NCBI GenBank assembly: GCA_965215005.1 | Contig: CBDCCZ010000058.1 | Coordinates: 1 to 64,000 of the forward strand | Length of the DNA: 64,000 nt | Direction: 5' to 3' | Source: Kofleriaceae bacterium | GTDB lineage: Bacteria; Myxococcota_A; Polyangia; Haliangiales; Haliangiaceae | Shown here: positions 1 to 64,000 of the stretch, piece after piece | Layout: each line of letters starts with the position of its first letter | Position numbering within the stretch: the stretch's first letter is position 1 | Notes under the pieces: generated by a model | Seen by the model: only the letters and a program-made list of their open reading frames with translations | Databases searched by the model: none | What the model was told of the DNA's origin: nothing | Program-made: the position numbers and the translations under genes

Positions 1-152
1 GCGATGCGCTCGCCGACCATTGCTGGCCACTCGGCCGAGATGCGGTGCTTGCGCAGCGGGTCTTCGAGACCGTAGCCGCGCAGCAACGCGGTCACGACCT
101 CGCTAGCGGCAGTTTCGCCCCGCCAGCGCCGACGGCGCTCGCTCGACTTCAT
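1..152 (-). CDS. DUF721/DciA-like protein, N-terminal part (runs off the window start)
   Basis: Hand translation from ATG at 152: MKSSERRRRWRGETAASEVVTALLRGYGLEDPLRKHRISAEWPAMVGERIA. The W-x-x-x-V-G-x-x-I-A pattern is typical of DUF721/DciA. Not in the ORF track. Confidence 0.7.
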   Translation of the reverse strand, partial: MKSSERRRRWRGETAASEVVTALLRGYGLEDPLRKHRISAEWPAMVGERI

Positions 153-153
153 G

Positions 154-776
154 CTACTGCTGCCGCAGGCGCCGGACCAGCTCACGCAGCCGGCGTGAGC
201 CGCCGCCATCGCGATACACGAACTTGAGCCCGGTGCCGCCACCGGCACCGTGGTACGTGGCCTTGCCGGAGATAGCAATCGCGCTCACGGCTCCTGGAGG
301 CGTGATTTCGAGGATGATGTCGGTGTCTAGCGGCAGCGGGTCTGGCGTCATCAGCATGGCGCCACCGACGCTGATCTCGGTGAGACTGCTCTCGGAGAAG
401 TCGGCCGAATCGGTGGTGCGGTAGCGTACCGGAATCGATACCGGCAAACGGGTATGGCGCCGCCGCGGCTGACGGAGCGCGCTCGCCCTTAATGGTCTCG
501 AGGATGAAGTCGCGCTTGGAGGCCTCGTCGTCGTTGAACTCGATGGTGGCGCCGGCGCGCACCCGCAGCCGAGGCAGCGCCGGCCGCCAGCCTTTGACCT
601 GCCCGCGAATCAGAACCTTGTTGGGCAGGGCGGGGACACTCAGCTCGACAATGACAGGCTCTCCCGGTTGCAGTGGCGTGGTGGTCGGACAGAAGAGGCC
701 ACCCCCGGGGCAGGTCGGGTTGATACTGCTCTTCGAACTCCTCGTTCGTTCGACACCGGACCTTGAGGATCTGCAT
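154..776 (-). pseudogene. Tandem PilZ-domain protein split by two frameshifts (possibly sequencing errors)
   Basis: Three frames join into one protein: MQILKVRC..YQPDLP / GGLFCPT..IRGQV..RAGATIEF / RRRHTRLPV..EISVGGA..GLKF..RRLRELVRR. It is colinear with the intact paralog at 31748-32392. Shifts lie near the CCCCC/GGGG run at 702-710 and near 465-475. Confidence 0.75.
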
Positions 777-868
777 GGGCGCTTCTCGTACGGAGCTTAT
801 CATACGTTTTCACCTAAGTGCGCTTGCCGCTTGCGTTCTCGCGGGTCTAGCGGGCAATCTGCCGGACG

Positions 869-1582
869 ATGAAGAGCGGCCGGGCCCTCATCATAGTTCC
901 GACCTACAACGAGCGCGACAATGTAGCAGAGGCCAGCCGGGCGTTCCTCGAGCCGCTGCCAGCATCGGAGCTGCTGTTCGTCGACGATGCCTCGCCAGAC
1001 GGCACCGGCGCCGTGCTCGACGCCCTGGCTGCGGGCAATCCCCGCATTCACGTGCTGCACCGCCCCGGCAAGCTGGGGCTGGGCACCGCCTATCTCGACG
1101 GGTTCGCCTGGGGCCTGCGCCGCGACTACGACCTGCTCCTGGAGATGGATGCCGACTTCAGTCACGACCCGCGGCATCTGCCCGCCCTGGTCGGCCTCGC
1201 CGAAGCCGGCGCTGACATGGTGGTGGGCTCCCGGTACGTCGCCGGCGGGGGCACCGTCAACTGGGGGCTCGGGCGGCGGTGCATCAGCCGCGGCGGCGGG
1301 CTCTACGCGCGGACGGTGCTGGGGGTGGCGGTTCGCGACCTCACCAGCGGTTTCGTCTGCTATCGCCGCCAGACCCTCGAGCGGCTCGACCTCGGCGCCA
1401 TTCGCTCCAACGGCTACGGCTTTCAGATCGAAATGAAGTACCGCGTGCTGCAGGCGGGGATGCGCGTGGTCGAGACCCCGATCCTCTTCGAGGACCGCCG
1501 CGTCGGCCACTCGAAGATGTCGCGGGCCATTTTCCTCGAGGCCCTGCTCATGGTCTGGAAGCTGCGTGCGCAGCGCCTCTAG
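869..1582 (+). CDS. Polyprenol monophosphomannose synthase (GT2, DPM1-like)
   Basis: Motifs IIVPTYNE, VDDASPDGT, MDADFSHDP, VVGSRY, DLTSGF and GYGFQIE. Confidence 0.9.
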   Translation: MKSGRALIIVPTYNERDNVAEASRAFLEPLPASELLFVDDASPDGTGAVLDALAAGNPRIHVLHRPGKLGLGTAYLDGFAWGLRRDYDLLLEMDADFSHDPRHLPALVGLAEAGADMVVGSRYVAGGGTVNWGLGRRCISRGGGLYARTVLGVAVRDLTSGFVCYRRQTLERLDLGAIRSNGYGFQIEMKYRVLQAGMRVVETPILFEDRRVGHSKMSRAIFLEALLMVWKLRAQRL

Positions 1583-2115
1583 TTACTCTTGTCCGAGGGC
1601 GGCGGGGTCTTGCTGCGCGTCTTGCTGGTGCGGCGTTTGCTGGTGGTCTTCGCGGCGCTCTTATTGCGCGTGGCCTTGCTAGATTGCGCGGGTAAGCCAG
1701 CGGCTGCGGCGGGCTTGGTGGTCTCCTCGCTACGCGCGGCCTGCGCGCGCACCGCCTCGACTGCTTCTTGCGCGGCGCGCTCGGCCCGCTCCGCGCGCTC
1801 CTGCGCGGCCGCCAGCTGCTCGGCGACCGAGCCGAGCTGACCGGCGCGCTCGAGCTCGATCGCGGCGAGCTTGCGATCCAGCCCCTCGAGGCGATCCACG
1901 AGCAGCGAGACCTCCTCGCGGCTCGGCAGATCGAGGCTGTCGCGGAGCCGCAACACCAACCGCTCGAAGGCGTTCTGAAGCGACTCCGGGAGCCCCAGCC
2001 ACTGCGCTTTGGCGCGCGCTTCCACGCTGTGGAGCCGAGTCTGCGCGACGGTCAAGCTGTCGCGGATCCGCCCCCCAATCCCACCAGAAGTTGCGATGCT
2101 GTCTGTACGTGTCAC
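1579..2115 (-). CDS. Phasin-like (PhaF/PhaI-type) granule-associated protein with basic tail
   Basis: LDLPSREEVSLLVDRLEGLDRKL resembles the PhaF/PhaI motif. It is followed by a coiled coil and a K/R/S/T-rich tail. GGAGG RBS precedes GTG 2115. Confidence 0.55.
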   Translation of the reverse strand: MTRTDSIATSGGIGGRIRDSLTVAQTRLHSVEARAKAQWLGLPESLQNAFERLVLRLRDSLDLPSREEVSLLVDRLEGLDRKLAAIELERAGQLGSVAEQLAAAQERAERAERAAQEAVEAVRAQAARSEETTKPAAAAGLPAQSSKATRNKSAAKTTSKRRTSKTRSKTPPPSDKSN

Positions 2116-2280
2116 GGCTCCCTCCCTTTCTTTCGCTCACGCTAACGCAACGCGTTATCGGCTGCAACGGCCAATCTGGGAATCTGCGCACCCTCCGGCG
2201 CCAGGAGCCGATCCCGGTTCGCGACGCGGCGAACGCATCCAGCAGCGGCGCATCTCGCAGAGATTGCTAGACTGCGGGCA

Positions 2281-4338
2281 ATGATGCCGGGATCCCGGCG
2301 GGCCCTGTGGGGGGCGCTCTCGATCGCCGCCGTGCTGTTGCCAGCTGCGGGCATCGCCTATCTGGGTGCGGTGTCGTATCGCGCCGATCGAAGCCTAGTG
2401 GCCGCCAAGCTCGACGAGCAGTTTCGCGCCGCGCAAGCGATCGCCGCCGCGGTGGAGCGGGAGCTCGAGGCCGCGCTGACCGCGGTCGACGGCGTTCTAG
2501 AGCCGGGAATCCGGCCATCGCCCGCGGCGCTGGCGGCGCTACGGGACTCGCATCCGCTGGCCGCGTCGCCGTTTCGCATCGGCGGCGACGGGCGACTGCA
2601 GTTTCCCTTCGCTGACGCCTTGCGACTGTCGCCGGCGCGTGAGCCATTCTTGTCGCGCGCGCCTCGCAGCTGCCCCGAACGCGGCTTTGATCGCTGCGTG
2701 CGGGAGCTGGTGGCGTCGCGTCGCCGGGCGGCGCAGCTGGTCGAGGCGCGCCGGGCCGAGCTTGCCGGCCGTCCCGTGCGAGCCGCGTATCAGGCCTTGG
2801 CGCGCTTCGACGACACCGGACCGGAGGCGCTCTTGGGACTAGCGCGGCTGGCGCGTCGCCGCGGCGACGCCGAGCTCGCGACCGCGCGCTATCGCGAGCT
2901 CGATCGCCGGTTTGGCGCCCGCAATGATGAAGACGGCGTCGACTATGCGCTGCTCGCCGCGTGGGGCACGGCGCAAACGCTGGCGACGTCCGAGGCCCAG
3001 CTAGCGCTGTATCAGCAGCTGGTCGAACGGCAGTTTCGCGCTCCGGCCGCCGCGCTCGCGCTAATCGCCGAGACGCTTCGGGTTGCGCTGGCCGCGGCGC
3101 CGCTGCCGCAAGCGCAGCGGCAACGAATCGCCGCCCTCGATGCGCGGCTCGCGGCAGCGCGCCGCGAAGCTCGGTTTGCCGCCACGCTCGCTGCCGAGCT
3201 CGACGAGCTGGCGCGCTCGGCGGTGGCGGAGGCGCGCGGGCGCTCGGCCGGCACCGCCAACCGCTCGCTGGTCTATCGTCGGGACGAGGCCGGCGGCGTG
3301 GTCGGCGTGGTCGTCGACCGGGAGATGCTCGAAGCCGCCGCCGCACGCGCCAACGTGCGCATGGCCGAGCTCGGGCGCGGCGCTCGCGCCATCGCCCAGC
3401 GCATTGGCGAGCCGGTCATCCGCGGCGCCACGCGAACGCTGGCCAGCGCCAGCTTCGGGCCGGTGCTGCCCCATCTGAGCCTGGTGCTGGTCAACGACCG
3501 CATCCAGCCCGATCCGCTAGACGCCATCGCCGCGGCTCGCGGCCGCCGCCATCTAGTCCTCACCGGCGCTCTCGCCGCACTGCTCATCATCGGGTTGATC
3601 GCAACCATCCGCGGCGCGGCGCGCCAGCGCGAGCTCGCGCGCCTCAAGAGCGACTTCGTTTCCACGGTGTCGCACGAGCTCAAGACGCCGCTCACGTCCA
3701 TCCGCATGTTTGGCGAGATGCTGCAGCAGGGCATGGCAGGCGCTGACCAGACGCGACAAGCGCGCTACCACGACATCATCGTCAAAGAGAGCGAGCGGCT
3801 GGGATTGCTCATCGCCAATCTCCTCGACTACGCGCAGCTCGAGCGCGGCATGCGTGGTTACAGCGCTCGCCGCGAGCGTCTCGCCGACCTTGCCAGCGAC
3901 GCGGTGGAAACGTTCCGCAGGTTCGGCGGCGAGGACACGCTGATCGAGGTGCAGATCGCCCCCGAGGCTCGCGATGCGGAGGTCCTCGTCGACCGCGAGG
4001 TGCTGGTGCAGTCGCTCCTCAACCTGTTGGCCAACGCCAGCAAGTACGGCCTCGGGGCGCCGATTGGCGTCGAGGTGCAGCGGCGCGACGGCGCGGGCGT
4101 GGTCGCGGTGACCGACCGCGGCCCCGGCATTCCGGCGGCCGAGCACGAGCGCATCTTTCGCGAGTTCTACCGCGCGCCCGCCGCGCGTAGCAGTGGGGTC
4201 GAAGGCACTGGTCTGGGGCTGGCGCTGGTGAAGCGACACGTCGAGGCGCAAGGCGGCATCGTCGAGCTCAGCAGCGCCATGGGGCGCGGCTCGACGTTCG
4301 CCATTGTGCTGCCCTGCGCGGTTTCGGAGGTTGCATGA
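2281..4338 (+). CDS. Membrane sensor histidine kinase
   Basis: N-terminal TM, large helical extracytoplasmic region, second TM, H-box VSHELKTPL, N-box NLLANASKY, DRGPGI and GTGLGL. Confidence 0.92.
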   Translation: MMPGSRRALWGALSIAAVLLPAAGIAYLGAVSYRADRSLVAAKLDEQFRAAQAIAAAVERELEAALTAVDGVLEPGIRPSPAALAALRDSHPLAASPFRIGGDGRLQFPFADALRLSPAREPFLSRAPRSCPERGFDRCVRELVASRRRAAQLVEARRAELAGRPVRAAYQALARFDDTGPEALLGLARLARRRGDAELATARYRELDRRFGARNDEDGVDYALLAAWGTAQTLATSEAQLALYQQLVERQFRAPAAALALIAETLRVALAAAPLPQAQRQRIAALDARLAAARREARFAATLAAELDELARSAVAEARGRSAGTANRSLVYRRDEAGGVVGVVVDREMLEAAAARANVRMAELGRGARAIAQRIGEPVIRGATRTLASASFGPVLPHLSLVLVNDRIQPDPLDAIAAARGRRHLVLTGALAALLIIGLIATIRGAARQRELARLKSDFVSTVSHELKTPLTSIRMFGEMLQQGMAGADQTRQARYHDIIVKESERLGLLIANLLDYAQLERGMRGYSARRERLADLASDAVETFRRFGGEDTLIEVQIAPEARDAEVLVDREVLVQSLLNLLANASKYGLGAPIGVEVQRRDGAGVVAVTDRGPGIPAAEHERIFREFYRAPAARSSGVEGTGLGLALVKRHVEAQGGIVELSSAMGRGSTFAIVLPCAVSEVA

Positions 4339-5069
4339 AGAAGATCTTGGTGATCGAAGACGATGCCTCGATTCGGCTGGGGCTCGAGGATACGTTGCGC
4401 GCCAAGGGCTACGCGGTCACCGCGTGCTCGCGTGGCGACGAAGGCTTGACGCTAGCGGCCAAGCTCGCACCCGACCTCATCGTCCTCGACATCATGCTGC
4501 CCGACACCGACGGCTTCGAAGTTTGTCGCCGAATCAAAGCGTCGCGACAGCCGTTGGCGCAAACACCGGTGATCATGCTGAGCGCGCGCGGCGCGGAGCT
4601 CGATCGCGTTCGTGGCCTCGAGCTCGGCGCCGACGACTACGTGACCAAGCCGTTTTCGCTCATGGAGCTGCTCGCACGGGTGGCGGCCGTGCTGCGGCGC
4701 GCGGGTCGCGCTACCGAGGTTGCTTCGATGCTGCGGTTTGGCGATGTGGTCATCGATTTCGTCCGGCAGCAGGCGACGAAAGCCGGCGCGGACCTCGAGC
4801 TACCAGCGCGTGCATTCGCAATTCTGCAAGTGTTCGCCCGCCGCCCCGGTGAGGTGGTGAGCCGCCAACAGCTCCTCGAGGAAGCGTGGGGCTACGACCG
4901 CTACCCAAATACCCGCACGGTGGACAATCACCTCGTCAAGCTGCGCCGCGCTCTCGAAGACGAACCCGATCGGCCGCGGTATCTTCTCACCGTGCACGGC
5001 GCCGGCTATCGATTGGCGCTCGATGGACGGGGCACGCACCACATGCCGGGCGACATGACAAGGTCGTGA
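4335..5069 (+). CDS. OmpR/PhoB-family response regulator
   Basis: Receiver motifs IEDD, LDIMLP and GADDYVTKPF; winged-helix motifs RTVDNH and TVHGAGY. Overlaps the kinase stop (ATGA). Confidence 0.93.
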   Translation: MKKILVIEDDASIRLGLEDTLRAKGYAVTACSRGDEGLTLAAKLAPDLIVLDIMLPDTDGFEVCRRIKASRQPLAQTPVIMLSARGAELDRVRGLELGADDYVTKPFSLMELLARVAAVLRRAGRATEVASMLRFGDVVIDFVRQQATKAGADLELPARAFAILQVFARRPGEVVSRQQLLEEAWGYDRYPNTRTVDNHLVKLRRALEDEPDRPRYLLTVHGAGYRLALDGRGTHHMPGDMTRS

Positions 5070-5092
5070 CAAGGTTTTGCCAGACCGTGACA
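5056..5092 (+). promoter_or_regulatory. Putative OmpR/PhoB-type operator (tandem direct repeats)
   Basis: TGACA at 5056, TGACA at 5067, TGCCA at 5078 and TGACA at 5088 (11/11/10-bp spacing). TGACAAGGT is repeated exactly in the first two. Confidence 0.55.
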
Positions 5093-5173
5093 TCTTTTTG
5101 CCGGGACAGGACACTTCCGCCAGCGCCGCTTGCTACAACTGAAAGCGGGCGAGGCGAGGGCGCCGGCACCGGG

Positions 5174-6103
5174 ATGCGCGCGTTGCGGGTATTTTGGTGT
5201 CGGCGCTGCGCCGGTTTGGCGCTGGCGGTTGCTGCCATCGCGGCTAGCGGTTGCTCCGACGACCAGCAAATGCCCGCGCAACCCACCTCGGCAGAGGCAG
5301 TGCAAAGCGCGGTGGTCGAGGATGCTTCGGCGCGCTGGGAGGCCCGCTATTACGAGGGCTACTTCGCCGAGGTAACCCGGGGCGACATCGACCGCGCGCG
5401 AGCAGCGTATGAGGGCGTGATTGCCGGCGCCGGTGAGGCGCAGGCGCGGGTGGCGGCCCGTGCCGCGTTGCGGCTCGCCGAGCTCGAGGAGCTGGCGGGG
5501 CGACGTCGGCGTGCCATCGAGTTGGTCGCGCGCGCCGCGGTGCTGGGGCAGGGCGATGCCGCTATCGTCGATCAAGCCGACCGGCTGCAGGCGCGGCTGG
5601 CAACCGCTGCTTCGCAAGGCAGCGAGGTGCGCGGTCCACCCGCCGGCACGCCGCTAGAGGTCGGCGATGCGGCGCTCGCCGCACGCTTTGCTGCGGCCGA
5701 GAAGGCGCTCGAGAGCTACGTCGAGCTGCGGCTACAGCCTCGGCTCGAGGCGCTGCGCACCAGCGTCCGCGCCAAACAAGCAGCCATGGAAGGCGCCGCA
5801 CGCGCCTACCGGGAGGTCGCCGATGGTGGCGCGCCCGCCGCTGCGCTTGCGGCGGAGTTTCGCATCGGCAGCCTCTATCACGACTTCGCCGTGGCGCTGA
5901 TGTTCGATCTGCCTCCGGAGCTCGACGCCGCGGCGCGCACCAAGCTGCGCCGTGACCTGCGCGCGCGCGCCATCGGTTACCTGCGCAAAGCCCGCACCGC
6001 CTACGAGCGAAGCATCGAAGCCGCTGCCGCGCCTAGCGATCGCTGGCTGATGGCCGCGACCGCCGGACGCCGTGCCGTCGATGATCTCCTCGGCGGCGAA
6101 TAG
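5174..6103 (+). CDS. Hypothetical TPR-like helical lipoprotein
   Basis: Signal peptide with lipobox ASG-C, then TPR-like helices (ARAAYEGVI, AEFRIGSLYHD, ARTAYERSI). Start moved from the ORF track to ATG 5174. Confidence 0.6.
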   Translation: MRALRVFWCRRCAGLALAVAAIAASGCSDDQQMPAQPTSAEAVQSAVVEDASARWEARYYEGYFAEVTRGDIDRARAAYEGVIAGAGEAQARVAARAALRLAELEELAGRRRRAIELVARAAVLGQGDAAIVDQADRLQARLATAASQGSEVRGPPAGTPLEVGDAALAARFAAAEKALESYVELRLQPRLEALRTSVRAKQAAMEGAARAYREVADGGAPAAALAAEFRIGSLYHDFAVALMFDLPPELDAAARTKLRRDLRARAIGYLRKARTAYERSIEAAAAPSDRWLMAATAGRRAVDDLLGGE

Positions 6104-6136
6104 AAACCCGGCGGAGGCGCTGCTAGGCTTGCCGCC

Positions 6137-7003
6137 GTGGCGGTCAAAGTCTTCATCGATGGCGCGCTGTTCGACGAGTCGAACGCGCGCATCTCGGTCT
6201 TCGATCGCGGCTTTCTCTACGGCGATAGCGTTTACGAGGCGATGCGCACCGCCGGCGGCAAACCGGTCGATCTCGAGCCGCATCTCGAGCGGCTGCATCG
6301 CTCGGCCGCGGCGTTAGCGCTCAGCGTGCCGTCTACGGCCGACCTCGAGAACGCGATCCAACGCACGTTGACGGCTGCAGGCAATGATGACTCGTACGTG
6401 CGGCTCATCGTTACCCGCGGCGGCGGCGCAATCGGCCTCGACACCGCGCTTGCCGAGGCCCCGAGCTGCATCGTCATCGTCCGGCCGCTGGTGTTGCCGA
6501 CCGCCGAGCAGTACGAGCATGGCGTCGCTCTGTGCATCGTGGAAATTCGGCGCACGCCGCGCCGCGCCATGGATCCGAGCGTCAAGTCCGGCAACTACCT
6601 AAACAACATCATGGCGCTGCAAGAAGCCCGCAAGAGCGGCGCGTACGAGGCGCTGATGTGCAATATGCGCGGCTACGTCGCGGAAGGCTCGACGTCCAAC
6701 GTGTTCATCGTGCGGGGCGGGCGGCTCACCACGCCGCCGCTCGAGACGGGGCTGCTCGCAGGCATCACGCGCCAGCGCATCAGCGAGCTGGCCGTTGCCG
6801 AGGGCATCGTCGTCGAGGAAGCAGCCTTGCTGCCCGAGGATGTGCGCGGCGCCGACGAGGTCTTCATCACCAGCTCGGTTCGCGGCATCTTGCCAGTGAC
6901 TAAGATCGACGATGCACCCGTGGGCGGCGGCGCGGTGGGCGCGGTGACGCGTCGGTTGATGGCGCTCTACGCCGCGTATCTCGCTAGCTATCGCCGCAAC
7001 TGA
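6137..7003 (+). CDS. Class IV PLP aminotransferase (branched-chain/D-amino-acid/ADC-lyase family)
   Basis: DRGFLYGDSVYE, HLERL, VKSGNY (PLP lysine), EGSTSNVF, LAGITR and EVFITSS. Confidence 0.9.
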   Translation: MAVKVFIDGALFDESNARISVFDRGFLYGDSVYEAMRTAGGKPVDLEPHLERLHRSAAALALSVPSTADLENAIQRTLTAAGNDDSYVRLIVTRGGGAIGLDTALAEAPSCIVIVRPLVLPTAEQYEHGVALCIVEIRRTPRRAMDPSVKSGNYLNNIMALQEARKSGAYEALMCNMRGYVAEGSTSNVFIVRGGRLTTPPLETGLLAGITRQRISELAVAEGIVVEEAALLPEDVRGADEVFITSSVRGILPVTKIDDAPVGGGAVGAVTRRLMALYAAYLASYRRN

Positions 7004-7029
7004 GCTCGCGCGCCGCTGCACGCGCGAAG

Positions 7030-7314
7030 CTATTCGACGATGATGGTGCTGGTCTTGGGCGTCGGCGCTTCGAAAAGCTGCCGAATCGGCAGGACCTCGA
7101 TTCCAAGCGCCATCGCGATCAAGATCCCGCCGATGATGAGATAGGCGAGCCCAAACAGCAGATGGCGTCGCCGGCTCATGCCGTACATGCCGCCCCGTTC
7201 GCGTGCTCGAAGGTCCTCGGCGCGTGAGCGCTTCGCTAGCAGCAGCCGATAGACCCCGAATACGATCACGGCGCCGGCGACCAAAAACGTGAGCCACGGC
7301 GGTACGGAAATCAT
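7030..7314 (-). CDS. Small two-TM membrane protein
   Basis: Two hydrophobic helices separated by a basic loop; fills the gap between flanking genes. Confidence 0.55.
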   Translation of the reverse strand: MISVPPWLTFLVAGAVIVFGVYRLLLAKRSRAEDLRARERGGMYGMSRRRHLLFGLAYLIIGGILIAMALGIEVLPIRQLFEAPTPKTSTIIVE

Positions 7315-7460
7315 GACCGCGCCAGTCTACTCGCCGGCGCCGCGCTTGCCACTCTCTAGCCGGTGCTTTGCGAATCGCGATGGCCGCCGCAATGTCGAGC
7401 CGGCGCGGCAAGTTGACACCCCGGGGCCGCCTGGGTCAAAGTCCGGCACCGTACACCCCC

Positions 7461-8141
<681 letters not shown>

Positions 8142-8164
8142 GCACCCCACGAGGTAGCGACACC

Positions 8165-9775
<1,611 letters not shown>

Positions 9776-9785
9776 GGAGCACGCC

Positions 9786-12700
9786 ATGAGCCAGACGCGT
9801 GGCAACAGCGGCAATGGGCCCGATATCGAGCTCGATGTAACCAAGATCTTCGACGGCAAGCGCATCTTGCTGATCGGCACCACCGGCTTCGTCGGCAAGG
9901 TGGCACTGTCGATGCTCTTGTGTCGATATCCCAACGTCGGCCGCGTCTATTGCTTGGTGCGTCCTGGAGCGGGCAATACCGCCGATGAGCGCTTCTTTCG
10001 CAAGGTCGCAACCTCGCCCGCGTTCGATCCGCTGCGTGAGCTGTGGGGCGATGGCTACGAGAGCTTTCTGCGCGAGAAGATCGTCGCGATCCCGGGCGAT
10101 ATCGGCCGCCCGCTGTGCAACTTCGACGACGCCATGTTCGAGCGCTTCGCCAGCGACGGCGGCCTCGACGTCGTCGTTAACTCGGCCGGGTTGGTGTCGT
10201 TCACGCCCTCGCTCGAGAGCGCGCTGCGCATCAACGCGCGCGGCGCCGCCAACGTTCTCGAGGTGGCCAAGCGAGCCAATGCGCGGCTGGTTCACGTATC
10301 CACGTGTTACGTGTGCGGCCGGCGCGACGGTGAGGTCTGGGAAGACGAGCCGGTGGTCGGCTATTTCCCGCGCCAGGGCGAGCTCCTCGATGAGGATTTC
10401 GATGCCCACGCCGAGATGGATGACTGCCAGCGCATCATCGATCAGGTGCGCGATCGCGCCAACGACCGCGCCCACATCTCGCAGTTTCGCGAGCAAGCGG
10501 CCGCCGCGCTCGAGTCGCAGCGTCGCGATCCCGACGACCCAGCGGCGCTTCGGCTGGCGGTGGCGCGCGAGCGAAAAATCTGGATGGCCACCCGGCTCAC
10601 GGAGCTCGGCCAGCAGCGCGCCGAGCACTGGGGCTGGACCAACACCTATACGTATACCAAGTCGCTGGGCGAACAAGCGATCCTCGGCGAGGACAGCGTG
10701 GTGAGCACGATCGTGCGGCCGGCCATCGTCGAGTCGTCGGTGCGATTTCCGTTTCCCGGCTGGAACGAAGGCTTCAACACCACCGCACCGTTGGTGTACC
10801 TGGTGCTCAAGGGTCACCGACACATCGTCGCGTCCGATAAAAAACTCGACGTCGTTCCCGTCGATTATGTCGCCGCGGGCATGATCATGGCTACCGCCGC
10901 GGTGCTGGTAGGCGAGCACGATCGGGTCTATCAGCTCGGCACCAGCGGCATCAATCCCGTGACCTCCAAGCGGCTTACCGAGATGACGGCGCTGGCAGTG
11001 CGTCGGCTGCATCGCCACAACGCCGACGAGGGTCACGAGCCGGTGCAAAACCGCATCCGAGCGCGGCTCGAGTCGATGCCGGTCGACTATCAAACCTACA
11101 AGCGTCGCTCGGCGCCGCTGTTTGGCGGACTGGCCAAGTGGGCGAGCCGCGAGATTGATCGCCGGGTACCGCGTTGGGGCGCGCCCAAGCTGCAAGCCCT
11201 GTCGGAACGGGCTAAGGACGAGCTCGGCAAAGTCATCGATTTCACCGACAAGGTCGATGTCTTGATCGAGATGTTCAAGCCGTTCAATTTCGATCACGAC
11301 ATCGCGTTTCGCTGCGACAACGTGCGTCGGTTGCACCAGCGCCTGAGCCCCTCGGATCAGCAGCGGCTGCCGTTCGACCCCGAGACCATCGATTGGCGCT
11401 ACTACTGGATGGAGACCCACTTCCCGGGGCTTCAACAGTGGGTGTTTCCGGTGCTCGACGACGAGTTCGGCGCCAAACCGCGCACCGTCTATACCTACAA
11501 AGACCTGCTCGAGCTGTTCGATGCCGCCACCAAGCTGCACAAGCACCGGGTGGCGCTGCGCATGCTGCCCACCAGCGACGACGACGCCGAGCCGGTGGTT
11601 TACACCTATGAGCGGGTTCAGGAGCTGGCCGCACAAGGGGCCGCGGCGCTGCGCGAGCGCGGCATTGGCCCAGGCGACTCCGTTCTGTTGATGAGCGAGA
11701 ACCGCCCGGAGTGGGGCATCGGCTACTTCGCGGTCCTCAAGACCGGCGCCACGGTGGCACCGGTGGACTCGCAGCTCTCGCTCGCCGAGGTCGAAAATGT
11801 GGTGCGGGCGTCGGCGGCCAAGATCTGCATCGTGTCCACCAAGGTCGCTGAGCGCCTCCTCGAGGACGAGTCGGAAGCAACCACGGCCGATGCGATCATC
11901 GCGCTCGACCGACGACTTGCCGATACCAGCGTGGTGGGCTTTGCGCAGCTCCTCGTCGAGCCGGCGGTCAGCCCGGCGGCGGTGATGCCGCCACGCCGCT
12001 CGGACGCGGTCGCCTCCCTCATCTTCACCTCCGGCACCACCGGGTCTCCCAAGGGCGTCATGCTCACGCACAAGAACTTCACGGCCATGGCCGCGAAGCT
12101 CTCGTCGCTGTTCAAGCTCTATCGCCACGACGGCTTATTGTCGGTGTTGCCGCTGCATCACACCCTGGAGTTCTCCGCCGGATTCCTGATGCCGCTGGTC
12201 CACGGCGCCTCCATCACCTACCTCGAGGAAGTGGGCGCTGACGGCCTGCAGAAGGCCTTCGATGAAGGCACCGTGACCGGGATGGTCGGGGTGCCGGCGC
12301 TGTGGCAGCTGCTGTCGCGGAAGATCTGGTCCCGCATCAGCGACCGCGGACCGCTCGTCGAGCGCGCCTTCGAGACCATCGTCGAGCTCAATCGCTCGCT
12401 GCGCGATCGCGTGCCGTACGGCGCCAATCTCGGTCGGCTGCTGTTCTTGCCGGTGCACCAGAAGCTCGGCGGTCGCATGCGGCTGATGATCAGCGGCGGC
12501 TCGGCGCTGCCGGTCGACGTCATGAAGTCGTTCCAGGGGCTGGGATTTCGGCTCTTCGAAGGCTACGGGATGACCGAGGCCTCGCCGGTGATCACCGTGC
12601 ATCGCCCGAGCGACCGGGTGCTGCCGGGAAGCGTGGGACGCGCGCTGCCGGGCATCGACGTCGCGGTGCACGAGCCCGATGAGCGCGGTGTCGGCGAGGT

Positions 12701-14321
12701 GATCGCCAAAGGCCCCAACGTCATGAAGGGCTATCACGAAGATCCCGAAGCGACCCGTGCGGTGCTGCGCAACGGCTGGCTGCACACCGGTGACCTCGGT
12801 CGCCTCGATGACGAGGGCAACCTGTTCATCGTCGGCCGTAAGAAGGAGATGATCCTCGGCGCGTCGGGCGAAAACATCTATCCCGACGAGCTCGAAGACG
12901 TCTACGGCGACACGCCCGACATCAAAGAGCTGTCCATCGTCGGTCTGCCGCAAAGCGGCGGCGGTGAGACCGTGGCCGCGCTGGTGGTGCCGGACTACGA
13001 GGCCAGCGGTGACCGTGAGGCGGTGCGCGAGCGCGTGCGAGAGCACCTGCGCGTGGTGTCGCGGCAGCTGCCGCTCTACAAGCGCATCAAGGTGTATCAT
13101 CTATGGGATCACGATTTGCCCAAGACCGCGACGCGCAAGGTCAAGCGGCGCGAGGTCGTGGGTGAGCTCGAGCGACTCGAGCGCGCCGCCGCGCACGGCA
13201 CCGCCGCGCGTCAAGCGAGCGCAGCACGCCAAGAAGGCGCCCCGCGCGGCGGCGACTGGATCCACGAGATCATCGCCCAGGTGGCGCAAAAGAAGCGCTC
13301 GGAGGTTGCCGGCCAGACCCGGCTCGAAGAGCTCGGCTTTGATTCGCTGATGTTCACTGAGCTCGCCGCCGCGCTCGATGCCGCGGGAATCGAGCTGCCC
13401 GATCCGGGCGAGCTTGCCGGTATGGAGCTGGTCGCGGATGTGGTTCGTTTCGTCGAAAGCGCCGGCAAGAAGACGGCGCGCCTGCAGCATGCGCCGCGCC
13501 GCGAAGACGATAGCGATGAGATCGTGGTGCCGCGAGCGCTGGTTCGCGTGGGCCGCCGGCTGCTCGCTCTGGGCCAGCACCTCACGTATGAGCGGGTCTT
13601 CCACAGCACCGTCCGTGGCCGTCCGCACGTGCCACCGTTTGGCGGCTACATCGTCGCCGCCAACCACGCCAGCCATCTCGACATGGGACTGGTCAAGCAT
13701 GCCTTGGGGGAGAGCGGCGACATGGTCCGCGCGCTCGCTGCCAAGGACTACTTCTTCGACGATCCCGTGCGCCGCGCTTACTTCGAAAACTTCACTAACC
13801 TGGTACCGATGGAGCGCTACGGCTCGCTGCGCGAGTCGCTGCGCATGGCCGGTGAGGTCATCACCGGCGGCGACATCTTGCTGATCTTTCCCGAAGGAAC
13901 CCGCCAAGCCGACGGCGTCATGCGCGACTTCAAGCCCTCGCTCGGCTATCTATCGATGCACAATCGCTGCGGCATCTTGCCGATCTACTTGGCCGGCACT
14001 CACGACGCCATGCCCAAAGGTAGCTACCTGCCCAAAGAGCGCGAGCTCGCGGCGCACGTCGGGCCGTTTCTCACCTACGAGGCGCTGCGCGATATCGCTG
14101 CCGGCAAGCCGCGCAGCGAGGGCTATCGCGCGATTGCCACCGAGGTCGAGCGGGAGGTTCGCAGGCTCTGTCCGCCAGCATTTGTCGATAACTTAGGTCC
14201 ATCGGGCCGCGAGCCGCTGGCGGAGCACACGCCGGTGGCGGAGCTCGCCGCCGAAGAAACTCCGCAACCGCCGAGCGCCGAGCCCCTGCGGCAACCGCGC
14301 ACCTCGGGCGTGTCGTCATGA
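9786..14321 (+). CDS. elbD: Multifunctional fatty acyl reductase-adenylation-ACP-acyltransferase (ElbD-like ether lipid synthase)
   Basis: FAR domain ([13 protein letters not shown]); A domain ([22 protein letters not shown]); ACP (GFDSL); PlsC-type acyltransferase (NHASHLD, FPEGTR). Same domain order as myxobacterial ElbD. Confidence 0.85.
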
Positions 14322-15313
14322 AGAAGCAAGTCTTGGTCACCGGTGGAACCGGCTTTCTCGGCGAGCACGTGGTTCGCGAGCTTCTCGCTCGGCAGAGCTG
14401 GCACGTGCGCGTGCTCGCGCGGTCGCACTCGCCAGTGCTCGCCGACCTCGGCTGCGACGTGATGCGCGGCGACGTCGTGCGCGGCGATGCGCTCGCGGCT
14501 GCGCTCGAGGGCTGCAGCGCGGTCTTGCACCTGGCGGGGCTAGTGTCGCGCGATCCCAAAGACGGCCAGCGCATGATGCGCATCCACGTCGACGGCACGC
14601 GGCGAGTCTTCGAGCTCGCTGCCCAAGCCAGGGTAGGGCGCATCGTCGTCGCCTCCACCTCTGGCACCGTCGCAGTCTCAACGCGCGCCGAAGCCCTCGA
14701 CGAAACCGCTGGCTACGCCACCGAGGTGGTGGCGGGATGGCCGTACTACGCCTCGAAGATTTACCAAGAGAAGCTGGCGTTCGAGCTCGGCGCCACGCTC
14801 GGCATCGACACCGTGTGCGTCAACCCGAGCTTGCTCCTCGGCCCCGGCGACCGCCGGCTCTCGTCCACCGGCGACGTCTTGCGGTTTCTGCGCAAACAAA
14901 TTCCCGTCGTCCCCGAAGGCGGCGTCAACTTCGTCGACGTCCGCGATGCCGCCGCCGCTACCGTCGCAGCCCTAGAGCGCGGCCGCCCCGGTGAGCGTTA
15001 TCTCCTCGGCGGCCCCAACTGGACCATGCGCGAATTCTTCGGCCGCCTGTCCCGCGCCTCCAAAGTCACGCCCCCGTGGCTAAAACTGCCATCCTCCGTC
15101 TCCCGTCTCGGCGCCGGCGTCATCGAGCAGCTCTGGCGCGCCCGCGGCAAAGAGCCGCCCGTCGATCGCATCTCGGTCGAGATGAGCGAGCACTACTGGT
15201 ACCTCGACGCCAGCAAAGCGCGCCGCGAGCTCGACTTCGAGCCCCGCGACCCCGCCCTCACCCTCGCCGACACCGTCAAATACCTCCGCCAAACCATCGC
15301 CACCGACCTCTGA
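14318..15313 (+). CDS. NAD-dependent epimerase/dehydratase (extended SDR, ElbE-like)
   Basis: [18 protein letters not shown] (YxxxK), VNPS and FVDVRD. Overlaps the elbD-like stop. Confidence 0.85.
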
Positions 15314-15354
15314 GCCCCCGCCGCAGCTGCGTCCGCCACCACATCCGCGTCCAG

Positions 15355-15499
15355 AGCAGACCCCGTGCCGAGGGCCATCGCGCACAGGCAGTGGTCTCTG
15401 GAAACCATCTCGGTGCTCGCCGGTGACCTTGAGCAGGAGTCGTTGCTCCCGCTCGGTCAAGGTCCGTGGCGTGCGTGTCGAGTCGGCGTAGTTCGCCAT
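15355..15499 (-). pseudogene. Truncated, frameshifted tyrosine recombinase/integrase 5' fragment
   Basis: MANYADSTRTPRTLTEREQRLLLKVTGEHRDGF, then after a frameshift RDHCLCAMALGTG. This matches the P-x-x-L-T-x-x-E and RD...xTG(LR) box I of tyrosine recombinases. It breaks off before the catalytic Arg. AGGA lies upstream. Confidence 0.65.
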
Positions 15500-15564
15500 T
15501 CCTGGAGATGAAGGCGTGGTGACCCGAACCGCGCAAGGTCGAATCCACGTTCCACGAGGCGGGA

Positions 15565-15855
15565 TCAATCTCCAACCTTGCCCTCAATGTAGTCGGCCAG
15601 CGCTGCCCACCCACGTGCGCTGGTCGATCCGATCCGGGCCAGGGTCGTAGTCACAGCAAACGCGACTGGAAGCTGTTGGTCGTGCCCGGCTTCGGCCAAC
15701 CATGACCAGAGGTCGTCGCGTGTTCTGACGGCGTCATCTCTGCGGTTCTGAGCGAGGTACTCGTTCATAACATCGGACCAAGTTGCCGCGCCGCTGATGT
15801 CCCAGTCCTGATTGAAGTACCCAGCAAAGAACTGGTCGTCGGTCATCTCACGCAC
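15565..15855 (-). CDS. CdiI-type immunity protein (family partnering RNase A-like toxin tips); possibly internally frameshifted
   Basis: QFFAGYFNQDW matches the YF(H/N)QDW signature. An alternative frame near 15610-15655 reads CDYDPGPD..RTW, as expected for this family. Confidence 0.7.
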   Translation of the reverse strand: MREMTDDQFFAGYFNQDWDISGAATWSDVMNEYLAQNRRDDAVRTRDDLWSWLAEAGHDQQLPVAFAVTTTLARIGSTSARGWAALADYIEGKVGD

Positions 15856-16030
15856 TCATGGTGCTGAGATCCCCGTCAGCACGCGATAGGCACCGCTGCC
15901 GTTACCTTGCAGGACGACCCGAACTCGTGTTTTGTGAGTGCACGGCCGGCCTTTGTGAGCGAGCCACCCTTGTGCGGACTCAGCGCATCTTTGAACAGCG
16001 GATTTCCGAGTAGCCTTCTTGCGGCAGCGT
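15856..16030 (-). pseudogene. Chimeric orphan toxin-tip remnant (start of a BECR-like tip fused to the end of an RNase A-like tip)
   Basis: One frame reads AAARRLLGNPLFKDALSPHKGGSLTKAGRALTKH. Another frame continues RVRVVLQGNGSGAYRVLTG immediately before the CdiI-like gene. Confidence 0.6.
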
Positions 16031-16059
16031 AAGCTTGTGCGCGATCGGACCGGAGTCAT

Positions 16060-16536
16060 TCAGCTCCGGTCTTGCCAAAACGTGAGACAAAGCCCCTCTT
16101 CGTCAAATAGATCATGCGCGACCTCGAAGCGGTACAAACGATCAGGAAAGCGCGTACCCAGGGCGAAGCTCCAAAAGTACTGAAGTACGCGGCCAAATGC
16201 CTCGACGAGGTCCTCTTGGTGCACGGCCTGATCGGCACCCGCCAGGAAGAACTCGCCGAGGTTGAGGATGTTGTAGTACCGCTCGACCGTTTCGGGATCG
16301 CCGCCGAAAGGGGTGCTCAGTTGCTCCAGCTTGTCGAGGTCTTCTCCGACGTGTCGATCCCAGAACACGTGGCCCTTCACCTCGACGAACTCGGGTGCGA
16401 GGAAGCCTGCAAGCCCCAGCACCTGTTCAAGGCCGACGTGGTTCGCGACCCAGTCGCCAAACGTCGCTGCTGCTGTGCCTGAGGGGAACTGCTGCATGAC
16501 GCTGCCCGGTAGAATGCCGTCGTACGCCTTCATCAT
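16060..16536 (-). CDS. Putative immunity protein (acidic/aromatic, about 158 aa)
   Basis: Starts just after the stop of an orphan toxin tip. Sequence includes APEFVEVKGHVFW..ERYYN..W..RFPDR..LTFWQ. Position is typical of an immunity gene. Confidence 0.65.
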   Translation of the reverse strand: MMKAYDGILPGSVMQQFPSGTAAATFGDWVANHVGLEQVLGLAGFLAPEFVEVKGHVFWDRHVGEDLDKLEQLSTPFGGDPETVERYYNILNLGEFFLAGADQAVHQEDLVEAFGRVLQYFWSFALGTRFPDRLYRFEVAHDLFDEEGLCLTFWQDRS

Positions 16537-16537
16537 C

Positions 16538-16891
16538 TCACAGCCCCAGAGCATTCAGCACCGCCTGCGGCACTTCGTTGAACTTCAGGTTCGATCCGGT
16601 TCGTGCGAACCACTCTCCACTCGGCGCCTGGCTCCACTGGAACGCCTTGATGCGGCTCGCAGACACGTCATATAGCATCCTGCCTTCCGGCCCGTAGACG
16701 AGCGCGTGGCCGCCATCGGTCACGCTGTAACTGTTTGCTGGCCCGGTTAGTGCTCGTCCCGCCCCACCGCGGCCGACCGTCACGATTCCTTCGTTTCGCG
16801 TCAATCCGTGGAACGTTCTCAGGTCGAGCGTTCTGCCCGCTGTGTTCGTGATGAACCGAGCACCTTCACCTGCACCCCTTGCGGCGTAGTG
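16538..16891 (-). pseudogene. Orphan polymorphic toxin C-terminal tip without its own start
   Basis: The open frame begins directly after the previous stop: HYAARGAGEGARFITNTAGRTLDL..GHALVYGPEGRMLYDVSASRIK..NALGL*. It is followed by an immunity-like gene. Confidence 0.65.
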
Positions 16892-17089
16892 TTAGCCTGA
16901 ACGATTTGCGATCGCCACGAGCTGCTTCTGAAGCGTCTCCGCCGTGTGAGGCTCTACGCCCACGCGCGTCGAAAACTCCCACGCTTCTACTGCCTCAAGG
17001 GCTTCATTGAGCGCATTGATAAGCACGCTCAGCTCAAGTTGGCTCACCTCAAGAGTGATCACGTCACTGTCGTTCCTCATGGCTCTCAT
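16892..17089 (-). CDS. Small putative immunity protein (NALNE..EFSTRVG type)
   Basis: 65 aa helical protein starting 1 nt after the stop of a mini toxin remnant (TGA-C-ATG). Confidence 0.6.
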   Translation of the reverse strand: MRAMRNDSDVITLEVSQLELSVLINALNEALEAVEAWEFSTRVGVEPHTAETLQKQLVAIANRSG

Positions 17090-17090
17090 G

Positions 17091-17177
17091 TCAGCGCAAA
17101 CCTTCGAAGTAGGCACGCCCCCTCGTCGGCCGGAAAGCCGTCCCGAGGTCGCGCGCGTTCCTAGCAGCTGTTCGGGT
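17091..17177 (-). pseudogene. Internally deleted orphan toxin tip (28 codons)
   Basis: In frame directly after the SUKH gene stop: TRTAARNARDLGTAFRPTRGRAYFEGLR*. It has the AAR hinge at its start and a F-x-G-L-R end resembling the main toxin's FIGFLE end. Confidence 0.5.
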
Positions 17178-17618
17178 TTAAGACTGAGAGAGTCCGTAAC
17201 GATCTGCGAAATCTGTCCTCAAAACGCGCACGTACCAGTTTTCGAATGAATCGTACTCTTCGAGCTCCGCATACGTATCCTGATCGAGGACCACCCAAGT
17301 ATTGTCGCTGAGCCGAATTGCCGTCAGAACACTTCCAATGTGCACAATCAGGTATCGCCGGTCCATTCCTCGGCGGTAATGGAACTCATTCACGCTATCC
17401 ACGTCGTCGCCAAGCTGACGATCGCCGAATGGTCCCAGGATCGTCTCCGTCTCGAAGAGTTCTCCGCCGCCGGTATTCTGCCAGAATTGCAACAGTTCGT
17501 CGGGCAGTTCTAATCCACGCTGTCGAAGCCACTCATCCAGTCGTTCTCTTGCCACGGGGCCATTCCAAACAAACAACTCTGGTCGACAGCTCTGGTCCTG
17601 CTGCAACAGCGCGTTCAT
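17178..17618 (-). CDS. SMI1/KNR4 (SUKH) family immunity protein
   Basis: GPVARERLDEW..GLELPDELLQFWQNTGGGELF and C-terminal YDSFENW. Overlaps the Rhs toxin stop (ATGA). Confidence 0.8.
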   Translation of the reverse strand: MNALLQQDQSCRPELFVWNGPVARERLDEWLRQRGLELPDELLQFWQNTGGGELFETETILGPFGDRQLGDDVDSVNEFHYRRGMDRRYLIVHIGSVLTAIRLSDNTWVVLDQDTYAELEEYDSFENWYVRVLRTDFADRYGLSQS

Positions 17619-20600
17619 CGTGTTCTCAACGCTCCCTCCAAAAATCCAATAAAGCGACCGCTTCCAGCATCGATCCGAACACCTTGCCCAGCAGCATTGA
17701 ACACATCAATCGTCCGATTGCCGACTACCGTGCTCGTCGGGTTGGAAAGAATTCCGTTGATCAACCCTTCTGCATTCGCTTGCGTGGGCGCTACACCCTG
17801 GAAGACCGAGGTCGTCCTGTTTCTTTGAGCATGGCCAAGCTTTTTGGCTAGCGCGCGAGCACCAGCCGTCGTCTGTCCAGCTGCGCCTCGCGATGACGCC
17901 AGCGCCGCGTCTACAGTGCTCCGACTAAGCGCAGGCAGAAGCTTCGGTGCTGCCCTTGCGGCTTCTGCTGTCCCGCGGCCGCGGATGGTTCGGAGGGTGG
18001 CGCTGTCGAGGACTTCGACTGCGCGAGTGGGTGCCGCGCGCGGAAGGAATACGGTACCGGCGACTTGGGCGGCTCCCATCAACTCGAGGACGAGCTGAAA
18101 GCCCTCCATGGCTTCGAGCGCGCCGCCGATCTGGTTTTGGAAGTCCACTTCCACGATGCGCAGACCAGAAAGGACACCGGGCGCAGAGCTCTGATTCCAG
18201 CGGGTGGGAACAATGATGTTACCCGGCAATTGCTGATACCCGTAGCCACGGGGCGAGGTCCAGTCGACTTGCTCCGGGGTAATCGTATGGGAGTAGTCGG
18301 CGCCGTCGGTTCCCCGATAGGTTAAGTCATAGCCGCCTCCACTGCGTTTACGAGCGAGGCCTCGGAAGTGGCCTTGACTGAGGAACTGGGCTTGCCTCCA
18401 ATCGCCGTAGCTCGCGTTGGTTCTATAGAAGCTGACGCCGACTTTGTCGAGCCCCCAAGGATCTCGGTAGAGGAGTGGGGCGCTATCAACAAAGGCGTAG
18501 CGGTTGGAGCCACCTGCTAGACCGATGGGATCGCGGCTGAGAAAGCGACCCATGGCAGGCACATAGGTGCGGGCGCGCATGTGCACCAGCCCCAGCGTGG
18601 AGTCGGCGTGATGGCCTTGGAAACCGAACGGATTGCCGATGGCGCTTTCGGGGCGCCGCACACCCGCAGGGTCCAAAATGCGCGTTACGCCGTAGGCGGT
18701 GTAGTCGTACCACTCGAGTGGCTCACCGGTGGAGTCAGTGACGAGGAAGACGGAGCCAATACGGTCTTGGTGCAGATAGGCGTAACTAAGGCGATCGGTG
18801 ACGGCTATCAGTGGCTCATCGAGACCGCTCGACACGAATGCTGTTACAGATTCTCCACGCGCGACGATGGCGAGTTGGTCACCGTCGTATGCGTAGCGGA
18901 CTGGTTCGCCGCCTGGTGCACTCTCCTCCACCACGCGCCCGAGCGCGTCGTAGCGGTAGTATCTGCTGCCCTGCGGCCCGCTCACGCGAATGAGCTGACC
19001 GAATCCGTCGTAGGTATAGGAGGTGGTGCTTTCACTGCGTAGAGCGCCGCGACGATCGTAACGAAGAGGCAAGCCGAGGAAGCTCGTGTACTGATCGGCG
19101 GCACCGATGCCCGGCGTGGTGAAGCCTAGAGGCGATTCATACGAGGTCCAGTTGTGGCGGGCATCGTAGTCGTAGCGCCGGGTGTCGCTGCTATCGAGAT
19201 AACTCTGCACCGCCGCGTTGGCCTCGGCGACCGACGCCGCTGGCTCGACGAGCGTGGTATCGAGAGGCCGTGAGTGATAGCTCTCGGTGAGCAGACGGCC
19301 GCCGACATCGACCTCGTAGGCGACACTGTCGTTTATCCGCTCGCCACTCGTCAGGAGGCGAAACGCGTTCTCAACCCGCGGCGCGCCATCTGCTGCCGGT
19401 GCCCAATCGAATCCGGCGATAGTCTCACCGTTCGCTCGATCGATGGACAAACCGCTCAGACGACCGAGAGCATCATAGTGGTGCAGACGGGTTGTCTCAG
19501 CCGATACGCCGTCGATACGCGCCGTCGATGGACCAAGGCTCTCGTATTCGAACTTGACCTTGGCAGGCAGCTCACTGCCAACGAGCACCTCTACGAGGCG
19601 ACCGAGCGGGTCGTAGTCACGTCTAACGACGTTCCAGGCATAGCTCGACATTTGCGGTAGGCCTCGACCATCGTAGATGTGCTGGATTCCGCTCGCGACC
19701 AGCGAGTTGCTTTCCAAGTATCTGTTGCCGAGAGAGTCATACGTGAACCAAGTTATAATGTCCTCGACCCGCGCCATGGTGGTAAGGGCGTGCCGAGTGA
19801 AACTTCGGATCACGTCGATTGGCGCTCCTTGCGTGTAAAGCTTCGAGATACGTCCGAGCCCATCGTACTCGCGGTAGGTATGGATATCGCCGTCGGTGAT
19901 GAGCTGCGGCCGCGACGTCTCGAACCAATAGTCGACGTCTACGACTCGTCCATCTGGCTCGGTTAGCCGTCGAACGCGGCCGAGCGCGTCGTAGGAGTAT
20001 TGAGTATCGGCGGACCTAGCATTGGCAATGCTTGTACTCTGTGTGAGCCAGTCGTTGCGGCTCCATTCCAGCTCAACACGCTCAATCGACCCATTGCCAT
20101 AGTCAATCTCGCGCCAGCGCTCTCGATCGAAGGCATCGTATCCGACGGTGTGCGCGCCGCGACCAATGGCGGTGTGTGCGGTGAGTCGGCCGCGTGCGTC
20201 GTAGTCCCAGCTGGCAACTTCGACGTCGCGGTCGCCAACCCTGACCAACACCCGCGCCGGGGCTCCCCACTCTGTGAGCTCAGTCGTCTGCGCTAGCCAG
20301 CCGCTCGGAGTTGGGGCGGGCATGCTGCGGAAGGCGCGGCGGCCGCCGTCAGTATATGACGTGCTGATAACCGCGCCCGTCGCTAACTGTTGCCGGACGA
20401 GGCGCCCGGCTCCGTCGGCCTCATAGATAGTGGTGTAGCCCGCATCGTCGGTGACGCTAATGCGGCTGGCGGAAGGCTCGTAGGAGTATTGAGTTGTTGC
20501 TCGACCGTCGCCGATCGCTGCGCCCTGGGCGTTGAAGTGCCAGCGCGCGAGCGAGGTCAATCGTCCGAGCGTGTCGTAGGTGTAGTCGGCCGCTGCAGTC

Positions 20601-23600
20601 AAGTCGCTGGCACCCGGGACCGGACGTCCATAATCTTGCGGACCTCCGTCGTACTCACTCTCCCAGAGGACGTTGCCGAGCTCGTCGTACCCTCGCTGGA
20701 GTTGGGCCGAGCCAGTGGCTGCAACCGCAGCCCGGCCGAAGCCATCATGCCGCACCACGGTCGCGAGACCGTCCTGGTTCACGTAAATTGGCCAGCCATT
20801 GGCGTTGTACTGGACCGTCCGAAGCACTCCCTCGAGCAGTCCGGTAAAGCCTCCTTGGTAGCCCACGACGCACGCGTCGTCCCACGTAGCGCTGCTGACC
20901 TCGGCCACGGCGGCCACGGACGTCATACGCCCCTCGCCATCGTATGAGAACCGTGTTCGGTTGCCGTCTGGAGAGACTTGCTCGAGTAGCCTGCCGTCGG
21001 GCCCATGGCGGTAACAGCTCACGCGCTCTCGAGCGCTCAAGTCGAGCGCGGTTTCGGTGACTGTCTCGACGTTGCCGATGGCATCGTAGGTGACGGATCG
21101 CAGATTCGCGCCGCTTAAGGTCGTCGTCAGCTGACCATCGGGATCGAAGCCGAATCCTGTCGAATCCGTGCGGCCGTTTGCGGTGCGACTGTGAAGCTCC
21201 AATCGGCCGCCGCGCCACTGCCATCGCTCGAGCTCGCCCAGAGGTCCGCGATGGAGCGTGGGACGACCCGCTGCATCAGACTCTAGTTCGGAGATGACGG
21301 GAGAAGGACCATCGGCGTCCTCGATCATCGTTCGCAAGGTGCCAACGCCTTCGTCATAGGCGTAATAGGTTGAGGAACCGTCGGGATCTATCCGCCGTTC
21401 CGGCATGCCTCTGGCGGGGCCATCGCCGCCGACGAGCTGAAACTCTGTCTTGTCACCGAGCCCGCTCGTCACCTCAGTAACGTTGCCGCGCTCGTCGTAG
21501 CGGCGCTGCTCCAAGATCGCGTCGTCGTCGCCGGGACGGCGCGGATCGAAGATCTTCTGGAGCCGATGAGGAAAGCCTGTGTACGAATAGCGCCAGATAA
21601 TCGGCTCCCTCGAGCCCACGGCATTCCTCACCGGATATAACGAACTCTGCAGCAGATTACCTGCGGCGTCGTACTGCATGCAAACGCGGTCTTTGAGCGG
21701 CTGCTCGACCGCGGTAAGCTGTCCGAGTTGATCATAGTTATATGAGCGCACGGATCCGGTGCTGGCGTTGACGGTTCGCAGAGTCCGGCCCTTCTCATCG
21801 AAGTAGTATGTCCACGCGACGCCGTGGAAGTCGACGAGTACCGTCGCTCGCTCTGGCTTGGGTCCGGGTGCGAGAGGACCACGGCCTCGCCGTGCGCCGG
21901 TTCGCTCACCGAAGCACGATGGAACTTGTTCTTCGGGCTTATCCAGTGGCAGCTGCTCGAGTAGGTCGCGGAACCAATCATCCCAGCCGAACAGACTATG
22001 GAACACGAAAACAGGCACATCCAATTCATCTGCGTTCGCGGGCGGTCGCAAAAGCGGAGACACTGCGGCAGCATGAAGTGCGGTCAACAAGCTGGTAAGC
22101 TCGGCCGCACCACTGGGAGCCGTTTCCGCATCGTACCTCCCTCGTGTGTACGTTTCTCTTAGCACCATCGGTGCTCGCCGGGGCATGAGGCCGGACGCTT
22201 CGAAGTGATCGACGGCGGCGAAGGCAGAGGGGCCTTCGCTGAGATATCGTCTCTTGAGGCTTGCGTCATTTACTGCGGTGGCAAGCGGCGTGAGAACCAA
22301 CTCGCCACTGCATGCGTCGGTGGGCGTGAATCTATACTCTTCGTAATACTCAACAGAGAAGGGCTTCTTACACGAGCCCTCAGATACGTGGAGCACCCGC
22401 CGCGGCACGCCGCACATGTAGACTTGATTGCCAGTGGCCCCTACCAGCGACACGTGAGGCGCAGCCTCCATTACGTCAGTCAAACTCCCGTGACTGCCAG
22501 TCATGAGATAGCTGCCATCGCTGAGTGGCGCGATGTGTAGCGTGCCGGGCCCGGCGGTTACGGTGTACGATGAGGCGCTGGGTGCTACATCAGGCGGGGA
22601 AATTGATTTTACCGGCTGCAGCAACAAGCCATTGACGACCCTTCGTGTCCGCAAGAGCGTCGGCGGGATCGGAGCTTCGAAGGAGGAAGAGGAGGACTCC
22701 CCCGTTAGAAGAACACACGGCTCCTCAAACTCCAGCAGCGCATCGCCCCACGGCACAAACGTTCCTGCGGATGGCGTGCTCGTGAAATCGTTGCACGAGC
22801 CGCAGATGCTGACAGATTCGAACTCTTCGAGACTCTCGACAAGCTCGGAAGCCGGGCCATCGGTCGGCACACGAGTATATCCAGCTGCCTCGCTTCCCAA
22901 GTCACGATAGTGCATCGCGACCTGGTGATCGCCATACGTTTGACTGATGATCGCGTCGAAGCTCGGGTCTTCGAGGGCGGCGCCATACTCGTTGGTCAGA
23001 TAGAGGTCGCCATTGCCGTCGTAAACGCGCACTAGATTGAAATTTAGGTCCTTGAGGTACCCATACTTAGGTCCTTGTATCGGACCGCGGCCATGGGAGT
23101 CGGCGATGCAGCCGTCGACGCAGCCGGCCTCGCACGCACCCTGCAGGTCAAGGCTGTCGCAGTAGCTCCCGCATTCGCCAGTATGGCAAACATCATTGCA
23201 AGTAGTGTCGCAGGTGGGAACGCACGAAGAAGCGCAGGTATCGACGCACTGAGCGGTGCATTGCGATGGGCAGCTCGCGGTGAGGGTAGGAATGCAGCCC
23301 TCGAGAACAGCCACTTCGTCAACGGTGGAGGCGCAATTTTTTACCCTCTCGTAATCCTCCGTGCCCGGTGGAGGTGGCTGCCAGGTCGGGAACCCAAGCA
23401 AGTTCAAGCAGCCCTCGAGCGACCTACTGTCTGCGCAGTCGTTGCCGTTCGGAACACCGTAAAACGCGGCACGGCAATCCTCCTCGCAAGAGTGGCCTTC
23501 GTTGCAGCTACCAGCACCGCACTCATCACCTTCGCTACAACATAGTACGTGATTTTGATTGCATAGATCTAGCCAGCCATTGCGCGTGCGAGAGAAGTCG

Positions 23601-25528
23601 CAGCGCACATCGCAGAACAACCCAAAGCCGCATCCGATGCCGGTGCCGATGCACTCGAGCAAGTCGACGTTGACGTTCCACGGCATGATATGAATATCGA
23701 CGTAGGCTTCGGGGTACTCTCCAAATCCTGCTCGGTCTAAACATAGGCCTGTGCCCGCTGCACTGCTCGCGCCATCGACGTCGGCATTCTCATCGAAGCC
23801 AACCGAAACGCAACTAACAATGGCGTTGCAAGCATCCGATGGTCGCCCGCACGTCCTATTGCAGCTCTCGCAAATGTCATCGAAGCCGTTGGACCAGAGG
23901 GCGTCGCAGGTGCCACGGATATCGTTGCGATAGTCGCTCGATAAGCATTCTTGAGTGCATTGCTCCTCACACCCGACTTCTCCGCCTTCTCCGGCCCGGC
24001 AGGCGGTGTCACATTGTGCGTCGCATTCTTTGCCGCACTCTGTGCCGCACACACTGCATTCATTCATGCAGCTCCAGGTGGCCAGCTGCACGGCCTCGTC
24101 GCAGGCGCCGCCAGCGTCGCAGGAAGAAGAGGAGGGTGCGCAAGTCATCTCGCAGGCGGACCGCAGGGATCCCTCTGGCACCCAGTCACCTCCGGTTCGG
24201 GAGGCGCTGTAATCATATTCGTATGTCTCGGTTCGCTCGGTTGCGTCAGTTGCCTGTCTAAGGCCGCCATTGTCATCGTAGACGTAGGTTGCAAATAGCC
24301 CAGTGGAGACGTCAATCACCTGTTCCAGGCGATCGGCATCATCGTAATGATACTCAATGGTGCGGCCGACGGAATCGGTGACGGTTTGCAAGCGCCAGTC
24401 ATCGGCGCTGTTGGTGAGTTCCCACGCTAGCTGGAGGCCAACACCGTTGGCATCTACTAAGCTTACTAGCAGACCCCGGTCGTCGAAGTTCCGCACGACG
24501 CCATCCGGAGCGGACAACGCCCAGGTAAGCGCCTCCCCACGGCGTGTACCGCGCAGGATGAGAGGTATCCCGCTGGTGTTCTCGTAGAGAATCTCTCTTT
24601 CCTGTGCGATCGTCTCGCGGAACCGTAGCGTCGTTCCTTCGCCGGTTAAAAATAGAAGTTCGGGGCCGCAGGATGCAGAAGATTCGCGGTCGGATGCGGC
24701 AAGTACAGCGTGCTTGGCGGCTAGAAGGCTCCGCGGTCCGCGACCCGCCTCGGTTGCTCCGAGGTTTGGAAGTTGCTCCAATGGTCCTTGGGAAACGATG
24801 ACTGAGGGCTCTGGCAGTCGCAGGAGCCGCTGGTTATACGAGTGATCCCAGCCGCGGCCGAGGGGGCCATCATAGTCGATACGACTGCGATACATTCTTC
24901 GGTGTTCATAAGAGATACCGAAACCGGGCAAGGCGAGATCCGTGTGACGGATATAGAATTCTCCAGTCGCTGGATTGACGGGATCGACGAGATTGCTGGC
25001 GCTTTCGGTGTCATTGCTGGTTCCGTCTGCATTGGGAACGCGCGGCGGACCGGTATCCTGTGGCACCTCCACGCCCGCGAGTGCTTGGCGGACATCGGGT
25101 CGTTCACGACGAGCAGTCGCTTCTGCGCGAACCTGCGCGGGAAGGCTTTCCTGATTGTAGATTTCGTCGATATCGCGCGCGAAGCGGTCGAAGAACGCCT
25201 GAGTAGGCTCGGCGCCAGGCAGCCAGTCGAAGGTGATTTGAACGCCTCGCATCACCTCGCGAATGACCTCGAAAGCGACATTCGATCCTGGGCTCTCCAA
25301 GAGAACCGGCTTGATATTGCCGTCGTAGCCTTCAAATCCGCCGAGCGCTGGCTCCTCTAGGCGACAGAAGAGCTGCCCGGTGCTGACCCCGTCTCTAGTT
25401 GGCAGCTCCGTGCAAACCTGTTCCTGCGCGTAGGCTGTGCTCGCCGGCCAGAGCAGTACCGCGCCAGTGACGGCTATCAATGCAAGTAGCGTTCGTAACG
25501 ACGACAGAACCATCATGGACATCCTCAT
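17615..25528 (-). CDS. Giant secreted RHS/YD-repeat polymorphic toxin with Cys-rich insert and BECR-like RNase tip
   Basis: Signal peptide (..LLALIAVTGAVLLWPASTAYA|QE); DUF6531-like DPVNPATGEF..GPLGRGWDHSY; many YD repeats; core end RFLSRDPIG..NRYAF..PLLYRDPWGL (DPWGL at 18449-18463); ~277-aa C-terminus ending GQGVRIDAGSGRFIGFLE. Start uncertain (ATGs at 25513-25528). Confidence 0.9.
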   Translation of the reverse strand: MRMSMMVLSSLRTLLALIAVTGAVLLWPASTAYAQEQVCTELPTRDGVSTGQLFCRLEEPALGGFEGYDGNIKPVLLESPGSNVAFEVIREVMRGVQITFDWLPGAEPTQAFFDRFARDIDEIYNQESLPAQVRAEATARRERPDVRQALAGVEVPQDTGPPRVPNADGTSNDTESASNLVDPVNPATGEFYIRHTDLALPGFGISYEHRRMYRSRIDYDGPLGRGWDHSYNQRLLRLPEPSVIVSQGPLEQLPNLGATEAGRGPRSLLAAKHAVLAASDRESSASCGPELLFLTGEGTTLRFRETIAQEREILYENTSGIPLILRGTRRGEALTWALSAPDGVVRNFDDRGLLVSLVDANGVGLQLAWELTNSADDWRLQTVTDSVGRTIEYHYDDADRLEQVIDVSTGLFATYVYDDNGGLRQATDATERTETYEYDYSASRTGGDWVPEGSLRSACEMTCAPSSSSCDAGGACDEAVQLATWSCMNECSVCGTECGKECDAQCDTACRAGEGGEVGCEEQCTQECLSSDYRNDIRGTCDALWSNGFDDICESCNRTCGRPSDACNAIVSCVSVGFDENADVDGASSAAGTGLCLDRAGFGEYPEAYVDIHIMPWNVNVDLLECIGTGIGCGFGLFCDVRCDFSRTRNGWLDLCNQNHVLCCSEGDECGAGSCNEGHSCEEDCRAAFYGVPNGNDCADSRSLEGCLNLLGFPTWQPPPPGTEDYERVKNCASTVDEVAVLEGCIPTLTASCPSQCTAQCVDTCASSCVPTCDTTCNDVCHTGECGSYCDSLDLQGACEAGCVDGCIADSHGRGPIQGPKYGYLKDLNFNLVRVYDGNGDLYLTNEYGAALEDPSFDAIISQTYGDHQVAMHYRDLGSEAAGYTRVPTDGPASELVESLEEFESVSICGSCNDFTSTPSAGTFVPWGDALLEFEEPCVLLTGESSSSSFEAPIPPTLLRTRRVVNGLLLQPVKSISPPDVAPSASSYTVTAGPGTLHIAPLSDGSYLMTGSHGSLTDVMEAAPHVSLVGATGNQVYMCGVPRRVLHVSEGSCKKPFSVEYYEEYRFTPTDACSGELVLTPLATAVNDASLKRRYLSEGPSAFAAVDHFEASGLMPRRAPMVLRETYTRGRYDAETAPSGAAELTSLLTALHAAAVSPLLRPPANADELDVPVFVFHSLFGWDDWFRDLLEQLPLDKPEEQVPSCFGERTGARRGRGPLAPGPKPERATVLVDFHGVAWTYYFDEKGRTLRTVNASTGSVRSYNYDQLGQLTAVEQPLKDRVCMQYDAAGNLLQSSLYPVRNAVGSREPIIWRYSYTGFPHRLQKIFDPRRPGDDDAILEQRRYDERGNVTEVTSGLGDKTEFQLVGGDGPARGMPERRIDPDGSSTYYAYDEGVGTLRTMIEDADGPSPVISELESDAAGRPTLHRGPLGELERWQWRGGRLELHSRTANGRTDSTGFGFDPDGQLTTTLSGANLRSVTYDAIGNVETVTETALDLSARERVSCYRHGPDGRLLEQVSPDGNRTRFSYDGEGRMTSVAAVAEVSSATWDDACVVGYQGGFTGLLEGVLRTVQYNANGWPIYVNQDGLATVVRHDGFGRAAVAATGSAQLQRGYDELGNVLWESEYDGGPQDYGRPVPGASDLTAAADYTYDTLGRLTSLARWHFNAQGAAIGDGRATTQYSYEPSASRISVTDDAGYTTIYEADGAGRLVRQQLATGAVISTSYTDGGRRAFRSMPAPTPSGWLAQTTELTEWGAPARVLVRVGDRDVEVASWDYDARGRLTAHTAIGRGAHTVGYDAFDRERWREIDYGNGSIERVELEWSRNDWLTQSTSIANARSADTQYSYDALGRVRRLTEPDGRVVDVDYWFETSRPQLITDGDIHTYREYDGLGRISKLYTQGAPIDVIRSFTRHALTTMARVEDIITWFTYDSLGNRYLESNSLVASGIQHIYDGRGLPQMSSYAWNVVRRDYDPLGRLVEVLVGSELPAKVKFEYESLGPSTARIDGVSAETTRLHHYDALGRLSGLSIDRANGETIAGFDWAPAADGAPRVENAFRLLTSGERINDSVAYEVDVGGRLLTESYHSRPLDTTLVEPAASVAEANAAVQSYLDSSDTRRYDYDARHNWTSYESPLGFTTPGIGAADQYTSFLGLPLRYDRRGALRSESTTSYTYDGFGQLIRVSGPQGSRYYRYDALGRVVEESAPGGEPVRYAYDGDQLAIVARGESVTAFVSSGLDEPLIAVTDRLSYAYLHQDRIGSVFLVTDSTGEPLEWYDYTAYGVTRILDPAGVRRPESAIGNPFGFQGHHADSTLGLVHMRARTYVPAMGRFLSRDPIGLAGGSNRYAFVDSAPLLYRDPWGLDKVGVSFYRTNASYGDWRQAQFLSQGHFRGLARKRSGGGYDLTYRGTDGADYSHTITPEQVDWTSPRGYGYQQLPGNIIVPTRWNQSSAPGVLSGLRIVEVDFQNQIGGALEAMEGFQLVLELMGAAQVAGTVFLPRAAPTRAVEVLDSATLRTIRGRGTAEAARAAPKLLPALSRSTVDAALASSRGAAGQTTAGARALAKKLGHAQRNRTTSVFQGVAPTQANAEGLINGILSNPTSTVVGNRTIDVFNAAGQGVRIDAGSGRFIGFLEGALRTR

Positions 25529-25867
25529 CCCCCCGAGCAAGTCGCCCTCACGAGCGGTTCGCCTCACTTGCATAGGAAGATGCACGGCGATGAGCGCCGG
25601 CATCGAGCTCAACGAGCGCCTTCATTCGAGGAAGTCGGCGTCCGGTTTCTGCTTCTATAATCTACGGAATGCAGGGAGGACAAGTGCCGCGTGACGGTAG
25701 AAACGGGCAATTCTGTGAACAGATTGGCACTCAGCTCTTCCGACGACCCGACGAGTCTCTCATCGCTCATCGGGCGGCAGCTGTGCTGCAACGCGGCCAA
25801 GCGGGCACTCTGAGGCGAGCCTTGGCGCTCCTGGAAATCGCGGGGCGGACCGGCTAGGGTCGCGGCG

Positions 25868-26626
25868 ATGGCTACGCATCTGTCAGTCAATCTCAACAAG
25901 GTCGCGCTGCTACGCAACTCGCGCGGCGCTAGCAATCCGTCGCCGCAGCGCGCTGCCGAGACGGTGATCGCGGCGGGTGCGAGGGGGCTGACGCTGCACT
26001 GGCGGCAAGACAATCGTCACACGCGTGCGGAGGATGTGCGCGAGCTGCGCGCGCTGGCTGCCGACCACGGGGTCGAGCTCAATCTCGAGGGCGACACGCG
26101 CGCGGAGCTCATTGAGCTGGGGATCGAGCTGCGGGTCGATCAGCTCACGCTGGTGCCGGTCACGCCGGGCGAGATTACCAGCGATCACGGCTGGGACCTG
26201 CCTCGGCAGCACGCGCTGCTGGCGCCGCTGGTGGCGCGCGCCAAGGATGCGGGCATTCGCACCGCGATTTTCATGGATGCGGCGACCGAGACCATGGCCG
26301 CGGCGGCGGCGACGGGGGTGGATCGCATCGAGATCTACACCGAGCCGTATGCCGCGGCGTGGGGCACCGAGCGTCTCGATGCGGAGCTCGAGCGGGTCGC
26401 GGAGTGCGCCGCGGCGGCGACGGCGCTAGGCCTTGGCATCAATGCAGGGCACGACCTCGACCTGCACAACCTGCCGCGGCTGGTGCGCCGCGTGCCGACG
26501 CTCCTCGAGGTATCGATCGGCCATGCGCTGATCGCCGATGCGCTCTACCTTGGCCTCCATGAAGCCACGCAGCGCTACGTGCGCGCTTGCGCCGGCGACG
26601 ACGTGGAAGCACCGCTGACGTGCTGA
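25868..26626 (+). CDS. pdxJ: Pyridoxine 5'-phosphate synthase
   Basis: [38 protein letters not shown] and EVSIGHALI. Confidence 0.95.
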
Positions 26627-26737
26627 ACGCTGGCGATTGCCAAGAATCGTGACCATGCCCGAAGCAGCGGAGTTATGGCCAGAAATCTGGCCTTCCTTGC
26701 GCATCCTTGCAGATAGCGCGTCTCACGGGCGAGAGCT

Positions 26738-27406
26738 TTGCTGACCACAGCGCACCAGCCAAACGCGGCGTCTGCGCTGGCCGCAGCTGCGATGCTGGCG
26801 CTGTTGTGCGCGTGCGGCGGTGGCCAACGAGCGCAGCGAGATCCGTGCGCGGGTACGATCGAGCTGCGCGGCCAACACGATCTCGACGCGATGAGGTCGT
26901 GTCGGCGCGTCACCGGTGATCTCGTGCTCGCAACCGGCGCCGAGCTCGACCTCGCTCCGCTCGCCTCGCTGACCGCGATCGACGGCGCGCTGCGAATCGG
27001 CCCGACCTTGGCGATCACCGTCATCGACGGGCTGAGCGGCCTCGAGCGCGTCGGCGGCGACGTGGTCATCGAAGCCAACGGCTTGGTGACGAGCGGCTTT
27101 TTTCCGTCTCTGCGCCACGTCGGCGGCAGCATCGAGGTGCTGCACAACGGCTCGCTGGCCGGGTTGGCACTGCCGGCGCTGCGCCGCGTCGACGGCGATC
27201 TAACGTTCGTCGCCAATCCTGCGCTCGAGCGGCTCGACTTGCCTGCGCTGCGTCACCTCGGTGGCACAATGCGGCTGCGCGGCAACCGCGCCCTCTATAG
27301 TATCCGCGCCCCGGTGCTCGAGCATGTCGCGGCGGTGCGGGTCGATGAGAGCGGCTCAGTGCCGGCCGAGCAGCTCGAATGGTTGCGTGCGCGCGCGCCG
27401 AGATGA
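26738..27406 (+). CDS. Receptor L-domain (leucine-rich beta-helix) lipoprotein
   Basis: Lipobox LCA-C and repeated L-x-x-L-x-x-V-G-G-x-L-x-I-x-x-N units. Confidence 0.7.
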   Translation: MLTTAHQPNAASALAAAAMLALLCACGGGQRAQRDPCAGTIELRGQHDLDAMRSCRRVTGDLVLATGAELDLAPLASLTAIDGALRIGPTLAITVIDGLSGLERVGGDVVIEANGLVTSGFFPSLRHVGGSIEVLHNGSLAGLALPALRRVDGDLTFVANPALERLDLPALRHLGGTMRLRGNRALYSIRAPVLEHVAAVRVDESGSVPAEQLEWLRARAPR

Positions 27407-27505
27407 GCGCGCAGTCGGCGCTTGCGGCGTCACCCGTCGCGCTTCGGCAATATTGGCTGCCGCGCCCGGTGGGACCCGTCGCAGCGATGCGCTACGATCG
27501 CGGCG

Positions 27506-30274
27506 ATGTCGGAAACCGGCGATCTCGCCATCCTAGCCAGTAATCTCACGCTCATCGACGAGCTCTACGAACGCTTTCGCACCGAGCCTTCGAGCGTCGA
27601 TGCCAGCTGGCGAGAGCTCTTCTCCAACGGCGCCACGAGCATCCCGCTGCCGGCTCCGCGGCAGCGCAGCCCGAACGGCGCAACCGCCGCCGCACAGCCG
27701 GCGCCGAGTGCCGCGCAGGGGCTGGATATCTGGCCCCTGGTCAATGCCTATCGAGTTCGCGGTCACCTCGCCGCCACGCTCGACCCGCTCGACATGCTCG
27801 AGCGGCCACGCACGACCGAGCTCGAGCCCTCGACGTACGGCCTCAGCGAGGAGCACCTCGATCGCATCGTCGCCCCCGGTGGCATGTATGGCATTGGCCC
27901 AGCGCCGCTTCGCGACATTCTTGCCAAGCTGCAAAGGACCTACTGCCGCAGCATCGGTCTCGAGTTCATGCACATCTCGACGCCGGTCAAGAAGAAGTGG
28001 CTGGCCGAGCGCATGGAGACCCTGGTGGATCGCGAGCCGCTGCCGGCGAAGGTGCGTTGCCGGATGCTCGAGCTCCTGATCGCCGCCGAAGGCCTGGAGC
28101 GCTTCTGCCACGTCAAGTATCCCGGTACCAAGCGCTTCTCGCTCGAGGGCAGCGAGAGCATGATTGCGCTGCTCGACTTGGTGCTCACCCATGGCGCCCG
28201 CCTCGGCGCCATCGAGGCGGTCTTGGGCATGGCCCATCGCGGGCGCCTCAACGTCCTCACGCAGATCGTCGAGCGCAAGCCGCGCGATGTCTTCGCCGAC
28301 TTTGAAGACATCGAGCCCGAAGCAACGCTCGGCGGCGGCGACGTCAAATATCACCTCGGTTACTCGAGCGATCGCGTCGATCCCAACGGCCGCGAGATGC
28401 ACGTATCGCTCACCTTCAATCCCAGTCACCTGGAAGCCGTTGATCCAGTCATTCTCGGCCGCGTGCGCGCCAAGCAGCGCCGCCATGACGACTGGGAGCA
28501 CCGCCGGGTGCTCGGCGTGTTGATTCACGGCGACGCGGCGTTCGCTGGCCAAGGGCTGGTTCCCGAGACCCTCAACCTCACCAATTTGCACGGCTATCGC
28601 ACCGGCGGCACCGTTCACATCATCGTCAACAACCAGATCGGCTTCACCGCATCGCCCGTCGAAGCGCGCTCGACTCCCTACTGCACTGACATCGCCAAGA
28701 TGATTCAGTGCCCGATCTTTCACGTCAACGGCGAAGACCTCGATGCGGTCGCGCGCGTCGTCGAGATGGCGATGGAGTATCGCGCTACGTTTCAGAGCGA
28801 CGTGGTCATCGACATGTTCTGCTATCGCCGGTTCGGCCACAACGAGATGGACGAGCCGAGCTTCACGCAGCCGCAGATGTACGCGCGAATTCAGCGCAAG
28901 AAGTCGCCTGTGGAGCTCTACGCCGCGCAGCTCTTGCAGGAGCAGGTGGTCACGCAAGAGCAGGTCGACGGCATCGCCAGCGCGGTTCGCGAGGAGCTCG
29001 AGGGCGAGCTCGAGGTGGCGCGGCAAGCGAAGAAACGGCCGGCGATCGCAACCATGCGCGGGGTTTGGTCGAACTACTGCGGCGGCTTCGATAGCCAATG
29101 TCCAGAGGTCGACACCGGCGTGCCGCTCGAGCGAATCCACGCGATCACCGAGCGCATGGTCGAGCTGCCCGAAGGTTTCAAGCCACACCCGAAGATCAAG
29201 CGGCTGCTCACGCAACGCGCCGCCATGGGACGCGGTGAGCGCCCGATCGACTGGGGCATGGGCGAGCTGCTGGCCTACGGCAGCCTGATTTGGGACCGCA
29301 CCAACGTGCGCCTCACCGGGCAGGACTCGGCGCGCGGCACGTTTAGTCACCGTCACGCGATGCTCGCTGACATCGAGACCGGCACCGAGCACCTGCTCTT
29401 GGGCCGTCTGCACCACGAACAAGGCACTCTGCGCATCTACGACAGCCCGCTGTCCGAAGCCGGCGTGATGGGCTTTGAGTTCGGCTACTCGCTCGACTTC
29501 CCCGACGCATTGGTCATCTGGGAAGCGCAGTTTGGCGACTTCGCCAACGGTGCGCAGGTCATTCTCGACCAGTTCCTGTTTGCTTCGGAAGACAAGTGGC
29601 ACCGACTCTCGGGGCTGGTGCTGCTGTTGCCGCATGGCTTCGAAGGGCAGGGCCCGGAGCACTCATCGGCGCGCATCGAGCGCTTTTTACAAGCGTGCGC
29701 CGAAGACAACATTCAGGTCTGCCAACCGACCACGCCGGCGCAGATGTTTCATCTGCTGCGCCGGCAGATCGTGCGGCCGTATCGCAAGCCGCTCATCGTG
29801 TTTACGCCCAAGAGCCTGTTGCGGTTGCCTGAAGCCACCAGTGACGTGCTCGAGCTCACCGAGGGACGGTTCCAGCGGGTCCTCGATGATGCGACTGCGG
29901 AGCCAGAGCGAGTGGAGCAGGTGCTCTTGTGCACCGGCAAGATTTACTATGAGCTGGTGGCCGAGCGGCAGCGGCGCGAAGAGGCGCGGGTCGCCATCGT
30001 GCGCCTCGAGCAGCTCTATCCATGGGATCCCGCGCGTCTGGGCGCGGTGCTGCAGCGCTACCCCAAGGTGCGCGAGGTGGTGTGGGTGCAAGATGAGCCC
30101 GGTAACATGGGGGCGGTGACGTTTCTCGAAGGACGTCTTCGCGCGCTCATGGACGGCACGCCGCTGCGCCTGGTATCACGCCCTGACAGCGCCAGTCCTG
30201 CCACCGGATCGCACAAGGCGCATGTTCTCGAGCAGCAGTTGCTCATGCAAGAAGCTTTCGACGGAGATAAATAG
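27506..30274 (+). CDS. sucA: 2-oxoglutarate dehydrogenase E1
   Basis: KRFSLEG, GMAHRGRLN, GDVKYHLG, NPSHLE, HGDAAFAGQG, WEAQFGDF, GQGPEHSS and SASPATG. Confidence 0.97.
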   Translation: MSETGDLAILASNLTLIDELYERFRTEPSSVDASWRELFSNGATSIPLPAPRQRSPNGATAAAQPAPSAAQGLDIWPLVNAYRVRGHLAATLDPLDMLERPRTTELEPSTYGLSEEHLDRIVAPGGMYGIGPAPLRDILAKLQRTYCRSIGLEFMHISTPVKKKWLAERMETLVDREPLPAKVRCRMLELLIAAEGLERFCHVKYPGTKRFSLEGSESMIALLDLVLTHGARLGAIEAVLGMAHRGRLNVLTQIVERKPRDVFADFEDIEPEATLGGGDVKYHLGYSSDRVDPNGREMHVSLTFNPSHLEAVDPVILGRVRAKQRRHDDWEHRRVLGVLIHGDAAFAGQGLVPETLNLTNLHGYRTGGTVHIIVNNQIGFTASPVEARSTPYCTDIAKMIQCPIFHVNGEDLDAVARVVEMAMEYRATFQSDVVIDMFCYRRFGHNEMDEPSFTQPQMYARIQRKKSPVELYAAQLLQEQVVTQEQVDGIASAVREELEGELEVARQAKKRPAIATMRGVWSNYCGGFDSQCPEVDTGVPLERIHAITERMVELPEGFKPHPKIKRLLTQRAAMGRGERPIDWGMGELLAYGSLIWDRTNVRLTGQDSARGTFSHRHAMLADIETGTEHLLLGRLHHEQGTLRIYDSPLSEAGVMGFEFGYSLDFPDALVIWEAQFGDFANGAQVILDQFLFASEDKWHRLSGLVLLLPHGFEGQGPEHSSARIERFLQACAEDNIQVCQPTTPAQMFHLLRRQIVRPYRKPLIVFTPKSLLRLPEATSDVLELTEGRFQRVLDDATAEPERVEQVLLCTGKIYYELVAERQRREEARVAIVRLEQLYPWDPARLGAVLQRYPKVREVVWVQDEPGNMGAVTFLEGRLRALMDGTPLRLVSRPDSASPATGSHKAHVLEQQLLMQEAFDGDK

Positions 30275-30277
30275 GTC

Positions 30278-31687
30278 ATGGCCGAAGAGAAAGACCTCGT
30301 CGTTCCCGCGCTCGGAGAATCGATTACCGAGGCGGTAATCGGTCGCTGGCTCAAGAAAGTCGGCGAGAGCGTCGCCGCCGATGAGCCGGTGCTCGACCTC
30401 GAGACCGACAAAATCACCGTGCAGCTGCCATCACCGGTGGCAGGCGCGCTCGCCGAGCAGCGGTATCAAGAGGGCGACACCGTCCGAGTCGGCGATATCG
30501 TCGGTCAGGTATCCGAGGGTGAGCAGGCCAGTGGCGGCAAAGCGGCGCCACGAGAGGCCGCGGGGGAGGGTAGCTCGGACGAGGGCGGCGCGGCAGAGGC
30601 GGCGAAGGGCTCCTCGTCGCCGGCGAGCGCGCCAGCTGGCAAGGATGCGCCGCGAGACGCTGCCGCGGCAGCGCCAAAGGACGCTGCCAGCACTGCGGAG
30701 CAGTCCACCGGTTCCAACGGCGCGGCTGCCGCGCGGCATGACGCCGAGGCGCATCGGCGGCTCACGCCGGCGCAACGGCGGGAGGCGCGGCGCAGCGGTG
30801 AGCAGGAGGGGCAGCAGGGCGATGCGTCGGCTCCATCGGGGGCGCAAGCTGCGAAGAGCGGGCAATCCGCGAAGAGCGCGCAGACCGCGAAGAGCGGGCA
30901 ATCCGCGAAGAGCGCGCAGACCGCGAAGAGCGCGCAGACCGCGAAGAGCGGGCGATCCGCGAAGAGCGCGCAAGCTGCGGACGAGGGGGCGCTCGAGGAA
31001 ACGGTGGCGATGTCGCCGCTGCGCAAGCGCATTGCCGAGCGGCTGGTGCAGGCGCAGCACGAGACCGCTTCGCTCACCACCTTCAATGAAGTGGACATGG
31101 GCGCAATCATGGAGCTCCGTAGCCGCTTCAAAGAGGAGTTCAGCGACAAGCACGGGATCAAGCTCGGCTTCATGTCGTTCTTCGCCAAAGCGTGCGTGGC
31201 CGCTTGTAAGTTGTTCCCGGGCCTCAACGCCGAGATTCGCGGCGACTCCATCGTCTACAAAAAGCATTACGATTTCGGCGTCGCCGTGGGCACCGATCGC
31301 GGCCTCGTGGTTCCGGTGCTCCGTCACGTCGATGCGCTCAGCTTCGCCGAGATCGAAGCTGGCATCGCGGAGCTCGGGCGCAAGGCGCGCGACAACAAGC
31401 TCGTGCTCGATGACTTGGTCGGAGGCACCTTCACCATCACCAACGGCGGCATCTACGGCTCCATGCTGTCAACGCCGCTGCTGAACTATCCGCAAACCGG
31501 CATCCTTGGAATGCACAACATCGTGCAGCGGCCAATGGTGGTGGGCGACGCTGTCGAAGTTCGGCCGGTGATGTACATCGCGCTCACCTACGACCATCGC
31601 GTCGTCGATGGCCGTGAAGCGGTGCAGTACCTGGTGGCGGTCAAAGAGCGGCTTGAGTCGCCCGACCGCTTGCTGTTCGACCTGTAG
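30278..31687 (+). CDS. sucB: Dihydrolipoyllysine succinyltransferase (E2)
   Basis: Lipoyl motif LETDK, LTTFNEVDM, KLGFMSFF, FTITNGG and YDHRVVDG. Confidence 0.96.
   Translation: MAEEKDLVVPALGESITEAVIGRWLKKVGESVAADEPVLDLETDKITVQLPSPVAGALAEQRYQEGDTVRVGDIVGQVSEGEQASGGKAAPREAAGEGSSDEGGAAEAAKGSSSPASAPAGKDAPRDAAAAAPKDAASTAEQSTGSNGAAAARHDAEAHRRLTPAQRREARRSGEQEGQQGDASAPSGAQAAKSGQSAKSAQTAKSGQSAKSAQTAKSAQTAKSGRSAKSAQAADEGALEETVAMSPLRKRIAERLVQAQHETASLTTFNEVDMGAIMELRSRFKEEFSDKHGIKLGFMSFFAKACVAACKLFPGLNAEIRGDSIVYKKHYDFGVAVGTDRGLVVPVLRHVDALSFAEIEAGIAELGRKARDNKLVLDDLVGGTFTITNGGIYGSMLSTPLLNYPQTGILGMHNIVQRPMVVGDAVEVRPVMYIALTYDHRVVDGREAVQYLVAVKERLESPDRLLFDL
30851..30976 (+). repeat. In-frame 18-bp tandem repeat, 7 units, in the SucB linker
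   Basis: Units of GCGAAGAGCG(G/C)GC(A/G)... start at 30851, 30869, 30887, 30905, 30923, 30941 and 30959, encoding AKSGQS/AKSAQT variants. Confidence 0.95.
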
Positions 31688-31747
31688 AGGCAACGCACTG
31701 CACGCGCCGCATCGCGCGTGCAGTGCCGAGTCGAGCGCGCGGCAGAA

Positions 31748-32392
31748 TCACATGAACGATGTAGCCGGTTGCGACTCGATGCGCCGCACGAGCTCACGGA
31801 GCCGGCGCATGCCGCCGATGTCGCGGCAGCGAAACTCGACCCCGAGGCCTTCATGCCCCGGCGTGCTACGCGTCCATGCCACGCGGGCTTCGATCTGCTG
31901 CGGCGCGCTGCCGCCGGGCGGCACCATGTCGATCACCACGGGGGTGCCTTCCGGGGCGAGCGTCTGCGTGGCGATGAACGCGCCGCCAGCGCCGATATCG
32001 GCGACTGTGCTGGGGTGCGTCTCCGGCTCGTTGGGGATGCGCCAGTCGACCTTGAGCTCGGTGGGCAGCCGACGGTGTCGTCGCTGCGGTGAGCTTTCGC
32101 GGCCTTGAGCGAGCTCGAGCAAGAAGTCGCGCTTGTCCTGCTCCGTCGCTAGAAACTCGATTCCCAGCCCTGCGCGGATGCTCTCGCTGCGTCTCCCGCG
32201 GCGGTGCCAAGCGACGGTGCCCCGGATCAGCAGATGGTCCCGCAGCGCCGGCATCCGCAGATCGATCACCACCAATTCTCCTGGCTCGATGAGCTTGCGC
32301 GTAGGCAAGAACAAGCCGCCAAACATGAAGGAGGGTTGGTAACGCTCCAGCACCTCGGCCCCATCCCGAAAACGCGTAACCAGAATTCGCAT
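31748..32392 (-). CDS. Tandem PilZ-domain protein
   Basis: GGLFLPT..GLGIEF, then QRRHRR (RxxxR) and DIGAGG (D/NxSxxG-like), then GLGVEF. Confidence 0.85.
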   Translation of the reverse strand: MRILVTRFRDGAEVLERYQPSFMFGGLFLPTRKLIEPGELVVIDLRMPALRDHLLIRGTVAWHRRGRRSESIRAGLGIEFLATEQDKRDFLLELAQGRESSPQRRHRRLPTELKVDWRIPNEPETHPSTVADIGAGGAFIATQTLAPEGTPVVIDMVPPGGSAPQQIEARVAWTRSTPGHEGLGVEFRCRDIGGMRRLRELVRRIESQPATSFM

Positions 32393-32611
32393 ACCCCGTG
32401 CCTATGCTGAGTGAAGGACCGACACGCGCTCACCTGAGCGGCATCGGTAGTGGCAGTATGCCGCAAAAGCAGTGTCTCACCACGCATTGGTGGGGTAGCA
32501 ACTACTCGCGCTTACTACGACTTCTGTCAACGAAGCAGACAGGACGGACGGTCAGACCAGCGGTCCTGAGAAACCCTTGGCTGGACGGCGCTGCGAGCAG
32601 CGACGGGTCGC

Positions 32612-33604
32612 TCAGCGCGGCGGATAGCCACCGCCGCCATACCCGCCACCACCGCTGCCGGAGGGAGGCGGCAACCCGCCGCTTTGGCCGCCGCTTTGGC
32701 CGCCGCTTTGGCCGCCGCTTTGGCCGGCAGGTGCGGTCGGCGCGGCTCCGCTCTGCGGCGGATATCCTGACTGCTGCGGCGGATAGCCCGCCTGCTGCGG
32801 CGGGTAGCCTCCTTGCCCCGGCGGCTGATGGCCGGTTGCCGGGCCAGGGGCGGGTTGGTAACCACCCGGCGGATAGCCGCCTGGTGGATAGCCCGGCGCC
32901 GGCTGGCCGTAGGCGCCTGGAGGCATGGCGCCCTGAGGAAAGCCATGCTGCGGGTGCGCCATCATCGGTGCCTGTCGAACCGGCATGGTCCAGCCGCTGA
33001 GGGCGCCAAAGCGGGTGATCGCAAGGAAGAAGATGGCGCCGTGCACCAGCGTGCTGCCCAGCTCGTAGCCGGTCATCGCCCATGGCGTGCCGGTAAACAA
33101 GGCGGTGAGGGCGCCGGCAAACGCGAACACGGTGAGAATTCCGGCCACCAACGCAACCAGGCCGCTCGCGTACTGCTCCGCTTTGGGATAGTCGCGATAG
33201 TTGGTGCGAGGCAGCAGCAGAAAGTAGACGGCAGCAAATCCGGCACTACCGGCAACGATGCCGGCGATACCCCGTTTGATGACCTCAGAGCCGCCTTTGG
33301 CGCCACTGAGCAAGTAGCTCAAGACATTGTCGAGACCCGCCGCGGCGATACCGAGCGAGACGATGAGGAGCGCAAACAGCGTGAGCTTGAGTTGCACTTG
33401 CTCATCGCCGCTGAGCGGACTGTCATCTCGGCGTCGCTCCCAAAAGATGAAGAAGTAGCCAAAGATGAGCGTTAGCAGCGCGGCCGCGACATACGCCCCA
33501 CCCGAGGCCACACCGCCGCCGGCCGCGAGTGCTGCCATAGCGAGCGCGTCTACGTCGACCTGCGCCAAGAGCACCGGTCCCATCCGATCGAGCGCGTGGA
33601 TCAT
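32612..33604 (-). CDS. Multi-TM membrane protein with Pro/Gly/Gln/Tyr-rich low-complexity tail
   Basis: About five hydrophobic helices followed by GYPP repeats and GGQS x4. Confidence 0.7.
   Translation of the reverse strand: MIHALDRMGPVLLAQVDVDALAMAALAAGGGVASGGAYVAAALLTLIFGYFFIFWERRRDDSPLSGDEQVQLKLTLFALLIVSLGIAAAGLDNVLSYLLSGAKGGSEVIKRGIAGIVAGSAGFAAVYFLLLPRTNYRDYPKAEQYASGLVALVAGILTVFAFAGALTALFTGTPWAMTGYELGSTLVHGAIFFLAITRFGALSGWTMPVRQAPMMAHPQHGFPQGAMPPGAYGQPAPGYPPGGYPPGGYQPAPGPATGHQPPGQGGYPPQQAGYPPQQSGYPPQSGAAPTAPAGQSGGQSGGQSGGQSGGLPPPSGSGGGGYGGGGYPPR
32677..32724. repeat. 12-bp tandem repeat x4 (CCGCCGCTTTGG)
   Basis: Read directly; encodes the GGQS-type repeat on the minus strand. Confidence 0.9.
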
Positions 33605-33739
33605 CGAGCCTCCCTCGCAGCGCCACCTGGCGCCGCTGCTCCCCATAGTACACGGGCGTTTCGCGGGCGCGCATCCGCGGCGGTGATTTCGTTGGGCGCC
33701 GGAGGTGGTGGCGCGGGTGCGAACCCGACGACGTTGCTC

Positions 33740-34231
33740 TTAGAAGCGGCGGACGAAGTCGCGAAACTCGCTGAGCACCGCCGACGCAGGATGCGCTTCA
33801 AACTGCGGATCCTCCCAGGGACCCAGCGCCGGCATTGCAAGCGACAGCGTGTACACCATCATCGAGCTGGCCATGGTCAGGCTGCGAAAGCTCGCGGCGC
33901 CTGCGACGCGAAGCGCCCCACCGGCCGGCGTTGACCAACCGACCCAGAGCGCCGCTTCGTCGTAGCGATAATGAATCGAGTAGCCGATTGTTCCGCGTTC
34001 GAGGCGCGCGAGATACGTAACGTGCGCGGCGCGTCCTGCGGCGTCGCGGCTCAGCACCCGCGCCGCGCTGATCACCGACATCCACTCAGGGGCGCGCTCG
34101 GCGGCGGCAAATAATTCGTAGGCTCGTGGCGCCGGGATCGGCAGCGTCGTCGTGAGCTCTTCGACGGCGCGAGGCGGGTGGGCTTGGGTGAAGGGATCGG
34201 CGGCGACCAGCGCCAGGGACGCAACGGGCAT
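33740..34231 (-). CDS. SRPBCC/polyketide cyclase-like lipid-binding protein
   Basis: PAPRAYELF..ERAPEWM..ARVLSRD matches the SRPBCC N-terminal pattern. Confidence 0.7.
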   Translation of the reverse strand: MPVASLALVAADPFTQAHPPRAVEELTTTLPIPAPRAYELFAAAERAPEWMSVISAARVLSRDAAGRAAHVTYLARLERGTIGYSIHYRYDEAALWVGWSTPAGGALRVAGAASFRSLTMASSMMVYTLSLAMPALGPWEDPQFEAHPASAVLSEFRDFVRRF

Positions 34232-34539
34232 GGAGGCTCCTGCTGAAGGCGGTGAAGCCTTGAGCAACGAATATGCCGGGGGATGCAGGCCTAGATTTCA
34301 GTTGGTTAGGCCGCACTGACGGGAGGATCGGCGGGTTCGGTAACCACCGATGGGCGGCGTCGGTTGCCAGCGGAAATTTTCCCTGCACTCTAGGCGTCAG
34401 CATGGGTTTCAATGCTCTGACGCTGCGCGTCAACCCATGCCCCGCGGGGACGAAACCGCGCAATCGCGCCCCGCATCGCTTGACCCCGACGCCGCATATC
34501 AGTCAGATGCGGCTCCTACCAGAACCCAGGAGGCCCCCA

Positions 34540-34824
34540 TTGTCGAACTACACCAAGGCTGAGTTGCTCAACGAGATTGCCGAGCGCGCTGGTGTGAGCA
34601 AGAACGACGTCGAGAGCGTCATCGAAGCCCTTTTCACCACGGTGACCCAGCAGGCGAAAGCCGGCAACAAGGTCTCGTGGCCCGGCTTCGGCTCGTTCAG
34701 CACGTCGCAACGTTCCGCCCGCACCGGCCGCAATCCTCAGACAGGCGCGGAAATCCAGATTCCCGCATCGACCGCGCTGAAGTTCACCGCGGCCAAGGCG
34801 CTCAAAGACGAGCTCAACAGCTGA
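34540..34824 (+). CDS. hup: HU family DNA-binding protein
   Basis: KAELLNEIA, GFGSF, RTGRNPQTG and FTAAKALK. AGGAGG precedes TTG 34540. Confidence 0.93.
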   Translation: MSNYTKAELLNEIAERAGVSKNDVESVIEALFTTVTQQAKAGNKVSWPGFGSFSTSQRSARTGRNPQTGAEIQIPASTALKFTAAKALKDELNS

Positions 34825-34894
34825 GGCCAACCGCGGCTCGCTCGATGCTCGCCGTGAGCGTCGAGCGGGTGGCGTAGCGCCGACTACAGAGAGC

Positions 34895-36580
34895 TCAACG
34901 CCGCTCGATGCCGATGATCCGTGCCTGGCCGTCGCTTGGTCGACGCGCGAGGTGCACTTCCACGGCCGGCAACGCTCGCTGGTCGCGAAGGGTGTCAAGG
35001 CGCAGAATCGTGTAGCCGTCATCGGTGTCGGACAACGCCAATCCGCTGACGCAGGTGGTTGGTGCGCCAGTCTCGGCAGTGAGCCGAAGGTCGAGCCCGA
35101 GCGGTTGGCCGTTGCGGTCGAAGGTGCGAGCGCGATAGGTGCTGCTGGCCGCGGTGGGCGTGAGCTCGTGCGCCACCAGCAAATCGGTGAAGCACACGCG
35201 CGGACCAGCGGGTGATTGCTCTAGCACGAGATCGACGAGTGGGTTGGTCTTGCGAAGCCAATAGCGAGCGGCCTTGCGTTGGCGGCCAATCAGCATCTCG
35301 AGCAAGTAGTCCACGGCTCGTGGATCTTCATACTGGCCTTGCTCGAGCGCTGCGCGCAGATGCGCCGGCGTCAGTCGCAACATTAGATTTGCCGCCCACA
35401 GCATGTCGTGCCGGTCGGCCAGCAGAAACGGCAGATACGGCGCCTGCGGGCTGTAATCATCGGGCCGATAGTGCTCGACATCGTAGTGTCCAACCCCCTC
35501 GATATCGGGACGTTCTAGGCCCTCCCACGGGCGCTTCCACAGGCCGAACGCAAGCGCCGATTGGAAGTAGTACTTGTCGAACGATTCGGTGTGACCATCG
35601 GCGGGGCGTTTGCCGAGGAACACGAAGGTACCGAGCGACTTGCCGAAGTCGACCAGGTAATGAACCACGAAGTGGCGGTTTTTATCGCGCGGATCCTCGG
35701 CATAGATGTCGAGGCTGTTGGCCGCTTTCATGTCGGTGTGTTGCAGCCACGATGCGAACAACGCGAGCCCGCGGAGCTCGCGGCGATGCTGGTGCGGGAT
35801 GGTGTCATTGGGATCATCCTCGCGAACGCCCTCTAGTGGGATGCCGCCGATGGGAATCCCAGGCAGGAACTCGCTAAATAGGCCCCGGTACCTGCCATCG
35901 TCGCCGAGATGCACCCTCGCCAGGGTCGACTCGACGTCGTTCTGATTCATGGGCCGCTTGCGGCCAACGGTGCTCTTGACCTCGGCATCATCGGCCAGCT
36001 CTAGCTGTTCTCGGCGAAAGTACCCGATCGTGTTATTGGGCACTTGCCAGCCTGCCGTCCAGAGGATGCGCTGCACCACCACGTCGGTGGCGGTCTCCAT
36101 CGTGGGCGCGCGCGGCTCGTCGAACTTGAGGATGTAACGGTCGCCTTTGGCATCCTTGACGATGAATCCCGCGGCGGCGCCGCCAACCTTGCCACTGACG
36201 ATGGTGATCGGTTGCGATAGGTCGGGACCGCCGCCTGGGTCGGGACCGGCGGCGACATCTGCGGGCGTGACCTCGTGCTTGCCAATCCGATTGGTAAACC
36301 AGGTGGAGTCGGGAACTTCATCGAGACTGTTGGTGCCTATCGCGCGGATTGGCCGGTGCACCTCCATGGGGTAGGTGAGGCGTCGATAGAGCGTGGAATC
36401 GAAGTTGTCGAGGAGCCGGTAGTCAGGCCGATTTTCTGGCTGCTGGGGAACGTTCTCGCGGTCGTCGACCTTCGCGACCGGCTCGCGGTTGTAGAAACGT
36501 ACTGCACTCACTGGCGTGCGCGCGGCACCGCCGCAGCCAATGACGAGCAAGAGTGCACACAGCAAGAGAAAGCGTTGCAT
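34895..36580 (-). CDS. Lipoprotein with atypical protein-kinase-like motifs
   Basis: Lipobox VIG-C; Gly loop GKVGGAAAGF; YILKFD; a downstream Glu helix (METATD); HTDMKAAN; YLVDFG. Confidence 0.65.
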   Translation of the reverse strand: MQRFLLLCALLLVIGCGGAARTPVSAVRFYNREPVAKVDDRENVPQQPENRPDYRLLDNFDSTLYRRLTYPMEVHRPIRAIGTNSLDEVPDSTWFTNRIGKHEVTPADVAAGPDPGGGPDLSQPITIVSGKVGGAAAGFIVKDAKGDRYILKFDEPRAPTMETATDVVVQRILWTAGWQVPNNTIGYFRREQLELADDAEVKSTVGRKRPMNQNDVESTLARVHLGDDGRYRGLFSEFLPGIPIGGIPLEGVREDDPNDTIPHQHRRELRGLALFASWLQHTDMKAANSLDIYAEDPRDKNRHFVVHYLVDFGKSLGTFVFLGKRPADGHTESFDKYYFQSALAFGLWKRPWEGLERPDIEGVGHYDVEHYRPDDYSPQAPYLPFLLADRHDMLWAANLMLRLTPAHLRAALEQGQYEDPRAVDYLLEMLIGRQRKAARYWLRKTNPLVDLVLEQSPAGPRVCFTDLLVAHELTPTAASSTYRARTFDRNGQPLGLDLRLTAETGAPTTCVSGLALSDTDDGYTILRLDTLRDQRALPAVEVHLARRPSDGQARIIGIERR

Positions 36581-36584
36581 GGCG

Positions 36585-38138
36585 TCAGAGAAGGGGGTTG
36601 CGCAGGTGTACGTCGAAGATCGGATCGAAGCTAACGAAGAACAACAGACCGCCGTCCTTCGAGCTGAAAATTCCCAGGCGGGCCAAAAAGGATTGGGTCA
36701 TGTGGAGCTGTAGGCCGCCGCCAAACCCAACTCTGAGATTCTCTGCGCTCACGTCGTCGAGGTCGCGAAACACGCGGCCGACGTCGGTGAACAGATAGCC
36801 GCTGAGGCGGCGCGAAATCGGGTAGTCGTATTCTGCCGACATCATGGCGGCCAATCGGTCACGAAACCGAGCTCGATTGTAGCCGCGCAAGAGCAGCGGA
36901 CCGCCCAGCAGGGGTAGGTCGGTGAACGGAACCTCGCTGAGGCTGCCGGTCACTCCCTCGACGTAGGCGCGGGTGACGAGCACCCGGTCGCCGCCGTAAA
37001 GATCGAAGAAGCGCATGAGCTCTAGGCCCCAGCGGCCGAACTCAGAAGGGTCTTCGCCTTGACCCCACTGGTAGCCGACAAATGCACTGCCCAGCCACCC
37101 CGTCGAGGGCGCCGCTCGCGAGAGATAGAAGCGCGTCGCGCGCCGCGTATCGTAGACGAGCTCGAGCTCGCTGTAGACGTTGGAGAGCCCGGTGCGATAT
37201 CCCGGCAGGGCATCGACATCGAAGACATCTTCGATGTCTTGGTCGCCAAAGCTTCCGGTGTAGGCGTCGAAATCCGTCGCGCGATAGGCGCCGTGGAGGC
37301 CGACCTTTAGCTGGGGCGAGAAGCGCACGATGGCCGCGGCACCGCTGGCGAGGTTGTTGTGGCGATAGCGGGTTTGACGGGCGATGTCGCTTCCGATCGG
37401 ATCGAGGTCCATGCCCACGTCCACGGGTTCTGCGAGCTCGTCGCTGTTGCCATAGCCATAGAAAAACGATCCGAGAAATCGCCTGTAGGAGGTGCGTAGC
37501 TCGAGCTCGAAGTGCTCGCCCAGGAGCCGGCCCGAGCCCAGGCGCGCCTCATACGACTGCCGCTCGCGACCACCGATGCTCGCCTTGAGCCGAAGCTTGG
37601 TGCCGGCGGCGAAGAGGTTTCGCGCGATCAACACCGCTCCAACGCCGGCACCAAAGCCGCTCTCGAACTCCACCGTGGGGAACACACCGAGCGTCTCGGT
37701 CTCGTTGAAGAAGATGCGCTTGAATCGGTCGCGAACCTCGTAGTGCTCATAGCTCCACATGCCCAGGCGGAGGGGCGCAAAGACCACCTCGAGCGCGTAG
37801 CGGGGGACGAACAGTAGAACCCGAGGAAACCACAACCATCGCTGGTGGGAAGTGTCGCGCGGAGTGGCGATTCCCGAAGCGTCTCGTGGCGGAGGCGCAC
37901 CCGCGAAGGCGGCCGCCGGCTTGGGCTCTGCTGCAAGGTAGTCGGGGCGCTCAGGGGTTTGCTCTGAGGAAGCATCGGGCGCGGTGGAGGGCGGTGCATC
38001 GGGCGCTGGCGCGTTGGCCGGGGCTTCGTTGGCGGCCGCCGGTGGGGTCTCTGCGGCTGACTGCGCCTGCGCCGCCGAAGCGCCGACCGTTAGGAAGATC
38101 AGGAACGCGAATGCGGGGAAGGCGCGGGAACGAACCAC
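36585..38138 (-). CDS. Omp85/BamA-TamA family outer-membrane barrel protein
   Basis: Signal peptide, Pro/Ala linker, ESGFGAGVG, amphipathic strands, LGG..LRGY..RFRD lid motif and C-terminal GFGGGL. Confidence 0.8.
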   Translation of the reverse strand: MVRSRAFPAFAFLIFLTVGASAAQAQSAAETPPAAANEAPANAPAPDAPPSTAPDASSEQTPERPDYLAAEPKPAAAFAGAPPPRDASGIATPRDTSHQRWLWFPRVLLFVPRYALEVVFAPLRLGMWSYEHYEVRDRFKRIFFNETETLGVFPTVEFESGFGAGVGAVLIARNLFAAGTKLRLKASIGGRERQSYEARLGSGRLLGEHFELELRTSYRRFLGSFFYGYGNSDELAEPVDVGMDLDPIGSDIARQTRYRHNNLASGAAAIVRFSPQLKVGLHGAYRATDFDAYTGSFGDQDIEDVFDVDALPGYRTGLSNVYSELELVYDTRRATRFYLSRAAPSTGWLGSAFVGYQWGQGEDPSEFGRWGLELMRFFDLYGGDRVLVTRAYVEGVTGSLSEVPFTDLPLLGGPLLLRGYNRARFRDRLAAMMSAEYDYPISRRLSGYLFTDVGRVFRDLDDVSAENLRVGFGGGLQLHMTQSFLARLGIFSSKDGGLLFFVSFDPIFDVHLRNPLL

Positions 38139-38262
38139 GGGCAGATTCTAAGGCTGGATCGCCGCTGCGCTGGTGAAGAGAGCGCTTTTCTTCTGCCCCG
38201 CCGCGCGTCCCGTCGATGGCGTCGGCCGTGCGACGATAGCGACAACCTCGCGGGAGACTTCG

Positions 38263-39219
38263 ATGAACCAACGTGTACTCATTGCCGCGGCTCTCATGAC
38301 CGTCGCCGCCGGTTGTAAACAAGAGGCCGCTCAAACGCCGCCTGCCGCGGCCGATCCCAACGCCGCAGAGCATGCTGCCGCCCCGGTCGCCGCCGCGGAG
38401 CCCGCCCAGCCTGCGCCCCAGCCACCAACCGCGGCGCAGATCGAACGGCCGCTGCTGTGGAAGGTCACTGCGCCCAGCGGTGGCACCGGCTATCTCCTTG
38501 GCACCATGCACTTGGGCATCGACGCTGAGAAACAGCTACCACCGGTGGTGTGGGAAGCGCTCACCAGAGCCGACCTGTTCGCCATGGAGATGGACGTCAC
38601 GGATCCCAAGCTGCTTGCGCTCGCGGTGCGCAGCGACGGCACGACCCTGCGCGAGGAGCTCGGCGAAGCGACGTGGAAGAAGCTCGAGGACGAGCTCGGC
38701 AAAGCGATGGCTGCGGGCCTAAACGGCATGAAGCCCGCGGCAGCCGCGGCGCTGCTGCTGGTTCAGGGCCTGCCGATGACGCCGTCGATGGATCTCACTC
38801 TTCGGCAGAAAGCCGCCGCGGCAGCCAAGGAGCTGGTGTTCCTCGAAGAGGTCGAGTTTCAGCAAGAGCTGCTGGAGGAGTTCATGACGGCCGACTACGT
38901 GACGTATCTCCTCGAAGACTTGGGTGAGGTCCGCGATGCGGCGACGAACTCGCTCGAGGCCTATCAACGAGGCGACGCGGAGGCTCTCGGCGACTCCATC
39001 CTGGACCCGGCGCAGTGGCAACGCAGCGGCAAGGGAGCCATCGACAAGATGTTGTATCGCCGCAATGCGGCTTGGGTGCCGCAGATTCGGGCGCTCATTG
39101 CCCGGGGCACGCCCTTCGTCGCCGTGGGTGCTGGGCACTTGGTTGGCAAGCGCTCGGTCGTCGACCTGCTGCGGCGCAAAGGCTATCGGGTCGAGCGGCT
39201 CGCTGCAGACGACACCTGA
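38263..39219 (+). CDS. TraB/GumN (Tiki-like) family lipoprotein
   Basis: Lipobox AAG-C, LLWKV, YLLGTMH, RRNAAW and FVAVGAGHL. Confidence 0.88.
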   Translation: MNQRVLIAAALMTVAAGCKQEAAQTPPAAADPNAAEHAAAPVAAAEPAQPAPQPPTAAQIERPLLWKVTAPSGGTGYLLGTMHLGIDAEKQLPPVVWEALTRADLFAMEMDVTDPKLLALAVRSDGTTLREELGEATWKKLEDELGKAMAAGLNGMKPAAAAALLLVQGLPMTPSMDLTLRQKAAAAAKELVFLEEVEFQQELLEEFMTADYVTYLLEDLGEVRDAATNSLEAYQRGDAEALGDSILDPAQWQRSGKGAIDKMLYRRNAAWVPQIRALIARGTPFVAVGAGHLVGKRSVVDLLRRKGYRVERLAADDT

Positions 39220-39315
39220 GCGCCGGGGCCGCTCGATGACAGTGATCGCACGCGCGAGCGCCGAGCCACCCGTCTTTGCAGGCCTCTGGTCTAGCACTTG
39301 CAATCGTGCGCCCGC

Positions 39316-39756
39316 ATGACGCGCGACCCATCTGGCCAACCTCAGCGCCACCCCGGCATCGACCGCTCGCGTCGCATCGCGCGCGTGCTCGACGACGCGT
39401 ACCTGGATCCGATTCTCGGCTTCTTCTTCCCCGGCGTGGGAGATCTCCTCACCGCGGGCACCGGTCTCTACATGGTTGCGACCGCGGTGCGAATCGGGCT
39501 TCCCGCCGTGGTCATTGCACGCATGCTGGTCAACCTCGCCGTCGACGCGCTGCTTGGCGCCATTCCCCTGGTCGGCGATGTCTTCGACGTGGTGTTCAAG
39601 GCCAACCGGCGCAATCTCGCGCTGCTCGAGTCACGCACCGAAGGCAAATCGACTGCCGGCGACTACGCGTTTCTCGTGCTGGCGATGGTGCTGTTTCTGT
39701 GCGCCCTGCTGGTTCCGATCTATCTGTTCGTGCTGCTCATCCGCGCGTTGTTTTGA
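39316..39756 (+). CDS. DUF4112 family membrane protein
   Basis: LDPILGF..PGVGD, RMLVN..D..GAIPLVGDVFD..FKANRRN. Confidence 0.85.
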   Translation: MTRDPSGQPQRHPGIDRSRRIARVLDDAYLDPILGFFFPGVGDLLTAGTGLYMVATAVRIGLPAVVIARMLVNLAVDALLGAIPLVGDVFDVVFKANRRNLALLESRTEGKSTAGDYAFLVLAMVLFLCALLVPIYLFVLLIRALF

Positions 39757-39757
39757 G

Positions 39758-40321
39758 TCACCAACCTTCGAACACATCTGGGACCGCCGCCAGCGGCAAC
39801 AGGGCGATGCGCATGCGACGGCGGTTTTTGACGTCTTCGAGGTAGAGGGTGACGCTTTCGCACGATCCAGTTGGCTCGCAGAGGATCTCGAACTCACCGG
39901 AGCCGAACTCGGTGGGCGTGCCGCCGGCGTTGAGCCGTGCGGTGCCGCTCTCGTATCCAACCAGGGTCACGTCTTTGGGTACGTAGTGGCGCTCGATTTG
40001 CTCCCAGACACTGCTGGTGTCGCTGTCCGGCCGACGCACTTCCATGGCCACGAAGCGCCCACTGGCGTCGGCATCGACGATGAGCCGGGCGCGCGCGGTG
40101 AAGCCTTCGGCATCGATGATGGCGCTCTCGAGAGGGCCCTCGGCGACCGCTTTGCGCGACGTCTCGGCGAGCTGGTCGGCAAGCTCCCTGGCGACGTGAT
40201 CCACATCGGGGGTGGAGCGCAAATTGACCACCGCCACGGTACCGAGGATGCCGACGATGGCGACCACCACCATCAACTCGACGAGCGTGAAACCGCTCTG
40301 CCTCGCGCGCGTCGAGCTCAT
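39758..40321 (-). CDS. FimT/FimU-like minor pilin
   Basis: Prepilin site QSG|FTLVELMVVVAIVGIL. Confidence 0.85.
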   Translation of the reverse strand: MSSTRARQSGFTLVELMVVVAIVGILGTVAVVNLRSTPDVDHVARELADQLAETSRKAVAEGPLESAIIDAEGFTARARLIVDADASGRFVAMEVRRPDSDTSSVWEQIERHYVPKDVTLVGYESGTARLNAGGTPTEFGSGEFEILCEPTGSCESVTLYLEDVKNRRRMRIALLPLAAVPDVFEGW

Positions 40322-41451
40322 ATGCCCACTCCCATGTTTCGCAGATCGAGCGACATCGTCGTCGAGCGATAGACGTAGTCGCCGACGTACCGCTCGGGCC
40401 GCTGCGCCGCCGGCGTATTCATCAAATCGACGCCGCACGGATCGACGCGCGGGTTATCAGGGCACTCTTGGCCCCAGTCGCCGAGCGCGTTGTTCTCTGG
40501 AAACGCAAGATCCGTGTAAGCCCGCGTTTCCGTGGAGGCCGCATCGGCGATAGGCGAGGTGTTGCGGCCCTCGATGGTGAGGCTCACTTGCAGCGCAACT
40601 CCATTGGCCGGACGACCCGCGGCGCCTTCTTCTTGATTGTCGCTAGAATACCAGTCGCGCTCGGGGTCGCCGTCGCCATCGGCATCGGTCAAGTCGCCTT
40701 CTTCGAAGAAGCGAGTGGCAACTTGTAGGTTGGTGAAGCCAGTGCCGAGGTCCGTCCAATCATCTGGCAACAGCCCGCCGCTGTCGGAGCTCTGCAGCAC
40801 CCCAAGCTCGGTACGCTCGGGGTCGAGGCGATAGCCGCGCAAGATCGCCGGGAACAACATCACCTGCTGGCCGCCGGCGATGGAGCCCTTGATCGCGTCA
40901 CAGTGCGCGTTGGGATCGACGTTGAACGGCGCCTCAGGCTGCAGTCTAACTTGGGTGGCGGTGCTGGTGACCCGTCCCATGCAAGCAGCGCTTTCGGCGA
41001 CCATCACCACGAACTCACCCACGACGAACTGCGTGGAGTCGGTGACGGTAAGCCGCCGGCCGTTGCTTGAAATGGCAGTGACGACATCGGAGCGGCTGAC
41101 ATCGGCGTAAATGACGCGGAATGCATCGGGGCCGGTGCCGTCGGCGTCGTTGTCTACTGAAAAGGCAGCGAGAACCCCGTCAGCATCGACGCCGGTGGCA
41201 ACGGCGATTCCTGCGGCCGGCAGCCGATTGCCCGCTTGCCGTACATCCCGCACGAGTAGACTGCGCGCGGCATGCACTGTCTCGTCTGCTTCGTTGATCT
41301 TGGATTGCGAACGAAATGCGCGAGTGAGGCGGGTGTTGGCGTCGAACAGAAAGCCGATGAGCAGCGTCGACACCACCAGTGCAACCATCAGCTCGATGAG
41401 CGTGAGGCCAGATTGCTGGCTGCGCGGTTTCGGGGTGGATTGGCTCGCCAT
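40318..41451 (-). CDS. PilW-like minor pilin
   Basis: QSG|LTLIELMVAL, RDVRQAG and C-terminal LRN. Confidence 0.82.
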   Translation of the reverse strand: MASQSTPKPRSQQSGLTLIELMVALVVSTLLIGFLFDANTRLTRAFRSQSKINEADETVHAARSLLVRDVRQAGNRLPAAGIAVATGVDADGVLAAFSVDNDADGTGPDAFRVIYADVSRSDVVTAISSNGRRLTVTDSTQFVVGEFVVMVAESAACMGRVTSTATQVRLQPEAPFNVDPNAHCDAIKGSIAGGQQVMLFPAILRGYRLDPERTELGVLQSSDSGGLLPDDWTDLGTGFTNLQVATRFFEEGDLTDADGDGDPERDWYSSDNQEEGAAGRPANGVALQVSLTIEGRNTSPIADAASTETRAYTDLAFPENNALGDWGQECPDNPRVDPCGVDLMNTPAAQRPERYVGDYVYRSTTMSLDLRNMGVGI

Positions 41452-41924
41452 TACATGTGCTCCCTGCGCGAGCGCAACATCTCGAGCGATACCTGGTGAT
41501 CGTAGAGACCGCCCTCAGCGCCTGGGGCGGCGCCGTCCTCGGTCCAGGCGACGGTGACGCGCAACCACACCAGCTGCTGCTCCGAGCCGTCGATCCCGCG
41601 GGCTTCCACCGAGCGACGAAACGTCACCCCGCTCGTGCCCACGACGTCCCCTTCGTGATGATCGGCAGGCCCCCAACCCGCGTTGGTGATCGGTCCGTAT
41701 GCCGCGATTGCCTCGATCTCAGCCACCGGCGTGCCGCGAAACGCCTCGAGAGTCTCTTCGCAGAGATCGATCGCTTCGCTGGTGTAGCGGGCTCCTGCGG
41801 CGCCGCGGGCCGATGCCGCATAGATCGACAACAGGCCCGCTAGTCCAATGAGCGTGACCGACATGGTCACCAGCAGCTCGAGCAGCGTGAAGCCGCCATC
41901 GCGACGGCGAGGTCGTTGCTTCAA
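41451..41924 (-). CDS. PilV-like minor pilin
   Basis: GG|FTLLELLVTM..GLAGL and VTVAW. Confidence 0.82.
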   Translation of the reverse strand: MKQRPRRRDGGFTLLELLVTMSVTLIGLAGLLSIYAASARGAAGARYTSEAIDLCEETLEAFRGTPVAEIEAIAAYGPITNAGWGPADHHEGDVVGTSGVTFRRSVEARGIDGSEQQLVWLRVTVAWTEDGAAPGAEGGLYDHQVSLEMLRSRREHM

Positions 41925-44900
41925 AGCAATTGCCTCCAGCCTACGAAGATAAAGTCTTCGGTTTCACTCAAGAAGCCGTCGCCTTCGCTCGTGCCGCCAC
42001 CAGCTCCTGCGGCCGAGTCGCCACCAGCGCTGGCGGCGCGCGGCGTCCCGACGCGAACGGTTTCGCCGGAGAGGGTGGTGAAGTAGAGGGCCCCGGCGTC
42101 GCCGTACAGCGACGACACGGTGGCCGAGGCGATCGACGTCGAGAAGTCTTGCTCGAAGGTGTTCAAGTCGAGACCGAACACCTCGGAGCGACCAAACTCG
42201 CACGCTTGCGTGCCCACGGGCGGGTCGATAGAGCGCGTGACCAGCACCTGCTCTTTGGTCACCACAACGCCGCCGTAGAACTTCTCGCAGTTGCCGCTGC
42301 CGTCACACGTGCCCGCGACGGTGTCGCGAATCTCGCCGGTGTCTGCGTATACCGCGTAGAACGCATTGAGCTGGGAAGGGTCGTAGGATTCGATGCCGCC
42401 GGTGCCAAAGAAGATCGTCATGCGCCCGAGGTTGTCGGGGCGCGCGCCCATGGTGCCGACAATCGGCCGCTGCTGTCCCAACGCCCCAGAGGTGGCCTGG
42501 GTCGAGAACAGCGCCATGCTGGCGTTTCCGGCCGGATCCTCGGCGCCGGTATCGATGGTGCCGATGCCGGTGATCCATCCATCGGTCGTGCCGCTGATGG
42601 TGTACGCAACGTTGGGATTGATCTTGTAGACGTTGCCGCAGTTGTCGGCGAACACCACTCGGTCGATGAAGCCATCGATCGCAGGCGCGTCGGGCTCTTG
42701 CGCATCGTCGGTCTCAAATAAGATCAAGTCAGTCGTGACCGGGCATGCAGCGCGAAATCGCCACAGCGAGGTGCCAGTCGACATGTCCACGCCATACACG
42801 TCGCGGCCTTTGGAGTAGGGCGGCGTCAAGTCGTCGAAGGCAACGCCAGTGGCGAGGATGGCCACGTGCCGTTCGACCTCGTCGATCCGAACGCGTGCGA
42901 TGGATGGCTTGCTGTAACCTTGTCCTGCTTCAGCGCCACCCGGCACCACTTCCCATAGGGGAGTTGGACCATTGACCGTGCCATCGGCAGCGACGGCGTC
43001 AGTAATGTCGATGGCGGCGACGCTCTTGCCGCCGTTGCCACCCGAGATGAGCGCAACGGTGTGCCACTGGCCGTCGCTGAGCTTGAGGTCAGCGACGGTC
43101 GGCGAACCATCGGGGAAGGCGGTCGCGGTATCGTTGGCGGCGTCTTCCGCCATGCGAGCGGCGATGCGCGGTGGCACGTACGCCCACGCCTCTTTGCCAT
43201 TCTTGTTGTCAGCAATGTTGGTCGCGTCGTTCCAGATCGCGTGGATGAATCCATCCTTGGAGCCAAACAGCACGGTCGTAGGTCGATCCGCATGGGCGGC
43301 GAGAAATGCATCGAGGTCCTCGCGCGCTTTGCCGCGCACGTAGGAGTAGTAGACCGGCTGCACTGGTGGCACGACCACGGCCGGGGTCGAGCTCTCGACG
43401 GCGCCGAGCACGCTGGTTTCGCCGATGCCGAAGCGGGCGCTCCGTGCCCACTCGACGAGAGCTTGGGCTTGCTCGGCGCTGGCAACGCCGAGGGTACCGA
43501 TGAGATCTGGGTTGCTGGCGTTGCTGACGCGAAACTCGATGGCCTCGTTTCCAGAAGGCGTGGCGGTATAGAGCTTGCGGCTCGCATCCGAGGTGCTTGC
43601 TAGCTTCTCCGCGGTGTCCCAGTAGGTCTGCGACAACGCCGCGTCGAGGGCGTAGAAATGGCCGCGATCGCCAGGCTGACGAAAGGCGCCGAGATAGGCG
43701 ACACCGTCATGAACCACGACGCCGGAGCGGAAGTGCTGCTCCGCCGGCGTGTAATCGAAGGTGAGCGTCACCCCGGTGATGGTTGGCGTCTGAGTGCGTG
43801 TCGAGTTGGAGCACATATTCGCCTTCCAACGTACTTTTCGTCCAACGGGCTTGGGAAACGAGACGCAATAGTCGCTCGGATCGTCGGTGCACTCGCCGGC
43901 GACCTGCCAGTTGGCAGGATCTTCATTGGACATGTAATACGTCAGCGAGGTGCCTGCTGGTAGTTGCGCGTCCGGTGACAGCCGCGCCGCGGTCACTACC
44001 ATCTCTTCATTCTCGAGGGGGCCAAGGTCGAGGATTCCCGACTGGACATCGCCGCACTCGACGTAGGTATTGACCACGCGGTTTGCAAAGACGAAGAACG
44101 TTCCCGAGTCGTTGCCGTCGGCTATCAAGAAGTCGGCGGTGTTGTCGGGGTCGTTGTCGTAGTCGAGGACCACACCAAGGTCGAAGTCGTAGAGGTTGCC
44201 GGAGTTGTGGCTTTGGTGAAACGACAGCTGCTGCGTGAGCCCGGTATTAAACGGGTCGGTGGTGGCGTTGTTCTTGAAATAGAAGGTTTGCCCGCCCAAG
44301 TGCGAGCCACAGTTAAACTCGTCGGTGCCGTAGATGAGGTCGGTCTTGCCGTCGAGCGAGAAATCGGCAGCAAGCATCACGGTGGCAGCGCCGACGCCGC
44401 CACCCAGGGTCTTGTAGTTGTTATCGATGCCGCCGCCGGCCAATCCCGGATAGATCCGCACCGCGGAGGCGGAGTTGCAGCTCGAGGGCGAACCTATGAC
44501 CAGATCCTTGCTGCCATCGCCATTGAAATCGCGATAGTTTACAGCGTTGGCGCCCTTAGGGCCAAAATCGAGCCCGGAGACGATGCTGGTGGCTACGAAC
44601 CGGGGAGCGGTAGAGCACGGCTGCCCAGCCACGTAGATGTCCGGGCAGTCGTTGAGCAGCGCCAGCACAGCAGCGCTGGAGTTGCTCGAGCTCGTCTTGG
44701 TGCCCCAGATGATGTCGAGCCAGCCATCGCCGTTGTAGTCGGCGGTGACAGCGTTGGTTGAGGACCAGAGAAGATAGCCAAGACTGGCGGGATTCGTCGT
44801 GAGGTTGTATGGCGCCCGGAACGTGCCGTTGCCGTTACCGCGATACAGCCGGTACGTATTAAGGACTGTGTTGCCAGAATTGCTAGCGCGAAAGTGGGCG

Positions 44901-45424
44901 ACGTCGAGGTGTCCGTCGTTGTCGAAGTCGCCCGAGACCATGCTGGCGTGATCATTCGCAGCCGCGGAGGGCTCGATATCGGTGGTGCGGACGAAATAGG
45001 GCGTGCGCGCATCCGCGGGATCGAGCCAATTCGGCTCGGGATTCTCAAACGTGCGGTTCTTGTAGAAACGAACGAAGCGGTTACCCGACGAGCTCACCAC
45101 GATGTCTTGCCAGCCGTCTTCATCGAAGTCGCCCGCTGCGGCGACGTTGAACGTGTCCGACAGTGGCAAGAGAGTGGCTTTGAACTGGCCACCGGCCTTC
45201 TTGAGCCGCAGCTTACTAACGTTGTCGTCGTAGACCACACCGGCTTCGGAGGCGGTTGCGAACGCTTTGAGCGTGCCTCCTTGCTGATTCGACGGCCACG
45301 AGGTCCGCGGGCATCCTTCGGTGGGATCGATGGCGTCCGCTGATCCGTCGCCCGATAGCAGCAAGGCCGCGGTCGCCAAGGGGACGAACGCGGCTACTCG
45401 GAGATATTGTAGGCGTCTTCGCAT
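41921..45424 (-). CDS. PilY1/PilC-like tip adhesin with N-terminal FG-GAP/VCBS repeats
   Basis: Signal peptide; repeated DFDEDG/DFDNDG/DYNGDG motifs; PilY1 propeller motifs GSKDGFIHA, EAWAYVP, DGSPTVAD, DGFIDRV, FFGTGG and terminal WRQ. Confidence 0.85.
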   Translation of the reverse strand: MRRRLQYLRVAAFVPLATAALLLSGDGSADAIDPTEGCPRTSWPSNQQGGTLKAFATASEAGVVYDDNVSKLRLKKAGGQFKATLLPLSDTFNVAAAGDFDEDGWQDIVVSSSGNRFVRFYKNRTFENPEPNWLDPADARTPYFVRTTDIEPSAAANDHASMVSGDFDNDGHLDVAHFRASNSGNTVLNTYRLYRGNGNGTFRAPYNLTTNPASLGYLLWSSTNAVTADYNGDGWLDIIWGTKTSSSNSSAAVLALLNDCPDIYVAGQPCSTAPRFVATSIVSGLDFGPKGANAVNYRDFNGDGSKDLVIGSPSSCNSASAVRIYPGLAGGGIDNNYKTLGGGVGAATVMLAADFSLDGKTDLIYGTDEFNCGSHLGGQTFYFKNNATTDPFNTGLTQQLSFHQSHNSGNLYDFDLGVVLDYDNDPDNTADFLIADGNDSGTFFVFANRVVNTYVECGDVQSGILDLGPLENEEMVVTAARLSPDAQLPAGTSLTYYMSNEDPANWQVAGECTDDPSDYCVSFPKPVGRKVRWKANMCSNSTRTQTPTITGVTLTFDYTPAEQHFRSGVVVHDGVAYLGAFRQPGDRGHFYALDAALSQTYWDTAEKLASTSDASRKLYTATPSGNEAIEFRVSNASNPDLIGTLGVASAEQAQALVEWARSARFGIGETSVLGAVESSTPAVVVPPVQPVYYSYVRGKAREDLDAFLAAHADRPTTVLFGSKDGFIHAIWNDATNIADNKNGKEAWAYVPPRIAARMAEDAANDTATAFPDGSPTVADLKLSDGQWHTVALISGGNGGKSVAAIDITDAVAADGTVNGPTPLWEVVPGGAEAGQGYSKPSIARVRIDEVERHVAILATGVAFDDLTPPYSKGRDVYGVDMSTGTSLWRFRAACPVTTDLILFETDDAQEPDAPAIDGFIDRVVFADNCGNVYKINPNVAYTISGTTDGWITGIGTIDTGAEDPAGNASMALFSTQATSGALGQQRPIVGTMGARPDNLGRMTIFFGTGGIESYDPSQLNAFYAVYADTGEIRDTVAGTCDGSGNCEKFYGGVVVTKEQVLVTRSIDPPVGTQACEFGRSEVFGLDLNTFEQDFSTSIASATVSSLYGDAGALYFTTLSGETVRVGTPRAASAGGDSAAGAGGGTSEGDGFLSETEDFIFVGWRQLL

Positions 45425-45434
45425 TGGACAGTCC

Positions 45435-46043
45435 TTACGCGCCAGGCCGGTATGTGGCTGTATCGGCACCTTCGATGCGATCTAAACAGTCATTGCGACC
45501 CGCACCGTCTTCTGCAATGCCGCGTTGGGCGTAGCCGGGGCAGGGGCGACGAGCTTGCACCAGGCCGTTGGCGGCAACCTCGAGCTCGAGCATCACCAAG
45601 GCACCGTCGGGTCCTAATCCACGAACCCGCAGGATTACCTGTCCATCCTCGTCGGTTCCGGTAGCGAAACCGGGGTCATTGGGGTTGTTGAGAACTTCGA
45701 CCTCGTAGCGAGCTCGCGACCCGGCGGAAAGCGGGTTGGTGGCATCCCCTGCGCTCGCTTCGTTGCCGATGATCGCCGACGGACGCTGCGGCGTCGCGTT
45801 GTTCTGCGAGACCCACTCGCTCCAGTTGTCTTCGGGATCGATGTTGATGCGCAGAAACTCAAGACCGGCAGCGAGTCCGCTCTCCGCGGCATAGAGCGCG
45901 ACCGCAGTGAAGCGGGCGTGGGCGCCCACCGACATGCGCCGCTGCACCGACAGAACCGCCATTCCCGCAACCGCCAGCAGACCGCTGAGGGCGATGAGGG
46001 CGATGAGCATGACGCTACCGCGCTCCTTGGAGGACCGAGGCAT
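45435..46043 (-). CDS. PilX-like minor pilin
   Basis: ERG|SVMLIAL (no Glu5, as in PilX/GspK) and ALYAAESGL. Confidence 0.75.
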   Translation of the reverse strand: MPRSSKERGSVMLIALIALSGLLAVAGMAVLSVQRRMSVGAHARFTAVALYAAESGLAAGLEFLRINIDPEDNWSEWVSQNNATPQRPSAIIGNEASAGDATNPLSAGSRARYEVEVLNNPNDPGFATGTDEDGQVILRVRGLGPDGALVMLELEVAANGLVQARRPCPGYAQRGIAEDGAGRNDCLDRIEGADTATYRPGA

Positions 46044-46558
46044 TCGCGAGGCGCTGCCCGGTCGAAGGTCGAGTGCCGCGCCAGCCGATGCATTCTCTGC
46101 GGTCATGCCCTGTATTAACGTCACGTTTATGCGTATTCTTTAGCACTAAAAAGATATCTCAGTAAAAGAAAAGCGTAGAAAAACAGAGGGCTTATGTAGT
46201 CGCAGGCGCCGCGGTATCTAACCTGTAACCCGGTCCTCGGAGGCTCTGCGACACCACCCGAGCTGCAAGCCGAGACATGCCGCGAAAGCCAAGCCCAACG
46301 GTTTGTCGAGAGGGCGGCACAATTGTCCCGTTGCACCCAGATCGCGACACTACGGCGTCTTGGGCCCCTCCGCCGCCGCCTGTTAATGAAGAGTGCTCCG
46401 GTGGCGAATGCGGCTGGGGCGCATCGCCCAGCCGCTCACTTAAGCGCTCTTCGCCGACATTTCCCGGGGCTTAAATCCCAATGTCGTGACGCAGGCCGTC
46501 TGCCCTCACCACGAGTCCCGACACGTGACCACAGCGAGACCGGGCGCGGCGGGAGCTA

Positions 46559-46574
46559 TGGCACCGCACTTGAA
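46559..46574 (+). promoter_or_regulatory. Possible sigma54 (-24/-12) promoter
   Basis: TGGCACCGCACTTGAA has correct spacing but GA instead of GC at -12. It lies upstream of the receiver gene. Confidence 0.4.
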
Positions 46575-46619
46575 ACAGCTGCGAGATATTGCCACTCGCA
46601 GTGGACACAAGGAGGCTCG

Positions 46620-47008
46620 TGGTGCTCACCCAAAGCTCGCCGACTATCGCACTCATCGATGACGACGAACCCCTTCGCGATCTGATGGCGTCGCTGCTCG
46701 AGCGACACGGCTATCAGGTTCAGACGTATGCCAACGGCAACGGCTTTCTTGCAGCCGACGATCATGATCAGGTGACGCTTATCCTGAGCGATGTCGATAT
46801 GCCCGACGGCGACGGTTTCGACGTGGTGTCCTACGCCGCACTGAATAACATCCCGGTGATCCTCGTGACTGGACTTCCCGACGGGGCGATGCTCGAAGCA
46901 GTTCGCTCTGCAGGCGCAACCGCCGTGCTGCGTAAACCAGTTGCCCCATCGGCGCTGTGGCGTGTCCTGCGGCAGAGTTTGCCCGAAGCGAGCCATGCGG
47001 CGAGCTAG
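46620..47008 (+). CDS. Single-domain response regulator
   Basis: IDDD, SDVDMP, ILVTG and RKP. GGAGG precedes GTG 46620. Confidence 0.85.
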
Positions 47009-47143
47009 CGCATCAATCGCAAGCAAAACGCGATCTAACGCCACGGGCGGCGGTGGGGTCATCATCTACGGCTTCACACGCAAGCACTGCTTGCGCCGCA
47101 ACCCATCGCGCGCTAGCGCGACCGAGCGTGCTACGTTTCGCCG

Positions 47144-47602
47144 GTGAACCTGGTCGACGAGCTGCACGCTATTGGTGCAGCATTTCACCGCGCCGATATT
47201 GCTTACGCTATTTGCGGCGGAATCGCGGTCACGATGCACGGAGCCGTTCGCTCCACAAAAGATATCGATCTTCTGATTGCGGCAGGTGATTGCCAGAAGG
47301 CAATGACGGCCATGGAGCCGCTGGGCTACACGTTTCCAGCGCTGCCGATGGCCTTTGAAGAAGACACTCCTCGAGAGCGACGTGTACAGCGAATCAGTAA
47401 GGTGGAGGGGAAGTTTCACCTGGCACTGGATCTGGTCTTCGCCGAGGCATCTCTGGAAGGGTTTCTAGACGATCGCGTGGAGGTGAGGTTGCCGCAAGGG
47501 TCATTGTGGGTGGTGAGTCGCGACGCGTTAGTGAAGATGAAACAGCTTGCAGGGCGGATGCAGGACCTTGCCGACATCGCAGCGCTCGAGAAGGAATCAT
47601 GA
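47144..47602 (+). CDS. Nucleotidyltransferase-fold protein (DUF6036/AbiEii-like)
   Basis: GGIAVTMHG..RSTKDIDLL, LVKMK and GR.QDLADI. Confidence 0.75.
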   Translation: MNLVDELHAIGAAFHRADIAYAICGGIAVTMHGAVRSTKDIDLLIAAGDCQKAMTAMEPLGYTFPALPMAFEEDTPRERRVQRISKVEGKFHLALDLVFAEASLEGFLDDRVEVRLPQGSLWVVSRDALVKMKQLAGRMQDLADIAALEKES

Positions 47603-47895
47603 GCGTTGCGGATCAATCTCGTGACCCGAGCCAGCTTCTAGGCAGCGGTCTATCTGCAGACGTGGCTGGGCGATTGGAGCGGCTGCGTTCCCTCTACGTT
47701 CCCGAGAACCTCGATGCAGCGCGCGCTCGCTTAGAGCGGGATGCTGCGGCGGCGTCGCAGACCTTTGAGGAGAAGGTTGCCGCTCGTCTCCACGAGCTCC
47801 GCGCGCTGTACGACCTCGCCACCTATCTCCACCGAGCGCGCCCAGGCACGAAACCCAGAAGCGAAGACGCAGCCGATAGTGAAGGCGCAGGTTGA
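47599..47895 (+). CDS. Small helical hypothetical protein coupled to the nucleotidyltransferase
   Basis: ATGA overlap with the upstream stop and an AAGGA RBS; 98 aa. Confidence 0.6.
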   Translation: MSVADQSRDPSQLLGSGLSADVAGRLERLRSLYVPENLDAARARLERDAAAASQTFEEKVAARLHELRALYDLATYLHRARPGTKPRSEDAADSEGAG

Positions 47896-48130
47896 GGCTG
47901 TCTGGACCGAAGTTTACATAATATCAATTATGCGACGTTGTTGCTGAAGCCAGGGGCGGTCCGACCGCGACACGCTACGCCGGCGGCGTACTCTAGCTGC
48001 GCGTGGTGTTCCGGTAAGCGCCCACATTCGCGCTCAACGTGTGCAGCTAACCTCTTGAAAAGCCGGAACAAAATCGAACCTCGTGGTTCGCGAGTGGCGG
48101 CTCGAACGCTACAATCGCTGGGTTCGACCC

Positions 48131-49630
48131 ATGGCAGCTCCTTCGCAACAGGCGCGCAGTGACCTCGCGGTGGTGTCGGAGCCGGAGCGCATTCGCGTTC
48201 TGGCCATCGACGATCAGGCGGAGGTATTCCACGCGCTGCGCCGCCTCCTCAAGAGCCGCGGGTTCGACGTCGAAGGCTGCACCGCGTCGACCGAGGCGCT
48301 GGCGCGGCTCGAGGCCGAGCCCAGCGCCTGGGACCTCGTGCTGTTAGACGTAAACATGCCCGGAATGAGCGGGCTCGAGGTCTTGCCGCGACTCAAGGAG
48401 ATCGTCCCCGACGTCCCGGTGATCATGCTTACCGCCGACGATCGCGCCACCACCGCGGTTGAGGCGCTCAAGGCCGGCGCTTTCAACTACCTTACCAAGC
48501 CGCTGGCCGACGCCGACGCGGTCGCGTTGACGCTATCGAGGGCGGGCAGCGTTGGTCAGCTGCAGCGGCGTGCGCGGGTCCTCGAAAGCCAGGTTTCGTT
48601 TGCCGGTAAGTTCGAGCGGCTGATCGGCGCCAGCGCCTCGATGCGAGCGCTCTACACCACCATTGAGAAGCTTGCGCGCACCGACGTCAACGTGCTGATT
48701 CGCGGCGAGTCCGGAACCGGCAAAGAGCTCGTGGCCCGAGCGATTCATTCCCGCTCCGGCCGTCAGCGCGGACCGTTCGTCGCGCTCAACTGCGGCGCGA
48801 TTCCCGAGGCCCTCATCGACAGTGAGCTGTTCGGCCATGCCAAGGGCGCGTTCACCGGCGCGATCGGCGCCCGGCTCGGCGTGTTCGGCGAAGCCGACGA
48901 CGGCACCTTGTTCCTCGACGAAATCGGCGACGTACCGCTGCCGGTGCAGTCGCGGATGTTGCGGGCCCTGCAAGAGCGCGAGGTTCGCGCGGTGGGCGCC
49001 AATGGCTCACGAAAAGTCGACGTGCGCGTGCTCGCCGCCACCCACGTCGATCTCGACGCCGCGGTCGAAAGTAAGCAGTTCCGCGCCGACTTGTACTATC
49101 GCCTCAACGTCGTGTCCGTCTACGTGCCACCGCTTCGCGAGCGCATGGAGGACATTCCGGTGTTGGCCGCGCACTTCGTAGAAAAGCACTCCGAGCAGCT
49201 CGGCCGGCCGATTCCTCGTCTCACCGCCGATGCGATTCGCACGCTGAGCGATTACGACTGGCCCGGCAACGTGCGCGAGCTCGAGAACGCCATCCAGCAC
49301 GCGCTCGCTCTGGTACCCGGCGACGTTGTGAGCGCCGAGGCGCTACCACATCGGATCGAGGCGCACGGACTCGAGACGGCGACCAGCGTAGCGCCGCCCA
49401 TCACGAAAGCGAGCGGCAGCAGCGGCGTCGATTGGGCAGATGAGTTGGCTTTCAATGATGCGCGCAAGCGGGCGCAGCGCGAGTTCGAGCACGCCTATCT
49501 CAGCCGGCTGCTCGAGCGCACCAGCGGCAACGTTTCCGAAGCGGCGCGCGTCGCTGGTCTCGACCGGTCGAACCTGCGCCGGGTGCTCTCTCGGCACGAC
49601 ATCGACCCCGAGCGCTACCGCGACTCGTAG
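48131..49630 (+). CDS. NtrC-family sigma54-dependent response regulator
   Basis: Receiver domain, GESGTGKE, GAFTGA, LFLDEIG, FRADLYYRL, WPGNVREL and a Fis-type HTH. Confidence 0.95.
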   Translation: MAAPSQQARSDLAVVSEPERIRVLAIDDQAEVFHALRRLLKSRGFDVEGCTASTEALARLEAEPSAWDLVLLDVNMPGMSGLEVLPRLKEIVPDVPVIMLTADDRATTAVEALKAGAFNYLTKPLADADAVALTLSRAGSVGQLQRRARVLESQVSFAGKFERLIGASASMRALYTTIEKLARTDVNVLIRGESGTGKELVARAIHSRSGRQRGPFVALNCGAIPEALIDSELFGHAKGAFTGAIGARLGVFGEADDGTLFLDEIGDVPLPVQSRMLRALQEREVRAVGANGSRKVDVRVLAATHVDLDAAVESKQFRADLYYRLNVVSVYVPPLRERMEDIPVLAAHFVEKHSEQLGRPIPRLTADAIRTLSDYDWPGNVRELENAIQHALALVPGDVVSAEALPHRIEAHGLETATSVAPPITKASGSSGVDWADELAFNDARKRAQREFEHAYLSRLLERTSGNVSEAARVAGLDRSNLRRVLSRHDIDPERYRDS

Positions 49631-49802
49631 CCGAGGCTCGCGCAGCGCCGCCCTCGCGACGCCAGGATTCCCCGCCACCACGCTGGCGGCAGCGCTCCAC
49701 GGCCGCCGTTCTCGCATCTGCGCGGGTTGCTCCTCAAGTTGGCCACGGGGGCGGCCGATTCCACCCATGAACCGCGGTGCACCAGGTTCAAGGGGAGACC
49801 GT

Positions 49803-50207
49803 ATGTCCGCTCAGTACACCATCTTGCTCGTCGACGACGAACCAGATATTCGTGGCGCGCTTCGTCGCTCGCTCAAAGACGCCAACTACGAGTTCATCGA
49901 GGCCAGCGATGGTGCCGAAGCTCTCGCCCTTCTCCGCGACCACGACGTCGACGCGGTGATCAGCGACTACAACATGCCCGGAATGAACGGGCTCGACCTC
50001 CTGCAGCAGATTCGCATCAGCCAACCAGAGGTGCTGCGCCTGCTGCTCACCGCCCGCGCCGACGTCAACCTCGCGGTTCGCGCCCTCAATGAGGGGTCAG
50101 TTCATCGCTTCCTGCTCAAGCCGTGGGATCACATTGACCTGCGCGGCATCATCGAAATGACGTTGCACACCATGCGCACGCCGCAGGCGGCCGCAGCACG
50201 AAAATGA
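49803..50207 (+). CDS. Single-domain response regulator
   Basis: VDDE, SDYNMP, LLTA and KPW. Confidence 0.88.
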   Translation: MSAQYTILLVDDEPDIRGALRRSLKDANYEFIEASDGAEALALLRDHDVDAVISDYNMPGMNGLDLLQQIRISQPEVLRLLLTARADVNLAVRALNEGSVHRFLLKPWDHIDLRGIIEMTLHTMRTPQAAAARK

Positions 50208-51346
50208 AAGCCCTCGCCAGCCACGAGCCTGTCATCGCGGCGCTACCAGATACGGCAGCGGCTCGCGTTTTGGTCGCCGACGACGACGAGTCGATGCGAC
50301 GCCTGGTGTCGCGGGCGCTTCGCCGTCATGGTTTCGAGGTCATCGAGGCCTCCGACGGGGTCGCCGCGGTCGAAGCCGCGAGCATAGCCACGCCGCAGGT
50401 AGCGGTGGTCGATCTGCAAATGCCGCGGATGGGCGGCTTCGAGGTGGTGCGAGCGCTCAAGGCACGCCACCGTGCCGAGCTCCCGGTGCTGGTGCTAAGC
50501 GGCCTGGATGATCCCGATGATCGAGTCCGCGCGTTCGAGGCCGGTGCCGATGACTTCGTTCCCAAGCCGGTCTACATGCCCGAGCTGCTCAAGCGCGTTG
50601 ACGCGTTCGAGCGCACCCGTCGCGCCTATCTCGAGCTGCAGCGCGCCAATGAGCGCGCAGATCGGCTCCGCCTGTTCGGCGCCGAGGCGGCCGCGCTGCT
50701 CGCCCACGACCTCAACAACGGCTTGAGCATTGCCAACGCAAACCTCCTATATCTTTCAGGAGAGTTGCTGCTCGAGGGGGAGCCTGCCGAGGCGCTTGCG
50801 GCGACGGTTCGCGCGCTGCGCCGAATGAGCAAGCTCGTTTCTAACTTCGTCGATATCAGTCGGCTGGAAGACGCAGCCATTGAACCCGAGCGCGTCACGG
50901 TCGAGGTCGCCGAGCTGCTCACGAGCTCGGCGCTCATCCATGATCCGCGTCGGGAACCCGGCGACCGCCCAATCGCCGTCGACTGCGCTGCGGGTCTCAC
51001 TGCTGAGATCGATCCGGTGTTGGTCGAGCGCGTCATTCACAACCTGCTCAACAACGCCACCCGCTACGTCGATCGCGGCGGGCTGATCGCCCTCATCGCC
51101 CATCGTTGGGAGGATCCCTTCGGCGCGCAGTGGCTGCACATCGGGGTCGGCAACACCGGTCAACCCGTTCCTGCCGACCTCAAGCTCACGCTCTTTGATA
51201 AGTACCGCACGGGTCGCGACGGCAAAGCCCAGCGCGGCATGGGGCTGTATTTTTGCCGATTGGCCTGTGAAGCCCACGGCGGCGCGATCGTCCTGCGCTC
51301 TCATGAGCGCTTCGCCACCTACTTCGCCGTCGAATTGCCCGCGTAG
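50204..51346 (+). CDS. Hybrid receiver-histidine kinase
   Basis: ADDD, DLQMP, AHDLNN (H box), NLLNNA and GMGLYFC. Confidence 0.88.
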   Translation: MKALASHEPVIAALPDTAAARVLVADDDESMRRLVSRALRRHGFEVIEASDGVAAVEAASIATPQVAVVDLQMPRMGGFEVVRALKARHRAELPVLVLSGLDDPDDRVRAFEAGADDFVPKPVYMPELLKRVDAFERTRRAYLELQRANERADRLRLFGAEAAALLAHDLNNGLSIANANLLYLSGELLLEGEPAEALAATVRALRRMSKLVSNFVDISRLEDAAIEPERVTVEVAELLTSSALIHDPRREPGDRPIAVDCAAGLTAEIDPVLVERVIHNLLNNATRYVDRGGLIALIAHRWEDPFGAQWLHIGVGNTGQPVPADLKLTLFDKYRTGRDGKAQRGMGLYFCRLACEAHGGAIVLRSHERFATYFAVELPA

Positions 51347-51360
51347 CGCGACGCGTCGCC

Positions 51361-52917
51361 TCAGCTCCGCAGGTAGGCGGCCGTCAGACGCTGGAGCTCC
51401 GCTGCCGAAAGCCCCCCAGCGGCTTCGATGGTCACCGAGGCTGCCTTGCCAGTGATGGCTTCGGTTGCCGAAACTTCGGCGATGCCATCGGCGTCCATGG
51501 TGAAGGCGACCTCAACCCGCACTTTGCCGGCTGGAGCGGCCGGCAGGTCACCGAGCACGCAGCGGCCGAGACGACGATTGTCGGATGCCCGCTCGGCCTC
51601 TCCTTGATAGATCTCGATCGCGACGAAGGTCTGATTATCTTCCGTCGTCGCGAAGACTTTCCGCTCTCGGGTTGGAATGGTGGTGTTGGCCGGGATTACA
51701 ACCGACATCTTGTCGCCCGCCACTCGCACGCCCAACGAGTGTGGCGTGACATCGAGCAAGATGATCTCTTGCAGCTCGCCGCCCATGATGCCGCTTTGCA
51801 CTGCGGCGCCCATTGCGACGATCTCATCCGGGTTTACGCCCTTGGACGGCGCCTTGCCGAAAATCTGCACTACCCGCTCCTGCACCGCCGGCATGCGAGT
51901 CATGCCGCCAACCAAGAGCACTTGATCGATGTCGGCGGCCGTGCAGCGAGCATCGCGCAACGCGCCATGACACGGCTCTTCTAGCGCTTGCAAGAGCGTT
52001 CTGCAGGTGCTTTCGAGCTCGCCACGCGTGAGCTCGCGCTGCAGATGCACCGGCCCCATCGCGCCGGCGGCGATGAACGGCAGGTTGATGTCAGTGGACA
52101 TCGCGGAGGACAGCTCGCTCTTGGCTCGCTCTGCTGCCTCTTTCAGCCGCTGCAGTGCCACCGGGTCGCCGCGCAGTTCGATGCCGTGGCTGGTCTCGAA
52201 CTCAGTCGCGAGCAGCTCGATGATGCGCTGGTCGAAATCATCTCCACCGAGATGCGTATCGCCATTGGTAGCAAGCACTTCACAGACGCCAGACTCGATG
52301 GCTAAGATCGAAATGTCGAAGGTGCCGCCCCCGAGATCAAACACGGCCAATCGTTGATCACTCTGATGATGTAGTCCGTACGCAAGTGCGGCCGCTGTCG
52401 GCTCGTTGAGAATTGCGCGGACCTCGAGCCCCGCAATCGCCCCGGCGTCTTTGGTTGCTTGGCGTTGAACGTCGTCGAAGTACGCTGGCACGGTGATCAC
52501 CGCTTCTTCGACGGGCTCGCCGAGATAGTCCTCAGCGACGCGTCGCATTTTGCCGAGCACCTGCGCAGACACCTCCTGTGGCGATACATGGCGCTCACCG
52601 ATCCGAATCCACGCGTCACCGTTGCTCGCCTCTACTAGTGGATAGGGAAGGTTCTGGGCGAGCCGCTGAACCTCTTTGCGGGCGAGCTTATTGCCGATGA
52701 GTCGCTTGGCGCCAAACACGGTGCGAGTCGGGTTTGTGACCATTTGCCGCTTCGATGGAGCGCCAACCACCACGTCACCCGTTTGGCTCCAGCTCACCAT
52801 AGAAGGGGTGGTGCGGCCGCCTTCTTGGTTATGAATGACGGCAGGCTCGCCGGCTTCTAGAACCGCCACGCACGAGTTGGTGGTACCGAGGTCGATGCCG
52901 ATGATGCGCCCTGCCAT
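51361..52917 (-). CDS. Hsp70/DnaK-family chaperone, short form lacking the C-terminal lid
   Basis: GIDLGTTNS, TVPAYF, NEPTAAA, DLGGGTFD, VGGMTRMP and LLDVTP. Ends at 518 aa just after the substrate-binding beta domain. Confidence 0.92.
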   Translation of the reverse strand: MAGRIIGIDLGTTNSCVAVLEAGEPAVIHNQEGGRTTPSMVSWSQTGDVVVGAPSKRQMVTNPTRTVFGAKRLIGNKLARKEVQRLAQNLPYPLVEASNGDAWIRIGERHVSPQEVSAQVLGKMRRVAEDYLGEPVEEAVITVPAYFDDVQRQATKDAGAIAGLEVRAILNEPTAAALAYGLHHQSDQRLAVFDLGGGTFDISILAIESGVCEVLATNGDTHLGGDDFDQRIIELLATEFETSHGIELRGDPVALQRLKEAAERAKSELSSAMSTDINLPFIAAGAMGPVHLQRELTRGELESTCRTLLQALEEPCHGALRDARCTAADIDQVLLVGGMTRMPAVQERVVQIFGKAPSKGVNPDEIVAMGAAVQSGIMGGELQEIILLDVTPHSLGVRVAGDKMSVVIPANTTIPTRERKVFATTEDNQTFVAIEIYQGEAERASDNRRLGRCVLGDLPAAPAGKVRVEVAFTMDADGIAEVSATEAITGKAASVTIEAAGGLSAAELQRLTAAYLRS

Positions 52918-52925
52918 GTCGCCTG

Positions 52926-53645
52926 CTATTTCCCGAAGATCTTTGCAAGCAACCCGCGCTGGGGATCGCCGGCGGAGTCGAGTGCGCGCCGTGCGGCGGC
53001 AAACGCTGGGTCAATCGAAAGGGCGCGCCGCAGCTCAGCCCGCGCTTGGTCGGGGCGTCCAGCTTGCAGATGCTCTCTGCCCCAGGCGTAGTGGAGGTGC
53101 GCGCGCAGCTCGCGGTTCTTGGGATGAGCCACGGCGAGTCGATGCAGCTCCGCACGGGCCTCGCCCCAGCGCTCGCGCTCGCACAGCTCGAGCGCCTCGT
53201 CGAGACCGCTCTTCTCTGCCGCCACCGACTGCTGCGCGGCCTCGAGCACCGTCTGCGCGGTGCTGCGGGGACGGTGCGCGGGTGCTTGCTCGGCGCGAGC
53301 TCGGGCCTCTTCGACTGGCGCCTTCGGTGGCGTCGGCACGGCCGCTGGCGGCTCCGGGGGCCGTGCCGGACGCTCCTGATGCCGCGCTCGCTCCGACAGC
53401 TCGGAGTAGGCCTCTTTGATGAGCAGGAACACCTCGTTGGCGAGCCGCACGACATCCCGGCCACACCGAGCGTACCGCGCGGGATGATGAGACTTGGTGG
53501 CTCGCAAGAACGCGGCGCGAACGGCACCCCCATCAGCGCCGGGCGCGAGTCGCAAGGCCGCGTGGGGCTCACTACCACGAAGCCGCGCCAGCTCCGATTC
53601 CAGCGCCTGTCTGACCTGGTCGTCGGTCCGCTGCACCTCCACCAA
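52926..53645 (-). CDS. J-domain-like/TPR protein
   Basis: VRAAF..SHHPARY..F..IKEAYSELS (HPA instead of HPD), a Pro linker and TPR helices (RRALSIDP). Confidence 0.7.
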   Translation of the reverse strand: MVEVQRTDDQVRQALESELARLRGSEPHAALRLAPGADGGAVRAAFLRATKSHHPARYARCGRDVVRLANEVFLLIKEAYSELSERARHQERPARPPEPPAAVPTPPKAPVEEARARAEQAPAHRPRSTAQTVLEAAQQSVAAEKSGLDEALELCERERWGEARAELHRLAVAHPKNRELRAHLHYAWGREHLQAGRPDQARAELRRALSIDPAFAAARRALDSAGDPQRGLLAKIFGK

Positions 53646-53710
53646 ATGGTACTACGCTCGCCCCGTTAGCGGCAATCGGCGGCTCCTACGCCCGCGGCCT
53701 CGCCCAGAGC

Positions 53711-54223
53711 TCAGTTGTCGAAGACGGCGGTCCAGAAATTCTCGTGCATGGCAATGCCGATAGCGCGTTGAGAATCGTCGAGCATGATGTGGTTGTGGCC
53801 CGGACTATCGAGCCACGCGTCGACCGCGGCGCGGGCGCTGCGCTGGCCACAGGCCACGATCTCGCCGTTCCAGCCGCCACCACCGCAGGCGTTGACGCGC
53901 GCCCCCGGATCAGCTCCGTCGGGGCTATCGTGCGTGCACTCGCGGCGCTCGCCGATATCGGCGGAGTGAGAGTCGGCGGCGCAAAGTAGCGCCTCACGCA
54001 AAACCACCGCAGCGAGGCCGCGCGTCGCCCGCTCTTCATTGATGATGGTGAACAGCTCTTGGAGCTCGGGCGCGAGGGCCTCGTAGAGGTCACCGTTGCC
54101 GTCGGAGTCTGCGCTGGTGTCGCGCGGCACCTGGGGCGCCATATCTTGTGGGCCGTCGGGATCCGAGGTGCTCGTGCAACCCGCCAAGGCAACCGCGAAG
54201 GCCAGCAGCAAGACTTTGATCAT
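53711..54223 (-). CDS. CAP/SCP-domain lipoprotein
   Basis: Lipobox LAG-C, INEERA..GL, AADSHS, GEIVA and WLDSPGH. Confidence 0.88.
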   Translation of the reverse strand: MIKVLLLAFAVALAGCTSTSDPDGPQDMAPQVPRDTSADSDGNGDLYEALAPELQELFTIINEERATRGLAAVVLREALLCAADSHSADIGERRECTHDSPDGADPGARVNACGGGGWNGEIVACGQRSARAAVDAWLDSPGHNHIMLDDSQRAIGIAMHENFWTAVFDN

Positions 54224-54304
54224 GAGGTGCGCAAATTCAATCGCCGTGCCTCATGCAACGCGCTGAAAGCTCACTAGTATAAGCCTCGTACCCCGGCGAG
54301 CTGG

Positions 54305-54347
54305 GGGCGGTGGACCTCGGTCTCACCGCGCCCGAGGTCCACCGCCC
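54305..54347. repeat. Perfect 16-bp inverted repeat with 11-nt loop
   Basis: GGGCGGTGGACCTCGG-N11-CCGAGGTCCACCGCCC between divergent genes. Confidence 0.85.
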
Positions 54348-54421
54348 TCGCTGCAACGCGGACCCATCATGACCACTCCGTCGCCACGTCGGTGGCGGAC
54401 CACCCATTAGGAGGAACAACT

Positions 54422-55027
54422 ATGTCGCGACTCGTTTCTATATCCGCCATCGGTCTCATTTTCACCCTCTCCGGTGCGTGCAAAGGCAAGGACGCCGAAC
54501 CCGAGATCGCCGATGAGCCGGTCGTCGAACCAGTGGTCCCGGAAGCACCCGCAGAGGCACCGCCCCCGACCACTCCCATGACGGCCACCGCCAACCTCGA
54601 ATCGAAGTCGGGGTCAACGGTGACCGGCGTCGTGACTCTCACCGAGACCGACGGCACCGTCGCGATTCGTGGCTCGATTTCTGGCCTCGAGCCGGGCAAG
54701 CACGGCTTTCATATCCACGAAAATGGCGACTGCAGCGCGCCCGACGCCTCTAGCGCCGGCGGCCACTACAATCCTGAAGGCAAGACTCACGCGGGCCCCG
54801 ACGCCGACGCGCACCATGCCGGAGACCTCGGCAACATCGAAGCCAACGAGGCCGGGGTCGCCGAGCTCGACATCAAGGTAGACTTCATCAACCTCGGCTC
54901 AGGCGAGCACGACGTGGTGGGCAAAGCCGTCGTCGTTCACGCCGGTGCCGATGATCTGAAGACCGACCCAGCCGGGGACGCGGGCAACCGTGTCGCCTGT
55001 GGCGTTATCCAAGCGCAGGGTATGTAG
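54422..55027 (+). CDS. sodC: Cu/Zn superoxide dismutase lipoprotein
   Basis: HGFHIHE, SAGGHYNP, HAGDLGN, VVHAGADD and RVACG. Lipobox SGA-C; AGGAGG RBS. Confidence 0.93.
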   Translation: MSRLVSISAIGLIFTLSGACKGKDAEPEIADEPVVEPVVPEAPAEAPPPTTPMTATANLESKSGSTVTGVVTLTETDGTVAIRGSISGLEPGKHGFHIHENGDCSAPDASSAGGHYNPEGKTHAGPDADAHHAGDLGNIEANEAGVAELDIKVDFINLGSGEHDVVGKAVVVHAGADDLKTDPAGDAGNRVACGVIQAQGM

Positions 55028-55434
55028 GTAACCGCGAGTCGCGGCGCGCGGCGGGTCTTCCGCCGTTGACGCAGCGCGCGGACTTCGCCGCGCCGGGTCG
55101 TGCGGCGTCGTTAGGCGCGCGGGACTTGCGCCATCTTCAGGGCTGGCGTCGCGTGCCTCCGTCGGCGCGGCGCCGCCCTTCCTCGAAGTGCGTTGGCAAG
55201 GCGGGCTCGGAACGTTGTCGCACGCACAATCCGATCCCTCCTTGCACCGCAGCCGCCGTCTTTGACCAACGTTTGCCGTCTGTGATGGCCGCCTGCTGCC
55301 TTACATCTTCTAACTGAACTGCCCACTTTCCCCCAATGTCGGTCCGGAGCTATAGGATGCGCCGTCGACCTCGATCCGCGTTCGGTGGTGCTGCCGGGTT
55401 GGCTTCGCTCCCCACCGTTGCAAGGAGGAAAGTT

Positions 55435-58533
<3,099 letters not shown>

Positions 58534-58603
58534 CTACCAACGCTAAGGCCGTCGCGGGAGCGGAACGCGATTTCCGCTCTCGCGAGTGTCCAGTGAGGAA
58601 CAC

Positions 58604-58677
58604 GATCCCATAGCTCAGCTGGATAGAGCGACGGTTTCCTAAACCGTAGGTCGCAGGTTCGAGCCCTGCTGGGATCA
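58604..58677 (+). tRNA. tRNA-Arg (anticodon CCT)
   Basis: Acceptor stem GATCCCA/TGGGATC, D arm GCTC..GAGC, anticodon arm ACGGT-TTCCTAA-ACCGT, T arm GCAGG-TTCGAGC-CCTGC. CCA is not encoded (CTA follows). Confidence 0.95.
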
Positions 58678-58687
58678 CTACCCGGCA

Positions 58688-58728
58688 CCGCAGCGGAGCC
58701 TTCTACTCTCGTAGAGGGCCTGCTGCGG
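58688..58728 (+). terminator. Hairpin downstream of the tRNA
   Basis: CCGCAGCGGAGCCTTCTAC-TCTC-GTAGAGGGCCTGCTGCGG is an imperfect stem with a weak U tract. Confidence 0.5.
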
Positions 58729-58933
58729 CTTCGTACCCGCACCTTGCTTTCTGGCCAGAGCGTCAAGATCGAGCACTCGTGAGACAGAACGCAAGCCGTA
58801 GTCGCGAACTTGAAAAATCCCGCTGGTCGCTCTCATGCCGCCAGCGCTATAGTCCCGGCGCTTGGGACCGGGTCGCGCTGCCGAAGTACGAGTCTCCAGC
58901 TAAACTAGTACGCCTAGAACACGGGGAAAATGT

Positions 58934-59950
58934 ATGATCCTTAACACCAAATCCATATTCGCCCTGCTTGGGGCGACCTCGCTTGCAGCCTGCAGCAATA
59001 CCGCGCCGGAGGTCAGCGCGGGGGAAGACGCTCCTGCCGTCGTCGGCGAGGAGTTTGTTCTCCAGCCAGTCCGCGTCGACGAGGACAGTGACTTCCTCGA
59101 CGACTACCAGTGGGAGCTCGTCTCCCGTCCTGACTCGAGCGAAGCGGTGCTTGAAGACACGATGACTCCCAACCCCTACTTTACGCCGGACGTGGTGGGG
59201 GAGTACGTCGTTGAGGTAAGCGCCAGCGACGGCGACTCCCGCTCGGCGCCGGATCGGGTCACGATCACGGCACGCATCGGTCCCGAAGCCGTGATCACCG
59301 GCATGCCCGAAGCGATGATGGGGAATGCCGGCGGCGTGCTGCCCGGAACCACCGTCACCCTGGACGCTGGCGCCAGCACCGTGACCACTGATCAGATGCT
59401 CACCCTTGAGTGGGCCATCGTTGCGCAGCCGGTGGATGATGAAGATACGCCCGAAGACGAAGGAAGCAAGATCGAGCTTAGCGACGCCGACAAGGCGATG
59501 GAGATGCTCTCGTTCACGTTGATGAAGAAGGGTGTCTACACCTTCCAGCTCACCGTGTCGGATGCTGATTTCTCGAGCACGACCACCTATACCGTGGCGG
59601 TGCGCGAGCCGCCGGAGGCCACCTTCACTGTGCTAGCGCCGACCAACCCGTCGGTGGACGCCGCGTTCACCTTCGATGCGTCGGAGAGCGAATTCGGTCC
59701 TGGTAGCAGCAAGATGTACGAGTGGACCGTGACGCGGGCGCCGGCTGGCAGTGCCGCCATGGTTGAGGGCGAGGCTGCTCAGGTAACGTTCACGCCGGAC
59801 GTGACGGGTGAGTACGACATCACCCTCGTCGTCTCTGACGGCACCTTCAGCAGTGATCCGGTGACCGCAACGATCATTGCGTCGGACGACACCCCAACGC
59901 CGGACCCCATGCCCCCGATTCCGGACCCCATGCCCGTTCCGATGCCGTAA
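58934..59950 (+). CDS. PKD/Ig-like repeat lipoprotein
   Basis: Lipobox LAA-C; three YxW..FTPD..GEY..VSDG type repeats; PDPM-rich tail. Confidence 0.8.
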   Translation: MILNTKSIFALLGATSLAACSNTAPEVSAGEDAPAVVGEEFVLQPVRVDEDSDFLDDYQWELVSRPDSSEAVLEDTMTPNPYFTPDVVGEYVVEVSASDGDSRSAPDRVTITARIGPEAVITGMPEAMMGNAGGVLPGTTVTLDAGASTVTTDQMLTLEWAIVAQPVDDEDTPEDEGSKIELSDADKAMEMLSFTLMKKGVYTFQLTVSDADFSSTTTYTVAVREPPEATFTVLAPTNPSVDAAFTFDASESEFGPGSSKMYEWTVTRAPAGSAAMVEGEAAQVTFTPDVTGEYDITLVVSDGTFSSDPVTATIIASDDTPTPDPMPPIPDPMPVPMP

Positions 59951-60014
59951 CACCATCTCGAGGGCGAGCCATACACTTCGCTCGCCTCCTCCCGCATTGT
60001 CCTTCCGTTCCATG

Positions 60015-60053
60015 ATCCCCGTCGAGCCCTCGCTCGGCGGGGATTTGCTATTT
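60015..60053. terminator. Probable intrinsic terminator between convergent genes
   Basis: ATCCCCGTCGAGC-CCTC-GCTCGGCGGGGAT followed by TTGCTATTT. Confidence 0.6.
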
Positions 60054-60129
60054 CAGCCATCGTGTATCAGGGAGGAGTCGTGTTGAGCGGCGGCGATCGT
60101 GCCCCCTTCGCGACTTCGCGACCTGAGGG

Positions 60130-62193
60130 CTAGGTTTCTCCTTGGAGCACTCGATCGGCGGCGATGAGGGCTTCTTGGCTGCCGGTGATGGAGACGATGT
60201 CGCCGGCGACGAGGCGTTCATCACCGGTGGGTAAGACCACGTCTGCGTGGGGACGCTTGATCGCGAGGATGATTGCGCCAGTCGCGCCGCGGAGGTTCAG
60301 CTCGGCAAGGGTTTTGCCGACGACGGGGCTCTCGTGGCCGATCCGTCGGGGCTCGAGGCTGCCCAGTCCGGGTAAGAGCTCGGTGAGATCGATCGCCTTC
60401 GCTTGCGGGGCTGTGGGCGCGGCATGGTGCCGTTGACGATCCAGCGCTTCGAGCACCACTTGGGCGCTGGCTCGAACATGTTCTTCGAGGTTGGTGGTGC
60501 TCTTCCAGAACGCGATGCCCAGCCCGACGACAATCGCGGCCAGTGAGGTCGCGCCCACGTAAAGAGGCAAAAAGGGCGCGCTGAGCGCCACGAGCGGAAA
60601 GGCGGTGAGCAGGACCAGCGCGAGCTGCAGCGCGAGGACAAAGGCGCGTCGCGGCGCTGCTCCCAAGTCCACGCCGCCTCCGCGCATGGGCAACGAGGTT
60701 TTCGCCAGCTCCTTGCCGAGTGCGCGGGCCACGCGCACCACGCCTATCGCGAATGGGGCGATGAGGACGATCGCTGCGCCGATGACGCTCCATGCGGCGA
60801 TGTCGGGCGGCAGCGACAGCCACGCGCGCAGCTCGGCGGCGAGCCAATCCCGGCCCACTGCCGCGGCTACGACGAGGGCAATGAGTAGCGAGGCGTCGGC
60901 CGCGTACAGCAGCCATAAGCGGTGCGCGCGACTTCGCGTTCGCGGCTCTCGCCGAGTGAGGGACTCGAACCATGCGCCATAAAGTGCCGAGAAGGTCTGT
61001 ACGCTTGGGGGCAATCGCGCGTCCACCGCGACTGCCGCGGCGTCGGATGCGCGAACCAAGAGCGGCGTTAGAAAGGTGGTCACCACGGCTACGCCGACCG
61101 CGACCGCGAGCAAATCCGCTGGTACGACGCCGGCCACGGTGCCGATGCCTACGAGGATGAACGAGAACTCGCCGATCTGCGCAAGGCTCAAGCCAGTACG
61201 AATTGCCAATCGAACGCTCTTCCCCGCCAGGAACGTCCCAAGAGAGATGAACAGCGTCTGGCCTACGATGACCACCATCACTAGCGTCGTGACCAGCAGC
61301 CATTCGCGCCCAAAGACGCGGGGATCGACCAACATCCCGACGGAAACGAAGAACACGGCCGCGAAGACATCACGCAGTGGGGCGACGGAGTGCGCGACGT
61401 CGCTACGACGTCCCGACTCGCCCACGAGCACTCCGGCTACGAAGGCTCCAAGGGCCACAGAATAGCCAAAGTGCTCGGCTAGCAGCGCCAGGCCGAAGCA
61501 CACACCGACCGAGGCGATGAGTAGCACCTCGGCGGCGGAACGCCGATGCGCCTCTCGCACCAGCCTGGGAACGAGCAGGATGCCAACGACAATCATGGCG
61601 GCGACGAACACTCCCAATCTGCCTACCGTGGTGATCAACTCGTAGGCAGGAAGCCCTGCGCCACTCGCGAGAGCCGTGAACATCGTGATGAGCACGATGG
61701 CTGCGAGGTCCTGAATCACCAAGATGCCGAACACTGAGCCTGCAAGCTCCTCGTCGACACCCTGATCGGCGAAGACCCGCGCAACAATCATCGTGGAGGA
61801 GATGCAGATCATCCCTCCTACGAACAGGTTTGCTGGCCACGCCATCCCAAACAACGTCCCTACTAGGTAGCCAAGCCACAACATGGCCGAAATCTGCACC
61901 AGCCCCGCAAGACCAGCCGTCGGCAGCAGCCGCACGAGACGTTGCAGGCTGAATTCCAGCCCAAGCGAGAACATCACCAGAATCACGCCCAGCTCCGAGA
62001 GAGTCTGAATGCGGCCGAGGTCGACGAAGAGCGGCAACGGAACGTGAGGGCCCACAATTACGCCGGCGACCAAGTAGGCGAGCACCACCGGCTGCCGCAG
62101 GCGTTGAAACAGCAGCGCAGCGAGCGTTGCTACGCAAAACACCAGCGCTAGATCTTGTAAGAACGTTCGACTCTCGTGCATCGGCGTTCCCAT
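60130..62193 (-). CDS. CPA2 cation:proton antiporter with C-terminal TrkA-C/RCK-C domain
   Basis: LRQPVVLAYLVAGVIVGP, MFSLGLEF, ISST, QD, LGAFVAG, FFVSVGM, AQIGEFSF and GKTLAELNLR. Confidence 0.92.
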   Translation of the reverse strand: MGTPMHESRTFLQDLALVFCVATLAALLFQRLRQPVVLAYLVAGVIVGPHVPLPLFVDLGRIQTLSELGVILVMFSLGLEFSLQRLVRLLPTAGLAGLVQISAMLWLGYLVGTLFGMAWPANLFVGGMICISSTMIVARVFADQGVDEELAGSVFGILVIQDLAAIVLITMFTALASGAGLPAYELITTVGRLGVFVAAMIVVGILLVPRLVREAHRRSAAEVLLIASVGVCFGLALLAEHFGYSVALGAFVAGVLVGESGRRSDVAHSVAPLRDVFAAVFFVSVGMLVDPRVFGREWLLVTTLVMVVIVGQTLFISLGTFLAGKSVRLAIRTGLSLAQIGEFSFILVGIGTVAGVVPADLLAVAVGVAVVTTFLTPLLVRASDAAAVAVDARLPPSVQTFSALYGAWFESLTRREPRTRSRAHRLWLLYAADASLLIALVVAAAVGRDWLAAELRAWLSLPPDIAAWSVIGAAIVLIAPFAIGVVRVARALGKELAKTSLPMRGGGVDLGAAPRRAFVLALQLALVLLTAFPLVALSAPFLPLYVGATSLAAIVVGLGIAFWKSTTNLEEHVRASAQVVLEALDRQRHHAAPTAPQAKAIDLTELLPGLGSLEPRRIGHESPVVGKTLAELNLRGATGAIILAIKRPHADVVLPTGDERLVAGDIVSITGSQEALIAADRVLQGET

Positions 62194-62491
62194 CTCCGCG
62201 TGGACGTCGCACCCGAATTAGCGCAGTTGCCGGGATCACCTGCAAGCTACATTCGCCCCGACGGAAATCTGACCTGCCCTTGACCGCGCAGAAGTCACGG
62301 CGAGCGCCACCGCACGCGGGTAAGACGGAGTGCTGGAGTAGCGATGGCAGCCCACGCTCGACAGACCAGGCGTCGCTTCGTCGAGCGTGCGAAGGAACGA
62401 CAGGAACTCGGTGCACGAGCTGAGATAGGAGGACCGCGCCAAGTGGCGCTCGAGTGCGCGTTGGACTGGCGGAGGCAGGTACGGGGGTTTC

Positions 62492-62740
62492 TGAAACCGT
62501 CCCACTTTGGTGAATACCTTGAGGGGCTACTGCCCAGGAGAAACCACCAATGTCGAAGCGTGACGTACACGGAGGAGCTCGAGAAAGGCGCGGTCCGCCC
62601 GTGGCTGCCACCAGGCACACGTGCCAGCACTGAGGTCGCGGCCTCGGCCGGGCCGAGTCCGAGCATCCTGCTCCGTTGACAGAAGCGATACGACAGCGAG
62701 TTCGGCGGCGGAGCAACTTCGCAGGACGAGCTCGAGAAGA
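62492..62740 (+). mobile_element. Degenerate IS3-family remnant (left end plus broken OrfA)
   Basis: TG-starting end TGAAACCGTCCCACTTTGGTGAATACC, AGGAG RBS, ATG 62550, then frameshifted YTEELEKGAVR..EVAASAG.SPSILLR*QKRY, where TGA replaces the conserved HTH Trp. No OrfB seen. Confidence 0.6.
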
Positions 62741-63205
62741 CGGAAACGATGCTTGCGTGCCGGGAACGCAGTCGAATCCGCTTTCTGTATCTGGTCAACT
62801 CCATCGGAGGCATAGTCACTCGTCTCCGCCTGCAGGTGGCTGCATGCCCTGGCTGTGGTCTATACGTTGCTCGTCGGCTGCATCGCCGCGGGAGTCGCGC
62901 GCAGGCTCGGAACTGCCCGTGTGCACCATTCACTCGAGGGTGGCGCGGTGTTTCCTGGCGTCGCCTTGGCAGCGTCCGCCACGAGCGGCGACGTTTTGAA
63001 GCAGTCCGCGAGTTGCGAGGGGGGGCGGTGTCGCGGAGGCATACGCGCGAGCGAGAATCGCCACTGCGCGAGGGCGCGGCTTACGGAAGACGCGACTGGT
63101 GCGCGCTCACGGCCGAAACGAGCGATTTTGATTGTGGGCTGCCCCGCTGCGAGATTTGCCAGTGTGCGAGCTGTCGCGCGAGGCGGGCTCTAGTATCGTT
63201 TGAGC

Positions 63206-63634
63206 ATGTTGCTGCGCTTATACGTGGGAACCTTGCTGGCGCTCTCGGTCGGTTGCTCGGGCGCATCGGCGCCGACCGCCGGCGCATCGGAGGTCGCTCC
63301 GGCGCCGCAGGTCTCGCCCGAGGAAGCGCAGCGGCAAGAAGCGCTGCGGGCGCTGCGCTCGCGGCAGGACGAGGCGTGCGAAAGGCTTGGACCTGTGCTG
63401 ACCCGGTGCGCGGTCGAAGATGCCGAGCGGACCATGTCGGCCGAGGAGCTCGCGGAGCTCGACCTTGCCAACACCGCGCCGCGTCACCAGTCACAGCTCG
63501 TCAGCGAGTGTAGACGTAGTGAGCTTTCGGAGCGTCAGGTCGAGGTATACGAGAGCTGCCTCGCCGGCGACACGAGCTGCGAGGTGTTTGTTCCGTGTCT
63601 CGATGCGGCTGCGCCACAGGCGCCGTCCCCCTGA
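63206..63634 (+). CDS. Hypothetical Cys-containing lipoprotein
   Basis: Lipobox SVG-C and six further spaced Cys in a helical body. Confidence 0.7.
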   Translation: MLLRLYVGTLLALSVGCSGASAPTAGASEVAPAPQVSPEEAQRQEALRALRSRQDEACERLGPVLTRCAVEDAERTMSAEELAELDLANTAPRHQSQLVSECRRSELSERQVEVYESCLAGDTSCEVFVPCLDAAAPQAPSP

Positions 63635-63721
63635 CAGCAGCCAATTTCTCGTGCGCCTTGCGCCGCTCGGGTAACGAAAGCGAGGAACGCGCAGCCAGAA
63701 GCCTGCGGCGCACGGCGCGAA

Positions 63722-64000
63722 TCAGTAGCGCAGCAGCGCCTGGTATGGACAGGACAGCTTGCCGGCTCCTTCTAAGAAGGAGAGCTCGATGAGGAAGGCG
63801 CAGCACGCGACGATGCCGTCGCAGGTTTCGATGAGACGGCAGGTAGCCGCTGCGGTGCCACCGGTTGCGATGACGTCATCGATCACTGCGTAACGCTGGC
63901 GCGGGAGGATTGAGTCGGCGTGAAGTTCGACGCGGTCGATGCCGTACTCGAGCTGATAGTCAACTCCAACGGTCTTCGACGGCAGCTTGCCCGGCTTGCG
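63722..64000 (-). CDS. apt: Adenine phosphoribosyltransferase, C-terminal part (runs off the window end)
   Basis: Hand translation: [36 protein letters not shown]. Confidence 0.92.

Follow-up and report, generated by a model that had tools for sequence, protein, structure and literature searches.

The orphan toxin tips behind the Rhs gene in the analysed stretch of DNA (64,000 nucleotides, here called the window) probably form an array built by recombinase-driven, in-frame insertion of units, each composed of a toxin tip and its immunity gene. In the mechanism that we favour on the basis of sequence comparison, toxin carriers of several unrelated kinds hold GCCGCARRGGGG in frame just ahead of the toxic domain. 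The mobile unit would be a tip with its immunity gene, with GCARRG as its left end and CYTTGC, a few bases past the immunity stop codon, as its right end. A tyrosine recombinase of 203 aa, whose gene lies directly behind such units on a probable mobile element, would recombine the unit into this site; crossover in or beside the shared GCC would preserve the reading frame, and the carrier would gain a new tip and a new immunity gene. The former tip would then start at a bare hinge and move downstream together with an immunity gene that would still be useful, and displaced tips would decay, so that older tips would have been pushed downstream by newer ones. In the window, insertion would have occurred at least three times, after which the recombinase was truncated. 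The moving piece may have been a tip–immunity circle, as in integrons, or the whole recombinase element, which was later lost.

The locus has the features of an Rhs polymorphic toxin, namely RHS/YD repeats, a core ending in PxxxxDPxGL, a variable tip and a downstream immunity gene. The array is laid out as follows:

17615..25612, minus strand: full-length Rhs toxin gene with DUF6531, RHS repeats and DPWGL at 18463-18449; start codon uncertain
17951..17962, minus strand: in-gene hinge GCCGCAAGGGCA (Ala-Ala-Arg-Ala), the fusion point of carrier and tip, placed by the family consensus
17615..17962, minus strand: active tip 0, 115 aa, with homologues that are C-termini of Rhs proteins
17178..17618, minus strand: immunity 0, SMI1/KNR4 (SUKH-1), E 1.7e-5
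17091..17168, minus strand: orphan 1, with degenerate hinge GCTGCTAGG (17168-17160) and a tip remnant of 25 codons
16892..17089, minus strand: immunity 1, 62-65 aa, presumed from its position, without family match
16538..16885, minus strand: orphan 2, with hinge GCCGCAAGGGGT (16885-16874) and an intact tip of 115 codons without a start codon of its own
16060..16536, minus strand: immunity 2, 158 aa, presumed from its position, without family match
15856..16025, minus strand: orphan 3, with hinge GCCGCAAGA (16025-16017) and a chimeric tip
15565..15855, minus strand: immunity 3, CdiI_2, 68% identity to the immunity protein of locus L119
15508..15538, minus strand: conserved site ahead of the recombinase, with CCTTGCG, a 17-base spacing, CTTCAT, 8 bases and ATG
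15362..15499, minus strand: 5′ remnant of a tyrosine recombinase gene, about 46 codons with one extra base, whose relatives carry PF00589

The original prediction had placed short motifs on the minus strand at 17962-17953 (GCCGCAAGGG), 17168-17160 (GCTGCTAGG), 16885-16876 (GCCGCAAGGG) and 16025-16017 (GCCGCAAGA), and all four were found there. As it had described, the orphan motifs lie close behind the preceding stop codon (9, 6 and 34 bases), the in-gene motif lies about 160 codons past DPWGL (about 162 by our measurement), and YD repeats and DPxGL are absent from all orphans. Its count of three orphan tip cassettes held for cassette 2, which is whole; the tip frame of cassette 1 is reduced to 25 codons, and cassette 3 is a chimera. 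The first 33 codons of orphan 3 resemble toxin group P0137 (E 2e-4). A deletion joint lies near 15926, and the tail behind it is read in a different frame and belongs to an RNase-A-like CdiA-CT group (P0136; L119), with CdiI_2 following. A check of the orphan frames for toxin homologues, which had also been proposed, succeeded for tip 2: both Rhs and Hint toxins carry homologues of this tip as their C-terminal ends (five matches, 73-86% identity), and the closest toxin-position homologue aligned from an Ala-Ala-Glu-Gly hinge. All scores of an atlas search with tip 2 were below 0.85, and Pfam named two of 11 hinge-started tips from the loci. In its features, tip 0 weakly resembles nucleases of the colicin D/Ntox35 kind, which serves as a lead only. 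The expected enrichment of GCYGCWAGR was also observed, with four copies in the array, a number reached in none of 5000 composition-matched shuffles (one gave three), although the post hoc choice of the motif overstates this result; the genome rate of the motif was 7.2e-5 per base per strand.

Related toxins were found to switch sequence within a hinge of 12 bases, with the consensus GCCGCARRGGGG encoding Ala-Ala-[R/G/E/K]-Gly. For same-tip pairs on unrelated carriers, homology began at the hinge in all five of five cases: identity before the hinge was at the random level (13-24 of 60), and the match ran from its first bases. Conversely, homology between same-carrier pairs stopped at the hinge in six of seven cases (52-59 of 60 before it, 19-24 of 60 past base 12). 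Ala-Ala-[RGEK]-[GA] motifs, defined at the amino-acid level and located 85-135 codons from an ORF end, were written GCCGCARRG in 11 of 15 cases, compared with 3 of 567 in the long ORFs of this genome. These alignments and codon counts indicate that the hinge is a real crossover site at the DNA level. Together with the enrichment of the motif and its fixation at the level of codons, they support the earlier proposals that tip insertion takes place at a very short hinge, not via Rhs-core homology, and by a site-specific or microhomology route. Ala/Gly-rich linkers are common ahead of toxin domains, and hinge-like residues are present in 8 of 26 tip-0 homologues, so that one could regard the hinge as constrained at the protein level, as a linker or a cleavage site, with swaps that merely look localised. 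This is scarcely credible, since the codon fixation largely refutes it, and it is further weakened because what unites R, G, E and K is the pattern of their codons and not their chemistry. Hinge-like residues are absent from the other 18 of the 26 tip-0 homologues, which counts against the favoured explanation.

The range of carriers was extended by a family of small, exported-looking proteins in which 42 unrelated tip groups (47 tips) are fused at the hinge. Among the 64 of 72 proteins of this family that could be anchored, the third hinge residue was G in 27, R in 19, E in 14 and K in 2 (62/64), exactly the residues of the four RRG codons. Eleven different Pfam toxin families were detected right behind the hinge in 12 of 45 small carriers scanned, and tips common to this family and Rhs genes were found, pointing to an exchange of tip plus immunity gene at the hinge among toxin genes of unrelated kinds in soil and aquatic myxobacteria-like microbes. 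Five of 12 Rhs ends in this genome have no convincing hinge, and two Rhs paralogues of this genome (C37) switch tips at a hinge-free point, indicating that some swaps in this genome bypass the hinge.

A candidate enzyme adjoins the array, in the form of a broken tyrosine recombinase 65 bases past the last immunity gene. The range covered by the original prediction ends on this remnant, which had been missed. Intact relatives (for example L079:926-1537) are 203 aa long and match PF00589, and their catalytic R, K, H-x-x-R, H and Y align with those of XerA/XerD. The remnant is the sole copy of its clade found in the assembly (92.8% complete), and the failure to find an intact copy there counts against the favoured explanation. 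The close clade of this recombinase was found behind diverse tip/immunity pairs, and many of its copies are 5′ fragments. Of the 24 close-clade loci, 14 had an upstream hinge with at most one mismatch (13 of 23 once the window is left out, against an expectation of 0.75), compared with 1 of 34 distant recombinase loci, although these loci are not independent, several coming from one genome or having a common tip. Among the 10 of 24 close loci without such a hinge, two hold in-frame copies with two mismatches and the others are decayed or cut. The 13 recombinase rows that we labelled toxin-side formed one branch (support 81/98). From this linkage, we infer that the recombinase acts on the hinge, which would point to machinery dedicated to toxin swapping and not to ordinary recombination. 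Searches of a viral collection yielded no relative of the recombinase or of the small carrier, plasmids gave matches of only about 33%, and Rfam gave nothing in three recombinase loci.

Hinge loci also occur without the recombinase (C1, C27, C31 and C37 of this genome, L181 and L182), and two small-carrier loci have none behind them. The hinge might then be the true site-specific target of another enzyme, for example one reading a single-stranded hairpin, with the neighbouring recombinase as a passenger; a CC-GCAA-GG stem-loop can be drawn from GCCGCAAGG, and the two ends of the unit have poor overlap homology. We consider this improbable, as RR variation breaks a simple hairpin, no other conserved enzyme gene was found near hinge loci in the stretches examined, and the linkage of hinge and recombinase is strong and clade-specific.

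The best profile and structure-sequence matches of the recombinase were XerA/XerC/XerD. The IntI model TIGR02249 gave 41 bits against a cutoff of 265, over 50 residues only, and two ‘tyrosine-type DNA invertase’ models matched over their full length with 47 and 39 bits against cutoffs of 221 and 222. FimB and FimE are catalytic-domain-only enzymes of 200 aa, and in the R64 shufflon (Rci, pilV) the array that changes the C-terminus of a protein ends in a tyrosine recombinase gene; both systems invert fixed sets of segments. A FimB/FimE-like invertase could flip the tip–immunity segment between inverted 6-base motifs as an on/off switch, with arrays as by-products, in line with the inverted motifs flanking the unit, the sub-cutoff invertase matches and the length of 203 aa without an N-terminal core-binding domain. 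This is very improbable given the Xer-type best matches: an inverted tip–immunity unit was absent from every locus examined, and all window cassettes are co-oriented. Unlike the segments of shufflons and FimB/FimE, the present units are co-oriented, carry immunity genes and are drawn from a large shared pool.

The right boundary of the inserted unit would lie at the inverse of the hinge core, CCTTGCG, which is found ahead of the recombinase. Two orphans elsewhere in this genome begin with a stop codon, 8-11 bases and CTTGCCGCAAGGGG, giving the joint CYTTGC-C-GCAAGG; these starts correspond to the motif between immunity stop and recombinase, joined to the hinge. TTGC was present between the immunity stop and the recombinase in 27 of 33 close loci. 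It was also present at the same spacing ahead of 11 of 36 distant, hinge-free recombinases, suggesting that the inverse motif could serve as a promoter or for autoregulation. The site at 15508..15538 may be a recombination half-site and/or a promoter box, and was not picked up by a sigma-70 scan. A stretch of 370 bases past the recombinase is also conserved. Tyrosine recombinases usually need an overlap of 6-8 bases, and it counts against the favoured explanation that GCC is all that the hinge has in common with the right-hand site. The three orphan junctions of the window keep the inverse motif poorly (acaGC, tacGC and gctGC). Exact CTTGCCGCAAGGGG gave 28 matches in 401 genomes of the class versus about 36 for a control pattern (counted by eye), and only the two of this genome resemble orphan tips; the full junction is therefore not widespread in that 401-genome sample. 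In two recombinase-bearing genomes, none of nine matches to TTGCCGCARRGG was an orphan tip. Within 20 kb past the recombinase in G652 or G019, neither a hinge nor a far-end junction was detected, and the searches made (G652, G019 and reads) found no far end of the element, empty site or circle. The reads, in which a search for alternative tips and circles had been proposed, showed none and no joints; the sole run with the region was one near-identical set of assembled contigs, possibly the source, and this absence is therefore uninformative. The flanks examined of Rhs cores of recombinase-free relatives (L002-L020 and L060-L062) held no hinge arrays, and the pre-tip linker of the window gave weak matches, unrelated to the hinge, with G011 and G021. 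A reverse-strand KptA-like fragment in L083 and L104 was considered as a shufflon partner and rejected as out of frame with the inverse motif (by eye).

Some swaps occur off the hinge, and homology-facilitated illegitimate recombination is proposed for Vibrio arrays in the relevant part of PMC5361080. Host recombination could swap tips through homology on one side and through microhomology, provided by the 12 bases of the hinge, on the other; the recombinase would be no more than the integrase of an element with toxin cargo, and its conserved gene the homologous anchor. The ragged lengths of recombinase 5′ fragments behind many tip/immunity pairs, and tandem units with long carrier homology (L087, 96-97% over 1.1 kb), favour this explanation, which we nevertheless regard as rather unlikely. 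It leaves unexplained the same 12 bases with rare codons in unrelated carriers and the exact joining of the immunity-side motif to the hinge in two loci, and same-tip pairs without any upstream homology argue against it.

Integrons (IntI, attI and attC) have a short core, and an inverse core past the last stop codon, with only a triplet in common. The insertion proposed here resembles them in this arrangement and in its front position with displacement, and differs in having no attC hairpin, no IntI match over the cutoff, an enzyme gene that is downstream and co-oriented, and a cargo that forms a translational fusion. The 6-34 bases from stop codon to next hinge between window cassettes contain no attC hairpins and no matching inverted repeats. 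In Rhs, CdiA and MafB orphan modules, as portrayed in the relevant sections of three reports, displaced tip/immunity pairs lie downstream of the carrier, and known orphans keep core homology including DPxGL (in Salmonella, 522 bp at 95%), with homologous recombination as their route of exchange (PMC4436062; PMC3967940; 10.1101/2025.05.08.652813). The present array likewise combines a carrier, a variable toxic tip and an immunity gene. Unlike classical Rhs orphans, defined by 3′ core homology including DPxGL that is absent here, it shows only 9-13 shared bases, a switch about 160 codons past DPxGL, unrelated carriers and a linked recombinase. For hinge swaps, the breakpoints speak against exchange of the RecA type. 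In Vibrio cholerae T6SS arrays, a new effector–immunity module is placed in front and old immunity genes are pushed back; the authors liken these arrays to integrons and, in their account of them, state no evidence for an integrase (PMC5361080), whereas a fixed site and a candidate enzyme are found here. The rAID-1 arrays of Bacteroidales, from the description in bioRxiv 10.1101/471110, open with a XerD-family gene at the 5′ end, behind which all genes are immunity genes, with short intergenic motifs. In both systems, a tyrosine recombinase is tied to arrayed genes of interbacterial conflict and to short motifs, but here the recombinase is 3′ and lacks the N-terminal domain, and each unit brings a toxin domain that is fused in frame to a carrier.

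Our literature search found no prior report of such a system; the polymorphic-toxin literature, in the portion represented by PMC5361080, invokes homologous or illegitimate recombination and states that no integrase is known. We are evenly divided on whether these loci, compared at the sequence level, represent an undescribed mobile ‘toxin-tip integron’. Its catalytic-domain-only recombinase would capture units from a community-wide pool and splice them in frame into hinge-bearing carriers (giant Rhs proteins, Hint toxins and exported leaders of 77 residues), so that the toxin would be re-armed in a single step while old immunity genes are archived. The element may shuttle units between carriers by taking them up at one site and releasing them at another. 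The long-standing gap addressed is how toxins gain tips when one side of the incoming DNA lacks homology, and a defined site of 12 bases, together with candidates for the right boundary and the enzyme, makes this question reducible to a plasmid assay. If true, this would be a natural recombinase that swaps protein domains in frame at very short sites, and the hinge would offer a way to collect uncharacterised antibacterial domains by the dozen, together with their immunity genes.

Four minus-strand motifs of the GCYGCWAGR type were confirmed in the window exactly where the original prediction had placed them, the orphan copies beginning 9, 6 and 34 bases past the previous stop codon. Four copies in the array were reached in 0 of 5000 composition-matched shuffles, for a motif chosen post hoc whose frequency across the genome is 7.2e-5 per base per strand. 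The Rhs protein ahead of the orphans has 2665 codons and an SMI1/KNR4 immunity gene, the array ends with CdiI_2, and this is a genuine Rhs toxin locus. A long cysteine-rich insert lies in the Rhs protein (23400–24300, minus strand), with DUF6531 on one side and RHS repeats on the other. All three proposed orphan cassettes carry the motif, but only orphan 2 retains an intact tip; the tip of orphan 1 has 25 codons and orphan 3 is a deletion chimera. Five homologues of orphan 2 (73–86% identity) all lie at the C-terminal end of an Rhs or Hint protein; the alignment with the nearest begins at Ala-Ala-Glu-Gly, the position matching the hinge.

A recombinase remnant, overlooked when the array was first described, starts 65 bases past the CdiI_2 stop. 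It comprises 46 codons plus one extra base, and its DNA is 84% identical to the 5' end of a small recombinase. The intact relatives, of 203 amino acids, match PF00589 with the catalytic domain right from the N-terminus, and their catalytic residues align with those of XerA and XerD; every NCBIfam match fell under the cutoff. Within a large family at 57–69%, about 15 clusters of homologues at 78–100% make up a tight group, and the named records for these loci are Myxococcota. The close group is uncommon: matches with DNA identity of at least 82% came from 7–8 genomes out of 401 in the class (eight places, including the window). In the recombinase tree, a toxin-side branch of 13 rows has support 81/98, the label being set by hand and toxin adjacency checked for all rows except L094 and L138. 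It is fairly probable, in our view, that in-frame insertion of tip+immunity units at the hinge is the work of the linked tyrosine recombinase and that each insertion displaces the old tip.

At the loci of the clade nearest the remnant (close loci) read by eye (L063, L040, L082, L078, L079, L085, L087, L090–L092, L096, L098, L105, L110–L112, L114–L121 and L127), a toxin-like C-terminus, different at nearly every locus, is followed by a small gene and then the recombinase, mostly 40–75 bases on. At L083 and L104 an additional reverse-strand fragment, presumably resembling RNA 2'-phosphotransferase (KptA), separates immunity gene and recombinase. The remains at L126, L138 and L197 are decayed or IS-hit, no such pair was seen by eye ahead of the recombinase at L139, and L094 and L095 (too short or not read) lie outside this count. 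The tips are probably toxins, judged mostly by architecture; Pfam identified the L063 tip as Ntox24 and named 2 of 11 further tips. No toxin pair was seen by eye in the stretches read of nine loci of the remaining family (distant loci); the other distant loci were scanned for the hinge only. The distant recombinases of L081 and L084, members of the same family, sit in islands that follow a tRNA-like sequence; where the close clade has its toxin pairs, these islands carry different cargo.

A scan covering 400–1700 bases ahead of each recombinase start detected the 12-base hinge GCCGCARRGGGG, with at most one mismatch, in 14 of 24 close loci and in 1 of 34 distant loci; leaving the window aside, the close-locus count is 13 of 23 against 0.75 expected. 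The loci, mutually non-independent, had at least 900 bases each, with near-duplicates removed and nine shorter close loci excluded. Twelve of 13 close-locus hinges open a frame of 98–127 codons, the exception, L091, being off by one G. Among 15 amino-acid-defined motifs situated 85–135 codons from the end of an ORF, 11 used the codons GCC GCA RRG; in long ORFs of the genome the figure was 3 of 567. The hinge is a site fixed at the DNA level, and crossover falls within it; that the in-frame residues instead reflect a constraint on the protein is extremely improbable. One-base slips at or in the hinge G run shift the tip out of frame at L091:3509 and L111; they could stem from an error in assembly, from crossover that was imprecise, or from phase variation. 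L091 and L099, whose carriers otherwise differ, share about 30 bases just upstream of the hinge.

When sequences were aligned on the hinge, all five pairs sharing a tip were unrelated ahead of it and matched from it onwards; in two pairs the match slipped by one base, within the G run or next to it. Six of seven same-carrier pairs matched through base 10–12 and diverged beyond, two of them (contigs C31 and C37/C46) with a few differences also within the 10–20 bases ahead of the hinge; the seventh was too gapped upstream for scoring. Among 12 Rhs ends of the genome, an in-frame hinge was detected with at most two mismatches in six and at most three in one, where matches with 2–3 mismatches also arise by chance elsewhere in the same genes.

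In-gene hinges and hinge-started orphans at other Rhs loci of this genome (G000)
Contig C27, 18488, plus strand: hinge
Contig C31, 21871, plus strand: hinge
Contig C31, 22858, plus strand: hinge
Contig C37, 15624, minus strand: hinge
Contig C1, about 189309, plus strand: hinge
Contig C46, about 43866, minus strand: hinge

Several observations count against the recombinase. Two Rhs paralogues of the genome swap tips off-hinge; no intact recombinase of this clade is present in the assembly, and truncated copies are numerous at other loci. The toxic domain of the full-length gene has 26 homologues, many carried by Rhs proteins; hinge residues are absent in 18 and in register in seven, including one from a record named Micrococcales. 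We regard host recombination with the hinge serving as microhomology as unlikely, and the action of some other enzyme at the hinge as more doubtful still.

At two loci, by eye, Rhs is replaced by a 77-residue leader resembling a signal peptide plus a short linker; neither Pfam nor NCBIfam names this leader. A search with it gave 72 representatives, 64 of them anchorable, and in 62 of the 64 the third hinge residue was one of the four that RRG encodes (G, R, E or K). Their 47 tips of at least 70 amino acids fall into 42 groups. Pfam scanning of 45 proteins placed 11 toxin families directly after the hinge in 12, and a Hint domain in 2. Several of these tips are also carried by Rhs genes, some of them in this genome. 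Examples, of about 170–200 amino acids with many different toxin domains joined at the hinge, are L092:8-238, L127/L183, L181, L182 and proteins P0128–P0199. The recombinase is absent at two small-carrier loci, which again counts against its involvement.

On the other side of the unit, TTGC lies just past the immunity stop, at constant spacing to the recombinase start, in 27 of 33 close loci (consensus CCTTGCCATCCC); this motif reads as the hinge core GCAAGG inverted. Orphans behind the Rhs loci on C27 and C31 begin with a stop, 8–11 bases and CTTGCCGCAAGGGG, and carry a full CTTGC-C-GCAAGG joint, the inverse motif fused to the hinge via a shared GCC. On C31 the preceding unit spans from the in-gene hinge to this joint, and the window's own joints are worn forms of it. 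The C27 and C31 joints, in which the immunity-side motif meets the hinge, suggest a unit GCARRG-tip-immunity-CYTTGC, inserted at GCC. Against this boundary, the same-spaced inverse motif also precedes 11 of 36 distant recombinases, it has promoter-like geometry, and the full joint is no commoner than background in 401 genomes. An inversion switch, for all the inverse orientation of the motifs, is highly improbable.

The recombinase sits on mobile DNA. Past it, by eye, are about 370 conserved bases, then DUF1016-like, toxin-antitoxin, primase-like or IS genes. The block (L096:1520-1890, with equivalents in L078, L079, L090, L092 and L094) repeats GTG(T/C/G)ACA-like words, had no Rfam match, and could hold accessory binding sites or an origin. 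The contig ends of L096 (5406 bases) overlap by 119 bases, giving a circular or tandem unit with an Rhs-core fragment, hinge, tip, immunity gene, intact recombinase, DUF1016-like gene and toxin-antitoxin pair. Tandem units at L087:5300-12434 and L083:8652-12423 each consist of carrier fragment, hinge, differing tip, immunity gene and recombinase 5' fragment, separated at L087 by a primase-like fragment.

The candidate recombinase would place a tip+immunity unit in frame at the hinge; the old tip would be displaced with a bare hinge and decay, while its immunity gene persists. The moving piece may be a tip-immunity circle alone, as in integrons, or a whole element that integrates and then drops out; neither a far end of the element nor an empty site nor a circle was found in the genomes, loci and assembled-contig run examined. 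A triplet-only crossover would be closer to integron integrase or Tn916-type enzymes than to Cre/Xer.

In published accounts, orphan modules exchange through long homology (PMC4436062; bioRxiv 10.1101/2025.05.08.652813; PMC3967940), displacement is illegitimate with 'no evidence' for an integrase (PMC5361080), and rAID-1 combines a recombinase with arrays of immunity genes only (bioRxiv 10.1101/471110). Titles and opening lines of abstracts outside subscription journals described no in-frame hinge for toxin tips with a linked recombinase.

By the features tested, the locus falls outside the classical orphan arrays, integrons, rAID and shufflons; it probably works in a fashion like that of an integron, with protein domains as cargo. 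Insertion of tips at a short hinge, as first proposed, is supported, with a consensus site, candidate right boundary, shared tip pool and candidate enzyme now added. The finding is a variant of polymorphic-toxin tip displacement, and possibly a new kind of element.

Follow-up and report, generated by a model that had tools for sequence, protein, structure and literature searches.

A Kofleriaceae Rhs polymorphic toxin carries within its YD-repeat shell a Cys-rich insert which very probably folds as an antiparallel, disulfide-stapled stalk, a structure deduced from sequence patterns and modelling rather than from bonds seen chemically. The insert is real, conserved and apparently undescribed, and on the models it would be an unusually long disulfide-laddered hairpin. 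An earlier note on this DNA had proposed that two CxxxC helices pair as a ladder and project a head domain, perhaps for target recognition, from the Rhs cocoon. The structural half of that reading is well supported, while its functional half is plausible.

The Rhs gene and its Cys-rich insert

The window analysed here is a stretch of 64,000 nucleotides from a Kofleriaceae bacterium (GCA_965215005.1, contig CBDCCZ010000058.1, positions 1 to 64,000, forward strand). The toxin locus in it comprises the following features.

15565..17200, minus strand: probable orphan toxin-fragment and immunity array, its last gene CdiI_2
17178..17618, minus strand: predicted immunity gene, SMI1/KNR4 (SUKH); Pfam 25.9 bits, cut-off 25.4
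17615..25612, minus strand: Rhs polymorphic-toxin gene, 2665 aa from TTG; Pfam and NCBIfam matches
17615..18448, minus strand: C-terminal cargo, 277 aa, an unclassified predicted toxin following the self-cleavage motif
18449..21847, minus strand: main YD shell and Rhs core; RHS_repeat, RHS_core, and TIGR03696 at aa 2316–2388
21848..22900, minus strand: second non-YD insert, aa 905–1255, about 350 aa; optional in the family
24821..24985, minus strand: DUF6531, N-terminal plug of Rhs shells, aa 210–264; Pfam E 3e-17
25427..25516, minus strand: predicted Sec signal peptide, about aa 33–62; hydrophobic stretch with an Ala-x-Ala end

Judged by its shell repeats, core motif, variable cargo and adjacent immunity gene, the protein is a YD-shell polymorphic toxin. 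RHS_repeat was matched with E 5e-45 and YD_repeat_2x was also matched (Pfam, NCBIfam); the Rhs core family TIGR03696 scored 70 bits against a cut-off of 32.5, and the self-cleavage motif DPxG-x18-DPxGL, read from the sequence, is intact at the shell end. DUF6531 is described as the plug of Rhs shells (PMC10684867). Translation probably starts at aa 29–34, and the database protein begins at aa 33. A similar hydrophobic N-terminal stretch was found, by a crude hydropathy rule and not a trained predictor, in 42 of the 47 homologues with 100–400 residues ahead of DUF6531 (5 of 52 rows lay outside that range).

The cargo gave no match in NCBIfam or PDB sequence searches. The SMI1/KNR4 gene lies directly downstream and overlaps the toxin stop codon; the CdiI_2 gene lies at 15565–15855 (Pfam E 6e-8), and the other small frames between have no family match. 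A toxin followed by its immunity gene, small frames and a CdiI_2 gene is the usual layout of polymorphic toxin loci. A small frame at 15879–16055 (minus strand) carries a short motif like one in the cargo, and a short minus-strand frame at about 15400–15500, at the edge of a lower-GC island beside a NAD-dependent epimerase-like gene, appears to resemble the start of a tyrosine-recombinase gene. Elsewhere in the window, the linker of a dihydrolipoamide succinyltransferase-like gene (30278–31687, plus strand) contains short peptides repeated in tandem, and AT skew is strong near 30001–31000. Rfam gave no match over positions 14000–28000.

Within the shell, the insert and its parts are arranged as follows.

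22913..23047, minus strand: short YD-strand run, aa 856–900, continuing the shell sheet; from structural alignment of the model
23108..24154, minus strand: Cys-rich insert (stalk), aa 487–835, 349 aa, 49 Cys; from the Cys count
23159..23296, minus strand: C-terminal ladder arm, aa 773–818, 11 Cys; from the outward-in Cys count
23297..23905, minus strand: distal part, aa 570–772, 20 Cys; second tier, variable loops and apex
23531..23713, minus strand: apex helical hairpin, aa 634–694, with a Gly/aromatic turn; from model geometry and composition
23906..24070, minus strand: N-terminal ladder arm, aa 515–569, 11 Cys; from the outward-in Cys count
24668..24670, minus strand: shell C315, candidate partner of insert C498; from co-occurrence with C498

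The protein contains 62 cysteines, 49 of them in the insert and 13 in the remaining 2316 residues; seven other Rhs-like ORFs in the genome have 6–26 each in 1899–2440 residues. The earlier note's estimate of a YD interruption of about 350 residues with about 49 Cys is confirmed, and the two CxxxC runs which it quoted from the insert ends are both present exactly as given. A CxxxCxxC pattern occurs at 515–522. The rough mirror symmetry that it had remarked on holds in the equal Cys content of the two arms. Since none of the 25 longest inverted DNA repeats, from a list of 31 pairs, joins the arms, the symmetry appears to belong to the protein, and DNA symmetry was rejected as its origin. YD repeats do resume after the insert, as had been stated, but only for about 45 residues, beyond which the second non-YD stretch begins.

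This second insert is shorter than 100 residues in 14 of 52 long homologues and 552–575 residues long in two. It contains conserved cysteines (940, 1081, 1101 and 1233) and gave no match in Pfam, NCBIfam, the ESM Atlas or PDB sequences. Two homologues, P0048 and P0050, have about 200 extra residues here, beta-rich in look. Three shell cysteines (aa 1311, 1533 and 1581), unusual for Rhs shells, are kept in 51 of the 52 long homologues; they would be consistent with an oxidising environment.

Probable pairing between the two arms

Homologues were collected with aa 405–910 as query, which recovered relatives at about 30–50% identity. After loci were added and 11 duplicates removed, the set held 69 complete non-redundant inserts; P0097 and P0121, which failed the automatic N-anchor, were excluded, as were rows lacking either anchor. 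The insert occupies the same shell position in all 69 and ranges in length from about 160 to 410 residues.

The number of cysteines in aa 506–575 equals that in aa 768–822 in 61 of the 69 inserts, at 6–11 per arm, and differs in eight. Shuffling 20000 times gave a mean of 27 equal rows and a maximum of 42; missing rungs, compared by raw spacings over the 61 equal rows, coincide 15 times in the antiparallel register against 4 in the parallel one, with a null mean of 7.2 and a maximum of 14 in 5000, although both nulls ignore kinship and so overstate significance. The distal cysteine count is even in 65 of 69 inserts and the whole-insert count odd in 59, the latter dividing according to C498: 58 of 61 inserts with it are odd, and 7 of 8 without it are even. 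Of 44 rows with C498, 42 also have shell C315, as does one of six without it (one exception is truncated). In P0048 both C315 and C498 are missing while the other cysteines outside the insert remain, so that C315 can be told apart from C940, C1081 and C1101; the correlation of these three tracks loss of the second insert. C498 thus probably pairs with C315.

Covariation between the two Cys runs, suggested by the earlier note as a check, places co-loss on the mirror diagonal. Over 65 rows (the four most divergent were left out here and for non-Cys covariation), phi was 0.86 for 519–814, 0.53 for 522–809, 0.55 for 526–805, 0.70 for 530–801, 0.84 for 534–797, 0.78 for 538–793, 0.49 for 548–789 and 0.89 for 552–785. 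In the same rows 515–818 and 556–781 gave no co-loss signal, and C569 and C773 are invariant. Distal co-loss pairs include 588–692, 703–726 and 735–760, with several partners possible for 595, 601, 624, 654 and 671. A map of the predicted bonds can be drawn from the way in which cysteine pairs come and go among natural inserts. Covariation at non-Cys positions shows a modest enrichment along the antidiagonal of the co-loss pairs (11 of the top 20 pairs, 6.5 expected).

Relatedness was addressed with a FastTree tree of 50 rows built from shell columns. On this tree C519 and C814 each change five times, always together, and agree in all 50 rows; a sign test on their four independent pairs gave p 0.125, there being too few events for significance at any one rung. 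Changes at 522 and 809 agree in about three of five cases. The total Cys count changes 32 times on the tree and its parity six times.

An AlphaFold2 model of aa 405–945 (24 rows) had a mean pLDDT of 79 and a pTM of 0.47, with helices at aa 505–540, 548–556, 559–589 and 773–808; the first and last of these had pLDDT near or above 90, and the centre was weak (44–60). The strands flanking the insert align to a continuous stretch of 102 residues in a solved Rhs shell (8qjb_A 670–771; Z 12.1, rmsd 2.1, 101 aligned), which indicates that the insert leaves the sheet as a loop. Numerous two-helix hairpins could be superposed on model residues 101–417, the span of both arms, and this suggests antiparallel arms in about the register given by co-loss, with the geometry read from alignment ranges rather than atomic coordinates. 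The long helices thus align as an antiparallel hairpin would. A separate model of aa 571–778 (29 rows; pLDDT 85, pTM 0.65) is almost entirely helical, with an end hairpin at aa 634–694, and matches only generic hairpins (best Z 5.8, rmsd 8.2, 70 aligned).

The insert matched no NCBIfam family and nothing above cut-off in Pfam, where a sub-threshold zf-NF-X1 match had E 0.055. Family searches across 13 members of one homologue set (A2) and searches of phage genomes gave no match, nor did PDB sequences (best E 0.33); the ESM Atlas, where recognition is low, was blank. At the level of fold, Foldseek against PDB and BFVD found no match and a wide VIA search only generic hairpins, blanks which leave room for a relative of the insert. 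Searches of the open full-text literature gave no paper that describes the insert in its title or at the beginning of its abstract, although architectures of this kind might be tabulated in supplements, for example to PMC3482391 and PMC13018210. Elsewhere in the source genome, two apparent secreted proteins or lipoproteins, C54:159071–160369 and C12:22134–24377 (both plus strand), carry Gly-rich CxxxC runs, are similar in composition to the ladder arms and may also be laddered hairpins. Homology between the insert and the genome's other CxxxC proteins was not borne out, the single match (E 1e-5, 26 bits, 68 bias) being read as compositional.

Equal arm counts, mirror co-loss, parity and model geometry together give strong support to an antiparallel ladder. 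The two outcomes which the earlier note had set against it, independent small repeats and an already described domain, sit badly with the cross-arm co-loss and the lack of a family match.

Orientation, apex and possible roles of the stalk

The proposed mechanism begins with Sec export into an oxidising compartment, to which the signal-like N-terminus and VKOR genes point; the source genome (93% complete) has three VKOR matches and three secretins. There the insert would fold as a nested antiparallel hairpin with a base, an 11-rung ladder, a second tier and an apex. Residues 487, 491 and 504 would pair at the base with 835, 831 and 827, and C498 would pin the base to shell C315. The predicted rungs are 515–818, 519–814, 522–809, 526–805, 530–801, 534–797, 538–793, 548–789, 552–785, 556–781 and 569–773; eight follow from co-loss, while 515–818, 556–781, 569–773 and the base are placed by order only. 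The stalk would loop from the sheet near the plug end and point outward, its continuity with the sheet coming from the model and its direction from its size. The Tse5 cavity is given as about 32,000 cubic Å, enough for a 16-kDa cargo (PMC10684867); such a cavity has no room for a rod of 349 residues, hence the outward direction. The nested fold and the outward loop-out, taken together, are proposed with high confidence. If extended, the rod would measure roughly 12–17 nm, as estimated from modelled helix lengths.

The acidic rod would then present an aromatic or amphipathic apex and dock on the envelope of a target cell. Finally, the core would cleave itself and release the cargo, with the adjoining SUKH protein protecting the producer; self-cleavage of the core, cargo release and protection by immunity proteins are established Rhs biology. 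The chances are about even that the whole chain, docking included, is right. On this reading, the most parsimonious one, a rigid, acidic rod of variable length would bring a sticky apex into contact with a target envelope.

The apex is the most hydrophobic region of the insert, with 10.8% F+W compared with about 2% in the arms, and in the model it folds into a helical hairpin whose turn is aromatic. F/W/Y content is higher in the apex than in the arms in all 14 scorable short variants (2 of 16 were too short) and in 50 of 53 long variants. Mean hydrophobicity over an 18-residue window reaches 0.5 or higher in 33 of 52 long apices and in none of 53 arms. The apex varies in length; 16 of the 69 homologues have a short one, and a few have almost none. 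In 68 of 69 the insert carries a net negative charge (−44 here), which makes simple attachment to anionic surfaces less likely. The earlier note had suggested comparing the variability of the central head among homologues; a hypervariable head was not supported, as non-Cys identity is 0.217 in the apex and 0.183 in the arms (0.47 in the shell) and the apex is the lower of the two in 15 of 35 pairs. This lack of extra divergence, the short apices and the net charge all weigh against a specific receptor-binding head.

The same stalk might instead tether or display the capsule on the producer, its rod serving as a spacer and its apex lodged in the outer membrane or matrix of that cell. This is unlikely, if not easily set aside: the apex is hydrophobic without being specifically hypervariable, and neither the protein nor the 18 homologues scanned contain a lipoprotein or wall-binding domain, so that another anchor may be needed. 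The very short apex of several homologues would be odd for an essential anchor, and only 33 of the 52 long apices reach the hydrophobicity given above.

A bolder form of the docking model has the protein found a stand-alone Rhs class with a length-tunable laddered needle, whose apex, alone or as an oligomer, would enter the target envelope and drive cargo entry with no need of a T6SS, of a two-partner filament or of a Tc A subunit; we consider this a doubtful proposition.

It is improbable that the stalk is a latch which braces the plug end through C498–C315 and opens the capsule when contact or reduction shifts it. The insert lies about 220 residues past the DUF6531 plug, a co-varying Cys pair ties it to the shell, and a disulfide-bearing wedge insert of mosquito SGS1 is proposed to act on reduction (PMC9935623). 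C498 is absent from 8 of 69 inserts, however, and a latch would need neither so long and variable a rod nor an aromatic apex.

Lower still in probability is a bundle of stalks from several molecules forming a helical needle that penetrates membranes, the equivalent within a single gene of the separate channel subunit of Tc toxins. The long hairpin and hydrophobic apex would suit it, as would cargoes that include cytoplasm-acting enzymes (Colicin_D) and, on a crude ORF filter, the absence of an evident Tc A/B partner gene in the window or at seven loci. Arm surfaces so poorly conserved relative to the shell and so acidic would nevertheless make a poor oligomer interface, which the spread of insert lengths also fits badly.

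Least probable by far is binding of metal or Fe-S clusters by the cysteines, or their arrangement in small, independent repeats with unpaired arms: the CxxxCxxC pattern, the weak zf-NF-X1 match and the CxxxC runs of two unrelated proteins of the genome are in keeping with it, whereas cysteines disappear as single pairs across the arms, the N-terminus is signal-like, and C519 and C522 go missing independently of each other, each together with a far-arm Cys about 290 residues away, a pattern which led to rejection of an Fe-S or Zn cluster motif.

Relatives, distribution and significance

A search with shell residues 1255–1800 only provided an independent test of the link between insert and shell. 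Among the best 120 of 209 matches, 119 were non-self: the first 11 all bear the insert, the 12th contains a single Cys, the 13th carries a version with 19 Cys, and none of the other 106 reaches 14 Cys within a 350-residue window. Insert carriers thus head the list, and the insert marks one shell clade, made up of Rhs polymorphic toxins that bear a signal peptide. The five carriers with names are MAGs of Kofleriaceae or Myxococcales. The insert is rare, with long matches in two genomes among 60 relatives; among 400 genomes of the phylum, with two candidates scored per genome, two matches spanned it.

Cargoes differ within the clade: Colicin_D, Peptidase_C39, Gln_amidase and Hint_2 occur in separate homologues, and 46 extracted tails (one mis-cut) gave only seven similar pairs. 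In P0090, P0101 and P0176 long Cys-poor segments replace the distal part while base and ladder are kept, which suggests that the stalk can display unrelated modules. P0066 has about 1240 extra N-terminal residues, Kelch propellers included, before its stalk-bearing shell, and genome G045 holds two divergent stalk-bearing Rhs copies on contigs C493 and C655.

T6SS Rhs effectors (Tse5, RhsA, Rhs1, RhsP and Tse15) have in common with the stalk protein the DUF6531 plug, YD shell, self-cleavage motif and variable cargo with immunity. They differ in having PAAR where the stalk protein has a signal peptide, and their cargoes are of about 15–16 kDa compared with 277 residues here. Delivery by a T6SS was rejected: PAAR was found neither in the protein nor in the 18 homologues scanned, the N-terminus is signal-like, and VipB had no match in the 93%-complete source genome, whose one PAAR gene is on another contig. 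Sec-exported toxins of the Rhs/WapA type share the signal peptide, YD repeats and variable C-terminal toxin, and the searches run turned up no such insert among them. RHS toxins exported by the T2SS are tabulated in PMC3482391.

There is precedent for functional inserts in such shells. In Tse5, helical protrusions of the shell have been modelled binding membrane (PMC10684867), although they are of 27–42 residues and the stalk insert has 349 with 49 Cys. In mosquito SGS1, domains inserted in the YD repeats decorate the shell exterior as proposed receptor domains, one of them with conserved disulfides (PMC9935623); unlike the laddered helical rod proposed here, the named inserts of this eukaryotic protein comprise a propeller, a wedge and two Ig-like sandwiches. 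By analogy, the stalk protein may work like either. The ladder shares its local principle, with no homology claimed, with the alpha-hairpinins, plant CX3C-loop-CX3C peptides whose two antiparallel helices are held by disulfides (PMC11591084). Identity with these was rejected, since they are described as short peptides with four or six cysteines and a loop of 4–20 residues (PMC11591084), closed by two or three bonds, while the stalk would have 11 rungs and further tiers.

Bacterial teneurin-like proteins (TLPs) have Sec-type signals, are common in Myxococcota and hold a polymorphic toxin in a YD shell; they are defined by an FN-plug, NHL and YD shell (PMC13018210). The stalk family differs in its DUF6531 plug near residue 210 and lacks an NHL match, and teneurin-like identity was rejected on these grounds together with a TEN_YD-shell score of 20 bits against 50. 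How TLPs reach and enter their targets without an injection machine is stated to be unresolved (PMC13018210). The stalk clade offers a discrete and deletable candidate part, complete with its natural length variants, which makes the delivery question directly testable. The stalk may be the route by which the capsule reaches a target cell without an injection machine.
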